From the IMG/VR virus record IMGVR_UViG_3300017991_000007, positions 1 to 64,000 of that record: a stretch of 64,000 bases of DNA; one strand, given 5' to 3'. This document shows positions 1 to 64,000 of this stretch, in pieces. The translations under genes were made by a program, and so were the position numbers. Position 1 is the first letter of the stretch, and every line of letters begins with the position of its first letter. This DNA is from a virus. The notes under the pieces are model-generated. The model was given only the letters and a program-made list of their open reading frames with translations. It was not told the DNA's origin and did not search any database.

Positions 1-2
1 GT

Positions 3-224
3 CAAATTCTGGAAACGGCCAAAAAGTTCAAGGTTCTCTACAAGGATAAGTCAAAATGGATTTTGGGGGAGCGGTCCTTTAAGACGCTGAATGAGATTGT
101 AGCGTGGGCTAAAGCAGAGCCTATTGAGTTTGAGTTTTTCCAACGGGCGTTGACTGAGTTGGTTTGCAGTATGCAAGCCGGATGGATATCTAAGGGCGTA
201 ATGAAAGCCGGGGGTACCTTATAA
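3..224 (+). CDS. C-terminal part of a RecA/UvsX-like recombinase (truncated by window start)
   Basis: Open frame 3 QILETAKKFKVLYKDKSKWILGERSFKTLNEIVAWAKAEP resembles the RecA C-terminal domain; TAA overlaps the next ATG; lies in a recombination cluster. Confidence 0.45.
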   Translation, partial: QILETAKKFKVLYKDKSKWILGERSFKTLNEIVAWAKAEPIEFEFFQRALTELVCSMQAGWISKGVMKAGGTL

Positions 225-622
225 TGGATATCCGAAAGCATCAACCAAAGAGGCGTACACCGTCCGGGGATATCAAGAGGTCGGATGAAAATACCGAGAC
301 TTGGAAAACGCAGGAAAAGAGAGTTGCCAAAAGAACGGGGGGTACCCGTACAAGGGGGTCCGGGTGCGGGTGTAATATAGAGGAAAAGGGTGATATCAAA
401 ATTCAGAATATTCGGTGTGAGTGCAAATCAACCAAACATCAATCCATATCCATAAAGGTAAAGCAGCTTGCCAAGATCACCTCAGAGGCAAACGCTATCG
501 GGAAAATTCCGGGGTTGGCTATAACCTTCAAAGACGTACCCGCCGGGGTTGACGATGATTGGATTTTATTGCCTTTAGGTTGCATTGAAAATCTGGAAAT
601 CACGCAAGTACCTGAAAAATAA
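224..622 (+). CDS. PD-(D/E)XK Holliday junction resolvase-like nuclease
   Basis: QEKRVAK..GG.R.RGSG, KGDI and ECK motifs. Confidence 0.7.
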   Translation: MDIRKHQPKRRTPSGDIKRSDENTETWKTQEKRVAKRTGGTRTRGSGCGCNIEEKGDIKIQNIRCECKSTKHQSISIKVKQLAKITSEANAIGKIPGLAITFKDVPAGVDDDWILLPLGCIENLEITQVPEK

Positions 623-640
623 GGGAAATAAAAATCGTAA

Positions 641-697
641 AAAAAGTGCAATTAATTGCATTTTTTACTTGACAAGCCCCTAGAGCTTTGATACACT
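641..697 (+). promoter_or_regulatory. Palindromic operator TGCAA-N4-TTGCA plus sigma70 promoter
   Basis: TGCAATTAATTGCA 647-660; TTGACA 669-674; 17 bp; TACACT 692-697. Confidence 0.8.
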
Positions 698-751
698 TTA
701 ACCATGATGATGAATGAAACGACACAACAAGCCAGCGAAGGGGGTAGCCAA

Positions 752-1117
752 ATGAACGTATCAATCAATAACCCAAATCAGTATCGTCACGGTATCATGG
801 TCAACTTGGAGGCTGCGGTTGCCGATGGTCATTTTGATCAATCTGCGGTGAATGCCAGAGTCCAGAGGGCAATGACCGTCCTGCGGACCTACGAAGTGGC
901 TGAGTTGGGTACCTATGTAAATGGATGGAATGAGAATGTCACCGGATATCGCCTGACAAGCCCCGCCGGACGTACCTATGAGGTTCAAATCAGGGCAAAC
1001 GGTCAAGGTTCCTGCAACTGCCCGGATTGGATTTATCGCAGACGGTCCAACGCCGGACTCTGCAAGCACGTTTTGGCAGTCCAAGGGTTGCATCAAGTGA
1101 TATCCCAAAGGGGATAA
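752..1117 (+). CDS. SWIM zinc-finger protein
   Basis: CNCPDW...CKH motif; GGGGGTAG RBS before ATG 752. Confidence 0.75.
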   Translation: MNVSINNPNQYRHGIMVNLEAAVADGHFDQSAVNARVQRAMTVLRTYEVAELGTYVNGWNENVTGYRLTSPAGRTYEVQIRANGQGSCNCPDWIYRRRSNAGLCKHVLAVQGLHQVISQRG

Positions 1118-1129
1118 ATGAAACCTACA

Positions 1130-1167
1130 ACTGAGGGGGGCTGCTAAAGCGGCCTCTTAGGTTTTTT
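1130..1167 (+). terminator. Rho-independent terminator
   Basis: GC-rich stem-loop followed by a T tract. Confidence 0.5.
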
Positions 1168-1178
1168 GGGGGTAGCTA

Positions 1179-1403
1179 ATGAGTGCCAAGAAAAAGATAA
1201 AGATTACGCTTAGAGCGGGTTATGTTTGCCCTGAAAAAAGGCGTAAAACTGAGGCAAAAGCTGAGTTGGATCACGGGTATCCGTGGCAATATGATGAAAC
1301 TTATTTCATAGAGCTTAACGTGAAACGGTGTCCGTTGTGTCGTAAGCCGCATACGTTTCATATGGATTTTGATGAGTGGAAAACGGGGAGTTTTCCGGTC
1401 TAA
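1179..1403 (+). CDS. Small Zn-binding hypothetical protein
   Basis: CPLC..PH motif; RBS present. Confidence 0.55.
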   Translation: MSAKKKIKITLRAGYVCPEKRRKTEAKAELDHGYPWQYDETYFIELNVKRCPLCRKPHTFHMDFDEWKTGSFPV

Positions 1404-1411
1404 GAGGTAGT

Positions 1412-2350
1412 ATGTCATCTAGTGCTTTATCGAAGTTGGCAAGGTCTACTCTATCCAAGGGTGGACCTATCGTTATTCCTGCCCTCAGAAAAGCCGTTTT
1501 AGAGCATGATTCGGAGCGGGATGAGTCTTACCTACACGCATCCGGTCTTGAGGATTACTGCCCACGTCTTAACGTCATATCTCACATTTTCGGTATCAAG
1601 GTTGAAACCGGAATAGAGATAAGCTTTCAGCTTGGAATGACGTTTGAGATTGGTCATGCAATCCACTCAAGGATTCAGAATAAGCTTTTAGGGGAGCGTG
1701 TGCATAAAGTCTTAGGGCTTTGGGTATGTCCGTTCTGCTTGTCCGTTGCGGGCGGTGTAGAGCCTAAACACTGGCAACCATGCCCAAGTGTCAAGGGATG
1801 CACTCAAAACAACGGTAGGCATTTTTGGAGGTTTGTGGAATCGTCTAATATAAGTGACCGGCTGAAAATTGGGGGATCAATCGACGGGGGTATCTACAAC
1901 TACGATAAGAGGGGTAACAAGGTTCTATCCGGCCTTGAGATTAAAACCATATCGGAAAAGGGATTCAACCGGCTCAATAAAGTCATGCCGGGTCATGTTC
2001 GCCAAGCCCAAATTTATATGTACTTATTCAACTTGCCAATGCAGACGTTTATTTATGTGTCGAAAGGTTGGCATGAACCAAGCGAAAAGATTGAGATTAT
2101 TCGTAAGAATCGGTTGAAAGACGTGCAAGGTTGGAGGTGCGGCCCGGTATTTGAAACTGTAGTTTATAGGGATGAGGCTTTGATTACTCAGCTTGTGGAA
2201 GGTCGCAAGGCTGAGTTGGCTGCGTATGAGTCCTTGGATGCAGGGTTTGAGGAATACCCTCAGAAATTGCCGGAATGCAAAAGCAGAATGGCAACGAAAG
2301 CCAAGAATTGTCCGGCGGCTCACATTTGTTTTGACTTGGAGAAAAAATGA
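1412..2350 (+). CDS. Cas4-like PD-(D/E)XK exonuclease
   Basis: N-terminal CPR, G..IH, GSIDG, LEIKT, Q.QIYM and three C-terminal Cys (Fe-S staple pattern). Confidence 0.75.
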   Translation: MSSSALSKLARSTLSKGGPIVIPALRKAVLEHDSERDESYLHASGLEDYCPRLNVISHIFGIKVETGIEISFQLGMTFEIGHAIHSRIQNKLLGERVHKVLGLWVCPFCLSVAGGVEPKHWQPCPSVKGCTQNNGRHFWRFVESSNISDRLKIGGSIDGGIYNYDKRGNKVLSGLEIKTISEKGFNRLNKVMPGHVRQAQIYMYLFNLPMQTFIYVSKGWHEPSEKIEIIRKNRLKDVQGWRCGPVFETVVYRDEALITQLVEGRKAELAAYESLDAGFEEYPQKLPECKSRMATKAKNCPAAHICFDLEKK

Positions 2351-2955
2351 GTATAGCAGTATGCGGTTTGGATATCAGTTTGCGTGGGACAGGTATTGTG
2401 ATTCTGCAAGATGGTCAAATTATGCACCGTGAAACCATCAAGTACAAGCCCGTTGCTAAGGAAATGACCATAACGAAATCCGGCAAGAGCAAGACGTTGA
2501 CGGAGAGACAGAAGATTGAGCGGTTGCTTTATGTTGCTGATCGGGTTGTAGGACTATGCGCTCAATTCGGGGTGCAAGCGATTGCCCGTGAGGATTACGC
2601 CTATTCCAAAAGCTCATCATCTGTTACCGGGCTGGCTGAGGTGACGGGTGTTTTGCGGACTCATATTTACAATCATGGGGGAGCCGTCTTGCATACCCTT
2701 GGAATCACTCAGTCTCGTAAGCTGGTTATGGGGGTGGGTACGGGTAGCAAGGCAAAGGCAAAGAAATGGTTGCAGGATCAAGGGTATGAATTCGATACGG
2801 ATGATGAGTACGATGCTTTCATGGTAGCTTTCACTCTCTATTATATCGTCAACAAGAAAAGCCGTGGGTCACTCAGCGTTTTACAGTTGGAGTACCTTGA
2901 TGAGCTTGAGACTGAGATTCAAAGAAAATTAGGTGTGCAAGCGATTGCATCTTGA
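2347..2955 (+). CDS. RuvC-like Holliday junction resolvase
   Basis: GLDISLRGTG, AREDY and DDEYDA acidic catalytic motifs. Confidence 0.8.
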   Translation: MSIAVCGLDISLRGTGIVILQDGQIMHRETIKYKPVAKEMTITKSGKSKTLTERQKIERLLYVADRVVGLCAQFGVQAIAREDYAYSKSSSSVTGLAEVTGVLRTHIYNHGGAVLHTLGITQSRKLVMGVGTGSKAKAKKWLQDQGYEFDTDDEYDAFMVAFTLYYIVNKKSRGSLSVLQLEYLDELETEIQRKLGVQAIAS

Positions 2956-2980
2956 CAAGTCAAAAAGACCTTGTTATATT
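2936..2980 (+). promoter_or_regulatory. Operator variant plus sigma70 promoter
   Basis: TGCAAGCGATTGCA 2936-2949, TTGACA 2952-2957, TGTTATATT. Confidence 0.65.
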
Positions 2981-3027
2981 ATGGATAGTTTTTTGAAACG
3001 GCAACTTTTAATTGTAAAGGGGTAGTT

Positions 3028-3255
3028 ATGACTTTGAAAATCGAAAAAGTGACCGCACAAGAGCCGTGGGATGCGTTCAAAGAGGAAATGCCTCAGTATT
3101 GTTCGGATGAAAGCGGCGAAAACATTGACGTGGTTTTGGCTGCGTTGCAGGAATACACCGCATGGCTTGAGCGCAAGGGTGTAAAGATGAATCAGTGCGT
3201 GGTATGTGAGCGGAAATTCAAAAACCGTAAAAAGGGGGTAGCACAAGATGACTGA
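3028..3255 (+). CDS. Hypothetical protein
   Basis: RBS present; CVVC motif. Confidence 0.55.
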   Translation: MTLKIEKVTAQEPWDAFKEEMPQYCSDESGENIDVVLAALQEYTAWLERKGVKMNQCVVCERKFKNRKKGVAQDD

Positions 3256-4012
3256 GGAAAAGAAATTTGACGAAAACCCGGAAACCAACCTTACAACTGA
3301 GGATATTGAGGCGTTGCGTCTTGAGGCCAAACGGCTTGCGGACGTGGTAGATACCTCATATTTTGAGCTTGGCGGGGTACTCAATACCATTTCGGAGTCC
3401 GGGTGCTATACCGAGTGGGGGCATGACACTTTCGGGGCATTCGTGGAATCGGATGATTTGGGGTTTGCCCGCCGTAAGGCTTTCTACCTTATGATGATCC
3501 ATGAACAATCTGAAAAGCTTGGGGTAGGAGTTGACGATTTGAGGGGCGTTGGATGGTCTAAGGCTAAAGAGTTCCTACCTATCTGCGAAACCCGGTCTGA
3601 ATTCGACGTGTGGGCTGATAAGGCCAAAAAACTCAGCCTCAAGGATATCACCAAAGAGGTTAAGCTTGCCAAAGGAGCGGACCCGGACGCTGGTAAGGAT
3701 GCTGAGGGCAACAAAATCACAACCAACCCTGAAACCGGTGAAACTTTCCACATTCTGACTTTTTCCCTTGCCGATAAGCAGTACGAAAACGTCTTGCTTG
3801 CTATCCAAAAGGCAAAGGAAATGGGTAAGAGCGAGTCCAAAGAGCATTTGATTGATATGATTGCCTTGGATTTCCTTTCCCACAATGCGACCTTTACCGA
3901 CTTGGCTGAAAAGCTTGCGGATTGGTTCGTACAAGACGGTGATCTGAATGTGCGGATTGCTGAGGCCGTTAATGCCAAGCTACTCAAAGCTGAGGATGAT
4001 GAAACCGAGTAA
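3248..4012 (+). CDS. Conserved phage protein (DUF3102-like helical DNA-binding type)
   Basis: ELGGVL...WGH.TF.AFVE..LGF.RRKA..LM pattern. Confidence 0.55.
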   Translation: MTEEKKFDENPETNLTTEDIEALRLEAKRLADVVDTSYFELGGVLNTISESGCYTEWGHDTFGAFVESDDLGFARRKAFYLMMIHEQSEKLGVGVDDLRGVGWSKAKEFLPICETRSEFDVWADKAKKLSLKDITKEVKLAKGADPDAGKDAEGNKITTNPETGETFHILTFSLADKQYENVLLAIQKAKEMGKSESKEHLIDMIALDFLSHNATFTDLAEKLADWFVQDGDLNVRIAEAVNAKLLKAEDDETE

Positions 4013-4098
4013 AGGTTTGTACTTGATATAGGGGCTTGCGAAAACTCGTAAGCCCTTGTATTATTATAAAAGTACATTTTTTGCTTTGGAGGTCTGCT

Positions 4099-5160
4099 AT
4101 GGCTAAGGGACGTTCTACCGGCGGCGGGGCTGCGGCGGGCGGTGCCGCACCTGAATTACCGGAGCGCACGGTACAAGAATTAGAGAAAGCGTGGGATCAA
4201 TTTCAAGGTCAAGTGGATAACGAGCTTAACTCTTTTGTGCCTGTCATTGAGGCATGGAATCTTGATTCAGCCCGTAAAGCCGCTATTCGGAATCCCATTG
4301 ACGTTACCGATATGAGCGTTGCTGATTCACGCCGGTTGCAGCGTTTCACTAAAACTGATAACCATGACGATGCCATGCGGATGCTTGCCCGTTTGGGCGG
4401 TGTTTCGGACGTTAATACCAATGGTATCAGTATCAATTTCAAGTATGGTGATCCAAATACATTGGTGGTATCGCAAATCGGTAATGGACGTAATATCCAA
4501 TATGACGTGAAATTCAAGGGGGGTCAGCCCTCAATCACTTATCATATGTTTGTGCCAAGACCGGGTGACTCAAACTCAGTTGCCCTTATGGGTACCCGTC
4601 TTACCTCTCTTGCCAATGACTTTGGTATCAAGAGGATCAATATTCCCTCAGCCGCAGGGTCCGGGGGTGGATTGGCGGGCGGTCCAAGGAAAGAAACTGG
4701 TTCTTACACCGGATACAGGCAGTGGTTGGGCGTTGGTGCCATGCCGAAAGGGTGGGGTACTCCCCGTGAACCCGGCGGTAGTTGGCGAAGTGCCGCTACC
4801 TCAGCTATGCGGAATGGCACGTTTGTCCGTTATGGAAACGAAGTTTATAAAGTGCGCCCGGAGGCAGTAAGGCAGCTTTTGGGTAGTGAGAGAAACCCCA
4901 AGTTCTTTTCGCCGCAACAGGTTGCACAAAATCCTATTCTTTTCGGGATTTGGTCGCAGTATGGTAGAGGCGGTCCAGCAACGGTCTTTCTTGGAGGGGC
5001 CAAAACGCAGGACGCTATCAGGAATTATACGAAACTCACAATGGCTCGTAAGATGCCGCAATTTCAGAATTTGGGGTATGGCAGACCGCATCCCCGTGAT
5101 TTACAGATGCCCACTCGTACCGAGTTGAGGCGGGTAGCACCCGATTTACCGAGAGGCTAA
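4099..5160 (+). CDS. MAKG-leader protein with possible GNAT-like domain
   Basis: GGAGG RBS before ATG 4099; begins MAKGRSTGGGAAAGG; A..FGIKRI...AA...TGY..W..VG pattern. Confidence 0.7.
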   Translation: MAKGRSTGGGAAAGGAAPELPERTVQELEKAWDQFQGQVDNELNSFVPVIEAWNLDSARKAAIRNPIDVTDMSVADSRRLQRFTKTDNHDDAMRMLARLGGVSDVNTNGISINFKYGDPNTLVVSQIGNGRNIQYDVKFKGGQPSITYHMFVPRPGDSNSVALMGTRLTSLANDFGIKRINIPSAAGSGGGLAGGPRKETGSYTGYRQWLGVGAMPKGWGTPREPGGSWRSAATSAMRNGTFVRYGNEVYKVRPEAVRQLLGSERNPKFFSPQQVAQNPILFGIWSQYGRGGPATVFLGGAKTQDAIRNYTKLTMARKMPQFQNLGYGRPHPRDLQMPTRTELRRVAPDLPRG

Positions 5161-5172
5161 AGGAGAAAGAAA

Positions 5173-5406
5173 ATGGCAAAGCCCAAAGACGGTAGCGTAA
5201 GGACCGTATCAGGCATGAAACCAGTGAGAGTCCCTAAGCAGGGCAAGAGCAACGCAATGGATTTTGATTTTGATGCCGGTGTTGGAGCCGCAGTCAACGC
5301 TACAAAGCCCAAAATGAGCAAGAAACTGAGGGAGCAAGCAGCGAAAATGGGTAAGACCTCGCAGCGCATCATGCGTATGAATGAGAGGCTTGGAAAGAAA
5401 AAGTAA
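5173..5406 (+). CDS. Small basic protein
   Basis: AGGAG RBS; Lys/Arg-rich, 77 aa. Confidence 0.7.
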   Translation: MAKPKDGSVRTVSGMKPVRVPKQGKSNAMDFDFDAGVGAAVNATKPKMSKKLREQAAKMGKTSQRIMRMNERLGKKK

Positions 5407-5409
5407 TGT

Positions 5410-6582
5410 ATGGGTTTTGAAATCAATCCCAAAAGAGAGGCCAATTACCGGCATACTCTAACTTCCCGTGATTATGAATATATGAAAAACTGTAAGGTCT
5501 GCCCCGTGGTGGACCTTTGCGGTGGTTGGTCCGTTTGGAATGATGCCCGTTGGTGTGTCGGACCCGGCCCGTGGTGCGTTGGTGGGGAACATCCTGACTA
5601 CCCGCACGGTTGCAGGGTGATTTGTTCCCGCTCATCCGAGAAAATTGAGGATGCTACTTACGCTTTAGGACCGAGCAACTATGAGTCCAATCTTGAGTGT
5701 GATCCAGAGAATCGCAAGCACTGTTGGGACGTAGAGGTGGTTCCTGACTTGGGTATCGTAGGAAAGCACAAATGGGAGCCGTGGGATTTTAATTGGCCGG
5801 ACGTTGGTTTTCAGCTTAACGCACATGCCAACTATCAACATCAAGACCTTTATACCATATCCCTCAAGCACCTATTCTATGCGACCCGTCGCACTTGGAG
5901 TCCGCAAAAGGATTTAAGGGAAAGATTCAAAATTCCTGAATCGGCTGCGGTTGCGATTACCAGTACCGTCCATGACGATATCCTTGACGTGCTTGCTCAA
6001 GATATTCCAACGTGGGCTGCGGCGTTGGCTGAGTACGAGGGTGTGACTTTCGTACTTGCTCCCAATTTTTCGGTTTATGACAACTATCCCCGGTTGGACA
6101 ATCTCTTTCATATAAAGCGGAAATTCGTTGCTTTGGAGGCGTTTCAGCGAGAGGGTATGAAGGTTGTACCGGATATCTGCTTTACGACCTCTAGGGATTT
6201 TAAGAATCAGGTTGCTTGGATGCGGGAAAATAAGTGTGAAATGATGCTTATGAACTTTCAGGTTCAAGCCGTTACAACCGATACCCCGCAGTGGAAAGCC
6301 CAAATTAAATCCGCATTAATGGTACAGGATGCCCTTGGTTGGCCGGTACGCATGATTGCCTATGGAGCTACCGGGGGTAAGAGAATGCAGGATATTGCAC
6401 GGCTTTATCCGAATACAACTTTTATTGATTCAAAGGCATATCGACTTGCTGAGTTTCATAAAGATTTGAATTTAGTAGTGGATAAGAGCATTCCGGTTAA
6501 GGATTTGTTTCATATGAATTGCGCCCAAAGTCTTGCCAGAATCCAAGAGGCCAAAGGACAAGCATTGAAATTGGGTGGGTAA
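5410..6582 (+). CDS. DUF4417-like protein with Cys-rich N-terminus
   Basis: APNFSVYDNYP..DN....KR.....FQREG..VVP motif; N-terminal Cys cluster. Confidence 0.7.
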   Translation: MGFEINPKREANYRHTLTSRDYEYMKNCKVCPVVDLCGGWSVWNDARWCVGPGPWCVGGEHPDYPHGCRVICSRSSEKIEDATYALGPSNYESNLECDPENRKHCWDVEVVPDLGIVGKHKWEPWDFNWPDVGFQLNAHANYQHQDLYTISLKHLFYATRRTWSPQKDLRERFKIPESAAVAITSTVHDDILDVLAQDIPTWAAALAEYEGVTFVLAPNFSVYDNYPRLDNLFHIKRKFVALEAFQREGMKVVPDICFTTSRDFKNQVAWMRENKCEMMLMNFQVQAVTTDTPQWKAQIKSALMVQDALGWPVRMIAYGATGGKRMQDIARLYPNTTFIDSKAYRLAEFHKDLNLVVDKSIPVKDLFHMNCAQSLARIQEAKGQALKLGG

Positions 6583-6621
6583 TCTGGTAAAACTGTAAAT
6601 AGGTCAAGCCGGATATGGAGT

Positions 6622-7785
6622 GTGACAATGCCAGAGATTTTAGATAGATGCGTAATGGGTCAAATGGAGAGGGGCGTTTCTCAATCCTCAGCTTTTGCTA
6701 TTTGTACGGCTGCTTTGCAAAGAGCGGGCAAATTGCCCCGTGGTAGGGGTAAGAGTGCCTTTCCTGGGTGGGCAAAAAGGGTTGCTTTACCGGAGCCGGT
6801 TTATTCTGGTATGGAGAATTCTTGGCCCACCCTAACGTCACCGGATCAATCACTTTTGAAAAGTCTTAGGAAAGTCCAGTTGACTGATAGAGAGGGTATC
6901 TTGGGGTCTGCCTTTCTGCATTCCAAAGTCATTGCGCTCAATCCCGAAATGTTGGAGAAAGCGGGCGGTCAACCCCTCTGGTACGGTGCTGTTGCTATCC
7001 ATGAAGCACAACACGCTCTTTACGGCTTTGGGGAGCATGAAGCTACACGGGCAGAACAAAGGTTCCTTGGAAAGTGCTTTGGAGAGTCCAAGATGGATTT
7101 CGATAGACCGGGCATGTTCCTTTCTTGCCGTGCAAGTACGGTTGCTCAAGCCCAAAGGATGAAAGACGTACACGTTAGGCATCGTCGCAATGATTATCAG
7201 TTCCTTGTTTCCTGCGGATATACCCCACGGGTTGCCCGTAAGATCATTGAGGGCGGTAAGAGGGCTTATAAGGCCCGTTTAGCGGCTGCAATGCCTATTC
7301 GATTGATTGCTGCTAAAGACGCTAAGGACTATTTCGAGTTGGATGATACCTATCTACATGCAGTTGTGGATAAGGAGTTTGCCGCCTCTTTGGATGAGTT
7401 CGTTGTGGAAAAAGTTTTTCCGGGCTTTGATATTTATGCCGGTAAGAGCGGTATGAAAGAGCCTGAGAGATTTGGTGGTTTTCGCAGCGTTATGGAGGGG
7501 TATATTCGTCAAGCGGTTGGACGGGGAGTTGGGGTTAGTGAGCGTGGACCTCTTGGAATCGTACCTGTTTTGCGCCGTCATAATTGGGATATTGATGCGT
7601 TGCCGGATGAGTGGCAGCAAAAGAGGGCAGACGCTTTGGCAGAACTTACCGAAAGCCTGAAAACCGAGGGGCTTTACAATGATGAGGGTGATCCTACCGA
7701 GCCTCATTTACTCTGCATTTTGAACGGTTGGACACCGGTACCACATTTGGTATTCTCAGACGTAACCACGTCAATTTCTGGTTGA
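6622..7785 (+). CDS. Hypothetical protein with HExxH zincin-like motif
   Basis: AIHEAQH...E..A; N-terminal SAFAICTA motif. Confidence 0.6.
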   Translation: MTMPEILDRCVMGQMERGVSQSSAFAICTAALQRAGKLPRGRGKSAFPGWAKRVALPEPVYSGMENSWPTLTSPDQSLLKSLRKVQLTDREGILGSAFLHSKVIALNPEMLEKAGGQPLWYGAVAIHEAQHALYGFGEHEATRAEQRFLGKCFGESKMDFDRPGMFLSCRASTVAQAQRMKDVHVRHRRNDYQFLVSCGYTPRVARKIIEGGKRAYKARLAAAMPIRLIAAKDAKDYFELDDTYLHAVVDKEFAASLDEFVVEKVFPGFDIYAGKSGMKEPERFGGFRSVMEGYIRQAVGRGVGVSERGPLGIVPVLRRHNWDIDALPDEWQQKRADALAELTESLKTEGLYNDEGDPTEPHLLCILNGWTPVPHLVFSDVTTSISG

Positions 7786-7850
7786 TCCATTCAAACATTC
7801 TTGCTTAGTCCTTTCAGCTTTGTTATAGTCAGGGGTGAAAAGGAGGCCGT

Positions 7851-8819
7851 ATGAGCAAAATCGACAAGTCCAAAATTGGGGGCTTGAAAGTCAAAGACCC
7901 TAAACGAGCCGCACCTGAGACAGTGGAGGAAAAGGATACCTCTGAGGATACGTCTTGGCTTGATGAGGGTTTCATTCCGGTAGAGGATGGTGTTGGTGAT
8001 TCGGAAATGGCGAATGTACCGGGCAATTATATAGATATTCCCGTTGATGACCTCATTCCGAATTCGTGGAATCCGAATCAAATGAATGATAAGACGTTTG
8101 ATATGCTGGTTCGTCGGATGCGGGAAGTTGGACCACTCAGACCTATTAACGTCATTGCGCTCAAAGATCAACCCGGAAAGTACATGATCATTGACGGGGA
8201 GCATCGTTGGAAAGCCGCAAAAGCCCTTGATTGGCCGTCTGTCTCTGCTCTGGTAATGGAGGGAACGCAGTTTGAGCAAGAGGATGCTCAAAAGTTCCTA
8301 ACCATGCAGCTTAATCAAATAGCTGGTAAGACAAGTCCTGAGAAATTCCTGAAACTCTACAACGAAATGGTAGCGAAGTACGGGGATAAAGCCCTGAAAG
8401 ACCTTATGGGGTTTACCGATTCTACTAAATGGAGGGTTTTGACGAAAGGGATTGCGGACGGCTTACCGGGGGAAATGAAAAAGAAATTCAAAGAGAAAAT
8501 GGAGGGGGCAAACCCGGATGAATTAGGAAATATCCTGCAAGAAATCATGGGGATGTACGGCAATGATATGCGGTATAACTTTATGGTTTTCACTTTCGAG
8601 GATAAAGAGCATGTGTGGATACGCATGAACAAAGATACGCATCAATTGGTCAAGGATTTGGCAGATACTTGTAGGGCTGTTGGTCTGGATATCAACATTC
8701 CTCTCATTGATGCCCTTGACTTTGCGTTGACTCAGTTTACGCCCGCAGATGACGGTTTGGAGTATTCCAATGAGCCAAGTGAGAAAGAGCAAGCTACAAT
8801 TCAAGAGGGCGGGGGATGA
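7851..8819 (+). CDS. ParB/Srx N-terminal domain protein
   Basis: PNSWNPN, PINV, IIDGEHRWKAA. Confidence 0.85.
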   Translation: MSKIDKSKIGGLKVKDPKRAAPETVEEKDTSEDTSWLDEGFIPVEDGVGDSEMANVPGNYIDIPVDDLIPNSWNPNQMNDKTFDMLVRRMREVGPLRPINVIALKDQPGKYMIIDGEHRWKAAKALDWPSVSALVMEGTQFEQEDAQKFLTMQLNQIAGKTSPEKFLKLYNEMVAKYGDKALKDLMGFTDSTKWRVLTKGIADGLPGEMKKKFKEKMEGANPDELGNILQEIMGMYGNDMRYNFMVFTFEDKEHVWIRMNKDTHQLVKDLADTCRAVGLDINIPLIDALDFALTQFTPADDGLEYSNEPSEKEQATIQEGGG

Positions 8820-9633
8820 TCTTAGAGCCTTAGATATTTACCCGGAAATTTACCGCCGGATAATGTCAGGGGAAGCGTCATACTCCGTTGCCAAGTGGTT
8901 AAAGTCCTTGGGGCATTTTGCCGAAATTAAAGAGGAATCTTTGCGTAAGAAGATTGACCGGGCAATTCCGAGTATTCAAAGAGAGGTACCACCCCAAGTC
9001 CAAGCAACTTATCTCCGTAAGAACGAAAACGAAACTGTAGAGCCGGAAATAGTTGAAAAACTTGATGAATCCGCTGAGGATTGTGTTGAAAAACTGCTTG
9101 AGTCGAAAGAAAAGCCGGGGGAAGTTGTCAAGGCTGAGGGGGATGAGGCTACTGAGGTGCAATCGGTTGCACCGGATGTAGTGGATTGTGAGCTTGTGCA
9201 AGACGATTTGCCGCCTAAACCGGTCCCGCCGCCGGTACCCCGGCCTCAGTTAAAAGAGGTTGCACAACTTGAGAAAGCCGCTGATATGCAATGGAGTAGG
9301 ATCAAGATGCTGCATGAAAACGAGAAAAAGATTCAGCATTTGTTCCCGCAGGGTAGGCAGGAATTCTCTGAGTACCGTGCCATGCTGCATACTCTTATCG
9401 ACAAGAAACGTGATCTTGGTATTGCCGGGTATGGACGCAGACAACCCAACATTACTCAGAACAATACCATCATTCAGGGTGACGTAAAGCAAGTTACCGA
9501 GCAAACCATGAATGTCATTGGTGATCCGAAAGCCCGCAGAAAAGTTTTGGATGTTCTCAGGCTTTTTAAGGTCCAAGAGGATGATGAGGATCAAAAACGG
9601 CTTGGTTCTAACGATGTAGCGGCTGAGGCATGA
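8749..9633 (+). CDS. Putative terminase small subunit (start uncertain)
   Basis: Overlaps the TerL start; helical, with an N-terminal HTH-like segment. Confidence 0.5.
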   Translation: MTVWSIPMSQVRKSKLQFKRAGDDLRALDIYPEIYRRIMSGEASYSVAKWLKSLGHFAEIKEESLRKKIDRAIPSIQREVPPQVQATYLRKNENETVEPEIVEKLDESAEDCVEKLLESKEKPGEVVKAEGDEATEVQSVAPDVVDCELVQDDLPPKPVPPPVPRPQLKEVAQLEKAADMQWSRIKMLHENEKKIQHLFPQGRQEFSEYRAMLHTLIDKKRDLGIAGYGRRQPNITQNNTIIQGDVKQVTEQTMNVIGDPKARRKVLDVLRLFKVQEDDEDQKRLGSNDVAAEA

Positions 9634-11459
9634 CGGAATTAAATCAAGATGAACAACGGCTACTTACTTCCCTTTCCCCGGAGGAACAGGACTTAGTTTT
9701 ACGGGTGTTGGAGGGGGATGAGGAAATACTTTCAGCCCTCTATCAAGAGGAATATGAGGAAGTACCAGTAAGCCCGCATAAGTTTTTTACCGACCCGTAC
9801 TATTTGGGGCAGACCGGAGCCGATTTATACCCACAAATCTTGAGTGACTTGGTTGACGTTTTCAGTACGGATTGTGTGGAAATTGTGCTTGGTGGTAGTA
9901 TCGGGTGGGGCAAATCCACGTTTACAGAGTTTGCAATTCTGCGGGTTTTGTATGAGGTTGCTTGCCTGAGAAATCCACAACGCTCTTTTGGTCTTATGGA
10001 GGGGTCCAGTATTGTCCTTATCAACCTTTCCGTTACCCACGCTCAAGCAAAGAAAGCCATTTTTACGGGTTTGCTTGCCAAGGTAAGGCAAAGCCCTTTT
10101 TTCAAAGAGAAATTCCCCTACGACCCGTCTGTTACCTCTGAGTTGCGCTTTCCAAAGAACATTACTATTTTTCCGGGTGCATCAACTGATAACTCTATCT
10201 TGGGGCTAAATGTCATAGGAGGTGCGGTTGACGAATCAAACTTTATGCCGGTAAGGGAGAAAGCCAAGATGCCGGGTATGAGGGGCGCAACCGTTGGTGT
10301 GTACGACAAGGCTGATTCTCTCTACAATGCTATGCTGAGGCGTATGAAATCCCGTTTTATGAAGCGGGGGAAGCTGCCCGGAAAGCTCTTTACCCTTTCC
10401 TCAGCCCAATACCCAAACGATTTTATTGAGCGTAAGACACGTCAAGCCTTGCATGATGACCGTATCTTTGTTCGTAACTACTCCCTTTGGGAAGTCAAGC
10501 CGCCGGGTGAGTATTCGGATGAGACTTTCAAGGTAGAGGTTGGCACGGATTTACAGGGATCACGGATACTCACCGGCAAAGAGCCGCCCAATACGATTGT
10601 CGGTAAGGTCATTGACGTTCCCATAGATTTTATAAAGGATTTTGAAAACGATATTGAGGGGTCCATTCGGGATATTGCCGGTATCTCTACTTTGACCGTT
10701 GACCAATTTATCAAGAATTTCAGAAAAGTAGTGGATTGCATCAATAAGAAAAGGCACCATGTTTTCACGGGGGAAAGCACAACTCTTGAGGATAATCATA
10801 AGTTTTATCGTCGGACCTATCTGAAACCAAATCCAGTTAAACCCAAGACTCGTAAGCCGGTCCTAATCCATAATCCAGAGGCCGTCCGGGTAGCGCACAT
10901 TGACCCTTCTGTATCCGGTGATGCGACGGGTATTGCGGTTGGTCATATCGCTGATATGGTCAAAGTGTCCAGAAAGCAGCCGGACGGTAGAAAAACTGAG
11001 GAATATGCACCTCTCATATTTTATGATTTGTTGCTTCAAATACGCCCGCCTTTGCATCGGGAAATTCAGTTTGACCGTGTTCGTGACGTTCTTTATGAGT
11101 TGATTAAGGATGGTATGAAAATCCAGATAGTTACGATGGACTCTTATCAGTCAGCCGAGCCTTTACAGCAACTTAGGCGTAAGGGATTGATAGCTGATTT
11201 GTTGTCAGTTGACCGGACAACCGACCCTTACGATATCCTCAAGGCCGCATTCTACGAAAACCGGGTGGATATGTACGAGCATAAGATTGCCATGCAAGAG
11301 CTTAGGCAGTTGGAGCATGACCGGCAAAAGAACAAGATTGATCACCCCGAAAGAGGCTCAAAGGACATTGCGGACGCTATGGCGGGGGTGGCATTCACTC
11401 TCACAACTTACGCATCCAGACTCTATAAACCCACTGTTGCCGTCCGAACATTCGGATAA
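9630..11459 (+). CDS. terL: Terminase large subunit
   Basis: Walker A GGSIGWGKS, Walker B AVDE, nuclease motifs HIDPS..GD and KIDHP..GSKDIADA. Confidence 0.92.
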   Translation: MTELNQDEQRLLTSLSPEEQDLVLRVLEGDEEILSALYQEEYEEVPVSPHKFFTDPYYLGQTGADLYPQILSDLVDVFSTDCVEIVLGGSIGWGKSTFTEFAILRVLYEVACLRNPQRSFGLMEGSSIVLINLSVTHAQAKKAIFTGLLAKVRQSPFFKEKFPYDPSVTSELRFPKNITIFPGASTDNSILGLNVIGGAVDESNFMPVREKAKMPGMRGATVGVYDKADSLYNAMLRRMKSRFMKRGKLPGKLFTLSSAQYPNDFIERKTRQALHDDRIFVRNYSLWEVKPPGEYSDETFKVEVGTDLQGSRILTGKEPPNTIVGKVIDVPIDFIKDFENDIEGSIRDIAGISTLTVDQFIKNFRKVVDCINKKRHHVFTGESTTLEDNHKFYRRTYLKPNPVKPKTRKPVLIHNPEAVRVAHIDPSVSGDATGIAVGHIADMVKVSRKQPDGRKTEEYAPLIFYDLLLQIRPPLHREIQFDRVRDVLYELIKDGMKIQIVTMDSYQSAEPLQQLRRKGLIADLLSVDRTTDPYDILKAAFYENRVDMYEHKIAMQELRQLEHDRQKNKIDHPERGSKDIADAMAGVAFTLTTYASRLYKPTVAVRTFG

Positions 11460-11555
11460 CACAAGATGTAGTAGAGCATGTATAAAAAACGTCATTTATT
11501 CTTGACAAGCGAGAAATGGCGTGTTATGTTTTAAGCAGAAAGGAGTGGTATATTT

Positions 11556-11981
11556 ATGAGCGAGAATGAAAAGCCAAAACGCAAAAGGTTGCCGTCCCAT
11601 ATCCGGGAACAGCTTATTAGCGAGCTTGGTACTGCCACGGATCAAGCGTTGGCTGATAAGTATTCAAAGCTTGTGGGTTTCACCATCGAAAGGCATACCG
11701 TATTCTATCTGCGAAATAGCCGGGGAATAGCTGCGTTTGCTCCCCGTCCATATACCCCACCCGCTTTCAAAGGTCGGTTTGAGGATGCGTATCCAGAGGT
11801 CAAAGAGCTTTTGGGCAGAGTACCTTTGCTGCATATCGCAAGGCGATACAATGTAAGCCGGTCATGCGTTAGAGCCGCCGCTGAGAGGCTTGGATTGCCC
11901 ACACGGGCGCAAGACTTTGAAAAGATTTTTGAGGATGCCGGGTCAAACCCGTTGCCAGATGAGGCAAGACAAGCCGGATAA
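11556..11981 (+). CDS. HTH-like DNA-binding protein
   Basis: Two HTH-like repeats (LGT.TD..LA; LLG......IARRYNVSRS.V); own TTGACA promoter. Confidence 0.55.
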   Translation: MSENEKPKRKRLPSHIREQLISELGTATDQALADKYSKLVGFTIERHTVFYLRNSRGIAAFAPRPYTPPAFKGRFEDAYPEVKELLGRVPLLHIARRYNVSRSCVRAAAERLGLPTRAQDFEKIFEDAGSNPLPDEARQAG

Positions 11982-12020
11982 ATTTGATACGTTGCGAGTC
12001 ATAGCACCCCACCTTATGAT

Positions 12021-12048
12021 TGCCCCCTTAACCGGGGGCATATTTTTA
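12021..12048 (+). terminator. Rho-independent terminator
   Basis: TGCCCCC-TTAACC-GGGGGCA then TATTTTT. Confidence 0.6.
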
Positions 12049-12112
12049 CTTGACAATTCAAAAGAGTGTTGTTATATTATGTGCGTGAAACATATTTTTG
12101 CGGGGGTGCGAA

Positions 12113-12463
12113 ATGACGCATGAAAGTGAGATTAATTGCTCCATAAGCAAGATTGAACACCGGGTATGGGGTGGTTCTTTGATTGCCACGGTGACGGTCC
12201 TGCCAACGGATGAGGATGATCCCGATGAGGTATCTTTTGGGGTTGATGTTGCTGAGTTCGTCAAACATCTTGAAGTTGAATCCAATCCATACACTGAGAT
12301 TCTTATCGACAAAACGGAGCCGAAAAAACGGTTTGTTCTGCGTACCGTTGATTTTGTGGGGGGTCTGGAATCAGCCGGGGTCTTAGCTGAGTTGGAAAAC
12401 GCCGGGGAAAGCGTAAATACGGATGCGCCGGACGGCATTGACGATGATGATATCCCATTTTGA
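12113..12463 (+). CDS. Hypothetical acidic protein
   Basis: ORF after promoter; ends DDDDIPF (SSB-like tail). Confidence 0.55.
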   Translation: MTHESEINCSISKIEHRVWGGSLIATVTVLPTDEDDPDEVSFGVDVAEFVKHLEVESNPYTEILIDKTEPKKRFVLRTVDFVGGLESAGVLAELENAGESVNTDAPDGIDDDDIPF

Positions 12464-12834
12464 GTAGGCAGTACAACATAAGCGGGCAAGACCGCAGCAT
12501 TCTCTTTCACCTGAAAAGACGTGGGGGAGAATGTGAACTGTTTACAATACTTTACTACGATCTTGATATGCCAATGGGACGGGCAAGGCAAAGCGTAATG
12601 CCTCTCGCTGCCCGGTTGCGGGAACGCAGATTAGTTGCGTTTCCTTCAAAGCAGCCCTTGGTTTGTGCTATAACTAGGGTTGGAGAAAAGGTCTTATCCA
12701 AAGACCAAAAATCCATTACCGTTAAGGAGCAAAATGATGATATTAAGAAGCGAGTCGGAACTAATGCAGGGGCTAAAAGCCGCCGAATTACCCGTTACCG
12801 ACCTACGACACCGCCTACCCCGTCACGAAAGTAG
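12460..12834 (+). CDS. Hypothetical protein (winged-helix-like)
   Basis: ORF coupled to the upstream gene. Confidence 0.35.
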   Translation: MSRQYNISGQDRSILFHLKRRGGECELFTILYYDLDMPMGRARQSVMPLAARLRERRLVAFPSKQPLVCAITRVGEKVLSKDQKSITVKEQNDDIKKRVGTNAGAKSRRITRYRPTTPPTPSRK

Positions 12835-13531
12835 AGCTTGGGGAAAGCGTGACCCGGCGGGCATTCAGGGAGTCGTCTATCACCATGCAGCAAGTACCGG
12901 AACCTTTGAGGCTGTTGCTAACTACCATATAAAACCCAACCACATTTCCAGCCGGGGTCTGCCCTCCATTTCGTACACAATGGGTATCGACACGGATGGT
13001 ACCATTGCGTTATTCAATGATTTCGTTTGGCGCACTTATTCTCAGGGATATTCCAAGCGTCCGGGGGATGAAAACGCTGAGTTTATGGCGGTCCTTATCC
13101 GGGGCAACCTTTGGAGTCCGCACAATCCCAACGGGCATGATCCAACGGAAAAGCAACTGTTTTCCGCAGCCGCACTTTACGATTGGCTGCATAGGAATTG
13201 GGGTTTGCATCCCTCAATGCTTTTCGGTCATTATCATTTTGGCAAGGCTTTGTGTCCGGGGTCCGCAGTCAAGAGATTGATTGAGACTATTCGGGGTGAC
13301 GTGGTAGAGCCTACTCCTACCATGCTGCCAGAAAAGCAAATTAACTTGGTTGCCGATAGGCAAATTAAGCTCAAGACTTTGGGGCATTATTCCGGCAATA
13401 TTGACGGTATTTGGGGTCCGCAGTCGGACTCTGCCCTAAGAGCATTTCAAGCTGAAAGCGGTTTGTATGTTGATGGTATTTGGGGCCGGAATACTGAGGC
13501 TGCTATGAAAGCTGCCCTAGCTGCAAAATAA
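12734..13531 (+). CDS. Endolysin, N-acetylmuramoyl-L-alanine amidase with peptidoglycan-binding domain
   Basis: VYHHAA, GH.....CPG Zn ligands; C-terminal DGIWGP...ALRAFQ...GL.VDGIWG; AGGAG RBS. Confidence 0.88.
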   Translation: MMILRSESELMQGLKAAELPVTDLRHRLPRHESRAWGKRDPAGIQGVVYHHAASTGTFEAVANYHIKPNHISSRGLPSISYTMGIDTDGTIALFNDFVWRTYSQGYSKRPGDENAEFMAVLIRGNLWSPHNPNGHDPTEKQLFSAAALYDWLHRNWGLHPSMLFGHYHFGKALCPGSAVKRLIETIRGDVVEPTPTMLPEKQINLVADRQIKLKTLGHYSGNIDGIWGPQSDSALRAFQAESGLYVDGIWGRNTEAAMKAALAAK

Positions 13532-13532
13532 A

Positions 13533-13557
13533 AAATGCCCGGTAGGAGTACCGGGTC
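13533..13557 (-). terminator. Terminator hairpin
   Basis: CCCGGTA/TACCGGG stem next to an A tract on the + strand. Confidence 0.6.
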
Positions 13558-13579
13558 TTGGTAGGATTCATTAGTGGGA

Positions 13580-13741
13580 TTAGGACACTCTTTGGGAACT
13601 ACCCTCTTGCATTTGCCCCTCAAAGAGTGCTTGTAGGTCCGCTAATTCCTGCCTTTGGCGGTCATTCAGGGGTTGACCGTTGTTATTGGAAAGTTCCTGA
13701 ATCATTATCTCAGTCTCTTGGATCATTTCAGAGTGTGTCAT
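13580..13741 (-). CDS. 53-aa hypothetical protein (below ORF-track cutoff)
   Basis: AAGGAG RBS; MTHSEMIQETE...QRVS. Confidence 0.55.
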   Translation of the reverse strand: MTHSEMIQETEIMIQELSNNNGQPLNDRQRQELADLQALFEGQMQEGSSQRVS

Positions 13742-13753
13742 TTTCAGACTCCT

Positions 13754-14230
13754 TTAGGCGATTGAGCCGGTAGTGTTGATATCGTTAATATGCCGGTATC
13801 CCGCTCCGATATTGACGCACACGGGGCCAAACCCGGTAGCAATAGACTCAGGGACCGTCAACCGCCGTCCGCAGCGTCCGCAACGCCCTTCATGCCAGAT
13901 TTCGACACTCTCAGGGAGATTGCCGGAAAGCAACCGGGTGAAAAACCAGTTGAAAACCCTTGCGCTTTGGGCATCCCGGCTGATTCGGGAACGCCGCCCG
14001 TGAAAGTACCGGGCATTCTCGGTACCCGCATCAAAGATGGTACCCAAAAAGGTGTAGTCACTGGAATTTTCCGGGCCGGTCAAAACGCTTACGAAGTGAG
14101 GCGCATCCTCATTGGGTTGCCGGACTCGGAAAGTGAGGCGATTGCCGGTATCGGTATTGAGTAGGGTAAAGTAAGCGTTTCCTGCCAAGACGAATTGCCG
14201 GATATTTTGCTCTATGATATGCCTTTCCAT
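13754..14230 (-). CDS. DUF6011-like zinc-ribbon protein
   Basis: CGRCGRRLTVPESIATGFGPVC. Confidence 0.75.
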   Translation of the reverse strand: MERHIIEQNIRQFVLAGNAYFTLLNTDTGNRLTFRVRQPNEDAPHFVSVLTGPENSSDYTFLGTIFDAGTENARYFHGRRSRISRDAQSARVFNWFFTRLLSGNLPESVEIWHEGRCGRCGRRLTVPESIATGFGPVCVNIGAGYRHINDINTTGSIA

Positions 14231-14279
14231 TTCGTTTCCCCTTTCGGTTTGTTGTGTCGTTTCATTAATCATCATGGTT

Positions 14280-14385
14280 GTACTATACCAAGGCTAAAAA
14301 GACTTGTCAAGTAAAAAATGCAAGCGATTGCACTTTTTTTAACAATTTTCTCTTGACGTGTTAAGTAGGTTTGCGCTATTAAATA
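14280..14385. promoter_or_regulatory. Operator with divergent promoters
   Basis: TGTCAA 14305-10 (minus-strand -35), TGCAAGCGATTGCA 14319-32, TTGACG on + strand. Confidence 0.75.
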
Positions 14386-14419
14386 TTTGTTATGGTTATT
14401 TGGTTACGAGAATTTTGAT

Positions 14420-14638
14420 ATGAGGTACCGGTGTAATGATCCCGTCACCGTTGCCGTATCCTATTGTCCTATGTGTCAGAAATCCGTAAATATTTTGTAC
14501 GTTGAGGCTCGTAAGGACCGTGTTCTTTGCCCGCATTGTTTTGGAGTTTTCACTTACACACAGCCGAAAAGAGTTATAGTAAACCGTGGCATGATTGCGT
14601 CTGATGGTATGGACGGGGAGTTTCTGTATGAGGATTGA
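14420..14638 (+). CDS. Zn-ribbon protein
   Basis: CPMC...CPHC. Confidence 0.55.
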   Translation: MRYRCNDPVTVAVSYCPMCQKSVNILYVEARKDRVLCPHCFGVFTYTQPKRVIVNRGMIASDGMDGEFLYED

Positions 14639-14945
14639 TGTGTTTAGAGCGACGGGTGACGGGTACGCACAGGACGTTACTGAGGGGGTTGAGGTTGCCA
14701 AGATTGTAGCCGCCTTGCTGAGTAATAGTCCGGGTGTGGTAGAGATTGATTTTGCGGGGGTCATAGCGGTAGAGCGGGTTTTTCTCTTTGGGCTATTCAA
14801 TTCGCTTTATCTACAGTTCTCGGTTGATGAGCTTCATACTCGGATTCGATTTAAGAACTTGGGAGATTTCGAGTTCGTAGTAAGACGGTGTGCGGTGTTG
14901 TCTTTGGAGAGTGTGCTGAAAATTCAATCATCCTCAGCAACGTAA
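14628..14945 (+). CDS. STAS-like (DUF4325-like) protein
   Basis: EG..V...VEIDFAGV.....FL..LF..L...F. Confidence 0.6.
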   Translation: MRIDVFRATGDGYAQDVTEGVEVAKIVAALLSNSPGVVEIDFAGVIAVERVFLFGLFNSLYLQFSVDELHTRIRFKNLGDFEFVVRRCAVLSLESVLKIQSSSAT

Positions 14946-15377
14946 TCAGTCTTTTTCAAGAGCGTACCGGGCTTTGCTGATTCTATCCAATAGATCATTT
15001 ACCCGTACAAAGGCGGTATCTAAGGTTTTTTCCGCAGCCTCTTGTTTTGAGTGTTTGGCCCGTCTATTTGCCATTAACACGAATAGATGTTCTCTAAAGG
15101 TTACTTTGGTTTCGGTGATTTTTTGGAGTTCTTTGCACCGGTCAAGTGTTTGATCCACTCGTATAAAATCGGCACCTATTTTGCCCCAATATTGTTGTTC
15201 TTGGAGGTCGGTACCTATCTCACTAGCCTCAATGCAGGAAAGTGCATTCTCTAATGTTTCGAGTCTATCACTTGCTTGGTGTAGAAGTTGCTCCAAGGCT
15301 TTCATAACTGATATACGAATTTGTGTATCCATTTTAATCATCCTCAGCAACGTAAAGGCCGTATTCAATAATAGCAT
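14946..15377 (-). CDS. Hypothetical coiled-coil protein (start uncertain)
   Basis: Helical ORF. Confidence 0.45.
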   Translation of the reverse strand: MLLLNTAFTLLRMIKMDTQIRISVMKALEQLLHQASDRLETLENALSCIEASEIGTDLQEQQYWGKIGADFIRVDQTLDRCKELQKITETKVTFREHLFVLMANRRAKHSKQEAAEKTLDTAFVRVNDLLDRISKARYALEKD

Positions 15378-15502
15378 CTAACAAGTCCGGGTGTTCGTCA
15401 AGTTTGTATCCGGTTGCCCTCTCAAATTCAAAGAAGATATCGCAGAAATGATTGGAGCCTTGATCTTTTGCTTTTGCCTCTCTATCGTCTGCTTGGCTCA
15501 TT

Positions 15503-15835
15503 TTACGCATCCCCCTCAGTTACGAGTACCCACCCCGGCCCGCTGGTAGGATTCTCAGGAATAGCCTCATAAGCGGCCCTTTGCATGGCCTCAGTCAAAT
15601 CCCGCCGGTATTGGGCATTGCGCCTATTTGCCGCATCCATAACGTAATCCAGAGGCAAGAAAGTACCATCCCCATATTCATAGTCCGGTAGTATGGATTC
15701 ATTTTCCATAAAGGTACCGTCCGGGGCAGTAATTAGAAGCTGCCAACCGTGATCATGGTACAACTCAAAATGAAAACCGCTATCACCGGTTGCCTCAAAT
15801 CCGCTACAAATCTCAGTCCATTCGATTGCTGCCAT
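15503..15835 (-). CDS. Hypothetical protein behind operator promoter
   Basis: Conserved leader and AGGGG RBS. Confidence 0.65.
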   Translation of the reverse strand: MAAIEWTEICSGFEATGDSGFHFELYHDHGWQLLITAPDGTFMENESILPDYEYGDGTFLPLDYVMDAANRRNAQYRRDLTEAMQRAAYEAIPENPTSGPGWVLVTEGDA

Positions 15836-15877
15836 TTCGTTGCCCCTTTGGTTTGTGCCATTAAGTACCATACGCAC

Positions 15878-15985
15878 ACTATAATAAGGCTAAAAAGTCT
15901 TGTCAAGTAAAAAATGCAATCACTTGCACTTTTTTTCATTAGTAACGATTTCTCTTGACAAGCCTAAAAGTGAGTGTTAGATTGA
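15878..15985. promoter_or_regulatory. Operator with divergent promoters
   Basis: TGTCAA 15901-06, TGCAATCACTTGCA 15915-28, TTGACA 15955-60. Confidence 0.75.
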
Positions 15986-16012
15986 TGGAAACTTTGACAA
16001 GCGGGGGTAGCA

Positions 16013-16285
16013 ATGGATAATCAAGAGCTTGCGAAAAAGATGATCAATGACCTTAGTTCCCACGTCAATAACATGGGTTTGGATGAGAATGAGTTTGCGG
16101 ATGAGTTCTTTCAGGCTTTGGCAAGGGAGCATAGGACGTTGCAAGCGTCTATTGTGCGTGTACTACTAAAAGGATTGGTCCGGTACGGTGAAAATATCAG
16201 TACCGACTTGCGGAATGAAGCTGCGAAAAAGGCGTGTAAGGCCGTTTCGGACGTAATCAGGTCTTGCCCTATCCCTTTTATCTAA
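16013..16285 (+). CDS. Hypothetical protein
   Basis: GGGGGTAGC RBS; HRTLQ motif. Confidence 0.65.
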   Translation: MDNQELAKKMINDLSSHVNNMGLDENEFADEFFQALAREHRTLQASIVRVLLKGLVRYGENISTDLRNEAAKKACKAVSDVIRSCPIPFI

Positions 16286-16402
16286 ATGGAGGTCTGAGGC
16301 TATGTGGGAGCATTTTAAGCAGACTTTTGAGGGTATGTCCAAGCTGGAAATTGCCTCTGAAATTGCCGGGGGCTTTATGGTCTTTGGGCTGATAGGTCTT
16401 TT

Positions 16403-16753
16403 GTGGACTCTTGCGGCGGTCTGGTAATGGTTTATATAGGTAGATTTTTAGGCGGGGGTGGGAACGTAGCTGAGATTGGTCCCATGCTTACTTGGCTTGT
16501 AAAAAAAGATATAAAAGCTGAGTTTGTTCTTTTTGCCAACGGGAATTTTGGTATTCGTTTACTTGAATCAGAGGTTTCAAAGCTGCCTACCTATGAGGAT
16601 AAACCTTATTTACCCGTACCGGATGAGTGGGGAAGGAATACGCAAGGCGGTCATTCGGTTTATAAAATACATGAAAACGAGGATTGGTCTAAGCGTGTCA
16701 AAGCCTTTGGAAAAAACACTGGTTGGATTAAGGTGGGGTTAGCAAATGTGTAG
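16403..16753 (+). CDS. Hypothetical protein
   Basis: ORF within operon. Confidence 0.5.
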   Translation: MDSCGGLVMVYIGRFLGGGGNVAEIGPMLTWLVKKDIKAEFVLFANGNFGIRLLESEVSKLPTYEDKPYLPVPDEWGRNTQGGHSVYKIHENEDWSKRVKAFGKNTGWIKVGLANV

Positions 16754-16925
16754 GGTCTGCGATTGGGAAAGTTACGTTGATAAGATTGAGGGTATGATTT
16801 CAGACGGGGAGTACAAGTGGGCTGAGGATACCCTTTCTGGTATTTTGGAGTGGGTAGAGGAAAATGGTCATATCACTGATAAGCAAATGCGGGCGGTTGA
16901 TAATATCGAATCAAGGGGTAATTGA

Positions 16926-17639
16926 GTGGGATTTTTCAGCAAGAAAAAGAAAGCCAAGCTAAAGGCTATTGAGGAATGCGTAACCGGAATCAAGATATGG
17001 ACGGATGGTTCATGTTTTCCAAATCCAGACGGAGAGGGCGGTTGGTCTTTTGTGATCCGTGCGGATGATTTATGCGTTGTGAGGTCCGGGTATATTCCAG
17101 AACCATGCACCAATAACCGGGCTGAGTTGCTTGGGGCTATTGCGGCGTTGAAACAACTGGACAAGAATACCCTGCTTTACAAACCCGTGACGCTATACAC
17201 CGATTCACAGTACGTCCAAAAAGGCATTACTCAGTGGATAAGTGGGTGGATAAGCCGGGGTTGGCGCAATGTTCAAGGTCAACCGACTCCGAATAAAAAG
17301 CTTTGGCAGTTGCTTTTGGATGCCAAGTCCGGCATTAAGGTCCAATTCAAGCACGTCCGGGGTCACACCGGGGAGCCTATGAATGAGCTTTGCGATTGGT
17401 TAGCCAATGCTGCCAGAGAAAATAAGGTGGGAGTGGTTTACCAAGGCTGTTTCGCTGATTTAGATGACTCTTTGCGGGATGTTATGGATAAAGAGGGTGA
17501 CGGTACCATGACTACCATTGCGCCGGATATCTCTGAGGATGATGTAATGGGAAAGCGGTCAAACCGGCCAAAACAAAAACCGGTTGATTGGAAAAAAGCC
17601 AATAACCCGTTTGGTGATAAAGACGATGATCCGTTTTAG
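16926..17639 (+). CDS. rnhA: Ribonuclease HI
   Basis: WTDGSC..NP, TNNRAEL, YTDSQYV, HVRGHTG..NE.CD.LA. Confidence 0.92.
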   Translation: MGFFSKKKKAKLKAIEECVTGIKIWTDGSCFPNPDGEGGWSFVIRADDLCVVRSGYIPEPCTNNRAELLGAIAALKQLDKNTLLYKPVTLYTDSQYVQKGITQWISGWISRGWRNVQGQPTPNKKLWQLLLDAKSGIKVQFKHVRGHTGEPMNELCDWLANAARENKVGVVYQGCFADLDDSLRDVMDKEGDGTMTTIAPDISEDDVMGKRSNRPKQKPVDWKKANNPFGDKDDDPF

Positions 17640-17647
17640 GAGAGACA

Positions 17648-18286
17648 ATGACTGAGAAAGCGAAAGTGCCAGAGGATTGCCCTAAGTCTTTTCAGGGAAT
17701 TGGGGATGAGCGTTGTTATGCGTGTCCTTTGGGATATGGTACGGATGCAGAACCATGTTGTCCGTTCAAGTTCGGAATTCCAAAAGAGGTACGGGATGCG
17801 GTATTGGCTGAGGATGATGAGGCGAAAGCGTCTTTTGATCCAGACGATTGCACCGGGAAGTATGATCCGGTCACAAAACCGTGCTGTATTTGCGGAATCA
17901 TTGACGAATGCCCGCACCGTCCGGCTCAAGTGGAAGTCCTGATACAATGGGATGATAAGGGCAGACCGGTTTGCGTGTGGGATAAACCCAACAATTACAT
18001 ACGTTTGCGGGCTATTGATTTCCCGGAGCAATGGTGGGTTATTCGGAAAGTGCCAAAATCAAGCTGCAAGCGTTGTTATGGCAGGGGTGTTGTGGGGCTT
18101 GATGCCAAAACGAAAGCCCCGGTATTCTGCGGATGCACCAAAGGCGGGATTCGGAAAGTGCCAAAACCAAACGTGAAAGATAGGGTACAGGCTATTATTG
18201 AGGGTGATTACCGTCCGGCTCTTGTGGGTGCGGATGGAAAACCCATACAAGGAGAGACAAATGGCAAAAGAAATGAAAAACATTGA
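17648..18286 (+). CDS. Cys-rich Zn-finger protein
   Basis: Multiple CxxC motifs, CKRCYGRG. Confidence 0.6.
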   Translation: MTEKAKVPEDCPKSFQGIGDERCYACPLGYGTDAEPCCPFKFGIPKEVRDAVLAEDDEAKASFDPDDCTGKYDPVTKPCCICGIIDECPHRPAQVEVLIQWDDKGRPVCVWDKPNNYIRLRAIDFPEQWWVIRKVPKSSCKRCYGRGVVGLDAKTKAPVFCGCTKGGIRKVPKPNVKDRVQAIIEGDYRPALVGADGKPIQGETNGKRNEKH

Positions 18287-18455
18287 CGCAACGATTGATG
18301 GTGACATTCTGACTCTGAAAATCGACTTGACTAAGGATTTTGGCCCGTCCAAGTCCGGCAAGACCGTCATTATCGCATCCTCAGCGGGAACGGTACCGGT
18401 AGAGGGTGCGGATGGTGTGAAAATGGGGGTGAATGTCTTTAAGAAAAAGGAATAA
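18261..18455 (+). CDS. Small conserved phage protein
   Basis: LTLKIDLTKDFGPSKSGKTVIIASS motif; GGAGAG RBS. Confidence 0.65.
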   Translation: MAKEMKNIDATIDGDILTLKIDLTKDFGPSKSGKTVIIASSAGTVPVEGADGVKMGVNVFKKKE

Positions 18456-18458
18456 GCC

Positions 18459-18932
18459 GTGGATGAGCAAGAGGAAAAACGGCGGGCTGAGGGTGATCTT
18501 TGGAAAAACATCTATGACCTTGTGTGCCATATCCTCAGCGGGGAGATAGAAAGCAAATGTGGGGATGCGTTTGGTTTGATCGGAGCCAAGTGTGACGGCC
18601 AACCGTGGGCTTGCCCCGGACCCGATGATGAGGATGGTGATGAAACTGTAGATGCGCTTTGCGACGGATGCAGTGGTAGTCCGGCGGTAAGACCTTTGGA
18701 GCTTGATGAGATTCTACCACCAAATCTAATGCAGCAAGACCTTGAGCGCATTCAGGCAGTCGCTTTGGAGCGGTCAACCTTTCCGGTATTGCCGGGGGAT
18801 GTTCGCACGGTGACGGTAAAGCAGCCGCAGTTGATTAAAGAGGTGATTCGGGAAGTGGAAAACCGAATTGAGATACCCATTATTGGGGGCGCACAAATGA
18901 CTTTTAGGAGTGCTAAAGATGAAAGCAACTGA
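18459..18932 (+). CDS. Cys-containing hypothetical protein
   Basis: Apparent paralog of the next ORF. Confidence 0.55.
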   Translation: MDEQEEKRRAEGDLWKNIYDLVCHILSGEIESKCGDAFGLIGAKCDGQPWACPGPDDEDGDETVDALCDGCSGSPAVRPLELDEILPPNLMQQDLERIQAVALERSTFPVLPGDVRTVTVKQPQLIKEVIREVENRIEIPIIGGAQMTFRSAKDESN

Positions 18933-19197
18933 TTTCTGGAAAGCTGTCCGTAACATGGCTGAGGCTTGCAAAACCGGTTTTGAGTTTGGCTGCGATGGTT
19001 CGCCTTGTAAGCGGGAACAGATGTTCCATGATCACGGTGAATGTGAGGGATGCCCCGGTGATTCTACCTTTAGTCCGGTAGCGGTAGAGGGCGTTACTAA
19101 GGCTGAGTTGGAGGAAATACGCATGATTGCCATTGCTAAGTTTACGGATGCGTCCGATACTGCGGAGATAAAGCTGAATGGCAAGGAAACCTCTTAA
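18919..19197 (+). CDS. Cys-containing hypothetical protein
   Basis: Apparent paralog of the previous ORF. Confidence 0.55.
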   Translation: MKATDFWKAVRNMAEACKTGFEFGCDGSPCKREQMFHDHGECEGCPGDSTFSPVAVEGVTKAELEEIRMIAIAKFTDASDTAEIKLNGKETS

Positions 19198-19681
19198 ATC
19201 AGAACATAGCGTAAGGGATTTTAGGCAAGCTTCACCCGCTGCATTGTTACCCCTAATCCCGTACCTGAAACCTGAATGGACGGTGTGGGATTGTGCGGCG
19301 GGTCAAGCTCGCTTTGTTAGGGCTTTGCTGAATCACGGCTTTACAGCTTTTGGCACGGACGTACTTACCGGCCAAGACTTTCTCACTTGGTTGCCCCAAG
19401 ATGATTGGGATTGCATCGTATCGGAGCCGCCTCTTTCCCGTTTGACGGGCTTTTTCCAGCAAGCATACGCCTTGGGTAAGCCTTTTGCCTTTTTGTGCGA
19501 TACCGGAGCGTTTGGTGGGCTGAAACGGCGTTTTCTATTCCGTTCTTATGGTGTAGAATTAATAATTCTGCCCGGTCAACTCGAAAATCTTGGAGAGGGC
19601 GCAAAGAGAGTGGAAATGACGTGGTTTACGCACGGTCTGAATATGGGTAAGGAGTTGACCTTTGCAGAACATTTGGTTTGA
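19178..19681 (+). CDS. Small phage adenine methyltransferase-like protein with degenerate motif IV
   Basis: VWDCAAG, GQDFL, IVSEPPLS (in place of NPPF), KPFAFL. Confidence 0.65.
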   Translation: MARKPLKSEHSVRDFRQASPAALLPLIPYLKPEWTVWDCAAGQARFVRALLNHGFTAFGTDVLTGQDFLTWLPQDDWDCIVSEPPLSRLTGFFQQAYALGKPFAFLCDTGAFGGLKRRFLFRSYGVELIILPGQLENLGEGAKRVEMTWFTHGLNMGKELTFAEHLV

Positions 19682-19729
19682 GGTCATATTTTTCTTGACA
19701 AGACCTTTTGACCTTGTTATAGTGTAGCC

Positions 19730-19815
19730 AATTGACGGGTACTTTCCCCGTTGGTTTTTGTGTCGGGTCTAAGGCTCGGTTGTCAAAATGGGTTGACACC
19801 GGGCCTTAACCTTTT
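19730..19815 (+). ncRNA. Putative small RNA (or structured leader) complementary to early-gene leaders
   Basis: TTGACA 19695-17bp-TATAGT promoter; TTTCCCCGTTGGTTTTTGTGTCG; 3' hairpin shared with 42486-42523. Confidence 0.45.
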
Positions 19816-19827
19816 AAGGAGAGTGGC

Positions 19828-20181
19828 ATGACATTTTTTGAATGGCTTTTACGTCCGTTACTTAGGTGGGCTGCGAAAGTGAGAGAGAAAGCGTATGAGG
19901 ATATGCTGCGGGGTTTATCTGAGGCTGAGTTGCAGCAAGTCAAGGAATGGCAGGATACCCGTGAAAAGGTTTTCCTCAAGTACAAGCACGGTGATCTTAA
20001 ATGGCGTGATACTCTTGGTTTGCGCTACTGTGATATGCTGAGTCCGATTGAGCAAAAGCGGTTTTCGACTCTTAATGATGTAGAACTTATATTCCGCAAT
20101 GAGCGGCTTAGACTACAAAGGATGGAAATAGATGGATATTGTCGTACCGGGCAAGAAACCAGTGCAAATGCCCAAGTGTAA
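19828..20181 (+). CDS. Hypothetical protein
   Basis: AGGAG RBS. Confidence 0.55.
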   Translation: MTFFEWLLRPLLRWAAKVREKAYEDMLRGLSEAELQQVKEWQDTREKVFLKYKHGDLKWRDTLGLRYCDMLSPIEQKRFSTLNDVELIFRNERLRLQRMEIDGYCRTGQETSANAQV

Positions 20182-20317
20182 GATTTGTGGATATCCAAAC
20201 ACTCTTATTGAAATGAGCTATCCGGGTATGTGTGGTAAGCAGCGGAAAAGGCGGCAATACGTTTGCACACGGGATGGTTGCTCAAACCGTGAAAGATACC
20301 GGATTCACCTTAAATAA
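20132..20317 (+). CDS. Small Zn-ribbon protein
   Basis: CKIC...CTRDGC. Confidence 0.45.
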   Translation: MDIVVPGKKPVQMPKCKICGYPNTLIEMSYPGMCGKQRKRRQYVCTRDGCSNRERYRIHLK

Positions 20318-20380
20318 ACTTGACAAGTCTCTAATGTGTTGTTAAATTGGTTAGATGAAACGACACGAAAGGAGCTTAAC

Positions 20381-20866
20381 GTGGAAAGTCAATTAATAGC
20401 AGTTGAAGGGGATCATCCCCTTGCAAAACTTTTGGAAAAGATGGTAGGGGGTAGAAAGCCCAAACACGTAAAACCTGAATTTGAGCGGGTACCGGATAAT
20501 GAGCTATTCGGTTTTCTTATGCACCTATATGACCAAGAGAGGTCTTTGCCGATACGTCTTGCACTGGCAAAATGCTGCGTTTGCGGGGTACCGGTTGACC
20601 CTCATAAGCAGACTTGCTCGGTTTGCAACTACTTTACCTCACTGCCCGCAATGGATGAGCGGGATTTGGTACTCAAGGAATTCGAGGGCAAGCGTCTTGA
20701 GCCTGAGACACCGGATGATGAGGGCTGCAACTGCCCCGCTTGTCAATTGAGAGACAAAATGCGTAACGGGGAGCCTTTTGATGAGGCTGATAAGGCATTG
20801 TTGACTGAATTGATGAGTCAGGGTCCACCTTTCCGCTTGGATGAGGATGAGGATGAGCGAGAATAA
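20381..20866 (+). CDS. Zn-finger hypothetical protein
   Basis: Promoter at 20320; AAGGAG RBS; CCVC/CSVC/CNCPAC. Confidence 0.6.
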   Translation: MESQLIAVEGDHPLAKLLEKMVGGRKPKHVKPEFERVPDNELFGFLMHLYDQERSLPIRLALAKCCVCGVPVDPHKQTCSVCNYFTSLPAMDERDLVLKEFEGKRLEPETPDDEGCNCPACQLRDKMRNGEPFDEADKALLTELMSQGPPFRLDEDEDERE

Positions 20867-21188
20867 GACACAACCGCCGGATGGTGAAAGGACGGGCATA
20901 CGGGTAGTTTCACAACCAAGCCCGGATGAATCAGAACTTTTAGAGCTATTCAAAGAGGTCGGTACGGATACCAAGGGGGAAAGTGCTGAGTTTTTCCGTT
21001 GGTATTCATGGCTGACTAACGCACACGTTGGAACCAGTTTCGTATCTGTTGACAAGGCTTTTGAGTTCATTAACACGCTGGCAGCGTTGATTCCAACTAA
21101 GCTTTACCGGTTGCCGGACATTGATCTTAATGCGGAAACACCCGAAACCCCTACCTATACTCTGGCAGACAAGACCTACAAGCACTGA
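20853..21188 (+). CDS. Hypothetical protein
   Basis: Coupled ORF. Confidence 0.5.
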   Translation: MSENKTQPPDGERTGIRVVSQPSPDESELLELFKEVGTDTKGESAEFFRWYSWLTNAHVGTSFVSVDKAFEFINTLAALIPTKLYRLPDIDLNAETPETPTYTLADKTYKH

Positions 21189-21197
21189 GGTTGATCC

Positions 21198-21623
21198 ATG
21201 TTTGATGCTACCTCTAATGACTTGATTTTTACTTTTGCGGATGGTTGGACAATACCGGCAAAGCTGAAATCGTTGGAACAGCACATGGATTCCCCGATTG
21301 AATACCGAGAGGGCGGTATATCAATAGCTATGCGTTTTCCGGGTCGCAGGGAGATTAATCTTACGGTTTATATGGAGGCTGCGGATGCTGCGGGTTGGCA
21401 AGAGCGTGTCAATTCGCTGGATAATTATAAAGCGGATGCGGTGTACGGTGATGCGGTACTGCATGGCTGTTGGCCCAAGAGTGTGCAAGTTGATATGGCT
21501 TGGGATGCGGCTGAGGTAGAGATTATCTCAGATTCGCTTATAGAGCCGCCTGAGATACCAGCGGTCAACTTGACTATTAAACCGGAGCGTCCGACAATGG
21601 CTAGAGTTCGTTTGATTGAATAA
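21198..21623 (+). CDS. Tail-tube (gp19)-like degenerate protein with C-terminal tag
   Basis: IEYREGG...FPG, GCWPKS; ends PTMARVRLIE. Confidence 0.6.
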   Translation: MFDATSNDLIFTFADGWTIPAKLKSLEQHMDSPIEYREGGISIAMRFPGRREINLTVYMEAADAAGWQERVNSLDNYKADAVYGDAVLHGCWPKSVQVDMAWDAAEVEIISDSLIEPPEIPAVNLTIKPERPTMARVRLIE

Positions 21624-21634
21624 AGGAGTACGTC

Positions 21635-22120
21635 ATGTATTGGCTGATAAAGTGCCTTTGGAAGCGAACAGCGGCAAGCAAGAGGGGTTATCCGAACCAG
21701 TGGCACAACAAAGACTTTAGAAATCGGGATACGCTTTTCCTGCGGATGCGGAAAGGCTCTTGGATGGATAAGTTCTTAGCGTGGGCAAGTATGAGTGGTA
21801 CGACTTACGGAGATTTGGTAGCCGTCCGAAATGACAGGTGGCACAAGGTCACTGCTTGCGACGGGGGCAATCCGCACTCCAAGTTTGTGATACATGAAAT
21901 GGTACATCATATGCAGTGTGAGAGGCGATTGACTTATGGAATGCAAGCGATTGCATATACCCTTGAGTGGGGTTGGAGGTGGGTTGCCGCCCTTTTCGGA
22001 AAGCAGACACACGCCCGGTACGATAACAAGTATGAGGTGGAAGCTTGGAATAAAGCCGGTCAAGATATCCGGGATTGGAAAGCCGATGGTCTTGATCCGA
22101 AACGCCCGTGGGTGATCTAA
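21635..22120 (+). CDS. Zincin-like (DUF4157-type) protein
   Basis: IHEMVHHMQ ... NKYEVEA. Confidence 0.6.
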   Translation: MYWLIKCLWKRTAASKRGYPNQWHNKDFRNRDTLFLRMRKGSWMDKFLAWASMSGTTYGDLVAVRNDRWHKVTACDGGNPHSKFVIHEMVHHMQCERRLTYGMQAIAYTLEWGWRWVAALFGKQTHARYDNKYEVEAWNKAGQDIRDWKADGLDPKRPWVI

Positions 22121-22401
22121 TGAAAGGCTTGCGGTATTTTGGTCATTTCAGGACACCGGCTGAGGCGATAAAGCATATCAAGTTTGTTGGTGAGGATTTG
22201 ATGCCGGGTGATTGGTTCTATAGTAAGCGGAATGGAGAGGCTTATATTTGGGACGGGGGAAACTGGATACTTATGCTTGGCAGTACCGGGGAGCCGCAGC
22301 CGATTTTCAGAAAAAAGGAGGGTAGATTCATGGAGGTCTATGAGGTCAATTACGATTTGCCGGGTAATACCCCAATGGCTGAGGTAAGGACTATTGAGTG
22401 A
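22120..22401 (+). CDS. C-terminal-tag family protein
   Basis: Ends TPMAEVRTIE. Confidence 0.65.
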   Translation: MKGLRYFGHFRTPAEAIKHIKFVGEDLMPGDWFYSKRNGEAYIWDGGNWILMLGSTGEPQPIFRKKEGRFMEVYEVNYDLPGNTPMAEVRTIE

Positions 22402-22633
22402 CTTCGACAAGAAAGAGGCCATGCGTGATCCGGGTATTGTGGGGATAGTTTCTCGCACCCTTGCACGGCATACCCATGTAACAGGTACGCCGGACCCGCT
22501 GAGTCCTGAGAAAGTTGCTGAGTGGGATGGTATGAGCAAAGTGAGGCAAGGGGATATAAAGCTGCCTAAAGGGGTTTACTATTGGGTGGGTGACTTCGAT
22601 TGCCCGATTGCAAAAGTAAGGACCATAGAATGA
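22394..22633 (+). CDS. C-terminal-tag family protein
   Basis: Ends CPIAKVRTIE; HTH tripeptide as in spike tips. Confidence 0.65.
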   Translation: MSDFDKKEAMRDPGIVGIVSRTLARHTHVTGTPDPLSPEKVAEWDGMSKVRQGDIKLPKGVYYWVGDFDCPIAKVRTIE

Positions 22634-22995
22634 GCAAACTACCAAAAGGTACGATAGTTACCAAGACGAAATTTGGGTACAAGCCTTATGTGGAATATCC
22701 GAGTATGGGGAATACTCATATCAATACATTGCAGGATTTGAAAGATTTTCTTGATGAGGTTGCCGCTGAGTATCTTTACAAACCAGCTACCAATGAACTG
22801 ATAAACCAAATCTACAGACGAATCAAAGCCGCCGTACCCGCTACCTTGGGGGTAAGGGTCAACCTGACAAGAGGTGGAAACGTCCGGGTTGAATTTGAGG
22901 GTGCTGAGGAAACCTTTGGTTGCTCCAATGACGATATGAAATACTTTTTCAGTGACCTTTCGTTTGACGTGGCAACCGTGCGGTGTATCCAATAA
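22630..22995 (+). CDS. C-terminal-tag family protein
   Basis: Ends FDVATVRCIQ. Confidence 0.65.
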   Translation: MSKLPKGTIVTKTKFGYKPYVEYPSMGNTHINTLQDLKDFLDEVAAEYLYKPATNELINQIYRRIKAAVPATLGVRVNLTRGGNVRVEFEGAEETFGCSNDDMKYFFSDLSFDVATVRCIQ

Positions 22996-23077
22996 AAAAA
23001 AAATGCCCGGTATGGGTACCGGGGCTTTGGAAGGGAATATGTGAATGGGTTTTTGTAGGCTTTATTCGTTTTTCAAT
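22995..23077 (-). ncRNA. Putative ~80-nt small RNA or empty promoter cassette
   Basis: Operator promoter (23084-23134) followed directly by a terminator at 23005-23024; no ORF between. Confidence 0.45.
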
Positions 23078-23083
23078 GATGCC

Positions 23084-23200
23084 ATTCTAGCAAGGCAGTA
23101 AAGCCTTGTCAAGTAAAAAATGCAATCAATTGCACTTTTTTTCAAAATAGTTTTTAACCCCTTGATTTTAGTTGACAATTCATAAAAGCAGTGTTAAGTT
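23084..23200. promoter_or_regulatory. Operator with divergent promoters
   Basis: TGTCAA 23107-12, TGCAATCAATTGCA 23121-34, TTGACA near 23172. Confidence 0.75.
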
Positions 23201-23206
23201 TCTTTT

Positions 23207-23482
23207 ATGGATGCGAAAAGATATAATCAAACGCCGTGCATAGGGTGTGGGTATTGTTGCCAAACCCCTTGCGTATTGGCTTTGCAGACTTACGGGATAG
23301 ACCGGCTCAAGAAAGAGCGTTGCCCGTCATTAAGGTGGGATGGTAAAAGATGGTTCTGCCAGCTTGCAGAAACGTCTGAGAGGGTCCGTAAAGACCTTTG
23401 GATAGGTGCGGGTTGTTGTTCTGCCTTAAATACCAATAGGAGAGAGAATAGACCTATTAAGCCGTGGGAATTTGGAAAATGA
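23207..23482 (+). CDS. Cys-cluster (CxxCxxCC) protein
   Basis: CIGCGYCC...CP.L...FC...GCC. Confidence 0.6.
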   Translation: MDAKRYNQTPCIGCGYCCQTPCVLALQTYGIDRLKKERCPSLRWDGKRWFCQLAETSERVRKDLWIGAGCCSALNTNRRENRPIKPWEFGK

Positions 23483-23844
23483 CTTTAAGCGGCCTCAGAA
23501 AGAAGGATAGGGATTTTGTCTTGGACCTCAAGGATTTCCTTGAGTACGAGTTGCAGAATTACGTTGTGAGGCGTTTTCAGCAAGGCGTGAATATCCTGAA
23601 TAAGCTCATATGCCAAAAAATGGAAAAGAAAATGGGTAAGGCGTATGCTATTCATAAATGGAGTTGGCAGATAAAAGAGCATCAAGGGTCGGACGTACCG
23701 GCTCATTCGCTTGGATTCCATTTGATTATATTTCCACCTAAGCCGTCACCCCTTACGTCATTCGTAGTTTCGATTGGAAAGCCGGGTTTTGAGTTTCCTT
23801 GGCCGGATCATATCGTTAAGGCAAAAGTGCGGTGTATCGCATGA
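23479..23844 (+). CDS. C-terminal-tag family protein
   Basis: Ends IVKAKVRCIA. Confidence 0.65.
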   Translation: MTLSGLRKKDRDFVLDLKDFLEYELQNYVVRRFQQGVNILNKLICQKMEKKMGKAYAIHKWSWQIKEHQGSDVPAHSLGFHLIIFPPKPSPLTSFVVSIGKPGFEFPWPDHIVKAKVRCIA

Positions 23845-24164
23845 AGCTACCCATAATATTTCCGAATCAGAATGAGAAAATAGTCCATGACTTTCGCAAG
23901 GCGTTGTCTGAGGATGAGTATTTCAATGCCTCTAAAACTTCTAAAGAGGCTAAAGAGTCTGCCTTTGGGTTTGCGAATAAATACTTGCCGAAAGGGTGGA
24001 CTTTTAATGTTAGAGATTTGGCCGGGTGGGGAGATACGGTCAAGATTCAGGTGAATTTGCAGCCGCCAAGAGGGAAGGAAATCTATACTGTAGAGGCGGT
24101 CTTGCTCATTGATGACGGGGTGTACCCGCCGCCTCTGGCAACGGTAAGGCTGGTTGGAAAGTGA
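23841..24164 (+). CDS. C-terminal-tag family protein
   Basis: Ends PPLATVRLVGK. Confidence 0.65.
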   Translation: MKLPIIFPNQNEKIVHDFRKALSEDEYFNASKTSKEAKESAFGFANKYLPKGWTFNVRDLAGWGDTVKIQVNLQPPRGKEIYTVEAVLLIDDGVYPPPLATVRLVGK

Positions 24165-24610
24165 TTGAACCACGCATAACCAAAGAGAAATTAGAGCATT
24201 TTCAGCGGACTATTGTGGATTTTCACCGCAGCAAGCTCATTATCTATGATCCCCAATACGAGTTTTATGATGCTACCCGTCAATTCTATGTTTGCACCGA
24301 TTATGATAGCTATCTAAGAAGGATTTACCGTGGATCAAAGCAGACAGATGCCGTTGTGTGGGCTGCTTTCGCTGAGGCTAAGATTCGGATGGTTGTCTTT
24401 ACCCCTATTCTCAAGTGCGCTTTGGACCGGCTTAGAAAAAAGACCCCTCGTAGGTCTAATGATCCGGTCTTTTTGAGTATGGTCCAGCTTGATACTCCTA
24501 CTATCCGAAAGTTTGAACATGCTTGCGCTCAAGGTAGTGTTTTGGGGCTTTGGGAAACGATGACCCGTGATCCCGCTCCGTTGCTTGCCCGTGTAAGGTT
24601 GGTAGGATGA
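24161..24610 (+). CDS. C-terminal-tag family protein
   Basis: Ends PLLARVRLVG. Confidence 0.65.
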   Translation: MIEPRITKEKLEHFQRTIVDFHRSKLIIYDPQYEFYDATRQFYVCTDYDSYLRRIYRGSKQTDAVVWAAFAEAKIRMVVFTPILKCALDRLRKKTPRRSNDPVFLSMVQLDTPTIRKFEHACAQGSVLGLWETMTRDPAPLLARVRLVG

Positions 24611-24945
24611 GTAGTATAACGGAAAGGCGATACAACCGCATAAAGAAAAAGCTATACGATGCCCTTGAGTACGATATGCCATTGCTCCATGATGAGAAAC
24701 AGGGGCAGGATGAGGTATATAGAACAATCAAAAGCGTTTTGAAATCTCCGAGTACGTGGGACGTTAAAGTGTGGGTAAACAAAACGGTCCAACCGGCATT
24801 AAAGCAACCGGGTATGTTCTATTATTGTGCAAAACTGCGGGTTTTGGGAACGCCGGATGAGGTTCATTTGAATATAGTAGCCGCTCAAGGGGGAGGTAGA
24901 GATATCAAGGAATTGCGGTTGGCAAGAGTGAGGTGTATTGCCTAA
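24607..24945 (+). CDS. C-terminal-tag family protein
   Basis: Ends LRLARVRCIA. Confidence 0.65.
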   Translation: MSSITERRYNRIKKKLYDALEYDMPLLHDEKQGQDEVYRTIKSVLKSPSTWDVKVWVNKTVQPALKQPGMFYYCAKLRVLGTPDEVHLNIVAAQGGGRDIKELRLARVRCIA

Positions 24946-25241
24946 TGGATAAAGTTGTGGTTGATGGATTCAGGCAATTATTGAAAGACGCTATGCGGGA
25001 ATGTATGAGGATCAAGGGTATCGACTCCCCCAATAAATTTGATGATACTGCTTTGGACTTTATTCAAAATGCGTTGGAAAGGCACCTATGGCCTCAGTAT
25101 GAGGTATCGGTGCGGGTTTATAGGGGAGTATTTGAGGCTAAGATAATCCATGTTGATAATAATGAGGTAGAATGGCTTTGGCCGTATTTGGATATGCTGA
25201 TTTATAGTAAGGAGTTGGCAGTGGTAAGGACAATACAATGA
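24945..25241 (+). CDS. C-terminal-tag family protein
   Basis: Ends ELAVVRTIQ. Confidence 0.65.
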   Translation: MDKVVVDGFRQLLKDAMRECMRIKGIDSPNKFDDTALDFIQNALERHLWPQYEVSVRVYRGVFEAKIIHVDNNEVEWLWPYLDMLIYSKELAVVRTIQ

Positions 25242-25486
25242 TTAAACCAATGAAAATAGTGTTTTGGTCTTTTTCCTTCGGAACCATGTTGATCATCGTT
25301 TTAGTGATTATGCTGCTACTTTTACCGGTTTCTATACCCTCAGATGCGGTAAGTGCAACCGATTGCACTGAAAACATAACTGTCAATCCGTGCCATGACT
25401 GCCCGCCGCCGGGTCTGAGGTGGCAAACACCCGAAACTCCAAGGATGCCCCAAGTAGAGCCGCCTTGGAAGGAAAGGAGAGAGTGA
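25238..25486 (+). CDS. Small membrane protein
   Basis: N-terminal hydrophobic helix. Confidence 0.5.
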   Translation: MIKPMKIVFWSFSFGTMLIIVLVIMLLLLPVSIPSDAVSATDCTENITVNPCHDCPPPGLRWQTPETPRMPQVEPPWKERRE

Positions 25487-25855
25487 ATGTACGAATACAA
25501 AGCCCGTGTGGTTAGAGTAGTTGACGGGGATACAATGGACGTATCCATTGATCTTGGTTTTGGGGTTTACAAAAGGGAGCGGATAAGGCTTGCGGGGATC
25601 AATACCCCTGAGACTTTCGGAGTCAAGAAAACAAGTGATGAATACGCCGCAGGAATGGCTGCTAAGGAGTTCGTACAATCGGTCTGCCCCGTTGATTCAA
25701 TCATCGTTATTCGCACCGATAAGGACAAACAGGGCAAGTATGGCCGGTACATTGCCTATGTGTTCTACCATGATTCAGGGGGTGACGAACCAAATCACTT
25801 GTGCCTGAATGAAACACTGCTTGCAGCCGGTCATGCGGAAAAGGTGGATTACTAA
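25487..25855 (+). CDS. Thermonuclease (SNase) family protein
   Basis: RVVDGDT, RIRLAGINTPE, GKYGRY. Confidence 0.9.
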   Translation: MYEYKARVVRVVDGDTMDVSIDLGFGVYKRERIRLAGINTPETFGVKKTSDEYAAGMAAKEFVQSVCPVDSIIVIRTDKDKQGKYGRYIAYVFYHDSGGDEPNHLCLNETLLAAGHAEKVDY

Positions 25856-26355
25856 TGAATGAAAGAGTCTTAGGGGATGTTACGGGTGACGGACCCCAAT
25901 ACATGACGTTGGTGTTTCCCTACGATTCAACGGGGATTCTCCTTGGCATGAAAAAAGAGGGATTCGGTAAAGGGCGTTGGAATGGTTTTGGAGGCAAGGT
26001 AAAGGAGGGAGAGCAATTAAAGGATGCTGCTGTACGAGAGTTGAAAGAGGAATGCGGCTTGGAAGCTTCCCCGGATGATCTTGTAGAGGCTGGAATCCTG
26101 AATTTCTATCCATATTATTGTGTGGTATTCGTGTATGGGTATAGGGTTAAGGGTGACTTGAGGCAGGAAAGACCCGTGGAAACGGAGGAAATGATACCAC
26201 GCCGGTTTGCTAATGAGGAAATACCTTTTGATCAAATGTGGGCCGATGATTCATATTGGCTCCCCTTGTTTTTGAAAGGTATCCCTTTTGTTGGAGAATT
26301 TCATTTTAACGGGGATGATTCAGTTAGAGAATGGTCCTTAGAGGGTATGCCGTGA
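25855..26355 (+). CDS. NUDIX hydrolase (8-oxo-dGTPase/MTH1-like)
   Basis: GFGGKV..GE....AAVRELKEECGL; IPFDQMWADD. Confidence 0.9.
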   Translation: MNERVLGDVTGDGPQYMTLVFPYDSTGILLGMKKEGFGKGRWNGFGGKVKEGEQLKDAAVRELKEECGLEASPDDLVEAGILNFYPYYCVVFVYGYRVKGDLRQERPVETEEMIPRRFANEEIPFDQMWADDSYWLPLFLKGIPFVGEFHFNGDDSVREWSLEGMP

Positions 26356-26376
26356 AGTAGGAAAGGTGGATTATTA

Positions 26377-26883
26377 ATGAGGCGATATTGGGCTTACTTG
26401 AAAGTGGTTTTGAGGCACAAATACTACGTTTACAAGGCGTGTCGGATAATGAAAGTGCCTTGGTGGATTGCGGTAGTCCATGATTGGCGCAAGTTCCTAC
26501 CGAGAGAGTTTATCCCATACGCTCACAACTTCTACAATGCGGACGGCTCCAAGCGTACTGTTCGGGATAAAACCGGTGCCTACGACCCTGCGGCTCAAGC
26601 AAATGCGTTTCAGCTTGCATGGCTGGATCATCAACGGGCAAGGCACCATTGGCAAGCTTGGTGCGTGATAGGTGACGGCGGTAAGCTGAGTCCAATGACG
26701 ATGCCGGAAATCTTTGTGAGGGAGTTGGTTGCCGATTGGATGGGAGCGGGGGCTGCTTACGACAATTACAGTCCGCAGGGTTGGTACAAAGCAAATAAAG
26801 ATTCTTTGGTTGTTACCCCGTCAACTACGATGCTCATTGAGCGATTGTTGCAGGATGAGGTACCGGTAGAGAATCCTTTTTAG
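26377..26883 (+). CDS. DUF5662-like HD-type protein
   Basis: HK..V, HDW.KF.P.EF, AW..H.....HHWQ.W, ADW. Confidence 0.7.
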   Translation: MRRYWAYLKVVLRHKYYVYKACRIMKVPWWIAVVHDWRKFLPREFIPYAHNFYNADGSKRTVRDKTGAYDPAAQANAFQLAWLDHQRARHHWQAWCVIGDGGKLSPMTMPEIFVRELVADWMGAGAAYDNYSPQGWYKANKDSLVVTPSTTMLIERLLQDEVPVENPF

Positions 26884-26892
26884 GGGGTAGAA

Positions 26893-27147
26893 ATGGCTAA
26901 GTATCGAAAGAAACCCGTTGTCATTGAGGCGTGGGAGTTTGGCTCCGGTACGCCTAAGCCTGAATGGTTGCAAAAGGCTTTTGATGAGGGAGTGATAGCG
27001 CATGATGGTCCTTTGCTCAAGGTCAAGACGCTTGAGGGAGAAATGAGTGCCTTTCCGGGCAGCTTTATCATTCAGGGAATCAAGGGAGAAATCTACCCTT
27101 GTGAGGCTGAGATATTTGAGGCTACTTATGAGCATGTTGACGATTAA
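26893..27147 (+). CDS. Conserved phage protein (YRKKPVVIEA family)
   Basis: KYRKKPVVIEA...TLEG...G.FII.G.KGE.YPC...IF..TYE. Confidence 0.75.
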   Translation: MAKYRKKPVVIEAWEFGSGTPKPEWLQKAFDEGVIAHDGPLLKVKTLEGEMSAFPGSFIIQGIKGEIYPCEAEIFEATYEHVDD

Positions 27148-27343
27148 AGCCGTGGATATCTATTACGGGGAGCATAGTCCAAGGTGGCAATATGACTGCT
27201 TTAGGTGCAAGTTTGGTTGGTCATGTGGTATGACGTGTGAGTGTGTGTTGCGAACATTCCTGATAGGAAAGATGCCGCCCGCTGAGAGGCAACAGCAAGT
27301 GAATGAGGCACTAATCTCAGCGGGCTTGGAGCCTGAGTTTTAG
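27128..27343 (+). CDS. Hypothetical Cys-containing protein
   Basis: CFRC...C...CEC. Confidence 0.45.
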   Translation: MSMLTIKAVDIYYGEHSPRWQYDCFRCKFGWSCGMTCECVLRTFLIGKMPPAERQQQVNEALISAGLEPEF

Positions 27344-27561
27344 GGTTTTCCCTGAGAATGTTTGTTGGTCTGCCTTTTGTTCGGCACGGTACCGATATCA
27401 GCATAGGTCCGGCGGTAGCGCACTCTTGCTTTTTCCAAGGCTCCTACCAGATTCACGCCTTGAACGCCCCGGACACCCTCATAGCCCTTTTTGCCTTGTT
27501 CCCGTACTTGCCGGTCCCTGAATCGTACCTTAGCGCATGGGTTTTTCTTTGGTCCTGCCAT
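27340..27561 (-). CDS. Small basic protein
   Basis: AGGAG RBS; K/R-rich; last gene of the MAKG operon. Confidence 0.65.
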   Translation of the reverse strand: MAGPKKNPCAKVRFRDRQVREQGKKGYEGVRGVQGVNLVGALEKARVRYRRTYADIGTVPNKRQTNKHSQGKP

Positions 27562-27572
27562 TGTATCTCTCC

Positions 27573-27908
27573 TTATTCCGGTACCGGTGTGGGGAATCCC
27601 CCCGGCGGTAAAGTGTTTAGCTTACTTTCAAGCCTTATATTCGAGTCACGCAATTGCTGTAATATCGCAGTTTGCGCTTTCTGGTTCTCTTGAACATCAT
27701 CCATTTCAATGCGGTAGATATCCTCATCAACCTTTGTATCGCCAAGCTCTTTCACGTCCGTTTGTAGGTTTTCAATCGCATGGTCCCTATCTGAGTTGAC
27801 GAAATCGGAGATAAAGATGATTGCGGTGCCAATGGCTACGATACCAACGGCAACAGCCACTATCTTGCTCCAAAGCGGGAAAGGTGTTTTCTCTCCATTT
27901 TTTGTCAT
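27573..27908 (-). CDS. Membrane-anchored coiled-coil protein
   Basis: Single TM helix then coiled coil. Confidence 0.65.
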   Translation of the reverse strand: MTKNGEKTPFPLWSKIVAVAVGIVAIGTAIIFISDFVNSDRDHAIENLQTDVKELGDTKVDEDIYRIEMDDVQENQKAQTAILQQLRDSNIRLESKLNTLPPGGFPTPVPE

Positions 27909-27920
27909 GGCTCAAGTCCT

Positions 27921-28589
27921 TTAGGTAATAGTACGTCTGCCTACCCTTGGTCCTTGCGGTGCTGCGGGTGTGGGGGTCGGTGTTCTCAGCGGACCTCTCA
28001 TACCGGCTACCACTTGTCTCATATCTATTGTACCCCATTGTGAGGCGGCTGGAAATGTGCCGTCCCTATGGATATTCCGAATACGGTTATCCAGATTGTT
28101 GACCCGGTTTACTATGCGGTCATTTTGGGCTATGAGCCGTTGCCTTTGGCCCGGTGTGGTACCTCTGGCATTTGCGTTGGCAATAACCCTATCCTGTTGC
28201 TGGATAAGACGGCGGCGTTGGTTGATGAGGGTTTGGGCTTGCCTATCCCGTTGCTGGACTGCCATTTGCGTAATATTACGTCTGGTTTCATGCCCACGCT
28301 GCCTTATTCGTTGATCCGCATTCAGCCTCACACCCTCAATCGCTGTAGCGGCTCTTTGGGAGTCAACTCCCCACCTGAATATCGTTTGGGTGGGTAGTCT
28401 GGTTGCAGCAAGTTCCTTAGCAATCCTTACTTGGTTTTGCTCGCTGAGATTGGAGCGTCCTAAATCCATCATATCAAGACTGCCTAAGAGTCTTTGGTGT
28501 TCCCTAACTATGTTTTCAACGGGAGTTGGTTCTATAATAGCAACAGCCCCGCCGCCCGCTGCGCCTCCACCTGATCTGCCTTTAGCCAT
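27921..28589 (-). CDS. MAKG-leader Arg-rich protein
   Basis: MAKGRSGGGAAGGG; R/Q-rich. Confidence 0.8.
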   Translation of the reverse strand: MAKGRSGGGAAGGGAVAIIEPTPVENIVREHQRLLGSLDMMDLGRSNLSEQNQVRIAKELAATRLPTQTIFRWGVDSQRAATAIEGVRLNADQRIRQRGHETRRNITQMAVQQRDRQAQTLINQRRRLIQQQDRVIANANARGTTPGQRQRLIAQNDRIVNRVNNLDNRIRNIHRDGTFPAASQWGTIDMRQVVAGMRGPLRTPTPTPAAPQGPRVGRRTIT

Positions 28590-29239
28590 TATCTACCTCC
28601 AATAACTCGACTACGTTCTACTGCAAGACTGAGTAATTCAACACGCCGTCGCATATCGTTTTGCGCCCCTGAAAGCCTAAAGTTGCCCTCATTCCGCATG
28701 GTAGCTGCTATTTTGGTTTCGGATGCTCTTGCGGCTGCTAGTCTGCGTTCAAGTTGTGCCGTGGGAAATGTCCGGGCAAGGCCGTCCGCTATTGGTGAAT
28801 TACCCCTGAAAGGCGGTGGAATGCTCCCAATTCTTGTGCTTCTATTCCACATACTATTACTCACACCGTCTGGTATGGTTGTTAGGTTGCGTTGACGGGT
28901 TGACAGTACGCCGATTGTCTCTGCGGGCGGTCTTGCTCTTGATGGTAAAGGTCGTGATCCGCTGCCTTGAAGGGGAGCGGTTGGTGCGTGTTCTACGAGT
29001 ATGCCCCGTTGCCGTGCGCCTTGGAGTGGACCGGACTTGGAGCGTTGTGCGGCAAGCTCTCTGGTTCGCCATTCAGCTACCTGTGTGTTCATGGCTGAGA
29101 TTGCTCCCGGTGTATGTCCGGGGAACGGAAAGCGGGCCATGACTCGGTTTTCCTCATCATTGAGCATTGTGTTAATATCGTTGTTACTTAATGGGGCGGC
29201 TCCCGCTGCGGCTCCCCCTCCCGCTCTGCCTTTAGCCAT
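28589..29239 (-). CDS. MAKG-leader Arg-rich protein
   Basis: MAKGRAGGGAAAG. Confidence 0.8.
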   Translation of the reverse strand: MAKGRAGGGAAAGAAPLSNNDINTMLNDEENRVMARFPFPGHTPGAISAMNTQVAEWRTRELAAQRSKSGPLQGARQRGILVEHAPTAPLQGSGSRPLPSRARPPAETIGVLSTRQRNLTTIPDGVSNSMWNRSTRIGSIPPPFRGNSPIADGLARTFPTAQLERRLAAARASETKIAATMRNEGNFRLSGAQNDMRRRVELLSLAVERSRVIGGR

Positions 29240-29249
29240 ACTTTATCTC

Positions 29250-29765
29250 CTATTCCGGTTGAATGCGCCTTGCCGCAATCCGGTTTACGTCCCTGCGGGG
29301 AGTTGGCGGTGTTGGTGTGGTACCGGCGGGTCTATTTACTCTTTGACCTCTTAGAAACATCGTATCAGGGTTTGCGCCCCGGATTCGGATACCGGCTCTT
29401 TCCATATGCTCAAATTGTCTCTGCGTTGATCCAATGCGGGATATGCCTCCAATTGCGTTGACATATCGAATGCGGGCAACCTCTTGCTGCCCTAAAGCTC
29501 TATCCCGTGCGGCTCCGGTAAGTACGGATGCTCTTTGTTGCCGTCTGCGTATCTCATTTGCCATAGAAACGAGTCTATCAGCACTCCTAGCAGTGGACCG
29601 TAATTGGCGAATCTCATTGACGGCAAAGGCACGGTCAATCAAATCACCCCCGGTAGCATCCTGAATGGCAAGACGTAGGGCATCAATCTCATTATTAAGC
29701 TGTTCGTTGGTGATATCACCCATTCCGGCGGTTCCACCACTCCCGCCCGCACGTCCTTTAGCCAT
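29250..29765 (-). CDS. MAKG-leader Arg-rich protein
   Basis: MAKGRAGGSGG; ends RIAARRIQPE. Confidence 0.8.
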   Translation of the reverse strand: MAKGRAGGSGGTAGMGDITNEQLNNEIDALRLAIQDATGGDLIDRAFAVNEIRQLRSTARSADRLVSMANEIRRRQQRASVLTGAARDRALGQQEVARIRYVNAIGGISRIGSTQRQFEHMERAGIRIRGANPDTMFLRGQRVNRPAGTTPTPPTPRRDVNRIAARRIQPE

Positions 29766-29778
29766 TGGTTACTCCTTT

Positions 29779-30423
29779 TTACGTTGGCTCAATACGCCGT
29801 CTTGCGATTCTTTCAGCTTGTTGCCGGGTAGCTGCCCTTTGAGGTGTTTGGGTGAATAGTCGGTTGGTCGCTGCATTGGCAACGGCTTGTGCTTCCCTGC
29901 GGGATGCTCCTGCGTCCCTTGCAGCCCTGAAAGCGTCCGCTCTTACCACGTCACGGTTTGCTGCGGTGTTAGCACCAAAAGCCCGGAATGTCCGGTTGGC
30001 GGCTCTATCCGCTGCCCGGATAGCAACAGGCGGTGCGCCGGTAGCAGTTCTGGTTTGGGTGCGGCGGTCAAGGGCATTGAGAATGATCCCATTTCGGACT
30101 GAGTGTGACCGGGTAGCTCTCTGCCTCATTGGACCAATTCTTCTACCCGCAACCCTCATATCAACACTTTCTTGGACAAAATCTCTGGAAAGACGGCCAA
30201 TGGTGCGAAGGTTGGCACTGGATATGACGCTATCGGCAAGCCTATCAGCAAGGCGTTGGAGTTGGGTGACGCTGGTTACGTTCCCAAGGTCGTTAAAGCC
30301 TCCAAGTATCTGATTCACACGGTCTGTTGCCCACTCGACATTGCCAAGTCCTGCGGCTCTACCTATTGCAGCCTCAACGCCGCCGCCCCCTGCGGCCCCG
30401 CCGCCTGATCTACCCTTTGCCAT
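29779..30423 (-). CDS. MAKG-leader Arg/Ala-rich protein
   Basis: MAKGRSGGGAAGGGG; ends RIARRRIEPT. Confidence 0.8.
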   Translation of the reverse strand: MAKGRSGGGAAGGGGVEAAIGRAAGLGNVEWATDRVNQILGGFNDLGNVTSVTQLQRLADRLADSVISSANLRTIGRLSRDFVQESVDMRVAGRRIGPMRQRATRSHSVRNGIILNALDRRTQTRTATGAPPVAIRAADRAANRTFRAFGANTAANRDVVRADAFRAARDAGASRREAQAVANAATNRLFTQTPQRAATRQQAERIARRRIEPT

Positions 30424-30453
30424 GACACGCTCCTAGAGGGAGAAAGGTAACTG

Positions 30454-30630
30454 TTATCCAGTGATTCGTCTTGCGGCAATGCGAGCTACGTTAGCTGCGG
30501 TGCGGGCAATCCGTCCAACCCTTTGCCGGGTGGTTGGGGTTGCGGCTCTGGCAGGACGTACACGGACGGTCTTTTCCTTTTCGATAACAACGCCGCCCCC
30601 GGCTCCCCCGCCTTTTGCTCCTTTAGCCAT
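30454..30630 (-). CDS. 58-aa MAKG-leader basic peptide (missed by ORF track)
   Basis: AAGGAG RBS; MAKGAKGGGAGGGVVIEKEKTVRVRPARAATPTTRQRVGRIARTAANVARIAARRITG. Confidence 0.8.
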   Translation of the reverse strand: MAKGAKGGGAGGGVVIEKEKTVRVRPARAATPTTRQRVGRIARTAANVARIAARRITG

Positions 30631-30739
30631 GACTGACTCCTTATAAGTAGTGATTTGTCAAAGCACAATACAATCTGTGCGCTCTTAAAGTATAGAATAT
30701 TGGGCAAGCCGTGGCAAGCTCCTTTTGGTGGGGAAAAGG

Positions 30740-30771
30740 AAAGCCCCCTACCATACGGCAAGGGGCTTTTC
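30740..30771 (-). terminator. Terminator hairpin
   Basis: AAAGCCCC...GGGGCTTTT. Confidence 0.55.
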
Positions 30772-30785
30772 AGTGGGGTAAGCTC

Positions 30786-31244
30786 TTAGGCTTTGGCGGG
30801 GTCCGGGTACTTTGAGCCGGGTATTTTGACCTCATAGGATTTAAGGTCATTTGGCAAGTCTTTCCAATCGGGTAGGCTATTGCCAGTATCGGACCATTGC
30901 ACCCTTACGGTACCGTCCTGCATGATTGTCAGCTTATACACATAAGCCCAATCGGTATCCCTTAGACTCTCAAAGAGGTCGGTAGGATATCCACTATAAC
31001 CACTAGACCATCCTTGCGCCCAAAGTTCTGAGGTAAGCACCATCATAAGCTTACTTACCTCATTCACTATGTTGGCAGGGGGGTAGTAATCCTCATTCGA
31101 GTTGATAAGCTGAGGTATGCGCCTCTCAGCGAACCATTGCAGGAAAGCTCCCATACCCTCTAGGTATCCATCATGGTGATGATAGATAGCTTGGGGTGTG
31201 TCACCGTCATGGCTTTCGATTAAGATACAACACCGGGTACTCAT
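30786..31244 (-). CDS. Conserved phage hypothetical protein
   Basis: MSTR..I...IYHHHDGY..G.G motif; GGAGG RBS. Confidence 0.7.
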   Translation of the reverse strand: MSTRCCILIESHDGDTPQAIYHHHDGYLEGMGAFLQWFAERRIPQLINSNEDYYPPANIVNEVSKLMMVLTSELWAQGWSSGYSGYPTDLFESLRDTDWAYVYKLTIMQDGTVRVQWSDTGNSLPDWKDLPNDLKSYEVKIPGSKYPDPAKA

Positions 31245-31309
31245 ACTCTACCTCCATTGATTTGAATGTCAAAGATACACATACTATAACACTACTCTAT
31301 AGCCTTGTC

Positions 31310-32200
31310 AAGTATAAAGTGGGCAGGGCATACCCCCTATGTCACACGGCGCATAATATAAATAGAGTAGTGTGACGTGCAAACGATTGCACTCACATAG
31401 CCTATGAATCAAGGCCGGGTGGGGGTGGATCAAAGGCGGGGGGAAACCTATATTCAAGGGGTCGGGTCGCCAAGCAGTAGAGGGGTGGGGTAGTAGTACA
31501 ACACAACACACAAAGCACCTACTGTCCGTCCTCACACAACACAACATCGGGGGTACCCTATACGGTGTCCACACGTTGTCCACATTCAGCGCATCAAACC
31601 CTTGTCTAACCTTCAAATATGGACGGTAGGGGGGTACCATCATTTTTGGGTCAAAAATAAAAGTCCCTTTTCAGAAAGTAACCCTAAGCCTCATGCCGTA
31701 CAACTATAACGCACAGGACATTTTAAGTAATTAAAACAAGCACTTGCACACCCCCTCCCCCCAAAAATATAAGATACTATGAGATAAGGACACCCATTAT
31801 GGACACTATGGACATATAACCCCTGAAAAGCGGGTGGTAGGCTTGGATTTGGCTTAATTTGCCTAAAATATAAGCAGAAACGGGGGAGCTAAGGTGGTTT
31901 GTGACTATCGGTTGCACCTAAAATCTTGGGGTATGGACACTTTAATTTTCGGGGGTGTCCATATTTTTCGTTGGGGCTGACTTAGTTCCCGCCTTGTGTA
32001 TCGGAGCGGACAGTTTGCCTTTGTTTTCGCATACTTGGGGCTAAATACTTTCCACATATGGAGTTAGTCAGGGCTTTGGTGCAAAAAATATATTTCGTGG
32101 TCCACCAAATATATGTATCGTAAGTACCTGAAACAGTTAGGCTTTTTCGTTTCGAGCGTGTAAAGGGTCATCAAAAGGCTTTTTCGTGGTCCTCTTTTGC
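31310..32200. other. Long non-coding region between divergent blocks; candidate replication origin or genome terminus
   Basis: No credible ORF; repeated GGACAC/TGGACA in both orientations, CA-rich tracts, homopolymer runs. Confidence 0.45.
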
Positions 32201-32754
32201 CTTATACTCTATCTATGAACAAACCAGCATTTCAGCCGTCCCTACAACTCGCACAGGCAAGGGGCATGATCCAAGACACTCAGGGGCGGTTGTTTACCCG
32301 GATTGTCTGCCATAGCTCCAAAGCATGTAGCGGCTGTTGCCGGGAGAGTGCAAACGTGGTCCTCACCCCCGACGAACTCCCCGTCATCATGGACCTTGCC
32401 AGAATCCGAAATATTCCCACCCCGCTTGTAGAAACCAATGACGAACAGGGCTTGATTGTTATGGCCCCGCAGCATGGCCGGTGCGTTTTCTTTTCACCGA
32501 GCAAGAATACCTGTGTGATTCATAAGGACAAGCCCTTATTCTGCCAACTTTATCCGATATGGCTCACACCCAAAGGGCCAATCATCGACGTGTCCTGTCC
32601 CATAGGTGATTTCTTTCGCAATCTTCTAAGGTCAAGAGACAAGGAAATGCTCACACTACTCCAAGCCGCCCAAGACCTACTGACACTCTACCCCACGCTT
32701 GCGAGCGTCCAAACTAATGCAATCGCTTGCACTGATTCTGTTAATTCAGATTAA
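32197..32754 (+). CDS. YkgJ-family Zn/Fe-chelating Cys-cluster protein
   Basis: CSGCC...CVFF...CVIHKDKPLFCQLYP. Confidence 0.75.
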   Translation: MPYTLSMNKPAFQPSLQLAQARGMIQDTQGRLFTRIVCHSSKACSGCCRESANVVLTPDELPVIMDLARIRNIPTPLVETNDEQGLIVMAPQHGRCVFFSPSKNTCVIHKDKPLFCQLYPIWLTPKGPIIDVSCPIGDFFRNLLRSRDKEMLTLLQAAQDLLTLYPTLASVQTNAIACTDSVNSD

Positions 32755-32808
32755 TCTTGACAAGCCCTTATAGTATTGTTATATTGTGCATTGAAAGGGG
32801 GTAGCTAA

Positions 32809-33204
32809 ATGAAATTTGTATTCCATGATTCTTGTTATTACTGCGGGGATGAGGTAGAGGCTGAGTTTCACCAATATGAAGTAACCCGAATGCAAGTTGG
32901 TACGGCTCTTATGTCAAAGGGGTGGGAACAATGTATTAATGCGTCCGGGTGGGACGTATGGAAATGCCCAAAGTGCCAAAAAGCGGAAAGTGAGGCAACG
33001 GTGAAATTACTTGTAGAGTGGCAACCATATGATGAGGCACCTCAGAAAAGTCAAATTAAGGTCAAGGATAAAAACAATACCGCTGAGGTAAAGAAAGCTT
33101 TGTATGCGGATTACATGGAGTCCGGCGGGTTGTCTGAGGATGATATGGATGGATTTACCCCGGATACTTTCGTAACCATTCTGGAAATGTGGGAATTAAA
33201 GTGA
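32809..33204 (+). CDS. Zn-ribbon hypothetical protein
   Basis: CYYC...CPKC; promoter at 32757 and GGGGGTAGC RBS. Confidence 0.6.
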   Translation: MKFVFHDSCYYCGDEVEAEFHQYEVTRMQVGTALMSKGWEQCINASGWDVWKCPKCQKAESEATVKLLVEWQPYDEAPQKSQIKVKDKNNTAEVKKALYADYMESGGLSEDDMDGFTPDTFVTILEMWELK

Positions 33205-33461
33205 CGGTCAAAATCCACAACCATGAATCTTGCCCCAAGTGCGGGTATGATTTTCAGAAATTGGCAGACCCCGTGTACGTCAAAGATATGTGTCCTTTCT
33301 GCGGTTGGCCGAATAAACCGAAAGCGATAGGGGAATTTGGTAAGACGGTTTTCATGGACGGGGGTAGAGCTTTTCCTGCGGATATCCTTGAGGGTATGGC
33401 TGAGAAATACGATAAGATGGTCAATAATCCACCAATGGCTAAAGCTAAAACGATTTGTTGA
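33201..33461 (+). CDS. C-terminal-tag family protein (Zn ribbon plus scaffold/protease-like fragment)
   Basis: CPKC/CPFC; DGGRAFP..ILEGMAEKYD; ends PPMAKAKTIC. Confidence 0.6.
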   Translation: MTVKIHNHESCPKCGYDFQKLADPVYVKDMCPFCGWPNKPKAIGEFGKTVFMDGGRAFPADILEGMAEKYDKMVNNPPMAKAKTIC

Positions 33462-33471
33462 GAGGTCTTGA

Positions 33472-33765
33472 GTGTACCTGAAATTCACCGGCAAAGATAA
33501 AGGCTCTTGGAAAATTGGATCATCGGTTTTCTGCTACAAGAACGGTGACGCTTTTCCTATGGGTAAGGTCATTGCTATCCATGAAAAAGAGGTATCAGTG
33601 GGTATCCGCTTTGTGTTTACCGCTGAGATAGAGCTTGCCTATTGGGGGGAAGCTTTGAAAATGGCAGATGGTTGTGAAAAGCTTTTTGAAAACGCCGGTC
33701 AAAAAATTTGGGTGGATATTGATCCTGAATGCCCGGAAATCGCTGAGGTACGGAGCATATGCTGA
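33472..33765 (+). CDS. C-terminal-tag family protein
   Basis: Ends PEIAEVRSIC. Confidence 0.65.
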   Translation: MYLKFTGKDKGSWKIGSSVFCYKNGDAFPMGKVIAIHEKEVSVGIRFVFTAEIELAYWGEALKMADGCEKLFENAGQKIWVDIDPECPEIAEVRSIC

Positions 33766-34157
33766 CTCACAAACAGCTTATGAAAGTTGCCGGTATTCGG
33801 ACTAGGACTGAGGCGGTAGAGAAATTGGCTGAGGGTAAGATAGGGGTTGATATGGGTATCAAAAAGAGAATTCCTTGGCTGAAAATCGACACCAAGAAAT
33901 ACAAAATCCGGGCTTGGAGTGATCCTAAAACCGGAATCCCTACGAGATATAGATTCACGGTAATTGACAAGGAATTGGTTAAGGTCGTACCGGCCTCAAA
34001 GGTTTTTCTGAATAGTGTTTGTGTGCTTGATGCAATGAGCAATAGACCCGTAACCGGGGCAGATATGGAGTGGAATGCCTACTCCCCCAATAGCCCGGAC
34101 TTGGATGTAGAGATAGATTTTAGACCGCTGCTTGCTCAAGTCCGATTAATTTCTTGA
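33759..34157 (+). CDS. C-terminal-tag family protein
   Basis: Ends PLLAQVRLIS. Confidence 0.65.
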   Translation: MLTHKQLMKVAGIRTRTEAVEKLAEGKIGVDMGIKKRIPWLKIDTKKYKIRAWSDPKTGIPTRYRFTVIDKELVKVVPASKVFLNSVCVLDAMSNRPVTGADMEWNAYSPNSPDLDVEIDFRPLLAQVRLIS

Positions 34158-34188
34158 CACTCCCTAAAAGTGTTGTTATATTATAGAT

Positions 34189-34375
34189 AGTTGCCCGTGG
34201 TAGCCGATGACCGGAGAGAGGCGGGGCAAGGACCGGGGAAACTCGCTACTGCATTGATAAGACGCTTACCGATGATAGCGGTGGACGCGCTGCTTAGTGG
34301 TAAGAAATGCCCTATGTCACGGGGTAAGGTCGCAACCGGTATTATGCGACCTTCGTTTAAGCCCCCACGGGTACC
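34189..34375 (+). ncRNA. Putative ~185-nt structured RNA
   Basis: TTGACA-17-TATATT promoter; 5' GCCCGTGG pairs with 3' CCACGGGT; internal AAGGTCGCA/TGCGACCTT stem. Confidence 0.5.
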
Positions 34376-34396
34376 TTAAATTTTCATAATGGAGGT

Positions 34397-34795
34397 TTGA
34401 AAATGGATGAGCTTAAAAAGGTGCGGGATAGGCTTGCTGAAATGCTCTATGCGTTGGATGAGTTGGTTACAAACCGAGCCGGGGTTAATTCTACAATAGA
34501 TAGGAAAAATATTTCCGTTGCCGGTGTTCCAATTTTTGAAAATGCGCTTAAAGAGCCGGGGGTGGGAGCCGTTTTTATGCTTACGGATAATGAAAGCCGT
34601 TTCACTCTTTCGGAAACCGGGGAAATGCAACTGTTTTCCGATAAAAAGAGCTATGCGACAAGATGGAATAGGTTTGAAATGGCTCATTATATCAGGGTTG
34701 GAATCAAGTCTTGCTTAGAGCGTATGTGCGAAGTTGCCGGATATCCGGTCAAAGAATTCACTTTTGCTAAATTTGTGGGGAATGTAGAGGATTGA
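34397..34795 (+). CDS. Hypothetical protein
   Basis: GGAGG RBS. Confidence 0.6.
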   Translation: MKMDELKKVRDRLAEMLYALDELVTNRAGVNSTIDRKNISVAGVPIFENALKEPGVGAVFMLTDNESRFTLSETGEMQLFSDKKSYATRWNRFEMAHYIRVGIKSCLERMCEVAGYPVKEFTFAKFVGNVED

Positions 34796-34826
34796 TTTTG
34801 CGATTTAGCTGAGTTTTTAGGAGAGA

Positions 34827-35021
34827 ATGATGACGGTATGTGAAAAGAGCGATTGTCCTTATAATCTCCAAGGGGCTTGCCAAGCCGATTGGAAAGTTAT
34901 GGAAATCACCTCTGAGGGTGTTTTTTATTGTGCCACTGCAATGCAGCTTGACCGTAACGCAAACGTCAAAAGGTCACATAGCTTTGACACCCCAATTCTT
35001 GCTGAGATAGGAAAGAAATAA
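34827..35021 (+). CDS. Small Cys protein
   Basis: C....C.YN....C motif. Confidence 0.5.
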   Translation: MMTVCEKSDCPYNLQGACQADWKVMEITSEGVFYCATAMQLDRNANVKRSHSFDTPILAEIGKK

Positions 35022-35251
35022 TGAACTTTGATCCTTTGGCACTTTGGAAAGACGGTAACGGAGTCAGTACCTTAACACTGAAAAGCGGTTTGTCGGTTAT
35101 CGTTGAGCGTAAGCGTTCTCAGTGGTGGGTGTATTTGCGGAAAGGTCCGATGAAAAACGGTAGGATTTTGCTGCGGAAAGAACGTACTAAAACGGAAGCC
35201 AAAGACAAAACCTACGAATGGTTGCAAGAGGTGGGTTTGGTCTTTGGCTAG
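35021..35251 (+). CDS. Hypothetical protein
   Basis: Coupled ORF. Confidence 0.55.
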   Translation: MNFDPLALWKDGNGVSTLTLKSGLSVIVERKRSQWWVYLRKGPMKNGRILLRKERTKTEAKDKTYEWLQEVGLVFG

Positions 35252-35289
35252 GGAAGGGTAAAATTTAAGAAGATACTCAGGGGGTAGTT

Positions 35290-35718
35290 ATGGCTGAATT
35301 GAGTAAAAAAGTAAAAGCGGCGGTAGAGGAATATCAATGTTCTGGTTGCGTTGGCGGGTCGGATACGTCCTGCTATGAAGCGGCTCAATTTCATGCCGGG
35401 TGTGAGAGACACGTTGCGGGTACCATCTTTGCGCCTCATATTGGCAGCATTCTTTTAGGAATGCCTAAAGGCTTTAACCGGCTTGGACTTTTGGGAGCGA
35501 AACAACCTATCTGTATTTTCAAGACTTTTGCGGATTCATCCTACACTTTCGATAAGTACAACGTACCGGTTTGGAAAATGGTGCTTAACGGGCATACGTT
35601 TGTGCGGGGCATATCCCCCCGGATCAACATGCCTTTCATTCTGGTTTTTCTTGAGGATTGTGCGGATAAGATAGATTGCTTGGAAATTACTGAGAAAGAC
35701 CTTGAGGAAATGGATTAA
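35290..35718 (+). CDS. Conserved phage hypothetical protein
   Basis: YQCSGCV.G...LGMPKGFNRLG. Confidence 0.65.
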   Translation: MAELSKKVKAAVEEYQCSGCVGGSDTSCYEAAQFHAGCERHVAGTIFAPHIGSILLGMPKGFNRLGLLGAKQPICIFKTFADSSYTFDKYNVPVWKMVLNGHTFVRGISPRINMPFILVFLEDCADKIDCLEITEKDLEEMD

Positions 35719-35731
35719 GGGGTAGAGTTAT

Positions 35732-35805
35732 GCGCTTATAGCTCAATGGTAGAGCAAGGGACTCTAAATCCCCGTGCATAGGTTCAAATCCTATTAAGCG
35801 CACCA
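35732..35805 (+). tRNA. tRNA with CUA anticodon (amber suppressor)
   Basis: GCGCTTA/TAAGCGC acceptor stem, GCTC/GAGC D stem, anticodon loop CTCTAAA, ATAGG-TTCAAAT-CCTAT T arm, encoded CCA. Confidence 0.9.
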
Positions 35806-35823
35806 AATAGAGAGGATTACTAG

Positions 35824-36285
35824 ATGAGTAAACCGACTTGTAATATCTGCGGGCAGTTCCTAGAGACAGTTGCCCAAAAATTTGCTGGATTCTGTGATAA
35901 ATGCTGCGATGATCTACTTGATTTGCGGGAAAAGGCCAAGAACTACAAGACCACCCCGCAGGATCAGGACCAACAGCTAAAGGCGGCTGAGAATTTCATG
36001 GAGAAAACCGACAAAATCCCTATTGCCAGCATGGACCCGCTGGTAGCTGAGGCCCGCCTTGCGATTCGCAACTTTCTGGAATTCTACAATGCGGCTGTTA
36101 CCTACCCGGATGTTGTCGAGGTGCTTGAGGATGTGATAAATCAGGCTTGCACCGTGGGGGATGAGCTTGATTCGAGTGCGCTATCTGCCTATGCGGGCGG
36201 GATGCGTCTGTTGGCGAAACTCGGACGGCTGGAAATTACAAAGGAGTACGGGCGGCGGGTTATCGGAAAGTGGGTGGCAGAATGA
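35824..36285 (+). CDS. Hypothetical protein with N-terminal Zn finger
   Basis: CNIC...CDKC; GAGG RBS. Confidence 0.6.
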   Translation: MSKPTCNICGQFLETVAQKFAGFCDKCCDDLLDLREKAKNYKTTPQDQDQQLKAAENFMEKTDKIPIASMDPLVAEARLAIRNFLEFYNAAVTYPDVVEVLEDVINQACTVGDELDSSALSAYAGGMRLLAKLGRLEITKEYGRRVIGKWVAE

Positions 36286-36581
36286 GTAGAGGCAAACATG
36301 ATCCGAAACAAGATTTTCCTAAATCTGCTACTCCCTTGCCAAAACCTAAAGATGAGCAAGTGGATTGGGATGCCTTGGTTGATGAGGTTGCTGCCAAGAT
36401 GAGGGAGTTTGTTAATGCCGGTCTGCTAAAGCCTACCCCTATGATTGACTGCGGGGAGTATTGGATTATCCCCCACGAAAACGGGGAGTGGGTTGACTCT
36501 GAGGGTCGGTTATTGATTCGTTGGAAAAAGCCGGTAGAGTATATCACCATGACGGTTATGATAGGTGGGGATGGTGAATAG
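36282..36581 (+). CDS. Tail-sheath C-terminal-domain-like fragment
   Basis: W..LVDEV...MREFV.AG.L ... KPVEYITMTV. Confidence 0.45.
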   Translation: MSRGKHDPKQDFPKSATPLPKPKDEQVDWDALVDEVAAKMREFVNAGLLKPTPMIDCGEYWIIPHENGEWVDSEGRLLIRWKKPVEYITMTVMIGGDGE

Positions 36582-36737
36582 TCTCATAGCTGTATTGATC
36601 ATAATTGCCGGGTGGGTTTTAGGTGTTTGGGCATTCGTCATTATCCCCTTGCAGATTTACGCCGGGGTAGATTGGAAAACCAACCCCTTTAAGGCGATTG
36701 AAAAGCAGTGGGATGAGGATAGAAAGCGATACAAGGA

Positions 36738-37196
36738 TTAGAAAAGTTCGTCACCTCTCCAATGGAAAATACCGTCAAGCAGATTATTGGAATTGAAGTC
36801 ACCCTCTGGTTGTACCTCAAGTTCATGCTCTTGGATTGGAGCGTCAAGGGATTCTCTGGTTAAGATAATGACCTTCATATCCTTGTGGGTAAAGGGTTTG
36901 TCATAGGGGTAATCCTTTGGCTCATTGGGGTACGCTTTATCATCATATTGCTCTCTAATGCGCCGGAAAAGCCTCAATATGTATTCCTCAGCGGTATCGA
37001 CTATAACCACGTCACCGCCCCGGAAATGGACCTCTAAGGCCAATTCTGCAAGCGCAAGGCGTTGCTCCGGGTAGGTCTGACTGAGGCTCCAAAAAGGCAT
37101 AAAGTTAGGCGGTTGTCCACCTAACTTGCCGGTAACGTATTCTTTGGCGTGATCCTTTTCTATCCAGTAGGTATTTGGAATATAGAACGTGATCAA
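36738..37196 (-). CDS. DUF3696/ABC-ATPase C-terminal-like fragment
   Basis: YPEQ..ALAEL...G.DVVIVDTAEEYILRLFRRIRE...G.F.....DGIF. Confidence 0.5.
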   Translation of the reverse strand: MITFYIPNTYWIEKDHAKEYVTGKLGGQPPNFMPFWSLSQTYPEQRLALAELALEVHFRGGDVVIVDTAEEYILRLFRRIREQYDDKAYPNEPKDYPYDKPFTHKDMKVIILTRESLDAPIQEHELEVQPEGDFNSNNLLDGIFHWRGDELF

Positions 37197-37344
37197 TCGG
37201 TATCCTCTCGTTTTTCTTTACCAAAGCAGTAAGGATCATCCTCAGCGCAATAGCAAACGCTCTTATTGCAGCAAGAGGTGTATCCATCATCGACTACCGG
37301 ATTTTCACGTCCGCAATTGCTACAATGCGGGGTGCCAAAATCTT

Positions 37345-37593
37345 TCATATGCCCACCTCAGCCATTAAAGCGGCGTTTGCAGCCTCATCAAAATCAGGGG
37401 GTACTTGTACCCGATAGGTCGCAAAATCCTCTACCGTTGCCGGACGTAAATTGGAAAAAGCTACATGCTGCGGACCCGGATGCAAAGCGAAAGGTGCGCC
37501 CCTCAAGACGCTTGCCCGCAGTACACCCATATTGACTGCATCAATCATATAGCCAAGAGTATGCTCATTTCGGACAACATAGCAGTTTAACAT
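37345..37593 (-). CDS. Hypothetical protein
   Basis: LRPATVEDF..YRV motif. Confidence 0.6.
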   Translation of the reverse strand: MLNCYVVRNEHTLGYMIDAVNMGVLRASVLRGAPFALHPGPQHVAFSNLRPATVEDFATYRVQVPPDFDEAANAALMAEVGI

Positions 37594-37862
37594 TCGTCTG
37601 CCTCTCCATTAATGATTTGCAGAAAACCGGTCAACCCGGCCTCAAAGTCACCTATCAATTCAGCTTCCCCGCAACCGTTATAATCCGGGTCAACCTCAAG
37701 AAAGCAGACGTGCGGATTTTCGTGATCCGGGTCATAAACATGGTGCATTTCGCCAAGCACTAAGCCGTTGCTGGAATCAATTACAAAGTAGGTAGCAACC
37801 GAGCCGTTGCCGTCTGCGGATGCCTCAGTAAGCTCCGTATGAATGTCATTGCGATTCAACAT
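37587..37862 (-). CDS. Hypothetical acidic protein
   Basis: Coupled ORF. Confidence 0.6.
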   Translation of the reverse strand: MLNRNDIHTELTEASADGNGSVATYFVIDSSNGLVLGEMHHVYDPDHENPHVCFLEVDPDYNGCGEAELIGDFEAGLTGFLQIINGEADEC

Positions 37863-38077
37863 TATACCACCTCATCAAAAACGTCATTGGCTATGTAGAA
37901 AACAATATCCGCTGCGGCTGCGTTGGCTATGCAGTCCAGACCCAAGGCGTTTGCGCCCGCAAGAGTGTTTTCCAAGTCGGTAGTTTCCGCAGTGAGTTCC
38001 TGCGGGGTCATGGAGTCGTAAAGGTCCAAGGCCAATTCGTCTGCTATTTCCAAGTTGTGTAAGGTTAAGTCAGTCAT
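37862..38077 (-). CDS. Hypothetical acidic protein
   Basis: Behind operator promoter and conserved leader. Confidence 0.6.
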   Translation of the reverse strand: MTDLTLHNLEIADELALDLYDSMTPQELTAETTDLENTLAGANALGLDCIANAAAADIVFYIANDVFDEVV

Positions 38078-38129
38078 TGCATTTCCCCTTTCGGTGTTGG
38101 CTTGTTGTGTCGTTTGATTCATCATGCGT

Positions 38130-38190
38130 AAAGTATAACAAGTCCCTAGAGCGTTGTCAACAAAAAAGTGCAATTAATTGCACTTTTTTA
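38130..38190 (-). promoter_or_regulatory. Operator plus sigma70 promoter
   Basis: TGTCAA 38155-60, TGCAATTAATTGCA 38169-82. Confidence 0.8.
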
Positions 38191-38215
38191 TAAGATGTTG
38201 AAAATAAAGAGCATT

Positions 38216-38473
38216 TTATCCATTCATTAAGAGTAAAGAGCCTAAGCCTCTATTCATAGCCTCTTGCCAAATTACGTGAAACTGAATTTCCAAGGTATGT
38301 ACTACCCGGTCAACCGTCCTACCGCCGTGGGGGTGATCCTCACAAAGCAGATTGATATTCCGGCGCAAGTCACCGCTGAAACGTACCAAGCTGAAATCAT
38401 CCATAGACATAGCGGTTATTCGGGTTGAAACGGCCAAATCCCTATCAAAATTTTCCTGATTAAAATTCGGCAT
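38216..38473 (-). CDS. Hypothetical protein
   Basis: AAGGAG RBS; operator promoter upstream. Confidence 0.6.
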   Translation of the reverse strand: MPNFNQENFDRDLAVSTRITAMSMDDFSLVRFSGDLRRNINLLCEDHPHGGRTVDRVVHTLEIQFHVIWQEAMNRGLGSLLLMNG

Positions 38474-38519
38474 TTCGTTTCTCCTTTCTTGGCTTATGTC
38501 ATTATTGGTTTCCATGCCC

Positions 38520-38625
38520 TAACTCTATCAAGGCTTAAAAGCCGTGTCAAGTAAAAAATGCAAGCGATTGCACTTTTTTATTTTTCAGAAATTACTTGAC
38601 AAGTCTTTTCAGGTGTGTTAGTATT
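38520..38625. promoter_or_regulatory. Operator with divergent promoters
   Basis: TGTCAA 38545-50, TGCAAGCGATTGCA 38559-72, TTGACA 38596-601. Confidence 0.75.
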
Positions 38626-38654
38626 CCTTTATAATTTACGCACGGGGGTAGCGA

Positions 38655-39194
38655 ATGGCAAAGAAAAAGCCGGTCAAATGGGAGCCTTTCAAAGAGGCAT
38701 ATTACCCGGATGATTTTCCGCTTGATGACGATAAGGTTTACAAGAATAATCAGTATCAGGTAGCAGCCAAGCTTTATCCCTCTCAAGGGGGTTTTCCTCA
38801 GTATGTGGGGCTTTCCATTAAGAAGCTGAATAAACACCCCGTACATGATTGGCGGGATTTGCAGCGTATAAAAAATGAGTTGTGCGGGATCAATTGTCAA
38901 GCTATTGAGATTTACCCGCCTGAGTCTGAGTTGGTGGATACTGCCAACCAATATCATCTTTGGGTATTCCCGCCGGGTATCTGCTTACCTATCGGATTTA
39001 GTGAGCGGCGTGTTTCGTGTGATCCTGAATTCCAAGAGCAATTAGAGCAAGATTGTGCTGGTATCGGGATTGATCCAAAGCAGTTGAATAAATCCAAGCA
39101 AAGAGAATTCAAAGAGCATCATAAATGCCGGACCTTGCCGGAAATCGGTAGGGTATGGCAGGATGTTGGCTATGAGGGGGTAGAGGATGATTGA
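38655..39194 (+). CDS. Conserved phage protein
   Basis: LSIK...HDWRDLQRIKNEL.G....AIEIYP.ES.LVD.ANQYHLW. Confidence 0.75.
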   Translation: MAKKKPVKWEPFKEAYYPDDFPLDDDKVYKNNQYQVAAKLYPSQGGFPQYVGLSIKKLNKHPVHDWRDLQRIKNELCGINCQAIEIYPPESELVDTANQYHLWVFPPGICLPIGFSERRVSCDPEFQEQLEQDCAGIGIDPKQLNKSKQREFKEHHKCRTLPEIGRVWQDVGYEGVEDD

Positions 39195-40947
39195 TATCAC
39201 TAAGCCCGTTACCACGGCAAAAGGGCAGCGTGTTATCGGATTGCAGCGGGTACCATGCAACTCTGAGGGTAGAAAAGTAACCTACCCTTTGAAGGGTAGC
39301 GTTGTGGTTTGTGAAAAGCCTTTCAGGACTGAGTACAATGTTTGGACTGATAGCGGCGTGTGGGATGTAGTCTGGAATAGGCACCCGGAACTTAACTTGA
39401 TTCAAGGGGGTTGAAAATGGCCTTAGTGAGTAGAGAGGAAAAGGACGGCGTTCATATTGACGTGGTTTGTGATCATTGCGGTGCGGTCAATGATGCGGAT
39501 GTAACGCATGATATTGCCGGAAATTATTGCAGCAAACCGGAGTGTCAAAAAGTTTGGTGGAAAAACCGAAAAAAAGGTAAGGCATTTATGGGTAAGCTTT
39601 TGAAAACCACTATGAATTTCATTGAGGGAATGGATGATCTTGCTAAAGAATTTGAGGAAAGTAAGAAATGACGGCGTTTACTTTTGTGGGAGTGTTGGCG
39701 GTTGGTTTCATCCTTGGGGTGATTTTAGGGCTTTCAATGGGGAGTCAAAAAAGAAAGCTACTTGAGGAATTGCAGGAAACTTATGAGGAAACGGTTGCCA
39801 AGCAAAAAGAGGCAATCAAGCATCAAGATTCTGCTATCGAAACTCAGAAAGAAGCTATTGAAAAGCTTATGCTGAGGCTCAAGGTAGATTATCCTTTTGT
39901 GTGAGGTAATAAATGAAATTCCGGCTTGAACCTATGGACCTTTTTCCTCTGAATAATATCAGCGGGAAAATCCCTATGGACCTTTTAATTAAAGTTCATT
40001 GGGGTGGTATGTCCAAGTCAAGCTTTTCGCTTGAGTCTTTTATCAGGCAGTACACGCCGGATAAGGTTATCTCATTTTCGGATGCAACGGGTGTGGGGGA
40101 ACCTCTTGTAATGAGGCATTCACAGCTTATGGAAAAGCTTGAGATTGAGGGTATCTTAAAAAAGTGGGAGCGCATTCAGGATGAGCGGGAAAACCGAAAG
40201 CGATAAAATTTTTGAGCAATGGCGCACTAAGGTCTATGACCCCAATGAGGGTGGGTTTGTAACCATTAAGCATAGGGATAGGAAGTTCATAGGTACCCTT
40301 TCTTGCGGACCCGGCGGGGTGGGTATCTTTGAGCCTTATGAGCCGTTGCACGTCAATTTTAAGTATGAAATCAATGTGTCTGAGTTGGACCCTGCGGTAG
40401 TTAAGTCGATAAAAGAATTCAGGGCGGGGTGGGGTGCAAAGAAAGTTGAAATAGCTTTAGATGATGATGAGGATTAATGGAGGCTCCTAAGCACATAAAA
40501 AGTATGAGGGAACTTGTAGATATTTTTGGGGATTTTTATCCGCAAACTACTTTGGAATTGCGTCACTCTGAAATGTTTTCCCCGGTTGGCAGACTCAAAA
40601 TGGGTAGTTGGTCTATTCCGGCTTATGATCCGGTTTCCAAGTACAATAGGACTGAGTACGTTGTGGTATTTACGGACTTTGGCGTTCAATACCGTGGGGA
40701 GCTTGACGTTGAAACTGGAATCATAACTATAGATAGTCATATCACGGGTGACGTGAAAAAGATTGTAACAATGGAGGTCGTAACCTGCGGGTATGCGCCC
40801 GGTGTGGACCCTGATAGACTCGAATACTTTGAGGAAAGGCGGTTGGCGAATTTACCCATTGGGGTACCGTCGCAGTCTTTCAATACACAACACAATGCTT
40901 GGTTTAGGATTCATAGTTTTAGAGAATTGAGGGATAGACCCCCTTAA
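39187..40947 (+). CDS. Run of six small hypothetical ORFs (39187-39414, 39411-39671, 39668-39904, 39913-40206, 40181-40477, 40477-40947)
   Basis: Overlapping or adjacent start/stop codons on the same strand. Confidence 0.55.
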
Positions 40948-40989
40948 AAAATACTTGACAATCCAAATAAGCGGTGTATATTAACCAAC

Positions 40990-41482
40990 CATTACGGCGG
41001 CAAACCGTGACTCTGGATAGCGATTTGTTAGCTGTATTTGCTCAATTTTATTAGGAAAGGGGTGATTAAACGTGTCAAGATTTTGAAGTTCATTTTGATG
41101 AAAGTCTGCTTTTGGACGTAACTCACTGCGAAGTGGGGTACCCCTTGGTAGGGCAGCTTTTTGAATCTCTGGTTTTGTCTTGGCCCTTTATCCGTGATTT
41201 TGATTCACGGGGCAAGTCAGGGGAAAATCAGGCTAAAGAGTCTCTAAGCTTGTGATCTGCGGGGGAACGCTCCGGTAACTATACGGGAAAGAGCCTGAAC
41301 GAGCGAACAGGTCATTTCCTTAAACACCGTGCCGGGGTTTCAACGGAGTTGGCTGCAATCCTATCCAATGTGATCATAGGGCTGCGGTGTTTGGAGGCGG
41401 GTGACTTAGAACATGAAAGGATAGAACTTTGAATAGTTTTACGAGGTAGAGGCCGTTTCCATTGGGAGCGGCCTTTGCTTTT
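40990..41482 (+). ncRNA. Putative ~490-nt structured non-coding RNA
   Basis: Own promoter (TTGACA 40955) and terminator (41450-41482); no + strand ORF; many complementary segments. Confidence 0.55.
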
Positions 41483-41530
41483 TGTGCTATGATGTAAAAA
41501 TGTTTCACATGAAACAATTGGAGCTACCCA

Positions 41531-42418
41531 ATGAGCAAAGGCGAAAACCAAACCAATATTACCATCCAAGGCAAGAGCTTCCAACACTACCTATTTTTTC
41601 CACTGTTAATCATAGCTTGCGCTGCTATCGCTATCGGAGTGTACCAATACTATGCCCACCAAAAAGACCTTGATGCGGCCTCAGTTGACGCAAAGAGCCT
41701 GAAAGACCTTGTGAAAAACCTCAAGAAAGCGAATGCGGGGTATGAGCAAGAGATAGATGCCCTTGCAAAACTGGCAACCGACCTCAGAGACAAGCTGGAA
41801 AACGCTGAGTCAGAGGTGCGGGTAGAGGTGCGGACTCGTACAATCCGAATTCCGGGGCAACCAACCGACCCCGTGCAACCGATTGCACTACCACCGTCTT
41901 GTGAGGACTGTCTGCCTCAAATCGAAATGCCCTATCACTTTGAAAATACTTATGTGACGCTGGATGACCTACTCAAATGGTCTGAGGATGACAAAACCTT
42001 TGTTTCGGATGAGGATTACCGCAAGTTCAAACTGAAACCGGAGTTTGATGCGCTGCTTTTGACCCAAGGCACTGAGAATATTGTGGAACAGGATGAGAAA
42101 ATTCTGAGGGCAAGGTGGATCATTGGTGTTGACGGGGGTATCCGTACTCTGAATGATGAGGATAAGCCCGGTGAATTGGGGGCTACTGAGGTTGGCATTA
42201 ATTCCGGGGTTGAATTCCTGAATTTTAAGAAGCTGATAAAGGCACCCTTGGGCATGGCAGCAACAGCCTCAGTCACGCCCGCCGATTGGGAGCAATCGCA
42301 CCTCTCTTTGGGGATGACCTACCGGCCTTTCAGGAATGTTGCCGTGTCTGTTGGCTATGGTCGGTCCATGCAATCCGATATGGCTCTTGTGGGGCTTGGT
42401 GTTTTTCCTATGAAGTAA
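41531..42418 (+). CDS. Membrane-anchored coiled-coil protein with C-terminal beta-rich domain (spanin-like candidate)
   Basis: N-terminal TM, coiled coil, amphipathic beta strands at the C-terminus. Confidence 0.5.
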   Translation: MSKGENQTNITIQGKSFQHYLFFPLLIIACAAIAIGVYQYYAHQKDLDAASVDAKSLKDLVKNLKKANAGYEQEIDALAKLATDLRDKLENAESEVRVEVRTRTIRIPGQPTDPVQPIALPPSCEDCLPQIEMPYHFENTYVTLDDLLKWSEDDKTFVSDEDYRKFKLKPEFDALLLTQGTENIVEQDEKILRARWIIGVDGGIRTLNDEDKPGELGATEVGINSGVEFLNFKKLIKAPLGMAATASVTPADWEQSHLSLGMTYRPFRNVAVSVGYGRSMQSDMALVGLGVFPMK

Positions 42419-42444
42419 ATGAAAAGGTGTGTTATGATTTAGGT

Positions 42445-42530
42445 GGTACATTTTGGTTGCCGTTTTGCTATCTTTCCTTTCTGAAAGGCCGGTGTTGTCG
42501 CTACCCCCGTTGACACCGGCCTTTCCCTTT
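42445..42530 (+). ncRNA. Putative small RNA with anti-RBS loop
   Basis: Extended -10 TGTTATGAT 42430-38; hairpin AAAGGCCGGTGT..GCTACCCCC..ACACCGGCCTTT. Confidence 0.5.
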
Positions 42531-42613
42531 GAAAATTGTTTGCCAGCTAAAATAGTTCCTGCTATCATTATGTAGGTTATAACCGTTAATTTCTTTGCAA
42601 AGGAGTGAGGTAA

Positions 42614-43114
42614 ATGGCTTACGATGTAGAACTGATTAGGTCGGACGGTGAGGGAAGTCTAAACTTTAACGAGCTTGAGGCGAAAATCAAAGATTTCGTT
42701 GACGCTCTTTCGGTACCGGTGAAAGTGTCGGTTGGAGAGGGTGAGGATGGTCTGTTCGCCGTGATCGAATACGGTACCGACCTTGCCGGTGCGGGTCTTG
42801 TTGGTCCGGCGGGTCCGGCGGGTCCGGCGGGTGATCCAACCGTTCTTTACCCGGTGGAATTTGTCGGGTCCAACGGTGCGGGTCCATGCACCCCGGCCTC
42901 AAAATCGGATGAGGCAATCAACGTGGGTGACAAGCTGGTTCATATCGTTGGATATGTGACGGCTGCGGGTACCTTCGTTGCTACCCCCACATTGGCTGAG
43001 GCTATTGGTTCGGCTGATTTCGATTCGCTGATTACGGCGGGTCCGGTTGTTACGCAGAATAATGTAGCGAATTGGTCCACCAATACCTACATTGCGTTGG
43101 TTGCTCGTACCTAA
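42614..43114 (+). CDS. Putative virion-associated protein with short collagen-like repeat
   Basis: GPAGPAGPAGD; AGGAG RBS. Confidence 0.6.
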   Translation: MAYDVELIRSDGEGSLNFNELEAKIKDFVDALSVPVKVSVGEGEDGLFAVIEYGTDLAGAGLVGPAGPAGPAGDPTVLYPVEFVGSNGAGPCTPASKSDEAINVGDKLVHIVGYVTAAGTFVATPTLAEAIGSADFDSLITAGPVVTQNNVANWSTNTYIALVART

Positions 43115-43136
43115 GTAACCGAGCATTTACAGTGGA

Positions 43137-43165
43137 AAGCCCCGGCGTAAAAACCGGGGCTTTTT
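43137..43165. terminator. Bidirectional terminator
   Basis: AAAGCCCCGG-CGTAAAAA-CCGGGGCTTTTT between convergent units. Confidence 0.75.
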
Positions 43166-43483
43166 ATTAAGAGGGGGATAGGCATTTCAGCCTACCGTTT
43201 CCGCTTACTTGTATGAACGGCAATTCTCCAAAAGGTACCCGCCGGTACATCTTGGCCTCAGCGGTGTTTTTCAATAACCCGGTCCTAAAGTCGGTTGCCG
43301 CCAACCATTACCCCCGAATCACCTCAAACTACCCCTCTTAGCAAATCAAAGAAATAACGGCTTGCTCCCCGTGCCTACCGCCTGAATCAGCCCCAAAAAT
43401 CCTTTGCTGAAACTTCCCTATCGGGTACCTCTAGTTAAGCGGGTAAAAACCCCGAAACGCCCCTAGTCGTATTTCAAAAGTAA

Positions 43484-43580
43484 GGCGGGATGAGCCGGGG
43501 ATTCAAACCCCGTCGCCATTGTAGCGGCTTTACCATTCGTGATCATATCCGTTTGCAACCGGATACTCCCACCTCATCCC
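43484..43580 (-). ncRNA. tRNA-like element
   Basis: Minus strand: GGGATGAG/CTCATCCC closing stem, CGGGG-TTTGAAT-CCCCG T-arm, TATCCG/CGGATA hairpin. Confidence 0.45.
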
Positions 43581-43744
43581 TACTCTCTTGAGAGGTCTTT
43601 TTTCATTTCCCTCTTGAATACCCTGCGGGTCTTACGGCGCAAGGCTTTCCGTTCTTTTCCGGGTGGGGGTCCGCAGCATGAACAATTCATCCCGCCGGGT
43701 CCAACCCATTTCCAAGAGGTTTTCTTGAATTCATCTATTGTCAT
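43580..43744 (-). CDS. 54-aa basic peptide with CSCC motif
   Basis: MTIDEFKK...GPGGMNCSCCGPPPGKERKALRRK; overlaps the stop of the upstream ORF. Confidence 0.55.
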   Translation of the reverse strand: MTIDEFKKTSWKWVGPGGMNCSCCGPPPGKERKALRRKTRRVFKREMKKDLSRE

Positions 43745-43941
43745 TTTCGCTCATTCCTTTCCCAAAAAAGATCATCCCACATTTCAACCGCCTCAGCTTT
43801 GGTGCGTCCTAACGGTCCCTCAGAGTCACAACTTATGCAAGCTACTCTGAAACCTACTATCATCGGAGCGCAACCGGCGGGTGGGCTTTCCTCCATTTCA
43901 GCCCAAAGCATACCGGAGCCGCCTAAGCACTCAAAGCACAA
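43741..43941 (-). CDS. Lar-like Zn-ribbon protein
   Basis: CFEC...VACISC..EGP...TKAEAVEMW. Confidence 0.45.
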   Translation of the reverse strand: MCFECLGGSGMLWAEMEESPPAGCAPMIVGFRVACISCDSEGPLGRTKAEAVEMWDDLFWERNERK

Positions 43942-44011
43942 CTCCTTTGGTTTTGGCTCATTTCGTACCCCATTTTGAGGCTCCTTTCATGCAAACTGAT
44001 TATCAACTGAC

Positions 44012-44112
44012 TGCATCATAACAACGCTCTTTTGGTGTGTCAAGTAAAAAGTGCAATTGCTTGCATTTTTTCTTAAAAAATACTTGACACGGCTATTTAG
44101 GTGTGTTAGGGT
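44012..44112. promoter_or_regulatory. Operator with divergent promoters
   Basis: TGTCAA 44038-43, TGCAATTGCTTGCA 44052-65, TTGACA 44084-89. Confidence 0.75.
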
Positions 44113-44155
44113 TAAGATAGGTTGAAAACTTGGCAACTGAAAAGGGGTAGCAAAA

Positions 44156-44500
44156 ATGTTAAACGAACACTTTTTAGTGATTGCGGGCAACGGGGGTCAA
44201 CATGACGCTGAGGTTACTGAATTAACCTCTCAGGGTGTGGACCTTTGCCGTGTGCAACGTATTCAACACGGGCGGGGGCGGCGTACTGCGGAATTGGTAA
44301 GGACTATTTACGGATGGTCCGTCCGTCACGGTAGCGGCCTCAATAATTTCGGGATCATGCGTCATTCGTGTCCTTTTGAGGATGCCGTTCAATTCGGTAT
44401 CAATTGGGCAAACCGTGATCCTGATAATCGGGAATTTTTTGTCCGGCGGTCTGCATTCAGCAATATGACTGAGGATGACCGGCGGTTAATTGGTGCGTAA
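44156..44500 (+). CDS. Hypothetical protein
   Basis: GGGGTAGC RBS. Confidence 0.65.
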   Translation: MLNEHFLVIAGNGGQHDAEVTELTSQGVDLCRVQRIQHGRGRRTAELVRTIYGWSVRHGSGLNNFGIMRHSCPFEDAVQFGINWANRDPDNREFFVRRSAFSNMTEDDRRLIGA

Positions 44501-44517
44501 GAAACGGGGGTAGCAAA

Positions 44518-44763
44518 ATGGAAACGACACGAATTGAACGTACACGAATTGAGCCAACCGACTCAATGACACCGCAAGAGCTACTTGAGGCTGCGAATGT
44601 CATTATGAATCGGGTTGCAGCGGACCCTGAGAGGTTGCCTTTCGCTGAGGCAGTGCGTATCAACACGCTCTTGCTTGAGGCTGAAAGGACCGGACGGGAT
44701 TACGATTGGGAAGTGCTTGAGGTTGCAATCCTGCAATTCCAAGAGGCGCACGGGGATGCCTAA
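44518..44763 (+). CDS. Hypothetical protein
   Basis: GGGGGTAGC RBS; TDSMTPQEL resembles DSMTPQEL in 37862-38077. Confidence 0.6.
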   Translation: METTRIERTRIEPTDSMTPQELLEAANVIMNRVAADPERLPFAEAVRINTLLLEAERTGRDYDWEVLEVAILQFQEAHGDA

Positions 44764-45187
44764 AGGTGACTGCTTTCAGGCAGCTTTTAACCTACTCCAT
44801 GATATGAGGGATGCCTACTTAGTTCATGCGGTCTGCATAGGCAGGGGCGGGGCTATTACGGGCATTCCTTTTATCCATGCGTGGGTAGAGAAAGATCATA
44901 CCGTATTCGATTATTCCAATGATACTGAGGATGAGATTTTTGCGGACTTGTACTATGGGATAGGTAACGTCCGTTGGATACGAAAATATGATTTTGATGC
45001 GGCGTGTCATAGAGCCGTGGCAACGGAAATCTATGGACCTTGGGATATTGACGTGGACTCTGATACCGGGGATATCTTTGACTGCTTTCCGGGTAAGGGT
45101 GATCCTATAAAAAATGCCTTTGATCCTTGGACCTATTGTAGAGGTCTTTGGGGGATCAAGGATATCTTGGGAGTTAGAGTTGGATAA
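44756..45187 (+). CDS. Hypothetical protein with Cys/His papain-like motifs
   Basis: GDCF..A...LVH....HAWVE....DYS. Confidence 0.55.
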   Translation: MPKGDCFQAAFNLLHDMRDAYLVHAVCIGRGGAITGIPFIHAWVEKDHTVFDYSNDTEDEIFADLYYGIGNVRWIRKYDFDAACHRAVATEIYGPWDIDVDSDTGDIFDCFPGKGDPIKNAFDPWTYCRGLWGIKDILGVRVG

Positions 45188-46040
45188 GACGTGTAAGACT
45201 TGTAAGCACCGTTTTATAGACTATGGTACGCAAAATTGCTGGCATACACGCCGGGAAATACCTCTTGAGGGAACGTGTGAAAAGTGGGAGTCAAAGATGA
45301 CTGAAACAATAACGATACCGTCTGAGAGTAAAATGTGCGGCTTGTGCAAGCATTTCAATTGGGATGAGTTGTACGATAGGGGCTTGGAAAAGCCTTTTCC
45401 GGCCAACGTCAAATCCTCTTGTCTTGAGAGTGTGGGTACGCTCGTAAAAGCAAATGGTTTGGGAATACCGGGCATAAATAAGTGCGACTTTTTTGAGGCT
45501 GCGGGTACTGCCCCTACTCCGAAAGGTAGAAAAAGACCGGTATCGGGTGGGGATTTTAAGAAAAAGGCTGAGGCTTTTTTAGAGATTCTAAGAGAGTTGA
45601 ATCCGGGTATGCCGGTAGAGGCAATCAAAGACTTGACTGAGTTTTCGCTAAAGGCTGCGGATAGAGGTCATGCTTTGGGGGTGATCATGGATGATGATAA
45701 GACCGGTACTGAGGTCAATTTTAGCGTTCCTAAGAATGCTGGTAGTGTAGAGAGGGATGAATTTAGTCTGAGTTGGGCGGTTACGCCGGGGTATGAGTAC
45801 AACGGCGTAAAAGTAGTTGTGGGGTGGGGAGCGGGAGATTTTACTGAAACCACAACGGTAGCGCACTTGCTCCAAGTTTTAGAGACACACCATGACGATA
45901 CTGCTTTTATTGATATGGAGCATTTCAGGCTTGGTACGCCGGGATGCAAGCTTGTTATAACCAAGGGGGAGCTACTTTCTGCCCTTGAGGAATCCGGGGC
46001 ATTGGCAGCTTACGATAGGGTAAGGGAGAGTGAGGAATGA
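45114..46040 (+). CDS. Hypothetical protein with Cys clusters
   Basis: CKTCKH and CGLCKH repeats. Confidence 0.5.
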   Translation: MPLILGPIVEVFGGSRISWELELDKTCKTCKHRFIDYGTQNCWHTRREIPLEGTCEKWESKMTETITIPSESKMCGLCKHFNWDELYDRGLEKPFPANVKSSCLESVGTLVKANGLGIPGINKCDFFEAAGTAPTPKGRKRPVSGGDFKKKAEAFLEILRELNPGMPVEAIKDLTEFSLKAADRGHALGVIMDDDKTGTEVNFSVPKNAGSVERDEFSLSWAVTPGYEYNGVKVVVGWGAGDFTETTTVAHLLQVLETHHDDTAFIDMEHFRLGTPGCKLVITKGELLSALEESGALAAYDRVRESEE

Positions 46041-46441
46041 AACGGTTGATTCGATATGGATTGCATAATGTGGATACTTGGGGTCCAAAGAGGGTCCGTA
46101 TTCGCTTGAATAAGCTAATGCCTATTGAAACGCATTTTGATGGTGTGAATTGGTTTGCAACGGCTTGCGGCGGGGTCATTAAAGGTGATACGGAAATCTT
46201 TGACGATAAGACTGAGGCACGGGCAATTTGGGATTTGCGGCAAGAGATTGGTGGGCTTGTGGGTAGGGATCATTTTATGTACGCAAGAAATGATTTTACG
46301 GAAAAAGGGATGCGGTCTTTTGAGCGGGAACGGGATGCCCTTATGCCTTTCTTACCTGAGAATAAATGGCCTTTTGCTGCGGTGATTGAGGAAAAGTACG
46401 GATATAAATCTAAAAGACTTGACAACCCGAAAACGGGGTAG
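46037..46441 (+). CDS. Hypothetical protein
   Basis: Coupled ORF. Confidence 0.55.
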   Translation: MKRLIRYGLHNVDTWGPKRVRIRLNKLMPIETHFDGVNWFATACGGVIKGDTEIFDDKTEARAIWDLRQEIGGLVGRDHFMYARNDFTEKGMRSFERERDALMPFLPENKWPFAAVIEEKYGYKSKRLDNPKTG

Positions 46442-46479
46442 TAGAGTAAATCGTTAGTAACAATTAAGGGGTAGAATCC

Positions 46480-46713
46480 TTGTCTTTGATCCAGAAAGAT
46501 ATGAAAGGTGATTTGGGGGGAGTAGCCTGTATTCGTGATACACGCATTGCCGTGTGGGAAGTTGTCAGGCTATGGCGAATGAACCTTTTGGACAAGGATG
46601 TTTTCAAGCAATATCCAGAACTAACAAAAGAGGATTTAGAGGCTGCTTGGCAATACTATCTCAAGCATTCCTCTGAGATTCTAGGGGAAATTCAGAAACG
46701 GAAAGAGGGGTAG
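46480..46713 (+). CDS. DUF433-family protein
   Basis: GG.ACIRDTRIAV..VV...YPELTKEDL.AA..Y. Confidence 0.8.
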   Translation: MSLIQKDMKGDLGGVACIRDTRIAVWEVVRLWRMNLLDKDVFKQYPELTKEDLEAAWQYYLKHSSEILGEIQKRKEG

Positions 46714-46716
46714 AAA

Positions 46717-47214
46717 ATGGTTAAGGCAACCAAACCGCCGAGTGTGTCCGATTCAATTTTTGAGGGCAAACAGTACGTCCAAAAAGGGATGAAAAACGGG
46801 GGCGTGAAATGCCCTTGCTGCGGTAAAAAGGCAAAGATTTGGACACGGGGAATCACCTCATCAATGGCAAAATCGCTGATTAACTTGGTGCGCCGTTACC
46901 TGAAAGAGAGAAAGGCGTATCATATCAGTCAGTTTTATGCCAAAACATCCGGCTCTTGGGGTGGTGATTTCGCTCTTATGCGTCATTGGGGATTGATTGA
47001 GGGTGTATATGATCCCAAGACCGGAAAACGCATTCAAGCAATGTGGACACCCACAGACAAGGGGATTGATTTTGTTTTGGGCAAGATCAGGGTAATCCGG
47101 TCTGCGGATACCTACAATGGAAAAATCCTTGCATGGTCTGAGGATAAGGTGGATATCAGGGATGCCCTTGGTAACAAATTCGATTATGATAAGCTGGTAG
47201 CGGGGCTGCTTTAA
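46717..47214 (+). CDS. Conserved phage protein (Zn ribbon plus winged helix)
   Basis: CPCCG...L.HWGLIE...W.PT.KG.DF. Confidence 0.65.
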   Translation: MVKATKPPSVSDSIFEGKQYVQKGMKNGGVKCPCCGKKAKIWTRGITSSMAKSLINLVRRYLKERKAYHISQFYAKTSGSWGGDFALMRHWGLIEGVYDPKTGKRIQAMWTPTDKGIDFVLGKIRVIRSADTYNGKILAWSEDKVDIRDALGNKFDYDKLVAGLL

Positions 47215-47831
47215 TGCAAGTGGCAAAAGAGGTCCAAGTAAAAGCTTACACTCTAGCGGACGGTAATATTGATATGGAGGCTCTTTTTTGGGCTATGTTC
47301 CCGTCCGTTTTTATTCCAGACCGGTCCACTCTTACGGTTTATCTTGAGTCCTTTGGAAAAGTCTTTGATCCTGCGGCGGCAAAAGCAGCCTGTATTAATG
47401 CAGCGGCCTTATTCGATAAGCCCCCAAACATGGCAGGGAGCGGGGAGGAATTCGGTAAGTCTCAGGCTTTGGCAGATATGATCAGAGGTCCGAGCGGGTA
47501 TATGGTTACGGATGCTTTGCAGGATACTTTCAAGACGTGGGCTGAGGGGTTGATTGCGGGTGCTGAAATTCGTATGAGTAATAAGATAACCGACCTCAAA
47601 GCCGTGCTTGATACCAAAGACAATAAAGGCAGACAAGCGATTGAACTCAAGGCGGGCAGTACCCATATTCTCGTACATGCAGACGGATTCTATTTCAACG
47701 GTGAAAAGCGGGATGATCCTTTTGGAGTCTATGACGCTTTTGTAAGTTTTCTTGAGGAATCGGGGCATATTGACCCGGAAAAGGTCTTTGCGGATGCCAC
47801 GAAAACTGAGGATGATGAGGATGAGGAATAG
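47214..47831 (+). CDS. Hypothetical protein
   Basis: Coupled ORF, acidic tail. Confidence 0.6.
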   Translation: MQVAKEVQVKAYTLADGNIDMEALFWAMFPSVFIPDRSTLTVYLESFGKVFDPAAAKAACINAAALFDKPPNMAGSGEEFGKSQALADMIRGPSGYMVTDALQDTFKTWAEGLIAGAEIRMSNKITDLKAVLDTKDNKGRQAIELKAGSTHILVHADGFYFNGEKRDDPFGVYDAFVSFLEESGHIDPEKVFADATKTEDDEDEE

Positions 47832-47913
47832 TGTGGTATGCTTTATCTTTTTTCGCAGGGCTGTCCGTGGGAATATTCATAATGGCGATTGCAAATATGC
47901 TGAGGGATGATGA

Positions 47914-48213
47914 ATGGTAAGTCAAGGTAACGGTGAAAGCCGGAAATTGAAAATTGTGCGGACGGGGTTGCTTGCCGTCATGTTGCAGATTGTTGTTGGT
48001 CTTTTCGCAGTTGGGTATTTCCCGGTTGAAAAGGCTGCGGTAGTCGGACAAATACTGGCAGCATCCCTTACCGTAACGGGAATCATTTGTGGGGGCTATG
48101 TTGGAATTCAGGGTTGGGCAGATGGACGTGCTGTTACCGGGCATTATCATGCTCAAGCCAACCCGAATATAGCCGCAACTAATTCAATAGGAGAGGATGA
48201 GCAAGCAGTATGA
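47914..48213 (+). CDS. Holin-like two-TM membrane protein
   Basis: SRK..., two hydrophobic helices, YVG.QG.AD. Confidence 0.55.
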   Translation: MVSQGNGESRKLKIVRTGLLAVMLQIVVGLFAVGYFPVEKAAVVGQILAASLTVTGIICGGYVGIQGWADGRAVTGHYHAQANPNIAATNSIGEDEQAV

Positions 48214-48518
48214 GCCAAAGAAGTAATAACAAGCACCGACTGAGGCAGGGACAGGTTTGCCGAATACTTAATTTTTCATCCCCACGTCTGAGTGTTCTGC
48301 GGAATGAGGGGCGGCTTAGGGAAACGGGGATAGATAAGCAAGGTCGGTATTGGAGTCCGCAAACTATTATGACTTATGTTGAATTTCAAGAAAGGGCCGG
48401 ACGTTTGGAGGATGCAGCCACGTATCGAAAAATGGTTCAACAGAGATTGCGAGAGGAAATGTACGGATTAGAACATCATGCAGCGGCGGGCAGACCCGCA
48501 AAAGGAGATAGCAAATGA
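48210..48518 (+). CDS. HTH (MerR/excisionase-like) protein
   Basis: QVCRIL..S..RL......GRL.......GRYW. Confidence 0.5.
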   Translation: MSQRSNNKHRLRQGQVCRILNFSSPRLSVLRNEGRLRETGIDKQGRYWSPQTIMTYVEFQERAGRLEDAATYRKMVQQRLREEMYGLEHHAAAGRPAKGDSK

Positions 48519-49156
48519 TATTGACAGGCAGCGAGATTGAGAAAGAAGTGAAAGCCGGGAAAATCATTATTGACCCGTTTGACCCGGAATGCTTGGGACC
48601 GAATTCCTATGATATCGCTTTGGGACCAAACATTAAACTTTATGAGTTGGCTCCCCCGGATTCACTCATTCGGCAACGTACCATTATGAGTACGGATGGA
48701 AAACCAATACAAGCAGTGGTACCGTCCGTAATTGACCCCTCAGACCCGAATCATCCTATCTTTGATGTTGTCATGCCTGAGAGTGGGTTGATCCTTTGGC
48801 CGGATAAGCTTTACCTTGCACATACGGTAGAGGCGTTTGGCAGTGATCATTTCGTACCCCGAATTACCGGGCGGTCAAGTTTTGGCCGGTACGGTGTAAA
48901 TGTGCATTGCACTGCGGGCTTTGGTGATCTTGGTTATAAGTCTCAGTGGACCTTGGAAATTACGGTCATGCAGCCTATCCTTTTAAGACCGGGTATGCGT
49001 ATCGCACAAGCGTATTTCTATGAGGTCAAAGGAGAGAAAACCAAGCTTTACCGGGGCAAGTATCTGAATGCCAAAGGTGTGATTGAAAGCCGTGCTTATG
49101 AGGAAATCAAGAAACCGGCTCCCCCGCAGCAACCGGGTAGTCAGCAAAAACATTAA
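48515..49156 (+). CDS. dcd: dCTP deaminase
   Basis: MILT..EI, GPNSYD, GRSSFGR.G, TAGFGD.GY...WTLEI, PGMRIAQ. Confidence 0.92.
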   Translation: MILTGSEIEKEVKAGKIIIDPFDPECLGPNSYDIALGPNIKLYELAPPDSLIRQRTIMSTDGKPIQAVVPSVIDPSDPNHPIFDVVMPESGLILWPDKLYLAHTVEAFGSDHFVPRITGRSSFGRYGVNVHCTAGFGDLGYKSQWTLEITVMQPILLRPGMRIAQAYFYEVKGEKTKLYRGKYLNAKGVIESRAYEEIKKPAPPQQPGSQQKH

Positions 49157-49212
49157 AAAGTGCAAGCGAGTGCATTTTTTACTTGACAAGGCTCTTTTGC
49201 ATTGTTATGGTT
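49155..49212 (+). promoter_or_regulatory. Operator variant plus sigma70 promoter
   Basis: TGCAAGCGAGTGCA 49161-74, TTGACA 49183-88. Confidence 0.7.
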
Positions 49213-49254
49213 AGGCAAGTTGATTGAAACGCAAACTTGCAAAGGGGTATGCAA

Positions 49255-49863
49255 ATGGCGAAAGCTAAGGCAACTAAGAAAAAAGAGGTCACTGAGATTC
49301 CTTTCACTGAGGATATTCAGACTCTTTTTACTGCGACAATGGCTACCGCTGAGGAATTGAAGGGTGGTACGGTTAAACCGAATACTGAGGATGCTCTTTT
49401 CATCCATGCCGGTTACAAGGGCATTGAAAAGGCTGCAAAGGCCGGTATTGATGCAGTACGTCCGATTCTCCAAAAGGCGGCTGAGGATACTGAGGGTGGT
49501 ACTTTTGAGGGTGCCAACGGGAAAGCTACCTATACATGGATTCAGGGTGACGATACCGTGAATTTCACTGAGGCAACTACCGAATTGCTTGAGCAAAAAG
49601 GTGTCTTGGATGATAGCGTGGTTATCCATGCGACTCTCAAACCGGGCGTTGAAGTGGAAAAGATAACCGAAAAAGAGCTTGAGGTTATTCAAAAATACTT
49701 CGATGTAGAGTACACTCTTTCCCATGAAAAAATTGCGGCTCAAGTCACTCTTGAAAAACTCACTCAAGAGGAATTGGACGCAACGGTAGAGCGTGTTCCT
49801 GCAAAGGGTTACGGTAGGCTGAATGTCACACCGGCAAAAGAGGTTAAGAAGTCTTTTTCCTAA
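49255..49863 (+). CDS. Hypothetical protein
   Basis: Monocistronic unit with promoter and terminator (49899-49933). Confidence 0.7.
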   Translation: MAKAKATKKKEVTEIPFTEDIQTLFTATMATAEELKGGTVKPNTEDALFIHAGYKGIEKAAKAGIDAVRPILQKAAEDTEGGTFEGANGKATYTWIQGDDTVNFTEATTELLEQKGVLDDSVVIHATLKPGVEVEKITEKELEVIQKYFDVEYTLSHEKIAAQVTLEKLTQEELDATVERVPAKGYGRLNVTPAKEVKKSFS

Positions 49864-49952
49864 GCCTCTAAGACACACCGGATTGATAAACTCTTTATAA
49901 GACGTAAGGGTGTAATGCCCTTGCGTCTTTTTTGCTTTGAGGGATAGGTGCT

Positions 49953-51932
49953 ATGGATAATGTGTTTCGATTGACTGAGGGATTCCTTGATAAGTACAAA
50001 GGCCGTCAACCAAATTGGGGGTACGGCGTTGTGGGGTGGGTGACGTACAAGCGCACCTATGCCCGGTTAAAACCGGACGGCAATTTAGAGGATTGGTGGG
50101 AAACGGTAAAGCGGGTAGTAGAGGGTTGCTACAATGTTCAAAAGCTTCATTGTGAGGCACACCGCTTACCGTGGAATGGTAACAAGGGGCAGCTATCAGC
50201 CCAAAAGATGTATGACTTGATCTTTAATATGAAATTTCTACCGCCGGGTAGAGGGCTTTGGGCAATGGGTACTGAGTATGTTTCGGAGCGTGGCAGTGCG
50301 GCTTTGAATAATTGTGGATTTGTCAGTACCAAGGATATCAAGAGGGACTTTGCCCGTCCTTTCTGTTTTCTTATGGATATGAGTATGCTTGGAGTGGGGG
50401 TGGGAGCGGATACCAAAGGGGCCGGTACTTTCACCTTGACGCAACCGGATTACGATGATGAGCCTTATATCATTCCAGACTCAAGAGAGGGTTGGGTTGA
50501 TTCGCTCAAGGCTATTTTGGATGCGTTTTCCGGGCGTGGTAGGTTGCCCGCCAAATTCGATTACTCCCAAATCAGACCGCAGGGCGCAACTCTCAGGGGG
50601 TTTGGGGGTAAAGCCTCTGGACCCGGACCTTTGAAGCTACTCCATAAAGACGTGATCCGAATGCTGCATAAGCAAGTGTATGAAAAGAATGGAGAGGTAA
50701 CGTCAACTGTTATCGTAGATATTTTCAACATGGCAGGGCGTTGTGTTGTAGCGGGTGGTATTCGTAGGTCCGCTGAAATCATGCTTGGGGATTCTGAGGA
50801 TGCTGATTTTCTGGACTTGAAAAACCCTGCTAAGTGGAAAAAGGAGTTGAATTCGCATAGGTGGGCATCCAATAACTCAGTGTTCGCTGAGGTTGGCATG
50901 GACTATGAGCCTTTTGTGGATCAAATCATGGAAAACGGGGAGCCGGGTTTCGTTTGGTTGGATAATGCCCGGAATTATGGACGGATGATTGATGGATTCA
51001 ATGAGGATGCGGACCCGTTTGTAATGGGATGTAACCCGTGCGGCGAACAGTCGCTTGAATCTTATGAGCTTTGCAATCTGGTAGAGACTTTTCCGGCATT
51101 CCACGAATCTTATGAGGAATTTCAGTTTACACTGAAATATGCGTACCTATACGCAAAGACCGTATCCCTGATTCCCACGCATGATCCCAACGCAAATGCG
51201 ATTATCGGACGTAACCGGCGCATTGGCACGTCCGTATCCGGTATCACTCAGGCAATTCAGAGGTTTGGTTTTCGGAGTTTTATTCAAATGCTTGATAAGG
51301 GCTACCAATATCTGCGGCAACTGGACAATATTTATGCCCGCTGGTTATGTGTGCCAAACTCAATCAAACTAACATCCGTGAAACCATCCGGTACCATTTC
51401 CCTCTTGACGGGTGCGACCCCCGGTATCCATTTCCCCGAATCTGAATACTACATAAGAAACATCCGGTTTGATCCCGGCTCCCCGCTTTTGGAGCGGCTT
51501 GAGGCTGCGGGCTACCCGGTAGAACCATCCATTCAGAAAGATAATACATTAGTAGTGAGCTTTCCCGTCCGGCAAGAGCTTTTCAGCAAATCTAAGTATG
51601 ACGTGACGGTTTGGGAACAATTTGAGCTTGCCAGCCAGATACAGAAGCATTGGAGCGATAATCAGGTATCGGTCACTATCACGGTGCAAGAGGGAGAGGC
51701 GCAAGATGTTCCACGCTGCCTTTCGATGTACGAGAGTAGGCTGAAATCGGTATCAATGCTGCCTTTAGGGGAGCATGGTTATAAGCAAGCCCCGTATATT
51801 CCAATTACCAAGGCTGAGTATGATAAGATGATGAGAAAGTTAAAACCTTTGGACTTCAATGTGTCCGAGAAAGAGTGCCATGACCAAGAAGATAAATTCT
51901 GCGATTCAGAAAGCTGCGAAATCAAAACCTAA
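49953..51932 (+). CDS. nrdJ: Class II (B12-dependent) ribonucleotide reductase, monomeric RTPR type
   Basis: RTYAR, PPGRGLW, NNC, RRSA, GCNPCGEQ, TSVKPSGT, C-terminal CDSESC. Confidence 0.92.
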   Translation: MDNVFRLTEGFLDKYKGRQPNWGYGVVGWVTYKRTYARLKPDGNLEDWWETVKRVVEGCYNVQKLHCEAHRLPWNGNKGQLSAQKMYDLIFNMKFLPPGRGLWAMGTEYVSERGSAALNNCGFVSTKDIKRDFARPFCFLMDMSMLGVGVGADTKGAGTFTLTQPDYDDEPYIIPDSREGWVDSLKAILDAFSGRGRLPAKFDYSQIRPQGATLRGFGGKASGPGPLKLLHKDVIRMLHKQVYEKNGEVTSTVIVDIFNMAGRCVVAGGIRRSAEIMLGDSEDADFLDLKNPAKWKKELNSHRWASNNSVFAEVGMDYEPFVDQIMENGEPGFVWLDNARNYGRMIDGFNEDADPFVMGCNPCGEQSLESYELCNLVETFPAFHESYEEFQFTLKYAYLYAKTVSLIPTHDPNANAIIGRNRRIGTSVSGITQAIQRFGFRSFIQMLDKGYQYLRQLDNIYARWLCVPNSIKLTSVKPSGTISLLTGATPGIHFPESEYYIRNIRFDPGSPLLERLEAAGYPVEPSIQKDNTLVVSFPVRQELFSKSKYDVTVWEQFELASQIQKHWSDNQVSVTITVQEGEAQDVPRCLSMYESRLKSVSMLPLGEHGYKQAPYIPITKAEYDKMMRKLKPLDFNVSEKECHDQEDKFCDSESCEIKT

Positions 51933-52100
51933 GTTCGTACCAAGGGAACGGTTGCGTTCCTGTAGGAAGTGTGGGAGCATATTTCGTAGTGATGACCATT
52001 ATTTGTGTCGTAATTGTCGGGGTAAAGAGGCGAAAAAGCATACCCCGAAAAAGAAGTTTGATAATGAGAGTATGATTGTCCGTCTGCAAGGGGGTCCGAA

Positions 52101-53942
52101 ATGAGTAAGGGTAAGAAGTCCACAAAGAAAAAAGGTGTGGAAGGGCAGCGTACCAGACCGCCGGTAGAGGAATACATTATGGAGAAAGTAGTTGACTCTC
52201 AAGAGGTCGTAGTCAAGGTCTTTGGCGGCGGCGGTATTGACGGTCATTCTCAAATTGGAAAGATGGAAAGATTTGGAGCAAGGTCTAAGCAGCTTCCCCC
52301 GGATCATTTTGAGCAAGATATCCGAGCCGGAAATGTTATTGCTCCCCTTTATGATCCTGCGGTTTGGGCTTTCCTCTTAGAGCAAAATACAAGGCTAAAT
52401 AAGCTTGTCAACTCAATGGCGTGTAACACCGTTGGTTTGGGTTGGAAAATCGTACCGGTTAAAGAGGATGAGACTTATATTGAACAAAACAAGAAAGAGA
52501 TTGAGGCAGAAAAGGAACTGTTGATCCCCCTTTTCCAGCATCCTAATCCAGAGGTTCCCTTTACCGAGCTTATGAAAATGGTCAAGGTTGATGAGGAAAG
52601 CACGGGGCAGGGTTGGATGGAGGTTATCAGAAATCTCAAGGGTGACAAGGTTGCAAATATGAATCATTTGCCGTCCTACACCATGCGGGTTGCTAAAGGT
52701 GGGGATAGGTTTGTTCAAATGCGTCCCTCTGATACTTCCAAGAAAGTGTATTTCAAGCCTTTCGGAGTAGAGAGGAAATTGGATTCTTTAACCGGAGAGT
52801 GGGAGAAACCGGGTCAACCGATACCGGCTGATAGAGAGGCTAATGAAGTTCTTTACTGGAAAATTTACAACCCACGCTCATCTTTTTATGGTGCGCCAAG
52901 AGTTGTATCCGCAGCACCGGCTGTTGCTGGTACACGCCTTGCCCACAAACGAAACGTGGCATTCTTTGAAAACGATGCGACCCCACGCCTTGCGATTATC
53001 GTAAATGGAGGGCAGCTTTCGGATGAATCAATGAAAATGATTGAGGATTTTGTTGATGCCCGTGGAAAAGGACCGGGTAATGCTGGTAGATTGATGGTTT
53101 TGCAAGCACGGGGAGCCGATTCAATGCTTGCGGATGCGAGTCAACTCAATATTAACCTTATGCCGCTTACCGTGGGAGTCCAAGATGATGCCAGCTTTAG
53201 CCGGTACCTCACTCAGAATAATGAGGAAGTACGAGAGGCATTTGGTATTGGACAAATTTTCATTGGTACCTCAGACGATGTAAACCGAGCGGTTGCTTTG
53301 GCGATGAAACAATTGACTGTAGAGCAAGTTTTTGAGCCTGAATCACGGCGTTATGAGTATCGAATCAATGAAACAATCGTAAAGACTTTCAATGTCAAAC
53401 ACGTCCGGCTCAAATTTATCAGACCCCGGACTACCGATATGCAAGCTGAGTCTCAAGCATACTCTATGCTTGCTGCGGTTGGCGGCGTAACTCCCAATGA
53501 CGTGCGTGATTTCCTTGAGAAACCGAGATTTGAGGGCAAGTGGGCAAATACTCCGCTTTCGGTCCTGCGTTCTGGAATGATGGAAATTCAGGATAACCCG
53601 GATGCTACTATGTGGACTGAGTATGGTGACAAAATTCCTCAGCAAGAGTTGGTTGATGCTCAAGCCGATAAAGTCCGCATGGAGGTTGGTATGGCAGGGG
53701 CGCAAGCTACGACCCCACAAAAGATGCCAACTGAGGGTGCTACGATAACCCCGCCGGGTATTATGGACCGTGATAAGATCAAAGAAGCGGTTAGAGCAAC
53801 CCCGGAAAACCGGGAAGCGGCCAAAGAAGCATTGAAAGAGTTTCCCGCTGAGAGTATCCAAGAATCTATAGATGAAATGCAAGCGATTGCACAAGGTCTT
53901 AGGGATATGGGATTCAATGTGGAAGTCACTTTACCTGAGTAA
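52101..53942 (+). CDS. Portal protein (PBSX-like)
   Basis: YGAP, FFENDATP, EAFGI....IG, TPNDVR..L; first gene of the head module. Confidence 0.88.
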   Translation: MSKGKKSTKKKGVEGQRTRPPVEEYIMEKVVDSQEVVVKVFGGGGIDGHSQIGKMERFGARSKQLPPDHFEQDIRAGNVIAPLYDPAVWAFLLEQNTRLNKLVNSMACNTVGLGWKIVPVKEDETYIEQNKKEIEAEKELLIPLFQHPNPEVPFTELMKMVKVDEESTGQGWMEVIRNLKGDKVANMNHLPSYTMRVAKGGDRFVQMRPSDTSKKVYFKPFGVERKLDSLTGEWEKPGQPIPADREANEVLYWKIYNPRSSFYGAPRVVSAAPAVAGTRLAHKRNVAFFENDATPRLAIIVNGGQLSDESMKMIEDFVDARGKGPGNAGRLMVLQARGADSMLADASQLNINLMPLTVGVQDDASFSRYLTQNNEEVREAFGIGQIFIGTSDDVNRAVALAMKQLTVEQVFEPESRRYEYRINETIVKTFNVKHVRLKFIRPRTTDMQAESQAYSMLAAVGGVTPNDVRDFLEKPRFEGKWANTPLSVLRSGMMEIQDNPDATMWTEYGDKIPQQELVDAQADKVRMEVGMAGAQATTPQKMPTEGATITPPGIMDRDKIKEAVRATPENREAAKEALKEFPAESIQESIDEMQAIAQGLRDMGFNVEVTLPE

Positions 53943-54074
53943 AGACGTGAAAAAAGCCTTACACACCATTTTAGGAAACGCAAAGATATAGGGTTGACAA
54001 AAATTTTTTGCATAAGTACACTGATTTCTGTATGATACTTGGTATAGAAACCTAAAGTTTCAAGGAGAACGACA

Positions 54075-54293
54075 ATGCCGATGCCTAAGTACAAATCCCC
54101 CAACAAAAATGCGAGAGTTGCAGACGTGTCTTTGGTTGGTACCCGTGCTAACGTGGTTCGTCACGGCGCACCCCGTATGGCTGACCAAACCGCAGCCGGG
54201 AATGTCAATACTGCATCAAGCCGGAATACTTCAAACTATTCCGACCTGAATCAGAAACGGAACAAGGGTGCTGGTAAGGACATGATTAGCTAA
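54075..54293 (+). CDS. Small basic protein
   Basis: AAGGAG RBS after promoter at 53994. Confidence 0.6.
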   Translation: MPMPKYKSPNKNARVADVSLVGTRANVVRHGAPRMADQTAAGNVNTASSRNTSNYSDLNQKRNKGAGKDMIS

Positions 54294-54329
54294 ATCCAGC
54301 GTTTCGGTTCTAAAGCAGTAGGAGTAGGG

Positions 54330-56762
54330 ATGAAAGACCGTTTTGAATTCGATCTGTTCGTTCAAAAAGCGGAGGAACGGGAGGGCCGTCCTTTCTTGAC
54401 GATCTATGCCACCGATACGGCTGAGGATCAACACAAGGAAAGATGTTCCCGTACTTGTCTTGAACGGATGCAGGATCAAATCAAACGTCATTCCGTTGAC
54501 CTATTGAATTCCCACCATGACGCAGTAGGTATGGGGAAAGCGGTTGATTCCTTCATTGTTGATGCCGGACAATTCGATTCGGAGCTTAACGGGGAAACGG
54601 CTCTACTGGTTGATGTAGAGCTTGATCCCCGTTTTCCGCAAGCGGTTGCGCTGCATGAATCAGCAATGAAGGGGGAGCATAAACATAAATTCTCCATAGG
54701 CGGGCGGCTTAACAGGCAGAATCCAAAACCTTTCTATTATGAGCGTGGTAAGAAAGTGCTTGATGACGTGGAATTAGACCATATCACTGCTTGCCGTGCG
54801 CCCAAAGCGTCAAATCAAAGGACTCACATTGCAGAGGCCGTATTCAAGACTTTGGATATGACTGAGGATGATGAGGTTTTGATTCTTGGGGATACCGAGG
54901 ATGACGGGTTGGAGTTTGATAAGAAAGGTATGGGAGGTCTGTTGCCGATTGGCGATAGAGCAAGACCTTGGGATGCGTCCGGGGCAGTTCGGCGTGTGCG
55001 AGATTGGGCAAACGCCAATGAAAAGCCGAATGCCAAGTATGGACGTGCCTTTCTCTGGCATGACAAGACCAACCCGGATGTATTCGGAGCTTATAAGCTG
55101 CCCTATGCTGATATTGTGAATGGTCAATTGACTGCAATGCCAAGAGGTCTTTTTGCAGCGGCGGCTGCGGTCCAAGGCGCAAGAGGCGGCGTGGACATTC
55201 CTGCGGCTGATAGAGGAATGGTGCAACGAAAGCTTGCCTCTTATTATAGTAAGATGCGGACTCAGTTTGACGATGCCAATATTCAGGTGCCTTGGGCGCA
55301 TGAAATGGCTATTGAGAAAGTCTTTGGGTCTGATTTCTTTACTGTACTCAAATCTTTGGACTCAGCGTACTTTGAGGGTGAAACCGCACCCGCTGGTAAA
55401 GGTCCAAGGGAGCATACCCATAAATTCACCGGACGGTTGAATGGGGAGAGTGGTACGTTAATCGGTATGACTACAAGTTGGTCTGCGGGGGAACGTCACG
55501 CTCATATGGTTGATCTTGTTGGTAAGGATGAGGCGGTAACGGCCCCGGCAAGCAGGGGATTTAATCATACTCACAACTTAGAAATGCCGAGCGTTTCATC
55601 CATTACCGAGAAACAGTTTGACAAGGTTCTAATGGAAGCAGCCAAGGAACTACCGATTATGTTCTTTGGGAATGATAAATTGAAAAAACTTGCAGAAAAG
55701 GCCGTTTCAAGACAAGAGCCGGAAAGCGAGCATGAAATGGATAAGGACAAGATCGAAAACGTAGAGGCGGGCGCACCGGTAGAGGAAACCCCTGATACCG
55801 AGACTATTGATACGCCTGAAAACGCAGAAAGCGAGCAAGCCGCTGAGAGCGTTACCGAGCCGGTTGAAACCGAGACACCCTCTGAGGATGATCCTATGGA
55901 GCTTACCAAAGAGGATACCGGGATTCTGCGTAAGATTGTCAATGCTTTTCGGAGTGATCCGAAAGAGGATAACCGTCCTTTGCAGGATAGGATTATCGAC
56001 GCTGCGGACCATATCACTGAAAACTCAGTTTCGCAGGACAACTTTGATGAGGTTGCGGGCGCAAGCCTTTACCTGTTGAAGCGTCTTACCGGACTTGAGT
56101 TGGACCGTGATGAGCTTGCCGTTAAGTCTGCAAGGCTCTTGAGTCAGCTTGAAATGATTGCGGATAAGGATGCCCCGGTTGCCCTTGAGGTGGAAACGCC
56201 TGAAAGTGTCGATACGGGGGAGCCGTCTGATGACGTGTCCAAAACCACTGAGGACGGGGATACCCCGGAGGACACAGAAACTACTCCAATGGAGGTTGAG
56301 GAAATGAATGCTGAGGAATTAAAAGCCTTTGGCAAGGAGTTGGCAACCGGTTTGGTGGAAGGTCTTACCCCGGCAATTACGCAGGGAGTAGTTGACACAT
56401 TCCGCAAAGAGGGTTTGCTGCCCGCCGCAAAGGAAATCGAAACTGAAACCCCGGCTGAGGCTCCGAAAGAGGCCGCACCGGAAACCACTGAGGCTCCGAA
56501 AGAGGAAACTCCTAAAGAGACTCAGACCCCCGAAACACCGGAAACTGAAACCGAGACACCCGCTGAAACCCCGAATGAGGTTGCCAAGACTAAAGACGTT
56601 TTGGATGAAATTCTGAAAACCGTCCAAGGTCTTGATACCCGCATTACGGAGATTGAGGGACGGCCCGGACCATCCCGCAGCATTGCCGGTCAAGACCCCG
56701 CTCCTGCATTGCCGCAAAAGAAAAACAACGGCATTTTCGCAGGTGCATTGTTTCGGAAATAA
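54330..56762 (+). CDS. Prohead protease fused to insertion domains and scaffold
   Basis: YAT...D.H.ER, H, FSIGG, LDHI.....ASN; acidic TPE-repeat C-terminus. Confidence 0.85.
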   Translation: MKDRFEFDLFVQKAEEREGRPFLTIYATDTAEDQHKERCSRTCLERMQDQIKRHSVDLLNSHHDAVGMGKAVDSFIVDAGQFDSELNGETALLVDVELDPRFPQAVALHESAMKGEHKHKFSIGGRLNRQNPKPFYYERGKKVLDDVELDHITACRAPKASNQRTHIAEAVFKTLDMTEDDEVLILGDTEDDGLEFDKKGMGGLLPIGDRARPWDASGAVRRVRDWANANEKPNAKYGRAFLWHDKTNPDVFGAYKLPYADIVNGQLTAMPRGLFAAAAAVQGARGGVDIPAADRGMVQRKLASYYSKMRTQFDDANIQVPWAHEMAIEKVFGSDFFTVLKSLDSAYFEGETAPAGKGPREHTHKFTGRLNGESGTLIGMTTSWSAGERHAHMVDLVGKDEAVTAPASRGFNHTHNLEMPSVSSITEKQFDKVLMEAAKELPIMFFGNDKLKKLAEKAVSRQEPESEHEMDKDKIENVEAGAPVEETPDTETIDTPENAESEQAAESVTEPVETETPSEDDPMELTKEDTGILRKIVNAFRSDPKEDNRPLQDRIIDAADHITENSVSQDNFDEVAGASLYLLKRLTGLELDRDELAVKSARLLSQLEMIADKDAPVALEVETPESVDTGEPSDDVSKTTEDGDTPEDTETTPMEVEEMNAEELKAFGKELATGLVEGLTPAITQGVVDTFRKEGLLPAAKEIETETPAEAPKEAAPETTEAPKEETPKETQTPETPETETETPAETPNEVAKTKDVLDEILKTVQGLDTRITEIEGRPGPSRSIAGQDPAPALPQKKNNGIFAGALFRK

Positions 56763-56832
56763 GCTAGGGTAAAACTTGGCTTAAAAGAGACTAAGGTATT
56801 GATCTGTAAACACATTTCTATAGGAGGCTGCA

Positions 56833-58146
56833 ATGCCTAACGAGAATGAACAAATTGTAGAGAAAACAATCTCTACCGATATGATGCTTACGGGTGGTCG
56901 CCTGAATCCGGTCCAGCAGGATGCGTTTGTCCAGTTGGTGAAAGACAACTCCGTAATGCTGGCAATGGTCCGCTACGAGCAAATGGCCGTTTCCAGAAAG
57001 CAGATTGACAAGCTCTACATTGGTGAGCCTGTTACCGCCGGTATCGCTGAAAACATCTGCACCAACAACGATTCCCGCACCGTCTTTGATCAGGTCAACC
57101 TGAATGCGGATAAGCTGAAATCCGATTGGTCCATTACCACGGAAACCTTGCAGGAAAACATCGAAGGTGAAAACTTCGAGGATACCGTGATGGATATGAT
57201 GACCAAGCGTATCGCTACCGATATTGAACTGCTTGGAATTCAGGGTGATACCAACATTACGCCGGGTACCCCGCTTACCAACTTGCTTTCCGTTGCGGAC
57301 GGTTGGGATAAGCTGACTGATTCCTCTCATCTGCTTGACGCTGCGGGTGCTACCATTGAGAAAGAAATCTTTGCGGGCGCAATCCGCAAGATGCCGGAAC
57401 AGTACCTCCAAGACCCGGATTTGCGCTGGTTCATGCCCCGCTCGGTTGCTACCGATTGGGCTGAGTACCTTGCATCCCGTGAAACCGTTGGTGGTGACGC
57501 TGCCCTGAGTGGAAATTCCATGCGTCCGTTTGGCTATCCCGTCACAATCGTTCCCAATATGCCTCAGCGTAAGCCGCTTGCGGCGGGTGCTGCTACCCCG
57601 GCTCTTGTTACCGGCGGTGAATTCGCACCTTATGAGGTCATTGCGGGCGTGAATGATGCAGTCACAATCAACGTGGACGGCGGCGGCAATGTTGCAGTCA
57701 CCATTCCGGCGGGCGTTTATACGGTAGTCGAGTTCATCCCGGTCCTGCGGGCTGCGATGATTGCTACCGGCGCAACCGGTATCGCTGCGAGTGCTGCCCT
57801 GAATATGTATGATGATGGAGAGGGCCGGGTTGTATTCCAGACCGTTGCAACCGGAGCCGCATCAAGCATTCAGTTCGTGGCTGTTGCCAACGATATGTAC
57901 GATGAGCTTGGAGTGACCGCTGCAACCACAACCGGAGCCGATTCCGGCGGTGATACCAACGATGGTACAATCATGTGGTTGGCGAATCCCCGCAACTTCA
58001 TTTACGGTATGGTTGATGACACCCGTATCTACACCGAATTCAACAAAGATTGTGACCGTCACGAATTCGTGATCTACAATCAGGTCGCATACAACATTGA
58101 GAATACGGACGCTATCGTTAAGGTGATCAACCTGAAACGTGGTTAA
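56833..58146 (+). CDS. Major capsid protein (HK97 fold) with insertion
   Basis: GGRLNP.Q...F, LQENIEG..FE, D.ELL...GD, NP.N.I.G; follows the protease. Confidence 0.9.
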   Translation: MPNENEQIVEKTISTDMMLTGGRLNPVQQDAFVQLVKDNSVMLAMVRYEQMAVSRKQIDKLYIGEPVTAGIAENICTNNDSRTVFDQVNLNADKLKSDWSITTETLQENIEGENFEDTVMDMMTKRIATDIELLGIQGDTNITPGTPLTNLLSVADGWDKLTDSSHLLDAAGATIEKEIFAGAIRKMPEQYLQDPDLRWFMPRSVATDWAEYLASRETVGGDAALSGNSMRPFGYPVTIVPNMPQRKPLAAGAATPALVTGGEFAPYEVIAGVNDAVTINVDGGGNVAVTIPAGVYTVVEFIPVLRAAMIATGATGIAASAALNMYDDGEGRVVFQTVATGAASSIQFVAVANDMYDELGVTAATTTGADSGGDTNDGTIMWLANPRNFIYGMVDDTRIYTEFNKDCDRHEFVIYNQVAYNIENTDAIVKVINLKRG

Positions 58147-58164
58147 TCTCTGATTCCCTGAAAG

Positions 58165-58196
58165 GTGGGGGCTGAAATATGCCCCCGGCCTTTTTA
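58165..58196 (+). terminator. Terminator after the capsid gene
   Basis: GGGGGC...GCCCCC then TTTTT. Confidence 0.6.
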
Positions 58197-58217
58197 ACCA
58201 GTTTTAGGGAGTAAACA

Positions 58218-58715
58218 ATGGCTGAAAAGCACTACTACCGACCCGAAAGCAAGAAACTCAGCATTCACTTGCCGAGTGGAAAATTCTGCCTGTTCTATCA
58301 CAAAAACCCTCAGAGGAATGTGATTACGGATGAGCGGGATATTGCTTACTTGGGTAAAATCGACAATATCCATGAAGTAGTACAACTTCCAGACGGACGT
58401 TGGGTACGCAAGCCGGACGGCGGTGTGAATCCCGCAAGAGGCGTTGTGATCGAATCCCAAGAGCCTGAGAGTGTGCCAAGTGGGGCAGAACACCCCTTAG
58501 CCAAGCAGCTTGAGGATGAGCCGCCTTTGCCTGAGACTGAGGATGATGAGTCCGATAGTGACGATGATGACGGCTATTCCAAAGAGGATTTAGAGGCTTT
58601 TACCAAAGATGAACTACTTGAGCTTGCGGATGAGGATTTTTCCGACCTTGAGCTTAAATCGTCAATGAAAAAAGCCGATATGGTTGACGCAATCTTAAAG
58701 GCACAAGACAAGTAA
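58218..58715 (+). CDS. Head-module protein with C-terminal Rho-N/HeH-like motif
   Basis: TKDELLELA......L.SSMKKADMVDAIL. Confidence 0.65.
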   Translation: MAEKHYYRPESKKLSIHLPSGKFCLFYHKNPQRNVITDERDIAYLGKIDNIHEVVQLPDGRWVRKPDGGVNPARGVVIESQEPESVPSGAEHPLAKQLEDEPPLPETEDDESDSDDDDGYSKEDLEAFTKDELLELADEDFSDLELKSSMKKADMVDAILKAQDK

Positions 58716-58738
58716 CATTTTGAAAAGGGATAATCAGT

Positions 58739-59839
58739 GTGCTTCCGGTATTCAGATATGCTACCATTCAGCAAATTAAGGATAGGATCAACCCTGAGTT
58801 ATTAGTTGATCCAGGTCCACCCCCGGAAACCATCATTTCTGATTCCCAAATTCTTGAGCGCATACAAGCTGCGTCCATGATGATCAATAAATGGACTAAG
58901 CAGTATTTCCAGCCTGTTCCACAAATCTACCGAGTTAGCGCAAGAGGTGATCGGCTTTTGACCGGACCTCAAATGCTACCTTTTATTGTTCTCAAGCAAA
59001 TCGGAATGATTGATGATAGAACAACCGGGCAGTTTGAGGGTGCTAATCGGGTGATTCCTGATTCTATTGCCCCTGAAAGAGTGTACCAGTGGCGAACAGG
59101 CGGGCGTTGTGCGTGTACCATTCCCCTTTATTATGACCGTGGCTCTATCAGGTGGGGAGAGGTTGCTTGGGAGCTTGGAAGTCGTACTATTGAAATGATT
59201 GTACGTCAACACGGCTTTACCCGTGGGTATCGTAACGTGGAAATGACGGGTTGGTGGGCTTGGTTGGAAAACTACAAGGTAGTTGAAACCGAGCTTACTC
59301 AAGCTATTCCGGGCGGGTCTGGAAATGTAACTCAAATCAGGATCAAAGATGCCGTTGATGCAAATAGCGGTGACTTTATTGAGGTGGGTGACACCCTTGT
59401 TTTGGACGTAAAGCCCGTGTCAGGTTCGTTGATCCCCACTCATATTGAACCTGTAATAGTGCAAGAGATTGCAGAGGGTACCGGGGAGTACCAAGTTAAT
59501 ATTGATCCGCTGCGGACCTATCCTTTTGAGATTCCCGTTGGTGCGCCGGTTTATTGTTATGGACGTACACCGTCTGCCCTTGCGGACGTGACTCAGTTTT
59601 TGGCGGTCAAGCTGATAGAGGGGCTTTCCGCTGAGATAACCGGTGATCCAGTAACCTCAGCATCCTCTCAAGGCATGTTGATTTCGGAAAGGACTGACAA
59701 CTATAACTACACTCTTGCGGACGTAAGCGGTAGCTCTAAATCGAATTTTGGGAGCCTTGGTAAGTACACTGGTTCCCCACGCATGGATTTGGTGCTTAGG
59801 GAGTTTGCACAACCCACGGTAGCAGTGAGTTTGATATAA
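58739..59839 (+). CDS. Head-tail adaptor
   Basis: YAT...IK, I..AS.MI..WT...F, SERTDNY.YT. Confidence 0.7.
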   Translation: MLPVFRYATIQQIKDRINPELLVDPGPPPETIISDSQILERIQAASMMINKWTKQYFQPVPQIYRVSARGDRLLTGPQMLPFIVLKQIGMIDDRTTGQFEGANRVIPDSIAPERVYQWRTGGRCACTIPLYYDRGSIRWGEVAWELGSRTIEMIVRQHGFTRGYRNVEMTGWWAWLENYKVVETELTQAIPGGSGNVTQIRIKDAVDANSGDFIEVGDTLVLDVKPVSGSLIPTHIEPVIVQEIAEGTGEYQVNIDPLRTYPFEIPVGAPVYCYGRTPSALADVTQFLAVKLIEGLSAEITGDPVTSASSQGMLISERTDNYNYTLADVSGSSKSNFGSLGKYTGSPRMDLVLREFAQPTVAVSLI

Positions 59840-60249
59840 TGGCTATTCCGCATCGTTATAATCCGGTCAACTGCCAATACAAGAGATTCTTGCCGGGTAG
59901 TACCCGTGTTGATGATGATTGGGGAGAGCCGAAAGTGGGGGCTGAGAAACAATATTCAGACCCTATTGATATTGTCGCTCAAATTGCATGGACAAATAAA
60001 GAGCGACGGGAAAGAGCCGTTACCGGTGATCCCTCCAATTCGGATGGTCACTTGTGCCTAAAGAGGGCTGTAGTATTGTCAAATGGGTGGGTATTCGCTA
60101 AAGGCGATATCATTACAAGTATTGCCGATTTTCCAGTGAATCTCACTATCATAGAAGTGCGTCCGTCCGGTCATTTGAGAGGTAAGGCAAATCTGCTTAT
60201 GCTATACTTTAAGGAAAATGAGGAAACCAACCCGGTTTTAAGGAGATAA
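59839..60249 (+). CDS. Head closure/stopper protein
   Basis: DDDWGEP motif; position after the adaptor. Confidence 0.65.
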   Translation: MAIPHRYNPVNCQYKRFLPGSTRVDDDWGEPKVGAEKQYSDPIDIVAQIAWTNKERRERAVTGDPSNSDGHLCLKRAVVLSNGWVFAKGDIITSIADFPVNLTIIEVRPSGHLRGKANLLMLYFKENEETNPVLRR

Positions 60250-60251
60250 AG

Positions 60252-60605
60252 ATGCCAGCTAATATTATGAAATTTACGCATTCCGTTCCCGCAGGGCAGC
60301 AACTTGATGGTACGCCGGGTAAGGGTGAATTCGTTGAATTGGACGCTCAAGAAACCGGTTGCATCGTTTCTCAGATTGCGGTTGCGGTAGGGACCGGAGC
60401 GGCTACAACCGTGAATATCTATCTCAGACAATACGGCGTAACGCCTGATATTCCTATTGTAAAACAAGCTCTTTTATCCACTGAGGAAGCTTATTTCCTT
60501 TCGGATGTAAAACTTATGATAGGTCCAAAAGACCGAATCGTTATTGAAACCACTGGCTGCATAAACCGAGTCTATGCGACGATTTATGTAAATTCCAAGG
60601 CATAA
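60252..60605 (+). CDS. Putative virion protein
   Basis: Beta-rich ORF in the structural operon. Confidence 0.55.
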   Translation: MPANIMKFTHSVPAGQQLDGTPGKGEFVELDAQETGCIVSQIAVAVGTGAATTVNIYLRQYGVTPDIPIVKQALLSTEEAYFLSDVKLMIGPKDRIVIETTGCINRVYATIYVNSKA

Positions 60606-60618
60606 TAGGGGGAAAGCC

Positions 60619-63600
60619 ATGCAACAATCAGGTTCCGGGTTCATTCAGTATCCCCCTATTGAGGTTAATGCCGTTCAAATTCAAGGCATTCCCGTTGCTC
60701 CACCCCCGCCAACAGACGGTGATATCATGGTCTATGATGGTGGGACGGGCATATGGGATTATACTAACTATCAGTCCGGGTTGACCTATCGGGGCGGGTG
60801 GGATGCCAATACCAACACTCCAAACATTATCACCATTGGAAAAAGTGCGAATGACTATTGGATTGTTACCGTTGCAGGGTCCACTGATTTAGGCGGCGGG
60901 CCGGGTACGGATTCTTGGGCAATTGGTGATTGGGCAGTATGGAATGGTACCCAATTCGATAAGGTGGATAACTCTGCAAATGTCACCTCAGTAAATACGC
61001 AAACCGGGGCAGTTGTACTTGATACGGATGATATCTCTGAGGGTGCTACCAATAAGTATTACTCGGATGCTCTTGTAGCTCTTGCCCCTGCGGTAGTTGC
61101 GAATACGGCCAAAGTGTCTGCGGACGGCTCGGTAACTACTCATTCAGACGTGACAAGTGCGGGGTCCGGCCAAATCATTACCACGGGTGAAAGAAACAAG
61201 CTGATAGGTATTGAGGCCGGGGCGCAAGTCAACACTGTAGATTCAGTCAACACGAAAACCGGGGCAGTTGTACTCAATGCTGCGGACGTGGGAGCGGATG
61301 CTGCGGGTACTGCGGCGGCTGCTATTTCGACACACGAAAGTACCTATGACCATACCAAGATTGCTCATACAAACCGGGCGGTCTTGGACGGTATTTCCGG
61401 TGTAGGTAGTGGGTCTATTATCACCGTTGCTGAAAGATCAAAGCTTACTAATATTGAGGCCGGGGCTGAGGTCAATAAGGCTTACCCGGTTATCAGCGTC
61501 AATACTACAACCCCGCCGGGTGGTACTCCGTCTGCGGGAAATCGTTATATTGTAGGTCCGGGTGCTACCGGCGCATGGTTAGGGCATGACAATGAGCTTG
61601 CCATTGCGGATGGTGCGGGTGGTTGGACTTTCAGGATAGAGCCAAATGGTGTGCGGGTTTATAGCACGTCACAAGCCCGTTTCTACTTTTATGATAATGT
61701 TACCGGTACTTGGATTTTAGAGGATTCTATAATCCAGCATAATAGTTTGAACACTTCTACTGGTATTCAGGGCGGCTCTGCTACTGAGAGGTATCACCTT
61801 GCCCTCACTGAATATACTACTTTGAGGGGTGGGAGTGCGGATGCCTCAAGTCTGCATAATCATGCCTCTCTTTATGCCCCAATTGGACACGTTGGAGCGG
61901 GCGGGGCCGCACACGCTCTTGTGACTATAACAGTTGCCGGTTTTATGAGTGCGGCTGATAAAGTCAAACTGAATGGGATCACTGCGGGGGCAGAACCTAA
62001 TGCAGTTGATTCAGTTAATACTCAGACCGGGGCAGTCGTTTTAGATTACACGGATGTTGGAGCGGACCCTGCGGGTGCGGGAGCGGCGGCTGTTGCAACC
62101 CATGAATCAACCTATGACCATACTTTACTCCATGATCCCGTCACTCTCGGAACTGCCAACGGTTTAGGTTTGAGTGGGGTTGGCGGTCAAGTGCTATCGC
62201 TTGCACTCGCAACGCCCTCTACTGCGGGGGCAATGAGCGCAACCGACAAAACGAACCTGAATACTTTGACCGGCGGCGGGGAAACTTCTCTGCATGAACA
62301 CCCCACAAGTGCTATCAACATGCCGGTTATCGGTACGCCAACGTATGACACGCTCAAAGACCTTATTGATACGCTGCAATCTGCGGCTGCAATCTCAGGT
62401 GGGGTCATTTCGGATGCCGGGTCCGGGCAGATCAATGTGACTGCGGGTACCGGAGTTATCAAGACAACGGATTCAGACGTTGGAGAAAACCGATTCTTTG
62501 ATTGGTCCGCTGCAACGGGTGTAGCTCTTACGGACAACTCAATAAATTGGGTGTACGTGGATTACAATGCGGGAAGCCCTCAAATAGCGGTGACTGCCTC
62601 ATTTTCCGGGTTGAATCTACACACTCATGTAGTGCTTGGAAGGGTGTACCGGGAAGGTACCGCCCTGCATTTTGTGAATGTGGGGATGTATTTTGCGGAC
62701 TATATGCGTAAGGACTGCTTGAAATCCTTTGAGGTCAACGGCGTTCAAAGAGCGTCCGGTATTATTGTCTCAGAAACGGGTACCAGAAACATTGCGATTA
62801 CGGCGGGTGTCCTTTGGTGCGGTCCTAATAGGCTGACTTTCCCCGCTTTTGATTCGTCCGGTGCGGATACTTTCGACTACTGGTACCGAAATTCACCGTC
62901 CGGGTGGCTCAAACAAACGGCTCAAAGTCAAATCAGTAACACACAGTATGATGACGGGTCTGGTACGCTTCAAAACCTCACCGTCAATAGGTATGGTGTT
63001 GCGTGGGTTTATGCTGCTTTGGACGGGCATGTTGATGTGCTTTATGGGCAGGGAAACTATGCTACTCTTGCGGCGGCTGAAAACGCTACCCCTCCAAGCT
63101 CGGTACCGGGTATAGTTGAAAACTTTGGGATTCTTGCTGCTAAGATCATTATTCAGCAAGGCGCAAGTGTATTTACCGTTTTGGAAAGTGCCTTTGACAC
63201 TGAGTTTGGTGGTACGCAGATACCGGATCATAATCAATTGGGCGGCTTGCAGGGCGGGTCTGCCACTGAGAGATATCACCTTACCCTTGCACAATTAAAT
63301 GGTCTGAGTGCGCTTGGCGATATTCATACTGCATCCGATGAAACTGAAAGTTCTACAACGGCAACAAGCGCACAAAACAAGCTCACCACACCTTTCACCC
63401 CGGCTTATACTGGCAATTATAAGGTGGAATGGTCGTTTGAGGTTGCTTGTAGCGATAAGGATAAGCCCACTGCCTCTACTGTTACCTTTAATGATGGTGG
63501 GGGTGGGGGTGATGTGGAAGTAGAAAAAGCCGTTTCAAACGTGTCGCAAGATAATCAAAAATATGTAAATGGGGGGTGGTTTCCGATTTCAGGCTTTAAG

Positions 63601-63711
63601 GTGGTTGCTCTAACCGCCTCACAAGCTACGTCCACTAAGGTAAATTGGTGGCAAACCAGTGATAAAACTTCCTATATTCGCCGTGTAAGGGTAGTAATTA
63701 CAAAACTTTAA
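60619..63711 (+). CDS. Large fibre-like virion protein
   Basis: Repeats V.SVNT.TGAVVL (x3), QGGSATERYHL (x2), HESTYDH (x2); DUF2793-like RYIVG.GATGAW.GHDN. Confidence 0.75.
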   Translation: MQQSGSGFIQYPPIEVNAVQIQGIPVAPPPPTDGDIMVYDGGTGIWDYTNYQSGLTYRGGWDANTNTPNIITIGKSANDYWIVTVAGSTDLGGGPGTDSWAIGDWAVWNGTQFDKVDNSANVTSVNTQTGAVVLDTDDISEGATNKYYSDALVALAPAVVANTAKVSADGSVTTHSDVTSAGSGQIITTGERNKLIGIEAGAQVNTVDSVNTKTGAVVLNAADVGADAAGTAAAAISTHESTYDHTKIAHTNRAVLDGISGVGSGSIITVAERSKLTNIEAGAEVNKAYPVISVNTTTPPGGTPSAGNRYIVGPGATGAWLGHDNELAIADGAGGWTFRIEPNGVRVYSTSQARFYFYDNVTGTWILEDSIIQHNSLNTSTGIQGGSATERYHLALTEYTTLRGGSADASSLHNHASLYAPIGHVGAGGAAHALVTITVAGFMSAADKVKLNGITAGAEPNAVDSVNTQTGAVVLDYTDVGADPAGAGAAAVATHESTYDHTLLHDPVTLGTANGLGLSGVGGQVLSLALATPSTAGAMSATDKTNLNTLTGGGETSLHEHPTSAINMPVIGTPTYDTLKDLIDTLQSAAAISGGVISDAGSGQINVTAGTGVIKTTDSDVGENRFFDWSAATGVALTDNSINWVYVDYNAGSPQIAVTASFSGLNLHTHVVLGRVYREGTALHFVNVGMYFADYMRKDCLKSFEVNGVQRASGIIVSETGTRNIAITAGVLWCGPNRLTFPAFDSSGADTFDYWYRNSPSGWLKQTAQSQISNTQYDDGSGTLQNLTVNRYGVAWVYAALDGHVDVLYGQGNYATLAAAENATPPSSVPGIVENFGILAAKIIIQQGASVFTVLESAFDTEFGGTQIPDHNQLGGLQGGSATERYHLTLAQLNGLSALGDIHTASDETESSTTATSAQNKLTTPFTPAYTGNYKVEWSFEVACSDKDKPTASTVTFNDGGGGGDVEVEKAVSNVSQDNQKYVNGGWFPISGFKVVALTASQATSTKVNWWQTSDKTSYIRRVRVVITKL

Positions 63712-63721
63712 GGGGTAGGGC

Positions 63722-63925
63722 ATGGAATACGATTATGAAAATATAACCGAATCCCCGGATTTGGATGCTATCACTTTGGCAATATCGGTTTCTGCCATGA
63801 CGGACAAGAATTTGGATTATCTCAGGTGGGATGAGAGTATTGCCACTCTGCATGTAGCTTGGCAGGATGAGCTTTCAGCCGGGGATAAGGCAATCTTGGA
63901 TCAAATTGTAGCGGACAACACATAA
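63722..63925 (+). CDS. Small fibre-associated protein
   Basis: Directly after the fibre gene; LS..DK.ILD.IVA. Confidence 0.6.
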   Translation: MEYDYENITESPDLDAITLAISVSAMTDKNLDYLRWDESIATLHVAWQDELSAGDKAILDQIVADNT

Positions 63926-63934
63926 GGGGTTGAA

Positions 63935-64000
63935 ATGGCTGATAAATACACGCTTGTAAAAACTTGTGATGGTGATCATGCAGACCATACCCCGCCGGGT
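63935..64000 (+). CDS. Start of next structural ORF (truncated)
   Basis: AGGGG RBS; MADKYTLVK... Confidence 0.45.
   Translation, partial: MADKYTLVKTCDGDHADHTPPG

What the first reader, a model, noticed from the sequence alone, without database searches (positions are those of the whole stretch)
27921..30630. Tandem array of five basic proteins with a shared MAKG-Gly-rich N-terminal leader
Seen: five consecutive minus-strand genes start MAKGAKGGGAGGG, MAKGRSGGGAAGGGG, MAKGRAGGSGG, MAKGRAGGGAAAG and MAKGRSGGGAAGGG, then diverge. All are very Arg/Ala-rich. Three end in RIA(A/R)RRI and one in RVGRRTI. The first (58 aa, 30454-30630) is missed by the ORF track and is little more than leader plus tail. 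A sixth member lies 23 kb away at 4099. The leader resembles a histone N-terminal tail in composition. Established: T4 internal proteins share a short N-terminal capsid-targeting sequence. Inference: the leader is a sorting or modification signal for DNA-bound proteins that are packaged and possibly ejected.
Basis: partly seen in the sequence, partly recalled or inferred. Interest (0 to 1): 0.85.

Follow-up and report, generated by a model that had tools for sequence, protein, structure and literature searches.

The report
Gly-rich leader on orphan polycationic phage proteins
An uncultivated 107-kb phage puts the same 13-17-residue glycine/alanine-rich start on six otherwise unrelated, very arginine-rich and almost lysine-free proteins found nowhere else; the start is kept by selection on the peptide and is most likely an address or processing tag, but where it sends the proteins is untested.

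Summary
Six genes start MAKG plus a Gly/Ala tract: five in tandem on the minus strand (27921-30630) and one at 4099. There are no others in the 106.6-kb genome.

- Conservation is at peptide level. B and E share 14/14 leader residues but differ in 10 codons. There is no conserved RNA fold and no long DNA repeat.
- The bodies show no similarity. They share a layout: leader, short acidic segment, Arg-rich body, Thr/Pro linker, and a basic tail in A, B, C and E.
- In B and C the only lysine is K3 of the leader.
- B, D, E and F match only themselves in libraries built from about 15 billion proteins. Leader-pattern scans of viral, metagenome and genome contigs gave only chance hits.

Function is unresolved. 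My best reading (about 0.33) is an address/pro-peptide tag that loads polycationic, nucleic-acid-binding proteins into the head, like the T4 capsid-targeting sequence. No structural protein carries the leader, no gp21-type protease is present, and the array lies in the accessory region.

A second, unrelated C-terminal tag marks 12-13 neighbouring small proteins. This scan has noted comparable leader-tagged arrays in other phages (unchecked notes).

The parts
30454..30630 (-). Gene A, 58 aa: leader + short Glu/Lys segment + Thr/Pro-containing basic stretch + RIAARRI tail; the minimal member
   Evidence: SD AAGGAG 7 nt upstream; TAA stop
29779..30423 (-). Gene B, 214 aa, 35 Arg, the only Lys is K3; tail RIARRRI; orphan
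   Evidence: only itself among 5.8e9 clusters; no fold
29250..29765 (-). Gene C, 171 aa, 28 Arg, the only Lys is K3; Thr/Pro linker + RIAARRI tail; TAG stop
28589..29239 (-). Gene D, 216 aa, Pro-rich basic body, no family tail; orphan
27921..28589 (-). Gene E, 222 aa; start overlaps D's stop by 1 nt; disordered leader, acidic short helices, confident long helical hairpin (res 78-174), disordered Thr/Pro linker + RVGRRTI tail; orphan
4099..5160 (+). Gene F, 353 aa: same leader (one extra Thr) on a larger body of ordinary composition; lies upstream of the DUF4417 nuclease / HExxH protein / ParB / TerL block; orphan
   Evidence: only itself among 1.84e9 representatives; model unusable
30689..30717 (-). 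Promoter-like site TTGCCA-17-TATACT ahead of gene A (no TG extension)
30732..30770 (-). Terminator-like hairpin + T run (coordinates approximate) that separates the upstream 152-aa gene from the array operon
   Evidence: read from the sequence
27573..27908 (-). Last gene of the operon, 111 aa: N-terminal transmembrane helix + coiled coil + Pro-rich end; 12 nt after E; no homologues in phage records
27273..27294 (-). Terminator-like site downstream of the operon
54330..56762 (+). Context only (inferred partner): 810-aa protein between portal and MCP; residues about 205-322 resemble annotated head maturation proteases; residues about 420-790 are a polyanionic Glu/Thr/Pro-rich extension (net about -55)
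   Evidence: no Pfam, PHROG or PDB sequence match

Best explanation
The six genes encode a phage-private family of modular polycationic proteins. Each has a flexible N-terminal leader (Met-Ala-Lys-Gly-[Arg/Ala]-x followed by an 8-11-residue Gly/Ala tract), then a short net-acidic segment, then an Arg-rich, Lys-, Cys- and aromatic-poor helical or disordered body. In four members a Thr/Pro linker and a basic C-terminal peptide follow. SHOWN: the genes are real and native. The leader and the tail are the only parts held constant, and they are held at peptide level. The family has no relatives in any collection searched. INFERRED: the bodies bind nucleic acid through bulk positive charge. The leader, probably together with the acidic segment, is an address/pro-peptide that brings these proteins into the assembling head. 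The polyanionic extension of the protease-scaffold protein would hold them there until DNA replaces it, and the leader may be trimmed after one of the Glu residues that follow it. The proteins would then neutralise packaged DNA and could leave with it. In function this would resemble the T4 capsid-targeting sequence on polymorphic internal proteins, but with an unrelated tag and no demonstrated cleavage.
For: Leader on six bodies with no BLASTP similarity. B and E share 14/14 leader residues with 10 different codons. DNA repeats among the genes are confined to the leader codons, at 60-83% identity. No conserved mRNA fold (-2.5 kcal/mol) and no Rfam match. GC3 of the array (0.42-0.47) equals the genome's (0.47), while GC1 and GC2 are raised, so the composition is selected at protein level. 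Shared charge plan: residues 15-50 have 4-7 acidic against 2-3 basic residues in B-F, and the rest has 25-42 basic against 10-22 acidic. The first Glu lies at residue 17-29, in [LIV]-x-E context in A, E and F. In the model of E the leader and tail are disordered ends on a confident helical hairpin. F carries the tag on a different kind of body and lies in the terminase block. A probable maturation protease with a net -55 extension lies between portal and MCP. [quoted passage not shown]
Against: No structural protein has the leader or any Gly/Ala run of 8 or more. No Peptidase_S77 (T4 gp21), S78 or ClpP-type protease is detectable in six frames. The array is on the minus strand in the accessory region, behind its own sigma70-like promoter. 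The [LIV]-x-E context occurs in only 3 of 6 members and is weakly significant at best. T4 internal proteins contact DNA through lysines (PMC3012670), whereas these proteins are nearly Lys-free. There are no homologues and no proteomics, and the host is unknown.
Confidence: 0.33

Rival explanations
1. Non-virion accessory proteins. The array makes cytoplasmic nucleic-acid binders (host nucleoid or ribosome takeover, coating of the phage genome, or anti-defence). The leader is a shared docking or stability module: its Gly/Ala tract is hard for AAA+ proteases to grip. The Arg-rich tail is an RNA/DNA-binding or partner-binding peptide.
For: Position among small accessory genes, opposite strand, own sigma70-like promoter. 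No leader on any head or tail protein. Tails resemble arginine-rich motifs. Gly/Ala tracts weaken ClpX grip (PMC9531181, PMC6677533). Orphan status and fast body divergence fit arms-race genes.
Against: A stability cap would not need the invariant MAKG start. It gives no reason why F, in the packaging block and of different composition, should carry the same tag. Sigma70-like promoters also precede head genes (53994, conserved in L002), so promoter class does not show early expression.
Confidence: 0.3
2. Modification handle. The leader presents a single lysine (K3) and a free Ala N-terminus on a flexible Gly/Ala tether, on an otherwise Lys-free protein. This would allow site-specific acylation, conjugation or cross-linking, while the Lys-free body escapes lysine-directed modification or tagging.
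For: B and C have 35 and 28 Arg but Lys only at position 3. The rest of the proteome has K 5.6%, so 211 Lys-free residues have a chance of about 5e-6. B, C and E meet the published 'lysine desert' definition (PMC13696103).
Against: A, D, E and F have other lysines. No ligase, acyltransferase or transglutaminase was identified. Lys at codon 3 (AAA/AAG) may simply favour translation. The Pup-proteasome link proposed for lysine deserts concerns high-GC Actinobacteria, and this phage is 47% GC.
Confidence: 0.1
3. Expression-level constraint. The shared start is kept because the first codons optimise translation initiation or coupling within the operon, not because of the peptide.
For: Met-Ala-Lys starts occur on other genes of this phage (18261, 38655, 26893). 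D and E are translationally coupled.
Against: Codons vary freely while the residues do not. The GC-rich Gly/Ala codons are not favourable for initiation. No conserved structure. F is not in the operon.
Confidence: 0.05
4. Artefact: the minus-strand ORFs are not genes.
For: The genome is mostly plus-strand, and antisense ORFs of up to 153 aa exist.
Against: Five abutting ORFs of 171-222 aa plus A, each with an SD and ATG. GC skew flips locally. GC1 > GC2 > GC3. The leader and tail are shared at protein level only.
Confidence: 0.01

Closest known systems
Capsid-targeting sequence (CTS) on the polymorphic internal proteins of T4-like phages (IPI-III, Alt)
   Same: A short N-terminal peptide is the only conserved part of a set of otherwise diverse, basic proteins of one phage. 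The tagged set includes a larger protein of a different kind (compare Alt and F). An acidic stretch with Glu follows the tag.
   Different: No sequence likeness. The tag is a Gly/Ala tract of 13-17 residues, not a 10-residue propeptide ending in L/I-X-E. No gp21-family protease. The genes are not near head genes. The proteins are Arg-rich and Lys-poor instead of contacting DNA through lysines. Packaging and cleavage are unproven.
Protamine-like core proteins of eukaryotic dsDNA viruses (adenovirus pVII/Mu, baculovirus P6.9) - comparison from my own knowledge
   Same: Very high Arg, low Lys, DNA-neutralising composition. Adenoviral precursors lose an N-terminal piece at a Gly-Gly site.
   Different: No homology (no Pfam hit). 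Tailed phages are not known to need condensing proteins. Here there are five divergent paralogues with helical-hairpin cores.
Lysine-desert proteins (PMC13696103)
   Same: B (211 aa), C (168 aa) and E (164 aa) have continuous Lys-free regions that meet the published definition.
   Different: The genome is not GC-rich, so compositional drift does not explain it. The proposed Pup-proteasome rationale is unlikely to apply.
C-terminal capsid-targeting tails (HK97 protease, encapsulin cargo-loading peptides) and ClpX-type C-terminal recognition signals - from my own knowledge
   Same: A short terminal peptide on a flexible linker, as in the Thr/Pro linker + basic tail of A, B, C and E.
   Different: No sequence match was tested or found. 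The tail resembles TerL's last residues only in form (2 of 168 other proteins fit, 0.3 expected).

Membership tests
T4-type CTS-tagged internal proteins | One short N-terminal peptide shared by otherwise dissimilar proteins of the same phage | tested here: met
   Six proteins; bodies have no BLASTP similarity
T4-type CTS-tagged internal proteins | Propeptide of about 10 residues ending in L/I-X-E, cleaved after Glu (PMC9026906) | tested here: inconclusive
   Residues 8-10 are Gly/Ser. The first Glu is at residue 17-29. [LIV]-x-E occurs in A (15-17), E (18-20) and F (20-22) only; B has G-V-E, C has T-N-E, D has N-D-E
T4-type CTS-tagged internal proteins | gp21-family prohead protease (Peptidase_S77) encoded by the phage | tested here: not met
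   No match in six frames at E<=1, and none for S78 or ClpP. A different, probable maturation protease is suggested by tblastn to annotated proteases
T4-type CTS-tagged internal proteins | Proteins present in proheads and virions and ejected with the DNA | not testable with these tools
   Uncultivated phage; no proteome available
T4-type CTS-tagged internal proteins | Tag or its core also present on scaffold-core or head proteins | tested here: not met
   No leader-like element and no Gly/Ala run of 8 or more outside the six genes
Lysine-desert proteins | Continuous Lys-free region of at least 150 residues, or at least 50% of the protein (PMC13696103) | tested here: met
   B residues 4-214, C residues 4-171, E residues 59-222; D is borderline (107 aa); A and F do not qualify
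Protamine-like viral DNA-condensing proteins | Arg-dominated polycation with little Lys; binds and condenses virion DNA | tested here: inconclusive
   Composition met (R 13-17%, K about 1%, net +12 to +19). Binding and virion location untestable. No homology
Sec/Tat or double-glycine secretion leaders | Hydrophobic h-region (Sec/Tat), or a 15-30-aa leader ending in Gly-Gly with a C39 peptidase transporter | tested here: not met
   The tract is Gly/Ala only and is followed by acidic residues. A C39 peptidase was not specifically searched for

The most novel reading that the evidence does not exclude
A tailed phage loads protamine-like, lysine-free, arginine-rich proteins into its head using a two-ended address: a Gly/Ala-tethered N-terminal tip and a basic C-terminal peptide. 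A polyanionic protease-scaffold extension would act as a stand-in for DNA. Together with the second C-terminal tag on 12-13 neighbouring proteins, this would make terminal peptide 'postcodes' a general way in which this phage sorts a fast-evolving cargo repertoire.
Probability: 0.12. Interest if true: 0.8.

Novelty: new variant of a known kind. Interest (0 to 1): 0.52.

Why it matters
If the leader is an address tag, it is a new, very simple one: five fixed residues plus a Gly/Ala tether. It could be used to load proteins into a phage head. It would also extend the T4 internal-protein principle to an unrelated phage lineage and to arginine-based, lysine-free polycations. The clean separation of a frozen 14-residue peptide from bodies that have diverged beyond recognition makes the family a good natural test case for short linear motifs in phage proteins. 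The single conserved lysine in otherwise lysine-free proteins is unusual in a genome of 47% GC. Practical value is limited by the unknown host and the complete lack of relatives.

Tried and rejected
- Homology: Pfam, PHROGs and NCBIfam gave nothing for A-F or the operon neighbours. Searches of the 5.8e9-cluster and 1.84e9-representative libraries returned only the query for B, D, E and F. tblastn of C and the TM protein against phage records found nothing.
- Relatives of the phage: the portal finds one 5.7-kb fragment (59% identity) and distant phages only. TerL is 36-38% and MCP about 30% identical to cultured phages. That is too distant for synteny.
- L002's MAKG-starting ORF is the orthologue of 54075-54293, which lacks the leader, so the start is coincidental.
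- Leader DNA patterns in viral, metagenome and genome contigs hit only unrelated proteins, one per contig.
- Structure: AlphaFold of F was unusable (pLDDT 36). The atlas model of B was poor. The model of E gave only generic helical-hairpin matches.
- An RNA element was rejected. Recent duplication or gene conversion was rejected. Foreign origin was rejected (GC3).
- The array tail is not the neighbouring C-terminal tag: it scores at background against that tag's matrix.
- A secretion-signal reading was rejected from the sequence.
- Promoter class does not separate early genes from head genes.
- TAG read-through by the CUA tRNA would add only 5 residues to C; the other five genes end in TAA.

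Full report
WHAT IS THERE. The window is the first 64 kb of a complete 106,648-bp phage genome with direct terminal repeats. The phage has a contractile tail. It encodes a portal (52101-53942), an MCP (56833-58146), TerL (9630-11459), a class II ribonucleotide reductase, a ParB-like nuclease and a Cas4-like exonuclease. It is far from any cultured phage: portal 29%, MCP about 30% and TerL 36-38% identity.

A scan of the whole genome finds no further member. Each gene has an ATG and a GGAG-type ribosome-binding site. The genes are 10-30 nt apart, or overlap by one base in the case of D and E. They form an operon. It begins after a terminator-like hairpin and a TTGCCA-17-TATACT promoter-like site, and it ends with a 111-aa membrane/coiled-coil protein and a terminator-like site.

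THE LEADER IS A PEPTIDE-LEVEL FEATURE UNDER SELECTION. Nucleotide conservation begins at the ATG. Upstream, only the ribosome-binding site is shared. Synonymous sites are scrambled: B and E have 14 identical residues out of 14 but differ in 10 codons, and other pairs behave similarly. DNA repeats among the genes are confined to the leader codons, at 60-83% identity, so there has been no recent duplication or gene conversion. There is no conserved mRNA structure and no Rfam match. The raised G+C of the array lies in codon positions 1 and 2. GC3 equals the genome's, so the genes are native and their odd composition is a protein-level trait.

ANATOMY. After the leader the bodies have no detectable similarity, but they share a plan:
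- The Gly/Ala tract ends at residue 13-17.
- The first Glu follows at residue 17-29.
- Residues 15-50 are net acidic in B-F.
- The rest is strongly cationic.
- A, B, C and E end in a Thr/Pro-rich linker and a basic peptide, found nowhere else in the genome.
- A is little more than leader, linker and tail.

Taken together, the array proteins have R 15.3% against 4.7% in the rest of the proteome, K 1.2% against 5.6%, Tyr 0.1% against 3.1%, and no Cys. In B and C the only lysine is K3 of the leader. These two proteins and E meet the published definition of a lysine desert. A single-sequence model of E places the leader (1-20) and the linker and tail (177-222) as disordered ends on a confident helical hairpin (residues 78-174, pLDDT 80-93). 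No specific structural relative was found.

UNIQUENESS. B, D, E and F match only themselves in the largest protein libraries available. C and the operon's membrane protein have no match in phage records. Back-translated leader patterns scanned over viral, metagenome and prokaryote-genome contigs returned only unrelated proteins, never two per contig.

WHAT IT DOES. Two facts carry the argument. First, a 13-17-residue end is frozen while everything behind it has drifted. Second, the same end sits on F, a larger protein of ordinary composition in another operon. That is how a recognition tag behaves. It is not how the conserved core of a fold behaves. The closest precedent is the T4 capsid-targeting sequence, the only conserved part of a diverse set of internal proteins (PMC3012670), which is removed by gp21 after L/I-X-E (PMC9026906).

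Points in favour of a head destination here:
- The acidic, Glu-containing segment after the tag.
- [LIV]-x-E in A, E and F.
- F's position next to the terminase genes.
- A probable maturation protease whose long extension is strongly polyanionic (net about -55), a natural holder for polycations.

Points against:
- The tag is absent from every structural protein.
- There is no gp21-, HK97- or ClpP-type protease.
- The array lies among accessory genes on the other strand.
- Promoter class does not settle timing, because similar sigma70-like sites also precede head genes.

I therefore give the address/pro-peptide model about 0.33 and a cytoplasmic nucleic-acid-binding role about 0.30. In that second role the leader would be a docking or protease-resistant cap; Gly/Ala tracts weaken ClpX grip (PMC9531181, PMC6677533). 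A modification-handle role for K3 gets about 0.10. The remainder is unknown.

CONTEXT THAT BEARS ON THE READING. Twelve or thirteen small plus-strand proteins flank the array (21.2-25.2 kb, 33.2-34.2 kb, and one at 104954). They share a different C-terminal peptide (Pro-x-h-Ala-x-Val-Arg-x-Ile/Val-x), again on unrelated bodies: 11 observed against 0.1 expected. So this phage uses terminal peptides on accessory proteins more than once, which strengthens the view that such ends are signals. The array's tail is not that tag. Earlier notes of this scan describe leader-tagged basic arrays in other uncultivated phages and likewise name the T4 CTS as the nearest precedent. Those notes are unchecked and are not evidence for this case.

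VERDICT. This is a real and statistically secure feature. It is a new variant of the 'shared terminal tag on divergent phage proteins' theme. The tag is unusual (a Gly/Ala tether), the cargo composition is unusual (arginine-based, lysine-free), and there is a second conserved end. Its destination and function remain untested.

Noticed in passing
window 21198-25241, 33189-34157; genome 104954-105406: 12-13 small plus-strand proteins with unrelated bodies end in the same C-terminal peptide (Pro-x-h-Ala-x-Val-Arg-x-Ile/Val-x). 11 observed against 0.1 expected, with no body similarity by BLASTP. The two clusters flank the MAKG array.
   Followed up: partly
window 35732-35805 (+): ARAGORN calls a tRNA with anticodon CUA (amber-suppressor type, labelled Pyl). 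TAG ends only 4 of 41 large plus-strand genes. Read-through would add 87 codons to 26377-26883 and 27 codons to 91854-93992.
   Followed up: partly
window 2952, 14310, 15906, 19695, 32757, 34154, 38160 and others; genome 90362, 95746: About 20 copies of a near-consensus promoter TTGACA-N17 with a TG-extended -10. Many are preceded by an inverted repeat of the GTGCAATCGCTTGCA type flanked by A/T runs, a possible operator or terminator element. They are concentrated in 0-50 kb.
   Followed up: partly
window 54330-56762 (+): 810-aa protein between portal and MCP. It has a protease-like N-terminal part (tblastn to annotated head maturation proteases, 42-48% identity over about 100 aa), a polyanionic Glu/Thr/Pro-rich extension (net about -55) and a short basic-hydrophobic C-terminal end. 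No Pfam or PHROG family.
   Followed up: partly
window 9630-11459 and 58739-59839: TerL and a 366-aa head-module protein both end in a Pro-Thr-Val-Ala-Val peptide (…PTVAVRTFG and …PTVAVSLI). In form this resembles both terminal tag families. It is a weak, post-hoc observation.
   Followed up: partly
window 13754-14230 (-), 15503-15835 (-), 44156-44500 (+): Three further predicted proteins of 110-158 aa contain no lysine at all (two have 11-12% Arg), so lysine avoidance may extend beyond the array.
   Followed up: no
window 6628-7785 (+): 385-aa protein with an HExxH motif at residue 125, two genes downstream of F. No family match. It is a possible metalloprotease.
   Followed up: partly
L002 4376-4699 and window 53943-54293: The small basic gene after the portal, and its TTGACA-N17 promoter, are conserved in the only close relative found (59% portal identity, a 5.7-kb fragment).
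   Followed up: partly

Follow-up and report, generated by a model that had tools for sequence, protein, structure and literature searches.

What does the gap between two open reading frames (ORFs) of this phage, 41531-42418 and 42614-43114, encode, and does the hairpin inside it do more than end a transcript? The first-pass annotation had proposed that the gap gives rise to a trans-acting antisense RNA that shuts off the translation of a whole class of genes defined by their ribosome-binding site (RBS). We favor a reading of this kind at a probability of roughly 0.55: the loop, carried either by a short RNA or by the upstream mRNA at its 3' end, would pair with tagged early start sites and block ribosomes.

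The virus record comprises 106,648 bp with 47.5% G+C, and the window, that is, the whole stretch of DNA analysed here, is its first 64 kb. Because its two ends overlap, the 106,648-bp record probably represents a complete genome. Among the encoded proteins are a portal, a capsid protein, a class II ribonucleotide reductase, a dCTP deaminase-like protein, a DnaB-like helicase, and CobS/CobT-like proteins. About 25 near-identical strong early promoters are present (e.g., 669-700, 2952, 12050, 15955, 19695, 32757, 38596, and 44084), each with a perfect TTGACA -35, an extended -10 (TG-T-TA...T), and a conserved T-rich upstream stretch. The portal family has many relatives at 35-63% identity, the closest of which, among billions of proteins, are 56-63% identical. 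A host scan of genome contigs returned only relatives at 32-46%, in MAGs that carry many different taxon labels, and therefore no host was inferred.

The gap and its hairpin

The extended -10 and the long hairpin displaying the reverse complement of an RBS, both described in the first-pass annotation, are indeed present in the gap. The features of the locus, together with a second copy of the hairpin elsewhere in the window, are as follows.

41531-42418 (+): upstream orphan ORF (295 aa) served by an extended -10 of its own at 41485; the 3' end of its mRNA would include the hairpin
42430-42438 (+): extended -10 (TG-T-TATGAT), 12 nt past the stop of 41531-42418; presumed transcript start near 42446
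42446-42482 (+): 5' part, predicted to be single-stranded, in which lie three more anti-start-site segments (42449-42461, 42463-42473, and the CU-rich 42472-42482)
42483-42525 (+): hairpin with a 17-position stem, weak in its upper part (arms 42483-42499 and 42509-42525)
42500-42508 (+): loop of exactly 9 nt; its sequence is a perfect reverse complement to GGGGG-TAGC, the ribosome-site tag described below
42526-42535 (+): pyrimidine-rich tail with runs of three U split by C and A, a weak terminator tail
42540-42568 (+): full sigma70-type promoter (TTGCCA, 17 nt, TATCAT with TG) for 42614-43114
19770-19812 (+): paralogous hairpin with the same stem (a shared 11-mer), a similar tail, and a small unrelated apex

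The stem consists of 13 Watson-Crick pairs, two G-U pairs, one U-U mismatch, and a closing C-G pair. The fold of 42440-42545 has a minimum free energy of -33.2 kcal/mol (z = -3.8), and none of 200 shuffled sequences was as stable. Upstream, the -35 position of the element at 42430-42438 matches the consensus at 3 of 6 bases and offers no good -35, while extended -10 elements as such are about 10-fold enriched in the intergenic DNA of this genome. With a promoter that lacks a -35 and a tail that makes a poor U tract, the locus need not yield a discrete and abundant small RNA.

The hairpin may be nothing but the intrinsic terminator of the 41531-42418 unit, in which case the identity of the loop and the -10-like element would be coincidences or by-products; we regard this as rather unlikely. 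The surroundings are suited to a terminator, as the region from 40.9 to 43.2 kb is made up of small consecutive units that each have a promoter and a terminator, and the full promoter of the next unit follows directly. The stem downstream of the stop is GC-rich (8 G-C pairs in the listed 15-pair helix) and leads into U-containing runs. It is also the sole terminator candidate for ORF 41531-42418, which keeps a plain terminator among the viable readings. A simple consensus scan for terminators did not call the hairpin at 42483-42525. Its dimensions, however, differ from those of the clear terminators elsewhere in the genome: it starts 65 nt past the stop rather than 9-40 nt, and its loop has 9 nt (13 nt with the weak upper pairs open) rather than 3-8 nt. 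This unusually long spacer, moreover, contains a promoter element and anti-start segments, and these features together argue against a terminator alone.

The paralogous hairpin at 19770-19812 sits in a leader, between the strong promoter 19695 and gene 19828. As the two hairpins have the same stem and different apices, the apex has apparently been exchanged between copies, and by sequence the stem and the apex look like separate modules. The paralogue must be read through, given that a strong promoter lies before it and a ribosome site after it, and the U tails of both copies are weak. These features speak for a leader, attenuator, or processing element for 42614-43114, or of an RNase III or stabilising hairpin, with a loop sequence that is incidental. 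Such a role is very improbable in our judgment, because a full promoter beyond the hairpin serves gene 42614-43114, which has an ordinary AAGGAG site, and because the paralogue lacks the tag complement, so that the shared stem cannot explain the loop. The leader of the paralogue has features of its own: on the + strand at 19695-19828, the strong early promoter is followed by two hairpins, the second being the paralogue, and then by the AAGGAG site of 19828, and 8 nt at about 19760-19775 are partly complementary to the conserved leader that follows promoters 669, 14310(-), 20320, and 38160(-).

We also considered coding functions for the stretch. The open-reading-frame list holds a 40-residue protein at 42453-42575 with a TTG start, a hydrophobic N-terminus, and a Shine-Dalgarno (SD)-like hexamer, AGGTGG, at 42441-42446, 6 nt upstream. 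Translation of this frame is scarcely credible, as it would begin at a TTG, cross both the 17-position GC-rich hairpin and the promoter of the next gene, and leave the complementarity unexplained. A leftward gene start beneath the hairpin, which would make the complementarity trivial, was rejected as well: its SD-like run is 22-30 nt away from the only ATG, and the 61-codon frame in question is antisense to ORF 41531-42418.

Three neighbouring stretches are worth recording. On the + strand at 40955-41483, about 490 nt without a long ORF lie between a promoter (TTGACA, 16 nt, TATATT) on one side and a strong terminator (41443-41481) on the other, and may correspond to a structured non-coding RNA. 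The start region of ORF 41531-42418 (41520-41533, +) contains GGAG and, directly after it, 7 nt (GCTA-CCC) that also occur in the loop, and a small hairpin hiding the SD of that ORF could form there. On the opposite strand, the strong promoter 44043(-) drives a leftward unit at 43170-44010 that is devoid of long ORFs; its RNA includes tag-like sequences at about 43311-43340 with no real ORF after them, which could be decoys for the loop at 42500 or could be due to chance.

The ribosome-site tag and its complement in the loop

The 9-mer GGGGG-TAGC occurs 9 times in the window as compared to 0.44 expected, and none of 100 shuffles reaches 9 copies. On the + strand of the whole genome, every copy (9/9) lies 2-6 nt upstream of an ATG or GTG that opens an ORF, and the 7-nt core of the tag precedes 17 called starts, all of them rightward. 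Ten of the 18 rightward strong early promoters have a tagged first gene, with leaders of varying length and sequence. Leftward strong early promoters are instead followed by AAAGGAG or AAAGGGG sites in which the tag is absent, and ordinary AAGGAG-type sites are found at late structural genes, at leftward early genes, and at both genes flanking the hairpin. The tag defines a real class of genes in this phage by their RBS. Seven of the tagged start sites in the window are listed here.

740-748 (+): tagged start site before 752-1117, the first gene after early promoter 669
1168-1176 (+): tagged start site before 1179-1403
3234-3242 (+): tagged start site before 3248-4012
16002-16011 (+): tagged start site before 16013-16285, the first gene after early promoter 15955; 10/10 complementary
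32797-32805 (+): tagged start site before 32809-33204, the first gene after early promoter 32757
38642-38654 (+): tagged start site before 38655-39194; 13/13 complementary to the loop and its flanks, predicted duplex -27.9 kcal/mol
44503-44514 (+): tagged start site before 44518-44763; 12/12 complementary

The canonical 16S tail can pair with only the first six bases of the tag. The tag thus exceeds the pairing that this tail allows, and its TAGC extension needs some other partner. The same follows from three relatives, described below, which use AAGGAGG without the tag. An account of the tag as a mere complement of the host 16S tail was rejected, both for the six-base limit and because many genes use AAGGAG.

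The partner might be a phage or host protein, either an RNA repressor in the manner of T4 RegA or a DNA-binding regulator, for which the copy at 42500 would be a DNA site about 35 nt upstream of the promoter at 42540. Such a site would account for the conservation of the tag past the SD core and for its variable distance to promoters, and, since a double-stranded DNA site works either way round, for a reverse copy just upstream of a promoter. A comparable motif is known from Cluster K mycobacteriophages, whose authors left protein or RNA partners open (PMC3203893). However, the tight 2-6-nt spacing to the start codon and the strict sense-strand orientation point to the RNA level, and a DNA site need not coincide exactly with the loop enclosed by a 17-position inverted repeat. 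A non-systematic look through the proteome yielded no candidate protein, and we consider a protein partner highly unlikely.

With its flanks, the loop is complementary to the start sites of 38655 (13/13), 44518 (12/12), 95821 (11/11), and 16013 (10/10). The values for 38655 and 16013 are those of the first-pass annotation, whereas the match at 44518, given there as 10/10, is in fact longer. Its further claim of an anti-start-like 5' part that matches the RBS region of dcd also holds: the segment 42463-42473 matches the start region of gene 48515-49156 at 10/10, and Pfam agrees that this gene is dCTP deaminase-like (E = 2e-35).

The complementarity was then set against expectation. By our own arithmetic from the list of intergenic hairpins, the chance of finding the complement of the tag in any intergenic loop of at least 9 nt is about 4e-4, given the 9-mer. 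The loop 9-mer has only two other copies on the + strand, at 42980-42988 and 72260-72268, both in coding DNA and neither with an evident role; the former lies inside the next gene, 480 nt downstream of the hairpin, where the local fold is unremarkable. In an unbiased scan, each 90-nt window of the + strand was scored by the number of start regions, out of 154, to which it has at least 8 nt of complementarity. The 90-nt window at 42462-42464 comes out on top, reaching 27 of the 154 start regions as compared to a mean of 5.2, and on the opposite strand it covers no start of a leftward gene. The 5' part alone (42446-42482) reaches 12 start regions at 8 nt or more, against 3.6 in dinucleotide shuffles (3 of 500 shuffles reach 12), which places it in the top 0.24% of 37-nt windows on the + strand. 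The observation of a mirror loop is far from chance. The low estimate for such a loop, the first rank on the + strand, and the independent enrichment of the 5' part all argue against a hairpin that serves for termination only.

The predicted energies are consistent with pairing. Loop-target duplexes are predicted at -17 to -28 kcal/mol, as compared to -6 to -16 kcal/mol for the anti-SD yardstick at the same sites. Cofold energies served as a rough check only, as loop-to-linear pairing is beyond such models. The predicted cost of opening the loop is 0-2 kcal/mol, and because the upper stem is weak, pairing could extend to 13 nt. In prediction, the hairpin thus offers an accessible seed that is complementary to several mRNA start regions.

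A tag-like core, GGGG-TAG, is also found at 35719-35725, just upstream of a tRNA on the + strand (35732-35805) with the anticodon CTA, which reads TAG; ARAGORN reports it as tRNA-Pyl, and the Rfam tRNA model gives 72.6 bits. The long late ORFs are open in the standard code, and wholesale recoding is therefore unlikely. A link between this suppressor tRNA and the TAG within the tag was rejected, since the frame of that TAG relative to the start codon is inconstant.

Relatives of the phage, the tag, and the hairpin

Three portal-family relatives that were fetched as whole records have ordinary AAGGAGG sites and no tag, and the tag is therefore private to this phage. Megablast of 41000-45000 against the phage collection gave no match, the collection holding no near match. 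In protein searches, ORF 41531-42418 found no homologue besides itself, and ORF 42614-43114 found a low-complexity match only. Pattern scans of viral contigs, either for the loop within a stem or for an early promoter followed by the tag, returned only unrelated coding matches, and when metagenome contigs were scanned for the stem, leaving the loop sequence free, the outcome was 33 chance matches in coding DNA. Neither tag nor hairpin was present in any relative found by these viral and metagenome contig scans or in the three whole records. Relatives thus lend no conservation support to any role beyond termination, a point in favor of the plain terminator.

Known RNA families were covered with Rfam. 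No family, including c4 antisense RNA, matched, and only a tRNA reached its gathering score; a scan of 40900-43200 at E values up to 5 gave nothing near threshold.

One relative (G002, L080), whose portal is 63% identical and whose ribosome sites are AAGGAGG, has a feature of its own. An intergenic stretch at about 54080-54170 (-) contains a 9-11-nt mimic of the 16S anti-SD tail, closely followed by a terminator hairpin and a tRNA gene, and this stretch ranks with the top anti-start-site windows of its genome.

Proposed pairing and comparison with known systems

Much of what the first-pass annotation had said of a trans-acting antisense RNA stands: the RBS-defined class is real, the loop is the exact complement of the tag and is predicted to be accessible, the predicted duplexes by far exceed in strength those with the anti-SD, and the stretch is the best anti-start stretch on the + strand. 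Its action in trans stays a proposal, and we infer the accumulation of the RNA, its pairing in the cell, and its repressive effect from the sequence and the predicted fold. In our model, the gap between 41531-42418 and 42614-43114 would encode a regulatory RNA of about 85-90 nt, which might be transcribed from the extended -10 promoter in the gap or arise as the 3' end of the upstream mRNA. Its 9-nt C-rich loop would base-pair with the tag over the SD position of rightward early and replication genes, at least 9 of them by the exact tag and about 20 by the 7-nt core. This pairing would outcompete the 30S subunit, so that translation of the tagged class would fall together, and it might also expose the tagged mRNAs to decay. 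The anti-start-site segments of the 5' part could add targets or affinity, and the same hairpin would also terminate the upstream unit. A counterpoint lies in the stoichiometry, since a single RNA, transcribed from a weak promoter, would face the mRNAs of about 10-20 strong early promoters and would need to titrate them. Should the pairing prove real, a whole set of unlinked phage genes would be under the control of one short RNA, by means of a tag that the phage adds to an ordinary RBS.

The closest known parallel to the tag is the start-associated sequence (SAS) of Cluster K mycobacteriophages. The motif, as described by Pope et al. (2011), is asymmetric and 13 nt long, sits upstream of non-structural genes at 3-7 nt from the start, and combines an SD core with conserved positions incapable of pairing with 16S rRNA; it is confined to the cluster, has no assigned function, and each K1 genome carries one reverse copy away from gene starts (PMC3203893). 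Start-associated sequences are also carried by Microbacterium Cluster EF phages (PMC7302621). Like SAS, the tag is an asymmetric conserved motif at the ribosome-site position that combines an SD core with non-16S positions, and it agrees with the definition of SAS in being one-oriented, located on non-structural genes, and private to a phage group. In contrast, its sequence is unrelated (9 nt here, 13 nt and GGGAT-AGGAG-CCC in Cluster K), so that we regard the two as the same kind of feature and not as homologues. The host and the phage lineage also differ, and the inverted repeats of an "extended SAS" were not seen here.

The likeness extends to the reverse copy. In Anaya, the single reverse SAS copy forms the sense-strand loop of a GC-clamped hairpin in the unannotated gap between gp96 and gp97 (L134 39860-39900; 59859-59899 of the record). 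As in our phage, a reverse copy of the tag thus occupies a hairpin loop in an intergenic gap, and this shared layout is a further point against a hairpin that acts as a terminator only, whereas the SAS papers propose no hairpin partner. A 161-nt query around the Anaya hairpin found 135 Cluster K phage records, 131 of them with at least 80% query coverage. The Anaya-type loop is unchanged in 7 of 9 sampled, with compensatory changes at some stem pairs. Amohnition has an unchanged tag and a loop with two central mismatches, and in SirPhilip the loop sequence is absent; perfect pairing is therefore not universally maintained in Cluster K. On our analysis, the Cluster K parallel appears supportive, yet it is not clean.

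Private early-gene tags with a single mirror in a hairpin loop might be a recurrent RNA-based timer, of which this phage and Cluster K would be independent examples; we put this forward tentatively, as an idea that is somewhat more likely to fail than to hold. If it is true, it supplies the missing partner for start-associated sequences, which have been unexplained since 2011, and this partner would be testable in cultured mycobacteriophages and Microbacterium phages, which can be engineered.

Small RNAs of phages are known to act on their own mRNAs. The c4 antisense RNA of P1 and P7 and the sar RNA of P22 have exposed loops that pair around the RBS and block translation (PMC12197685). Each of them controls one operon (ant) for immunity, whereas the RNA proposed here would address 9-20 unlinked genes that share a tag. 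In Firmicutes, RsaE/RoxS is a short terminator-ended RNA whose C-rich unpaired regions pair with the G-rich SD of many mRNAs (PMC4409812, PMC6158497). Unlike our candidate, which would read a phage-private extension of the SD, RsaE/RoxS is host-encoded and targets the ordinary SD of metabolic genes, and it gave no sequence or model match to the hairpin region.

Early genes of T4 are subject to a class-wide post-transcriptional shut-off through their translation start regions, in which RegA and RegB, both proteins, are the effectors. The proposed effector in our phage is an RNA, and the pairing, if real, would be an RNA counterpart of this protein-based early shut-off. Pairs of a tag and its mirror could also serve synthetic biology as orthogonal translational switches. 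Read in this way, the element would be a phage antisense or anti-SD RNA that reaches a whole gene class by way of a private tag.
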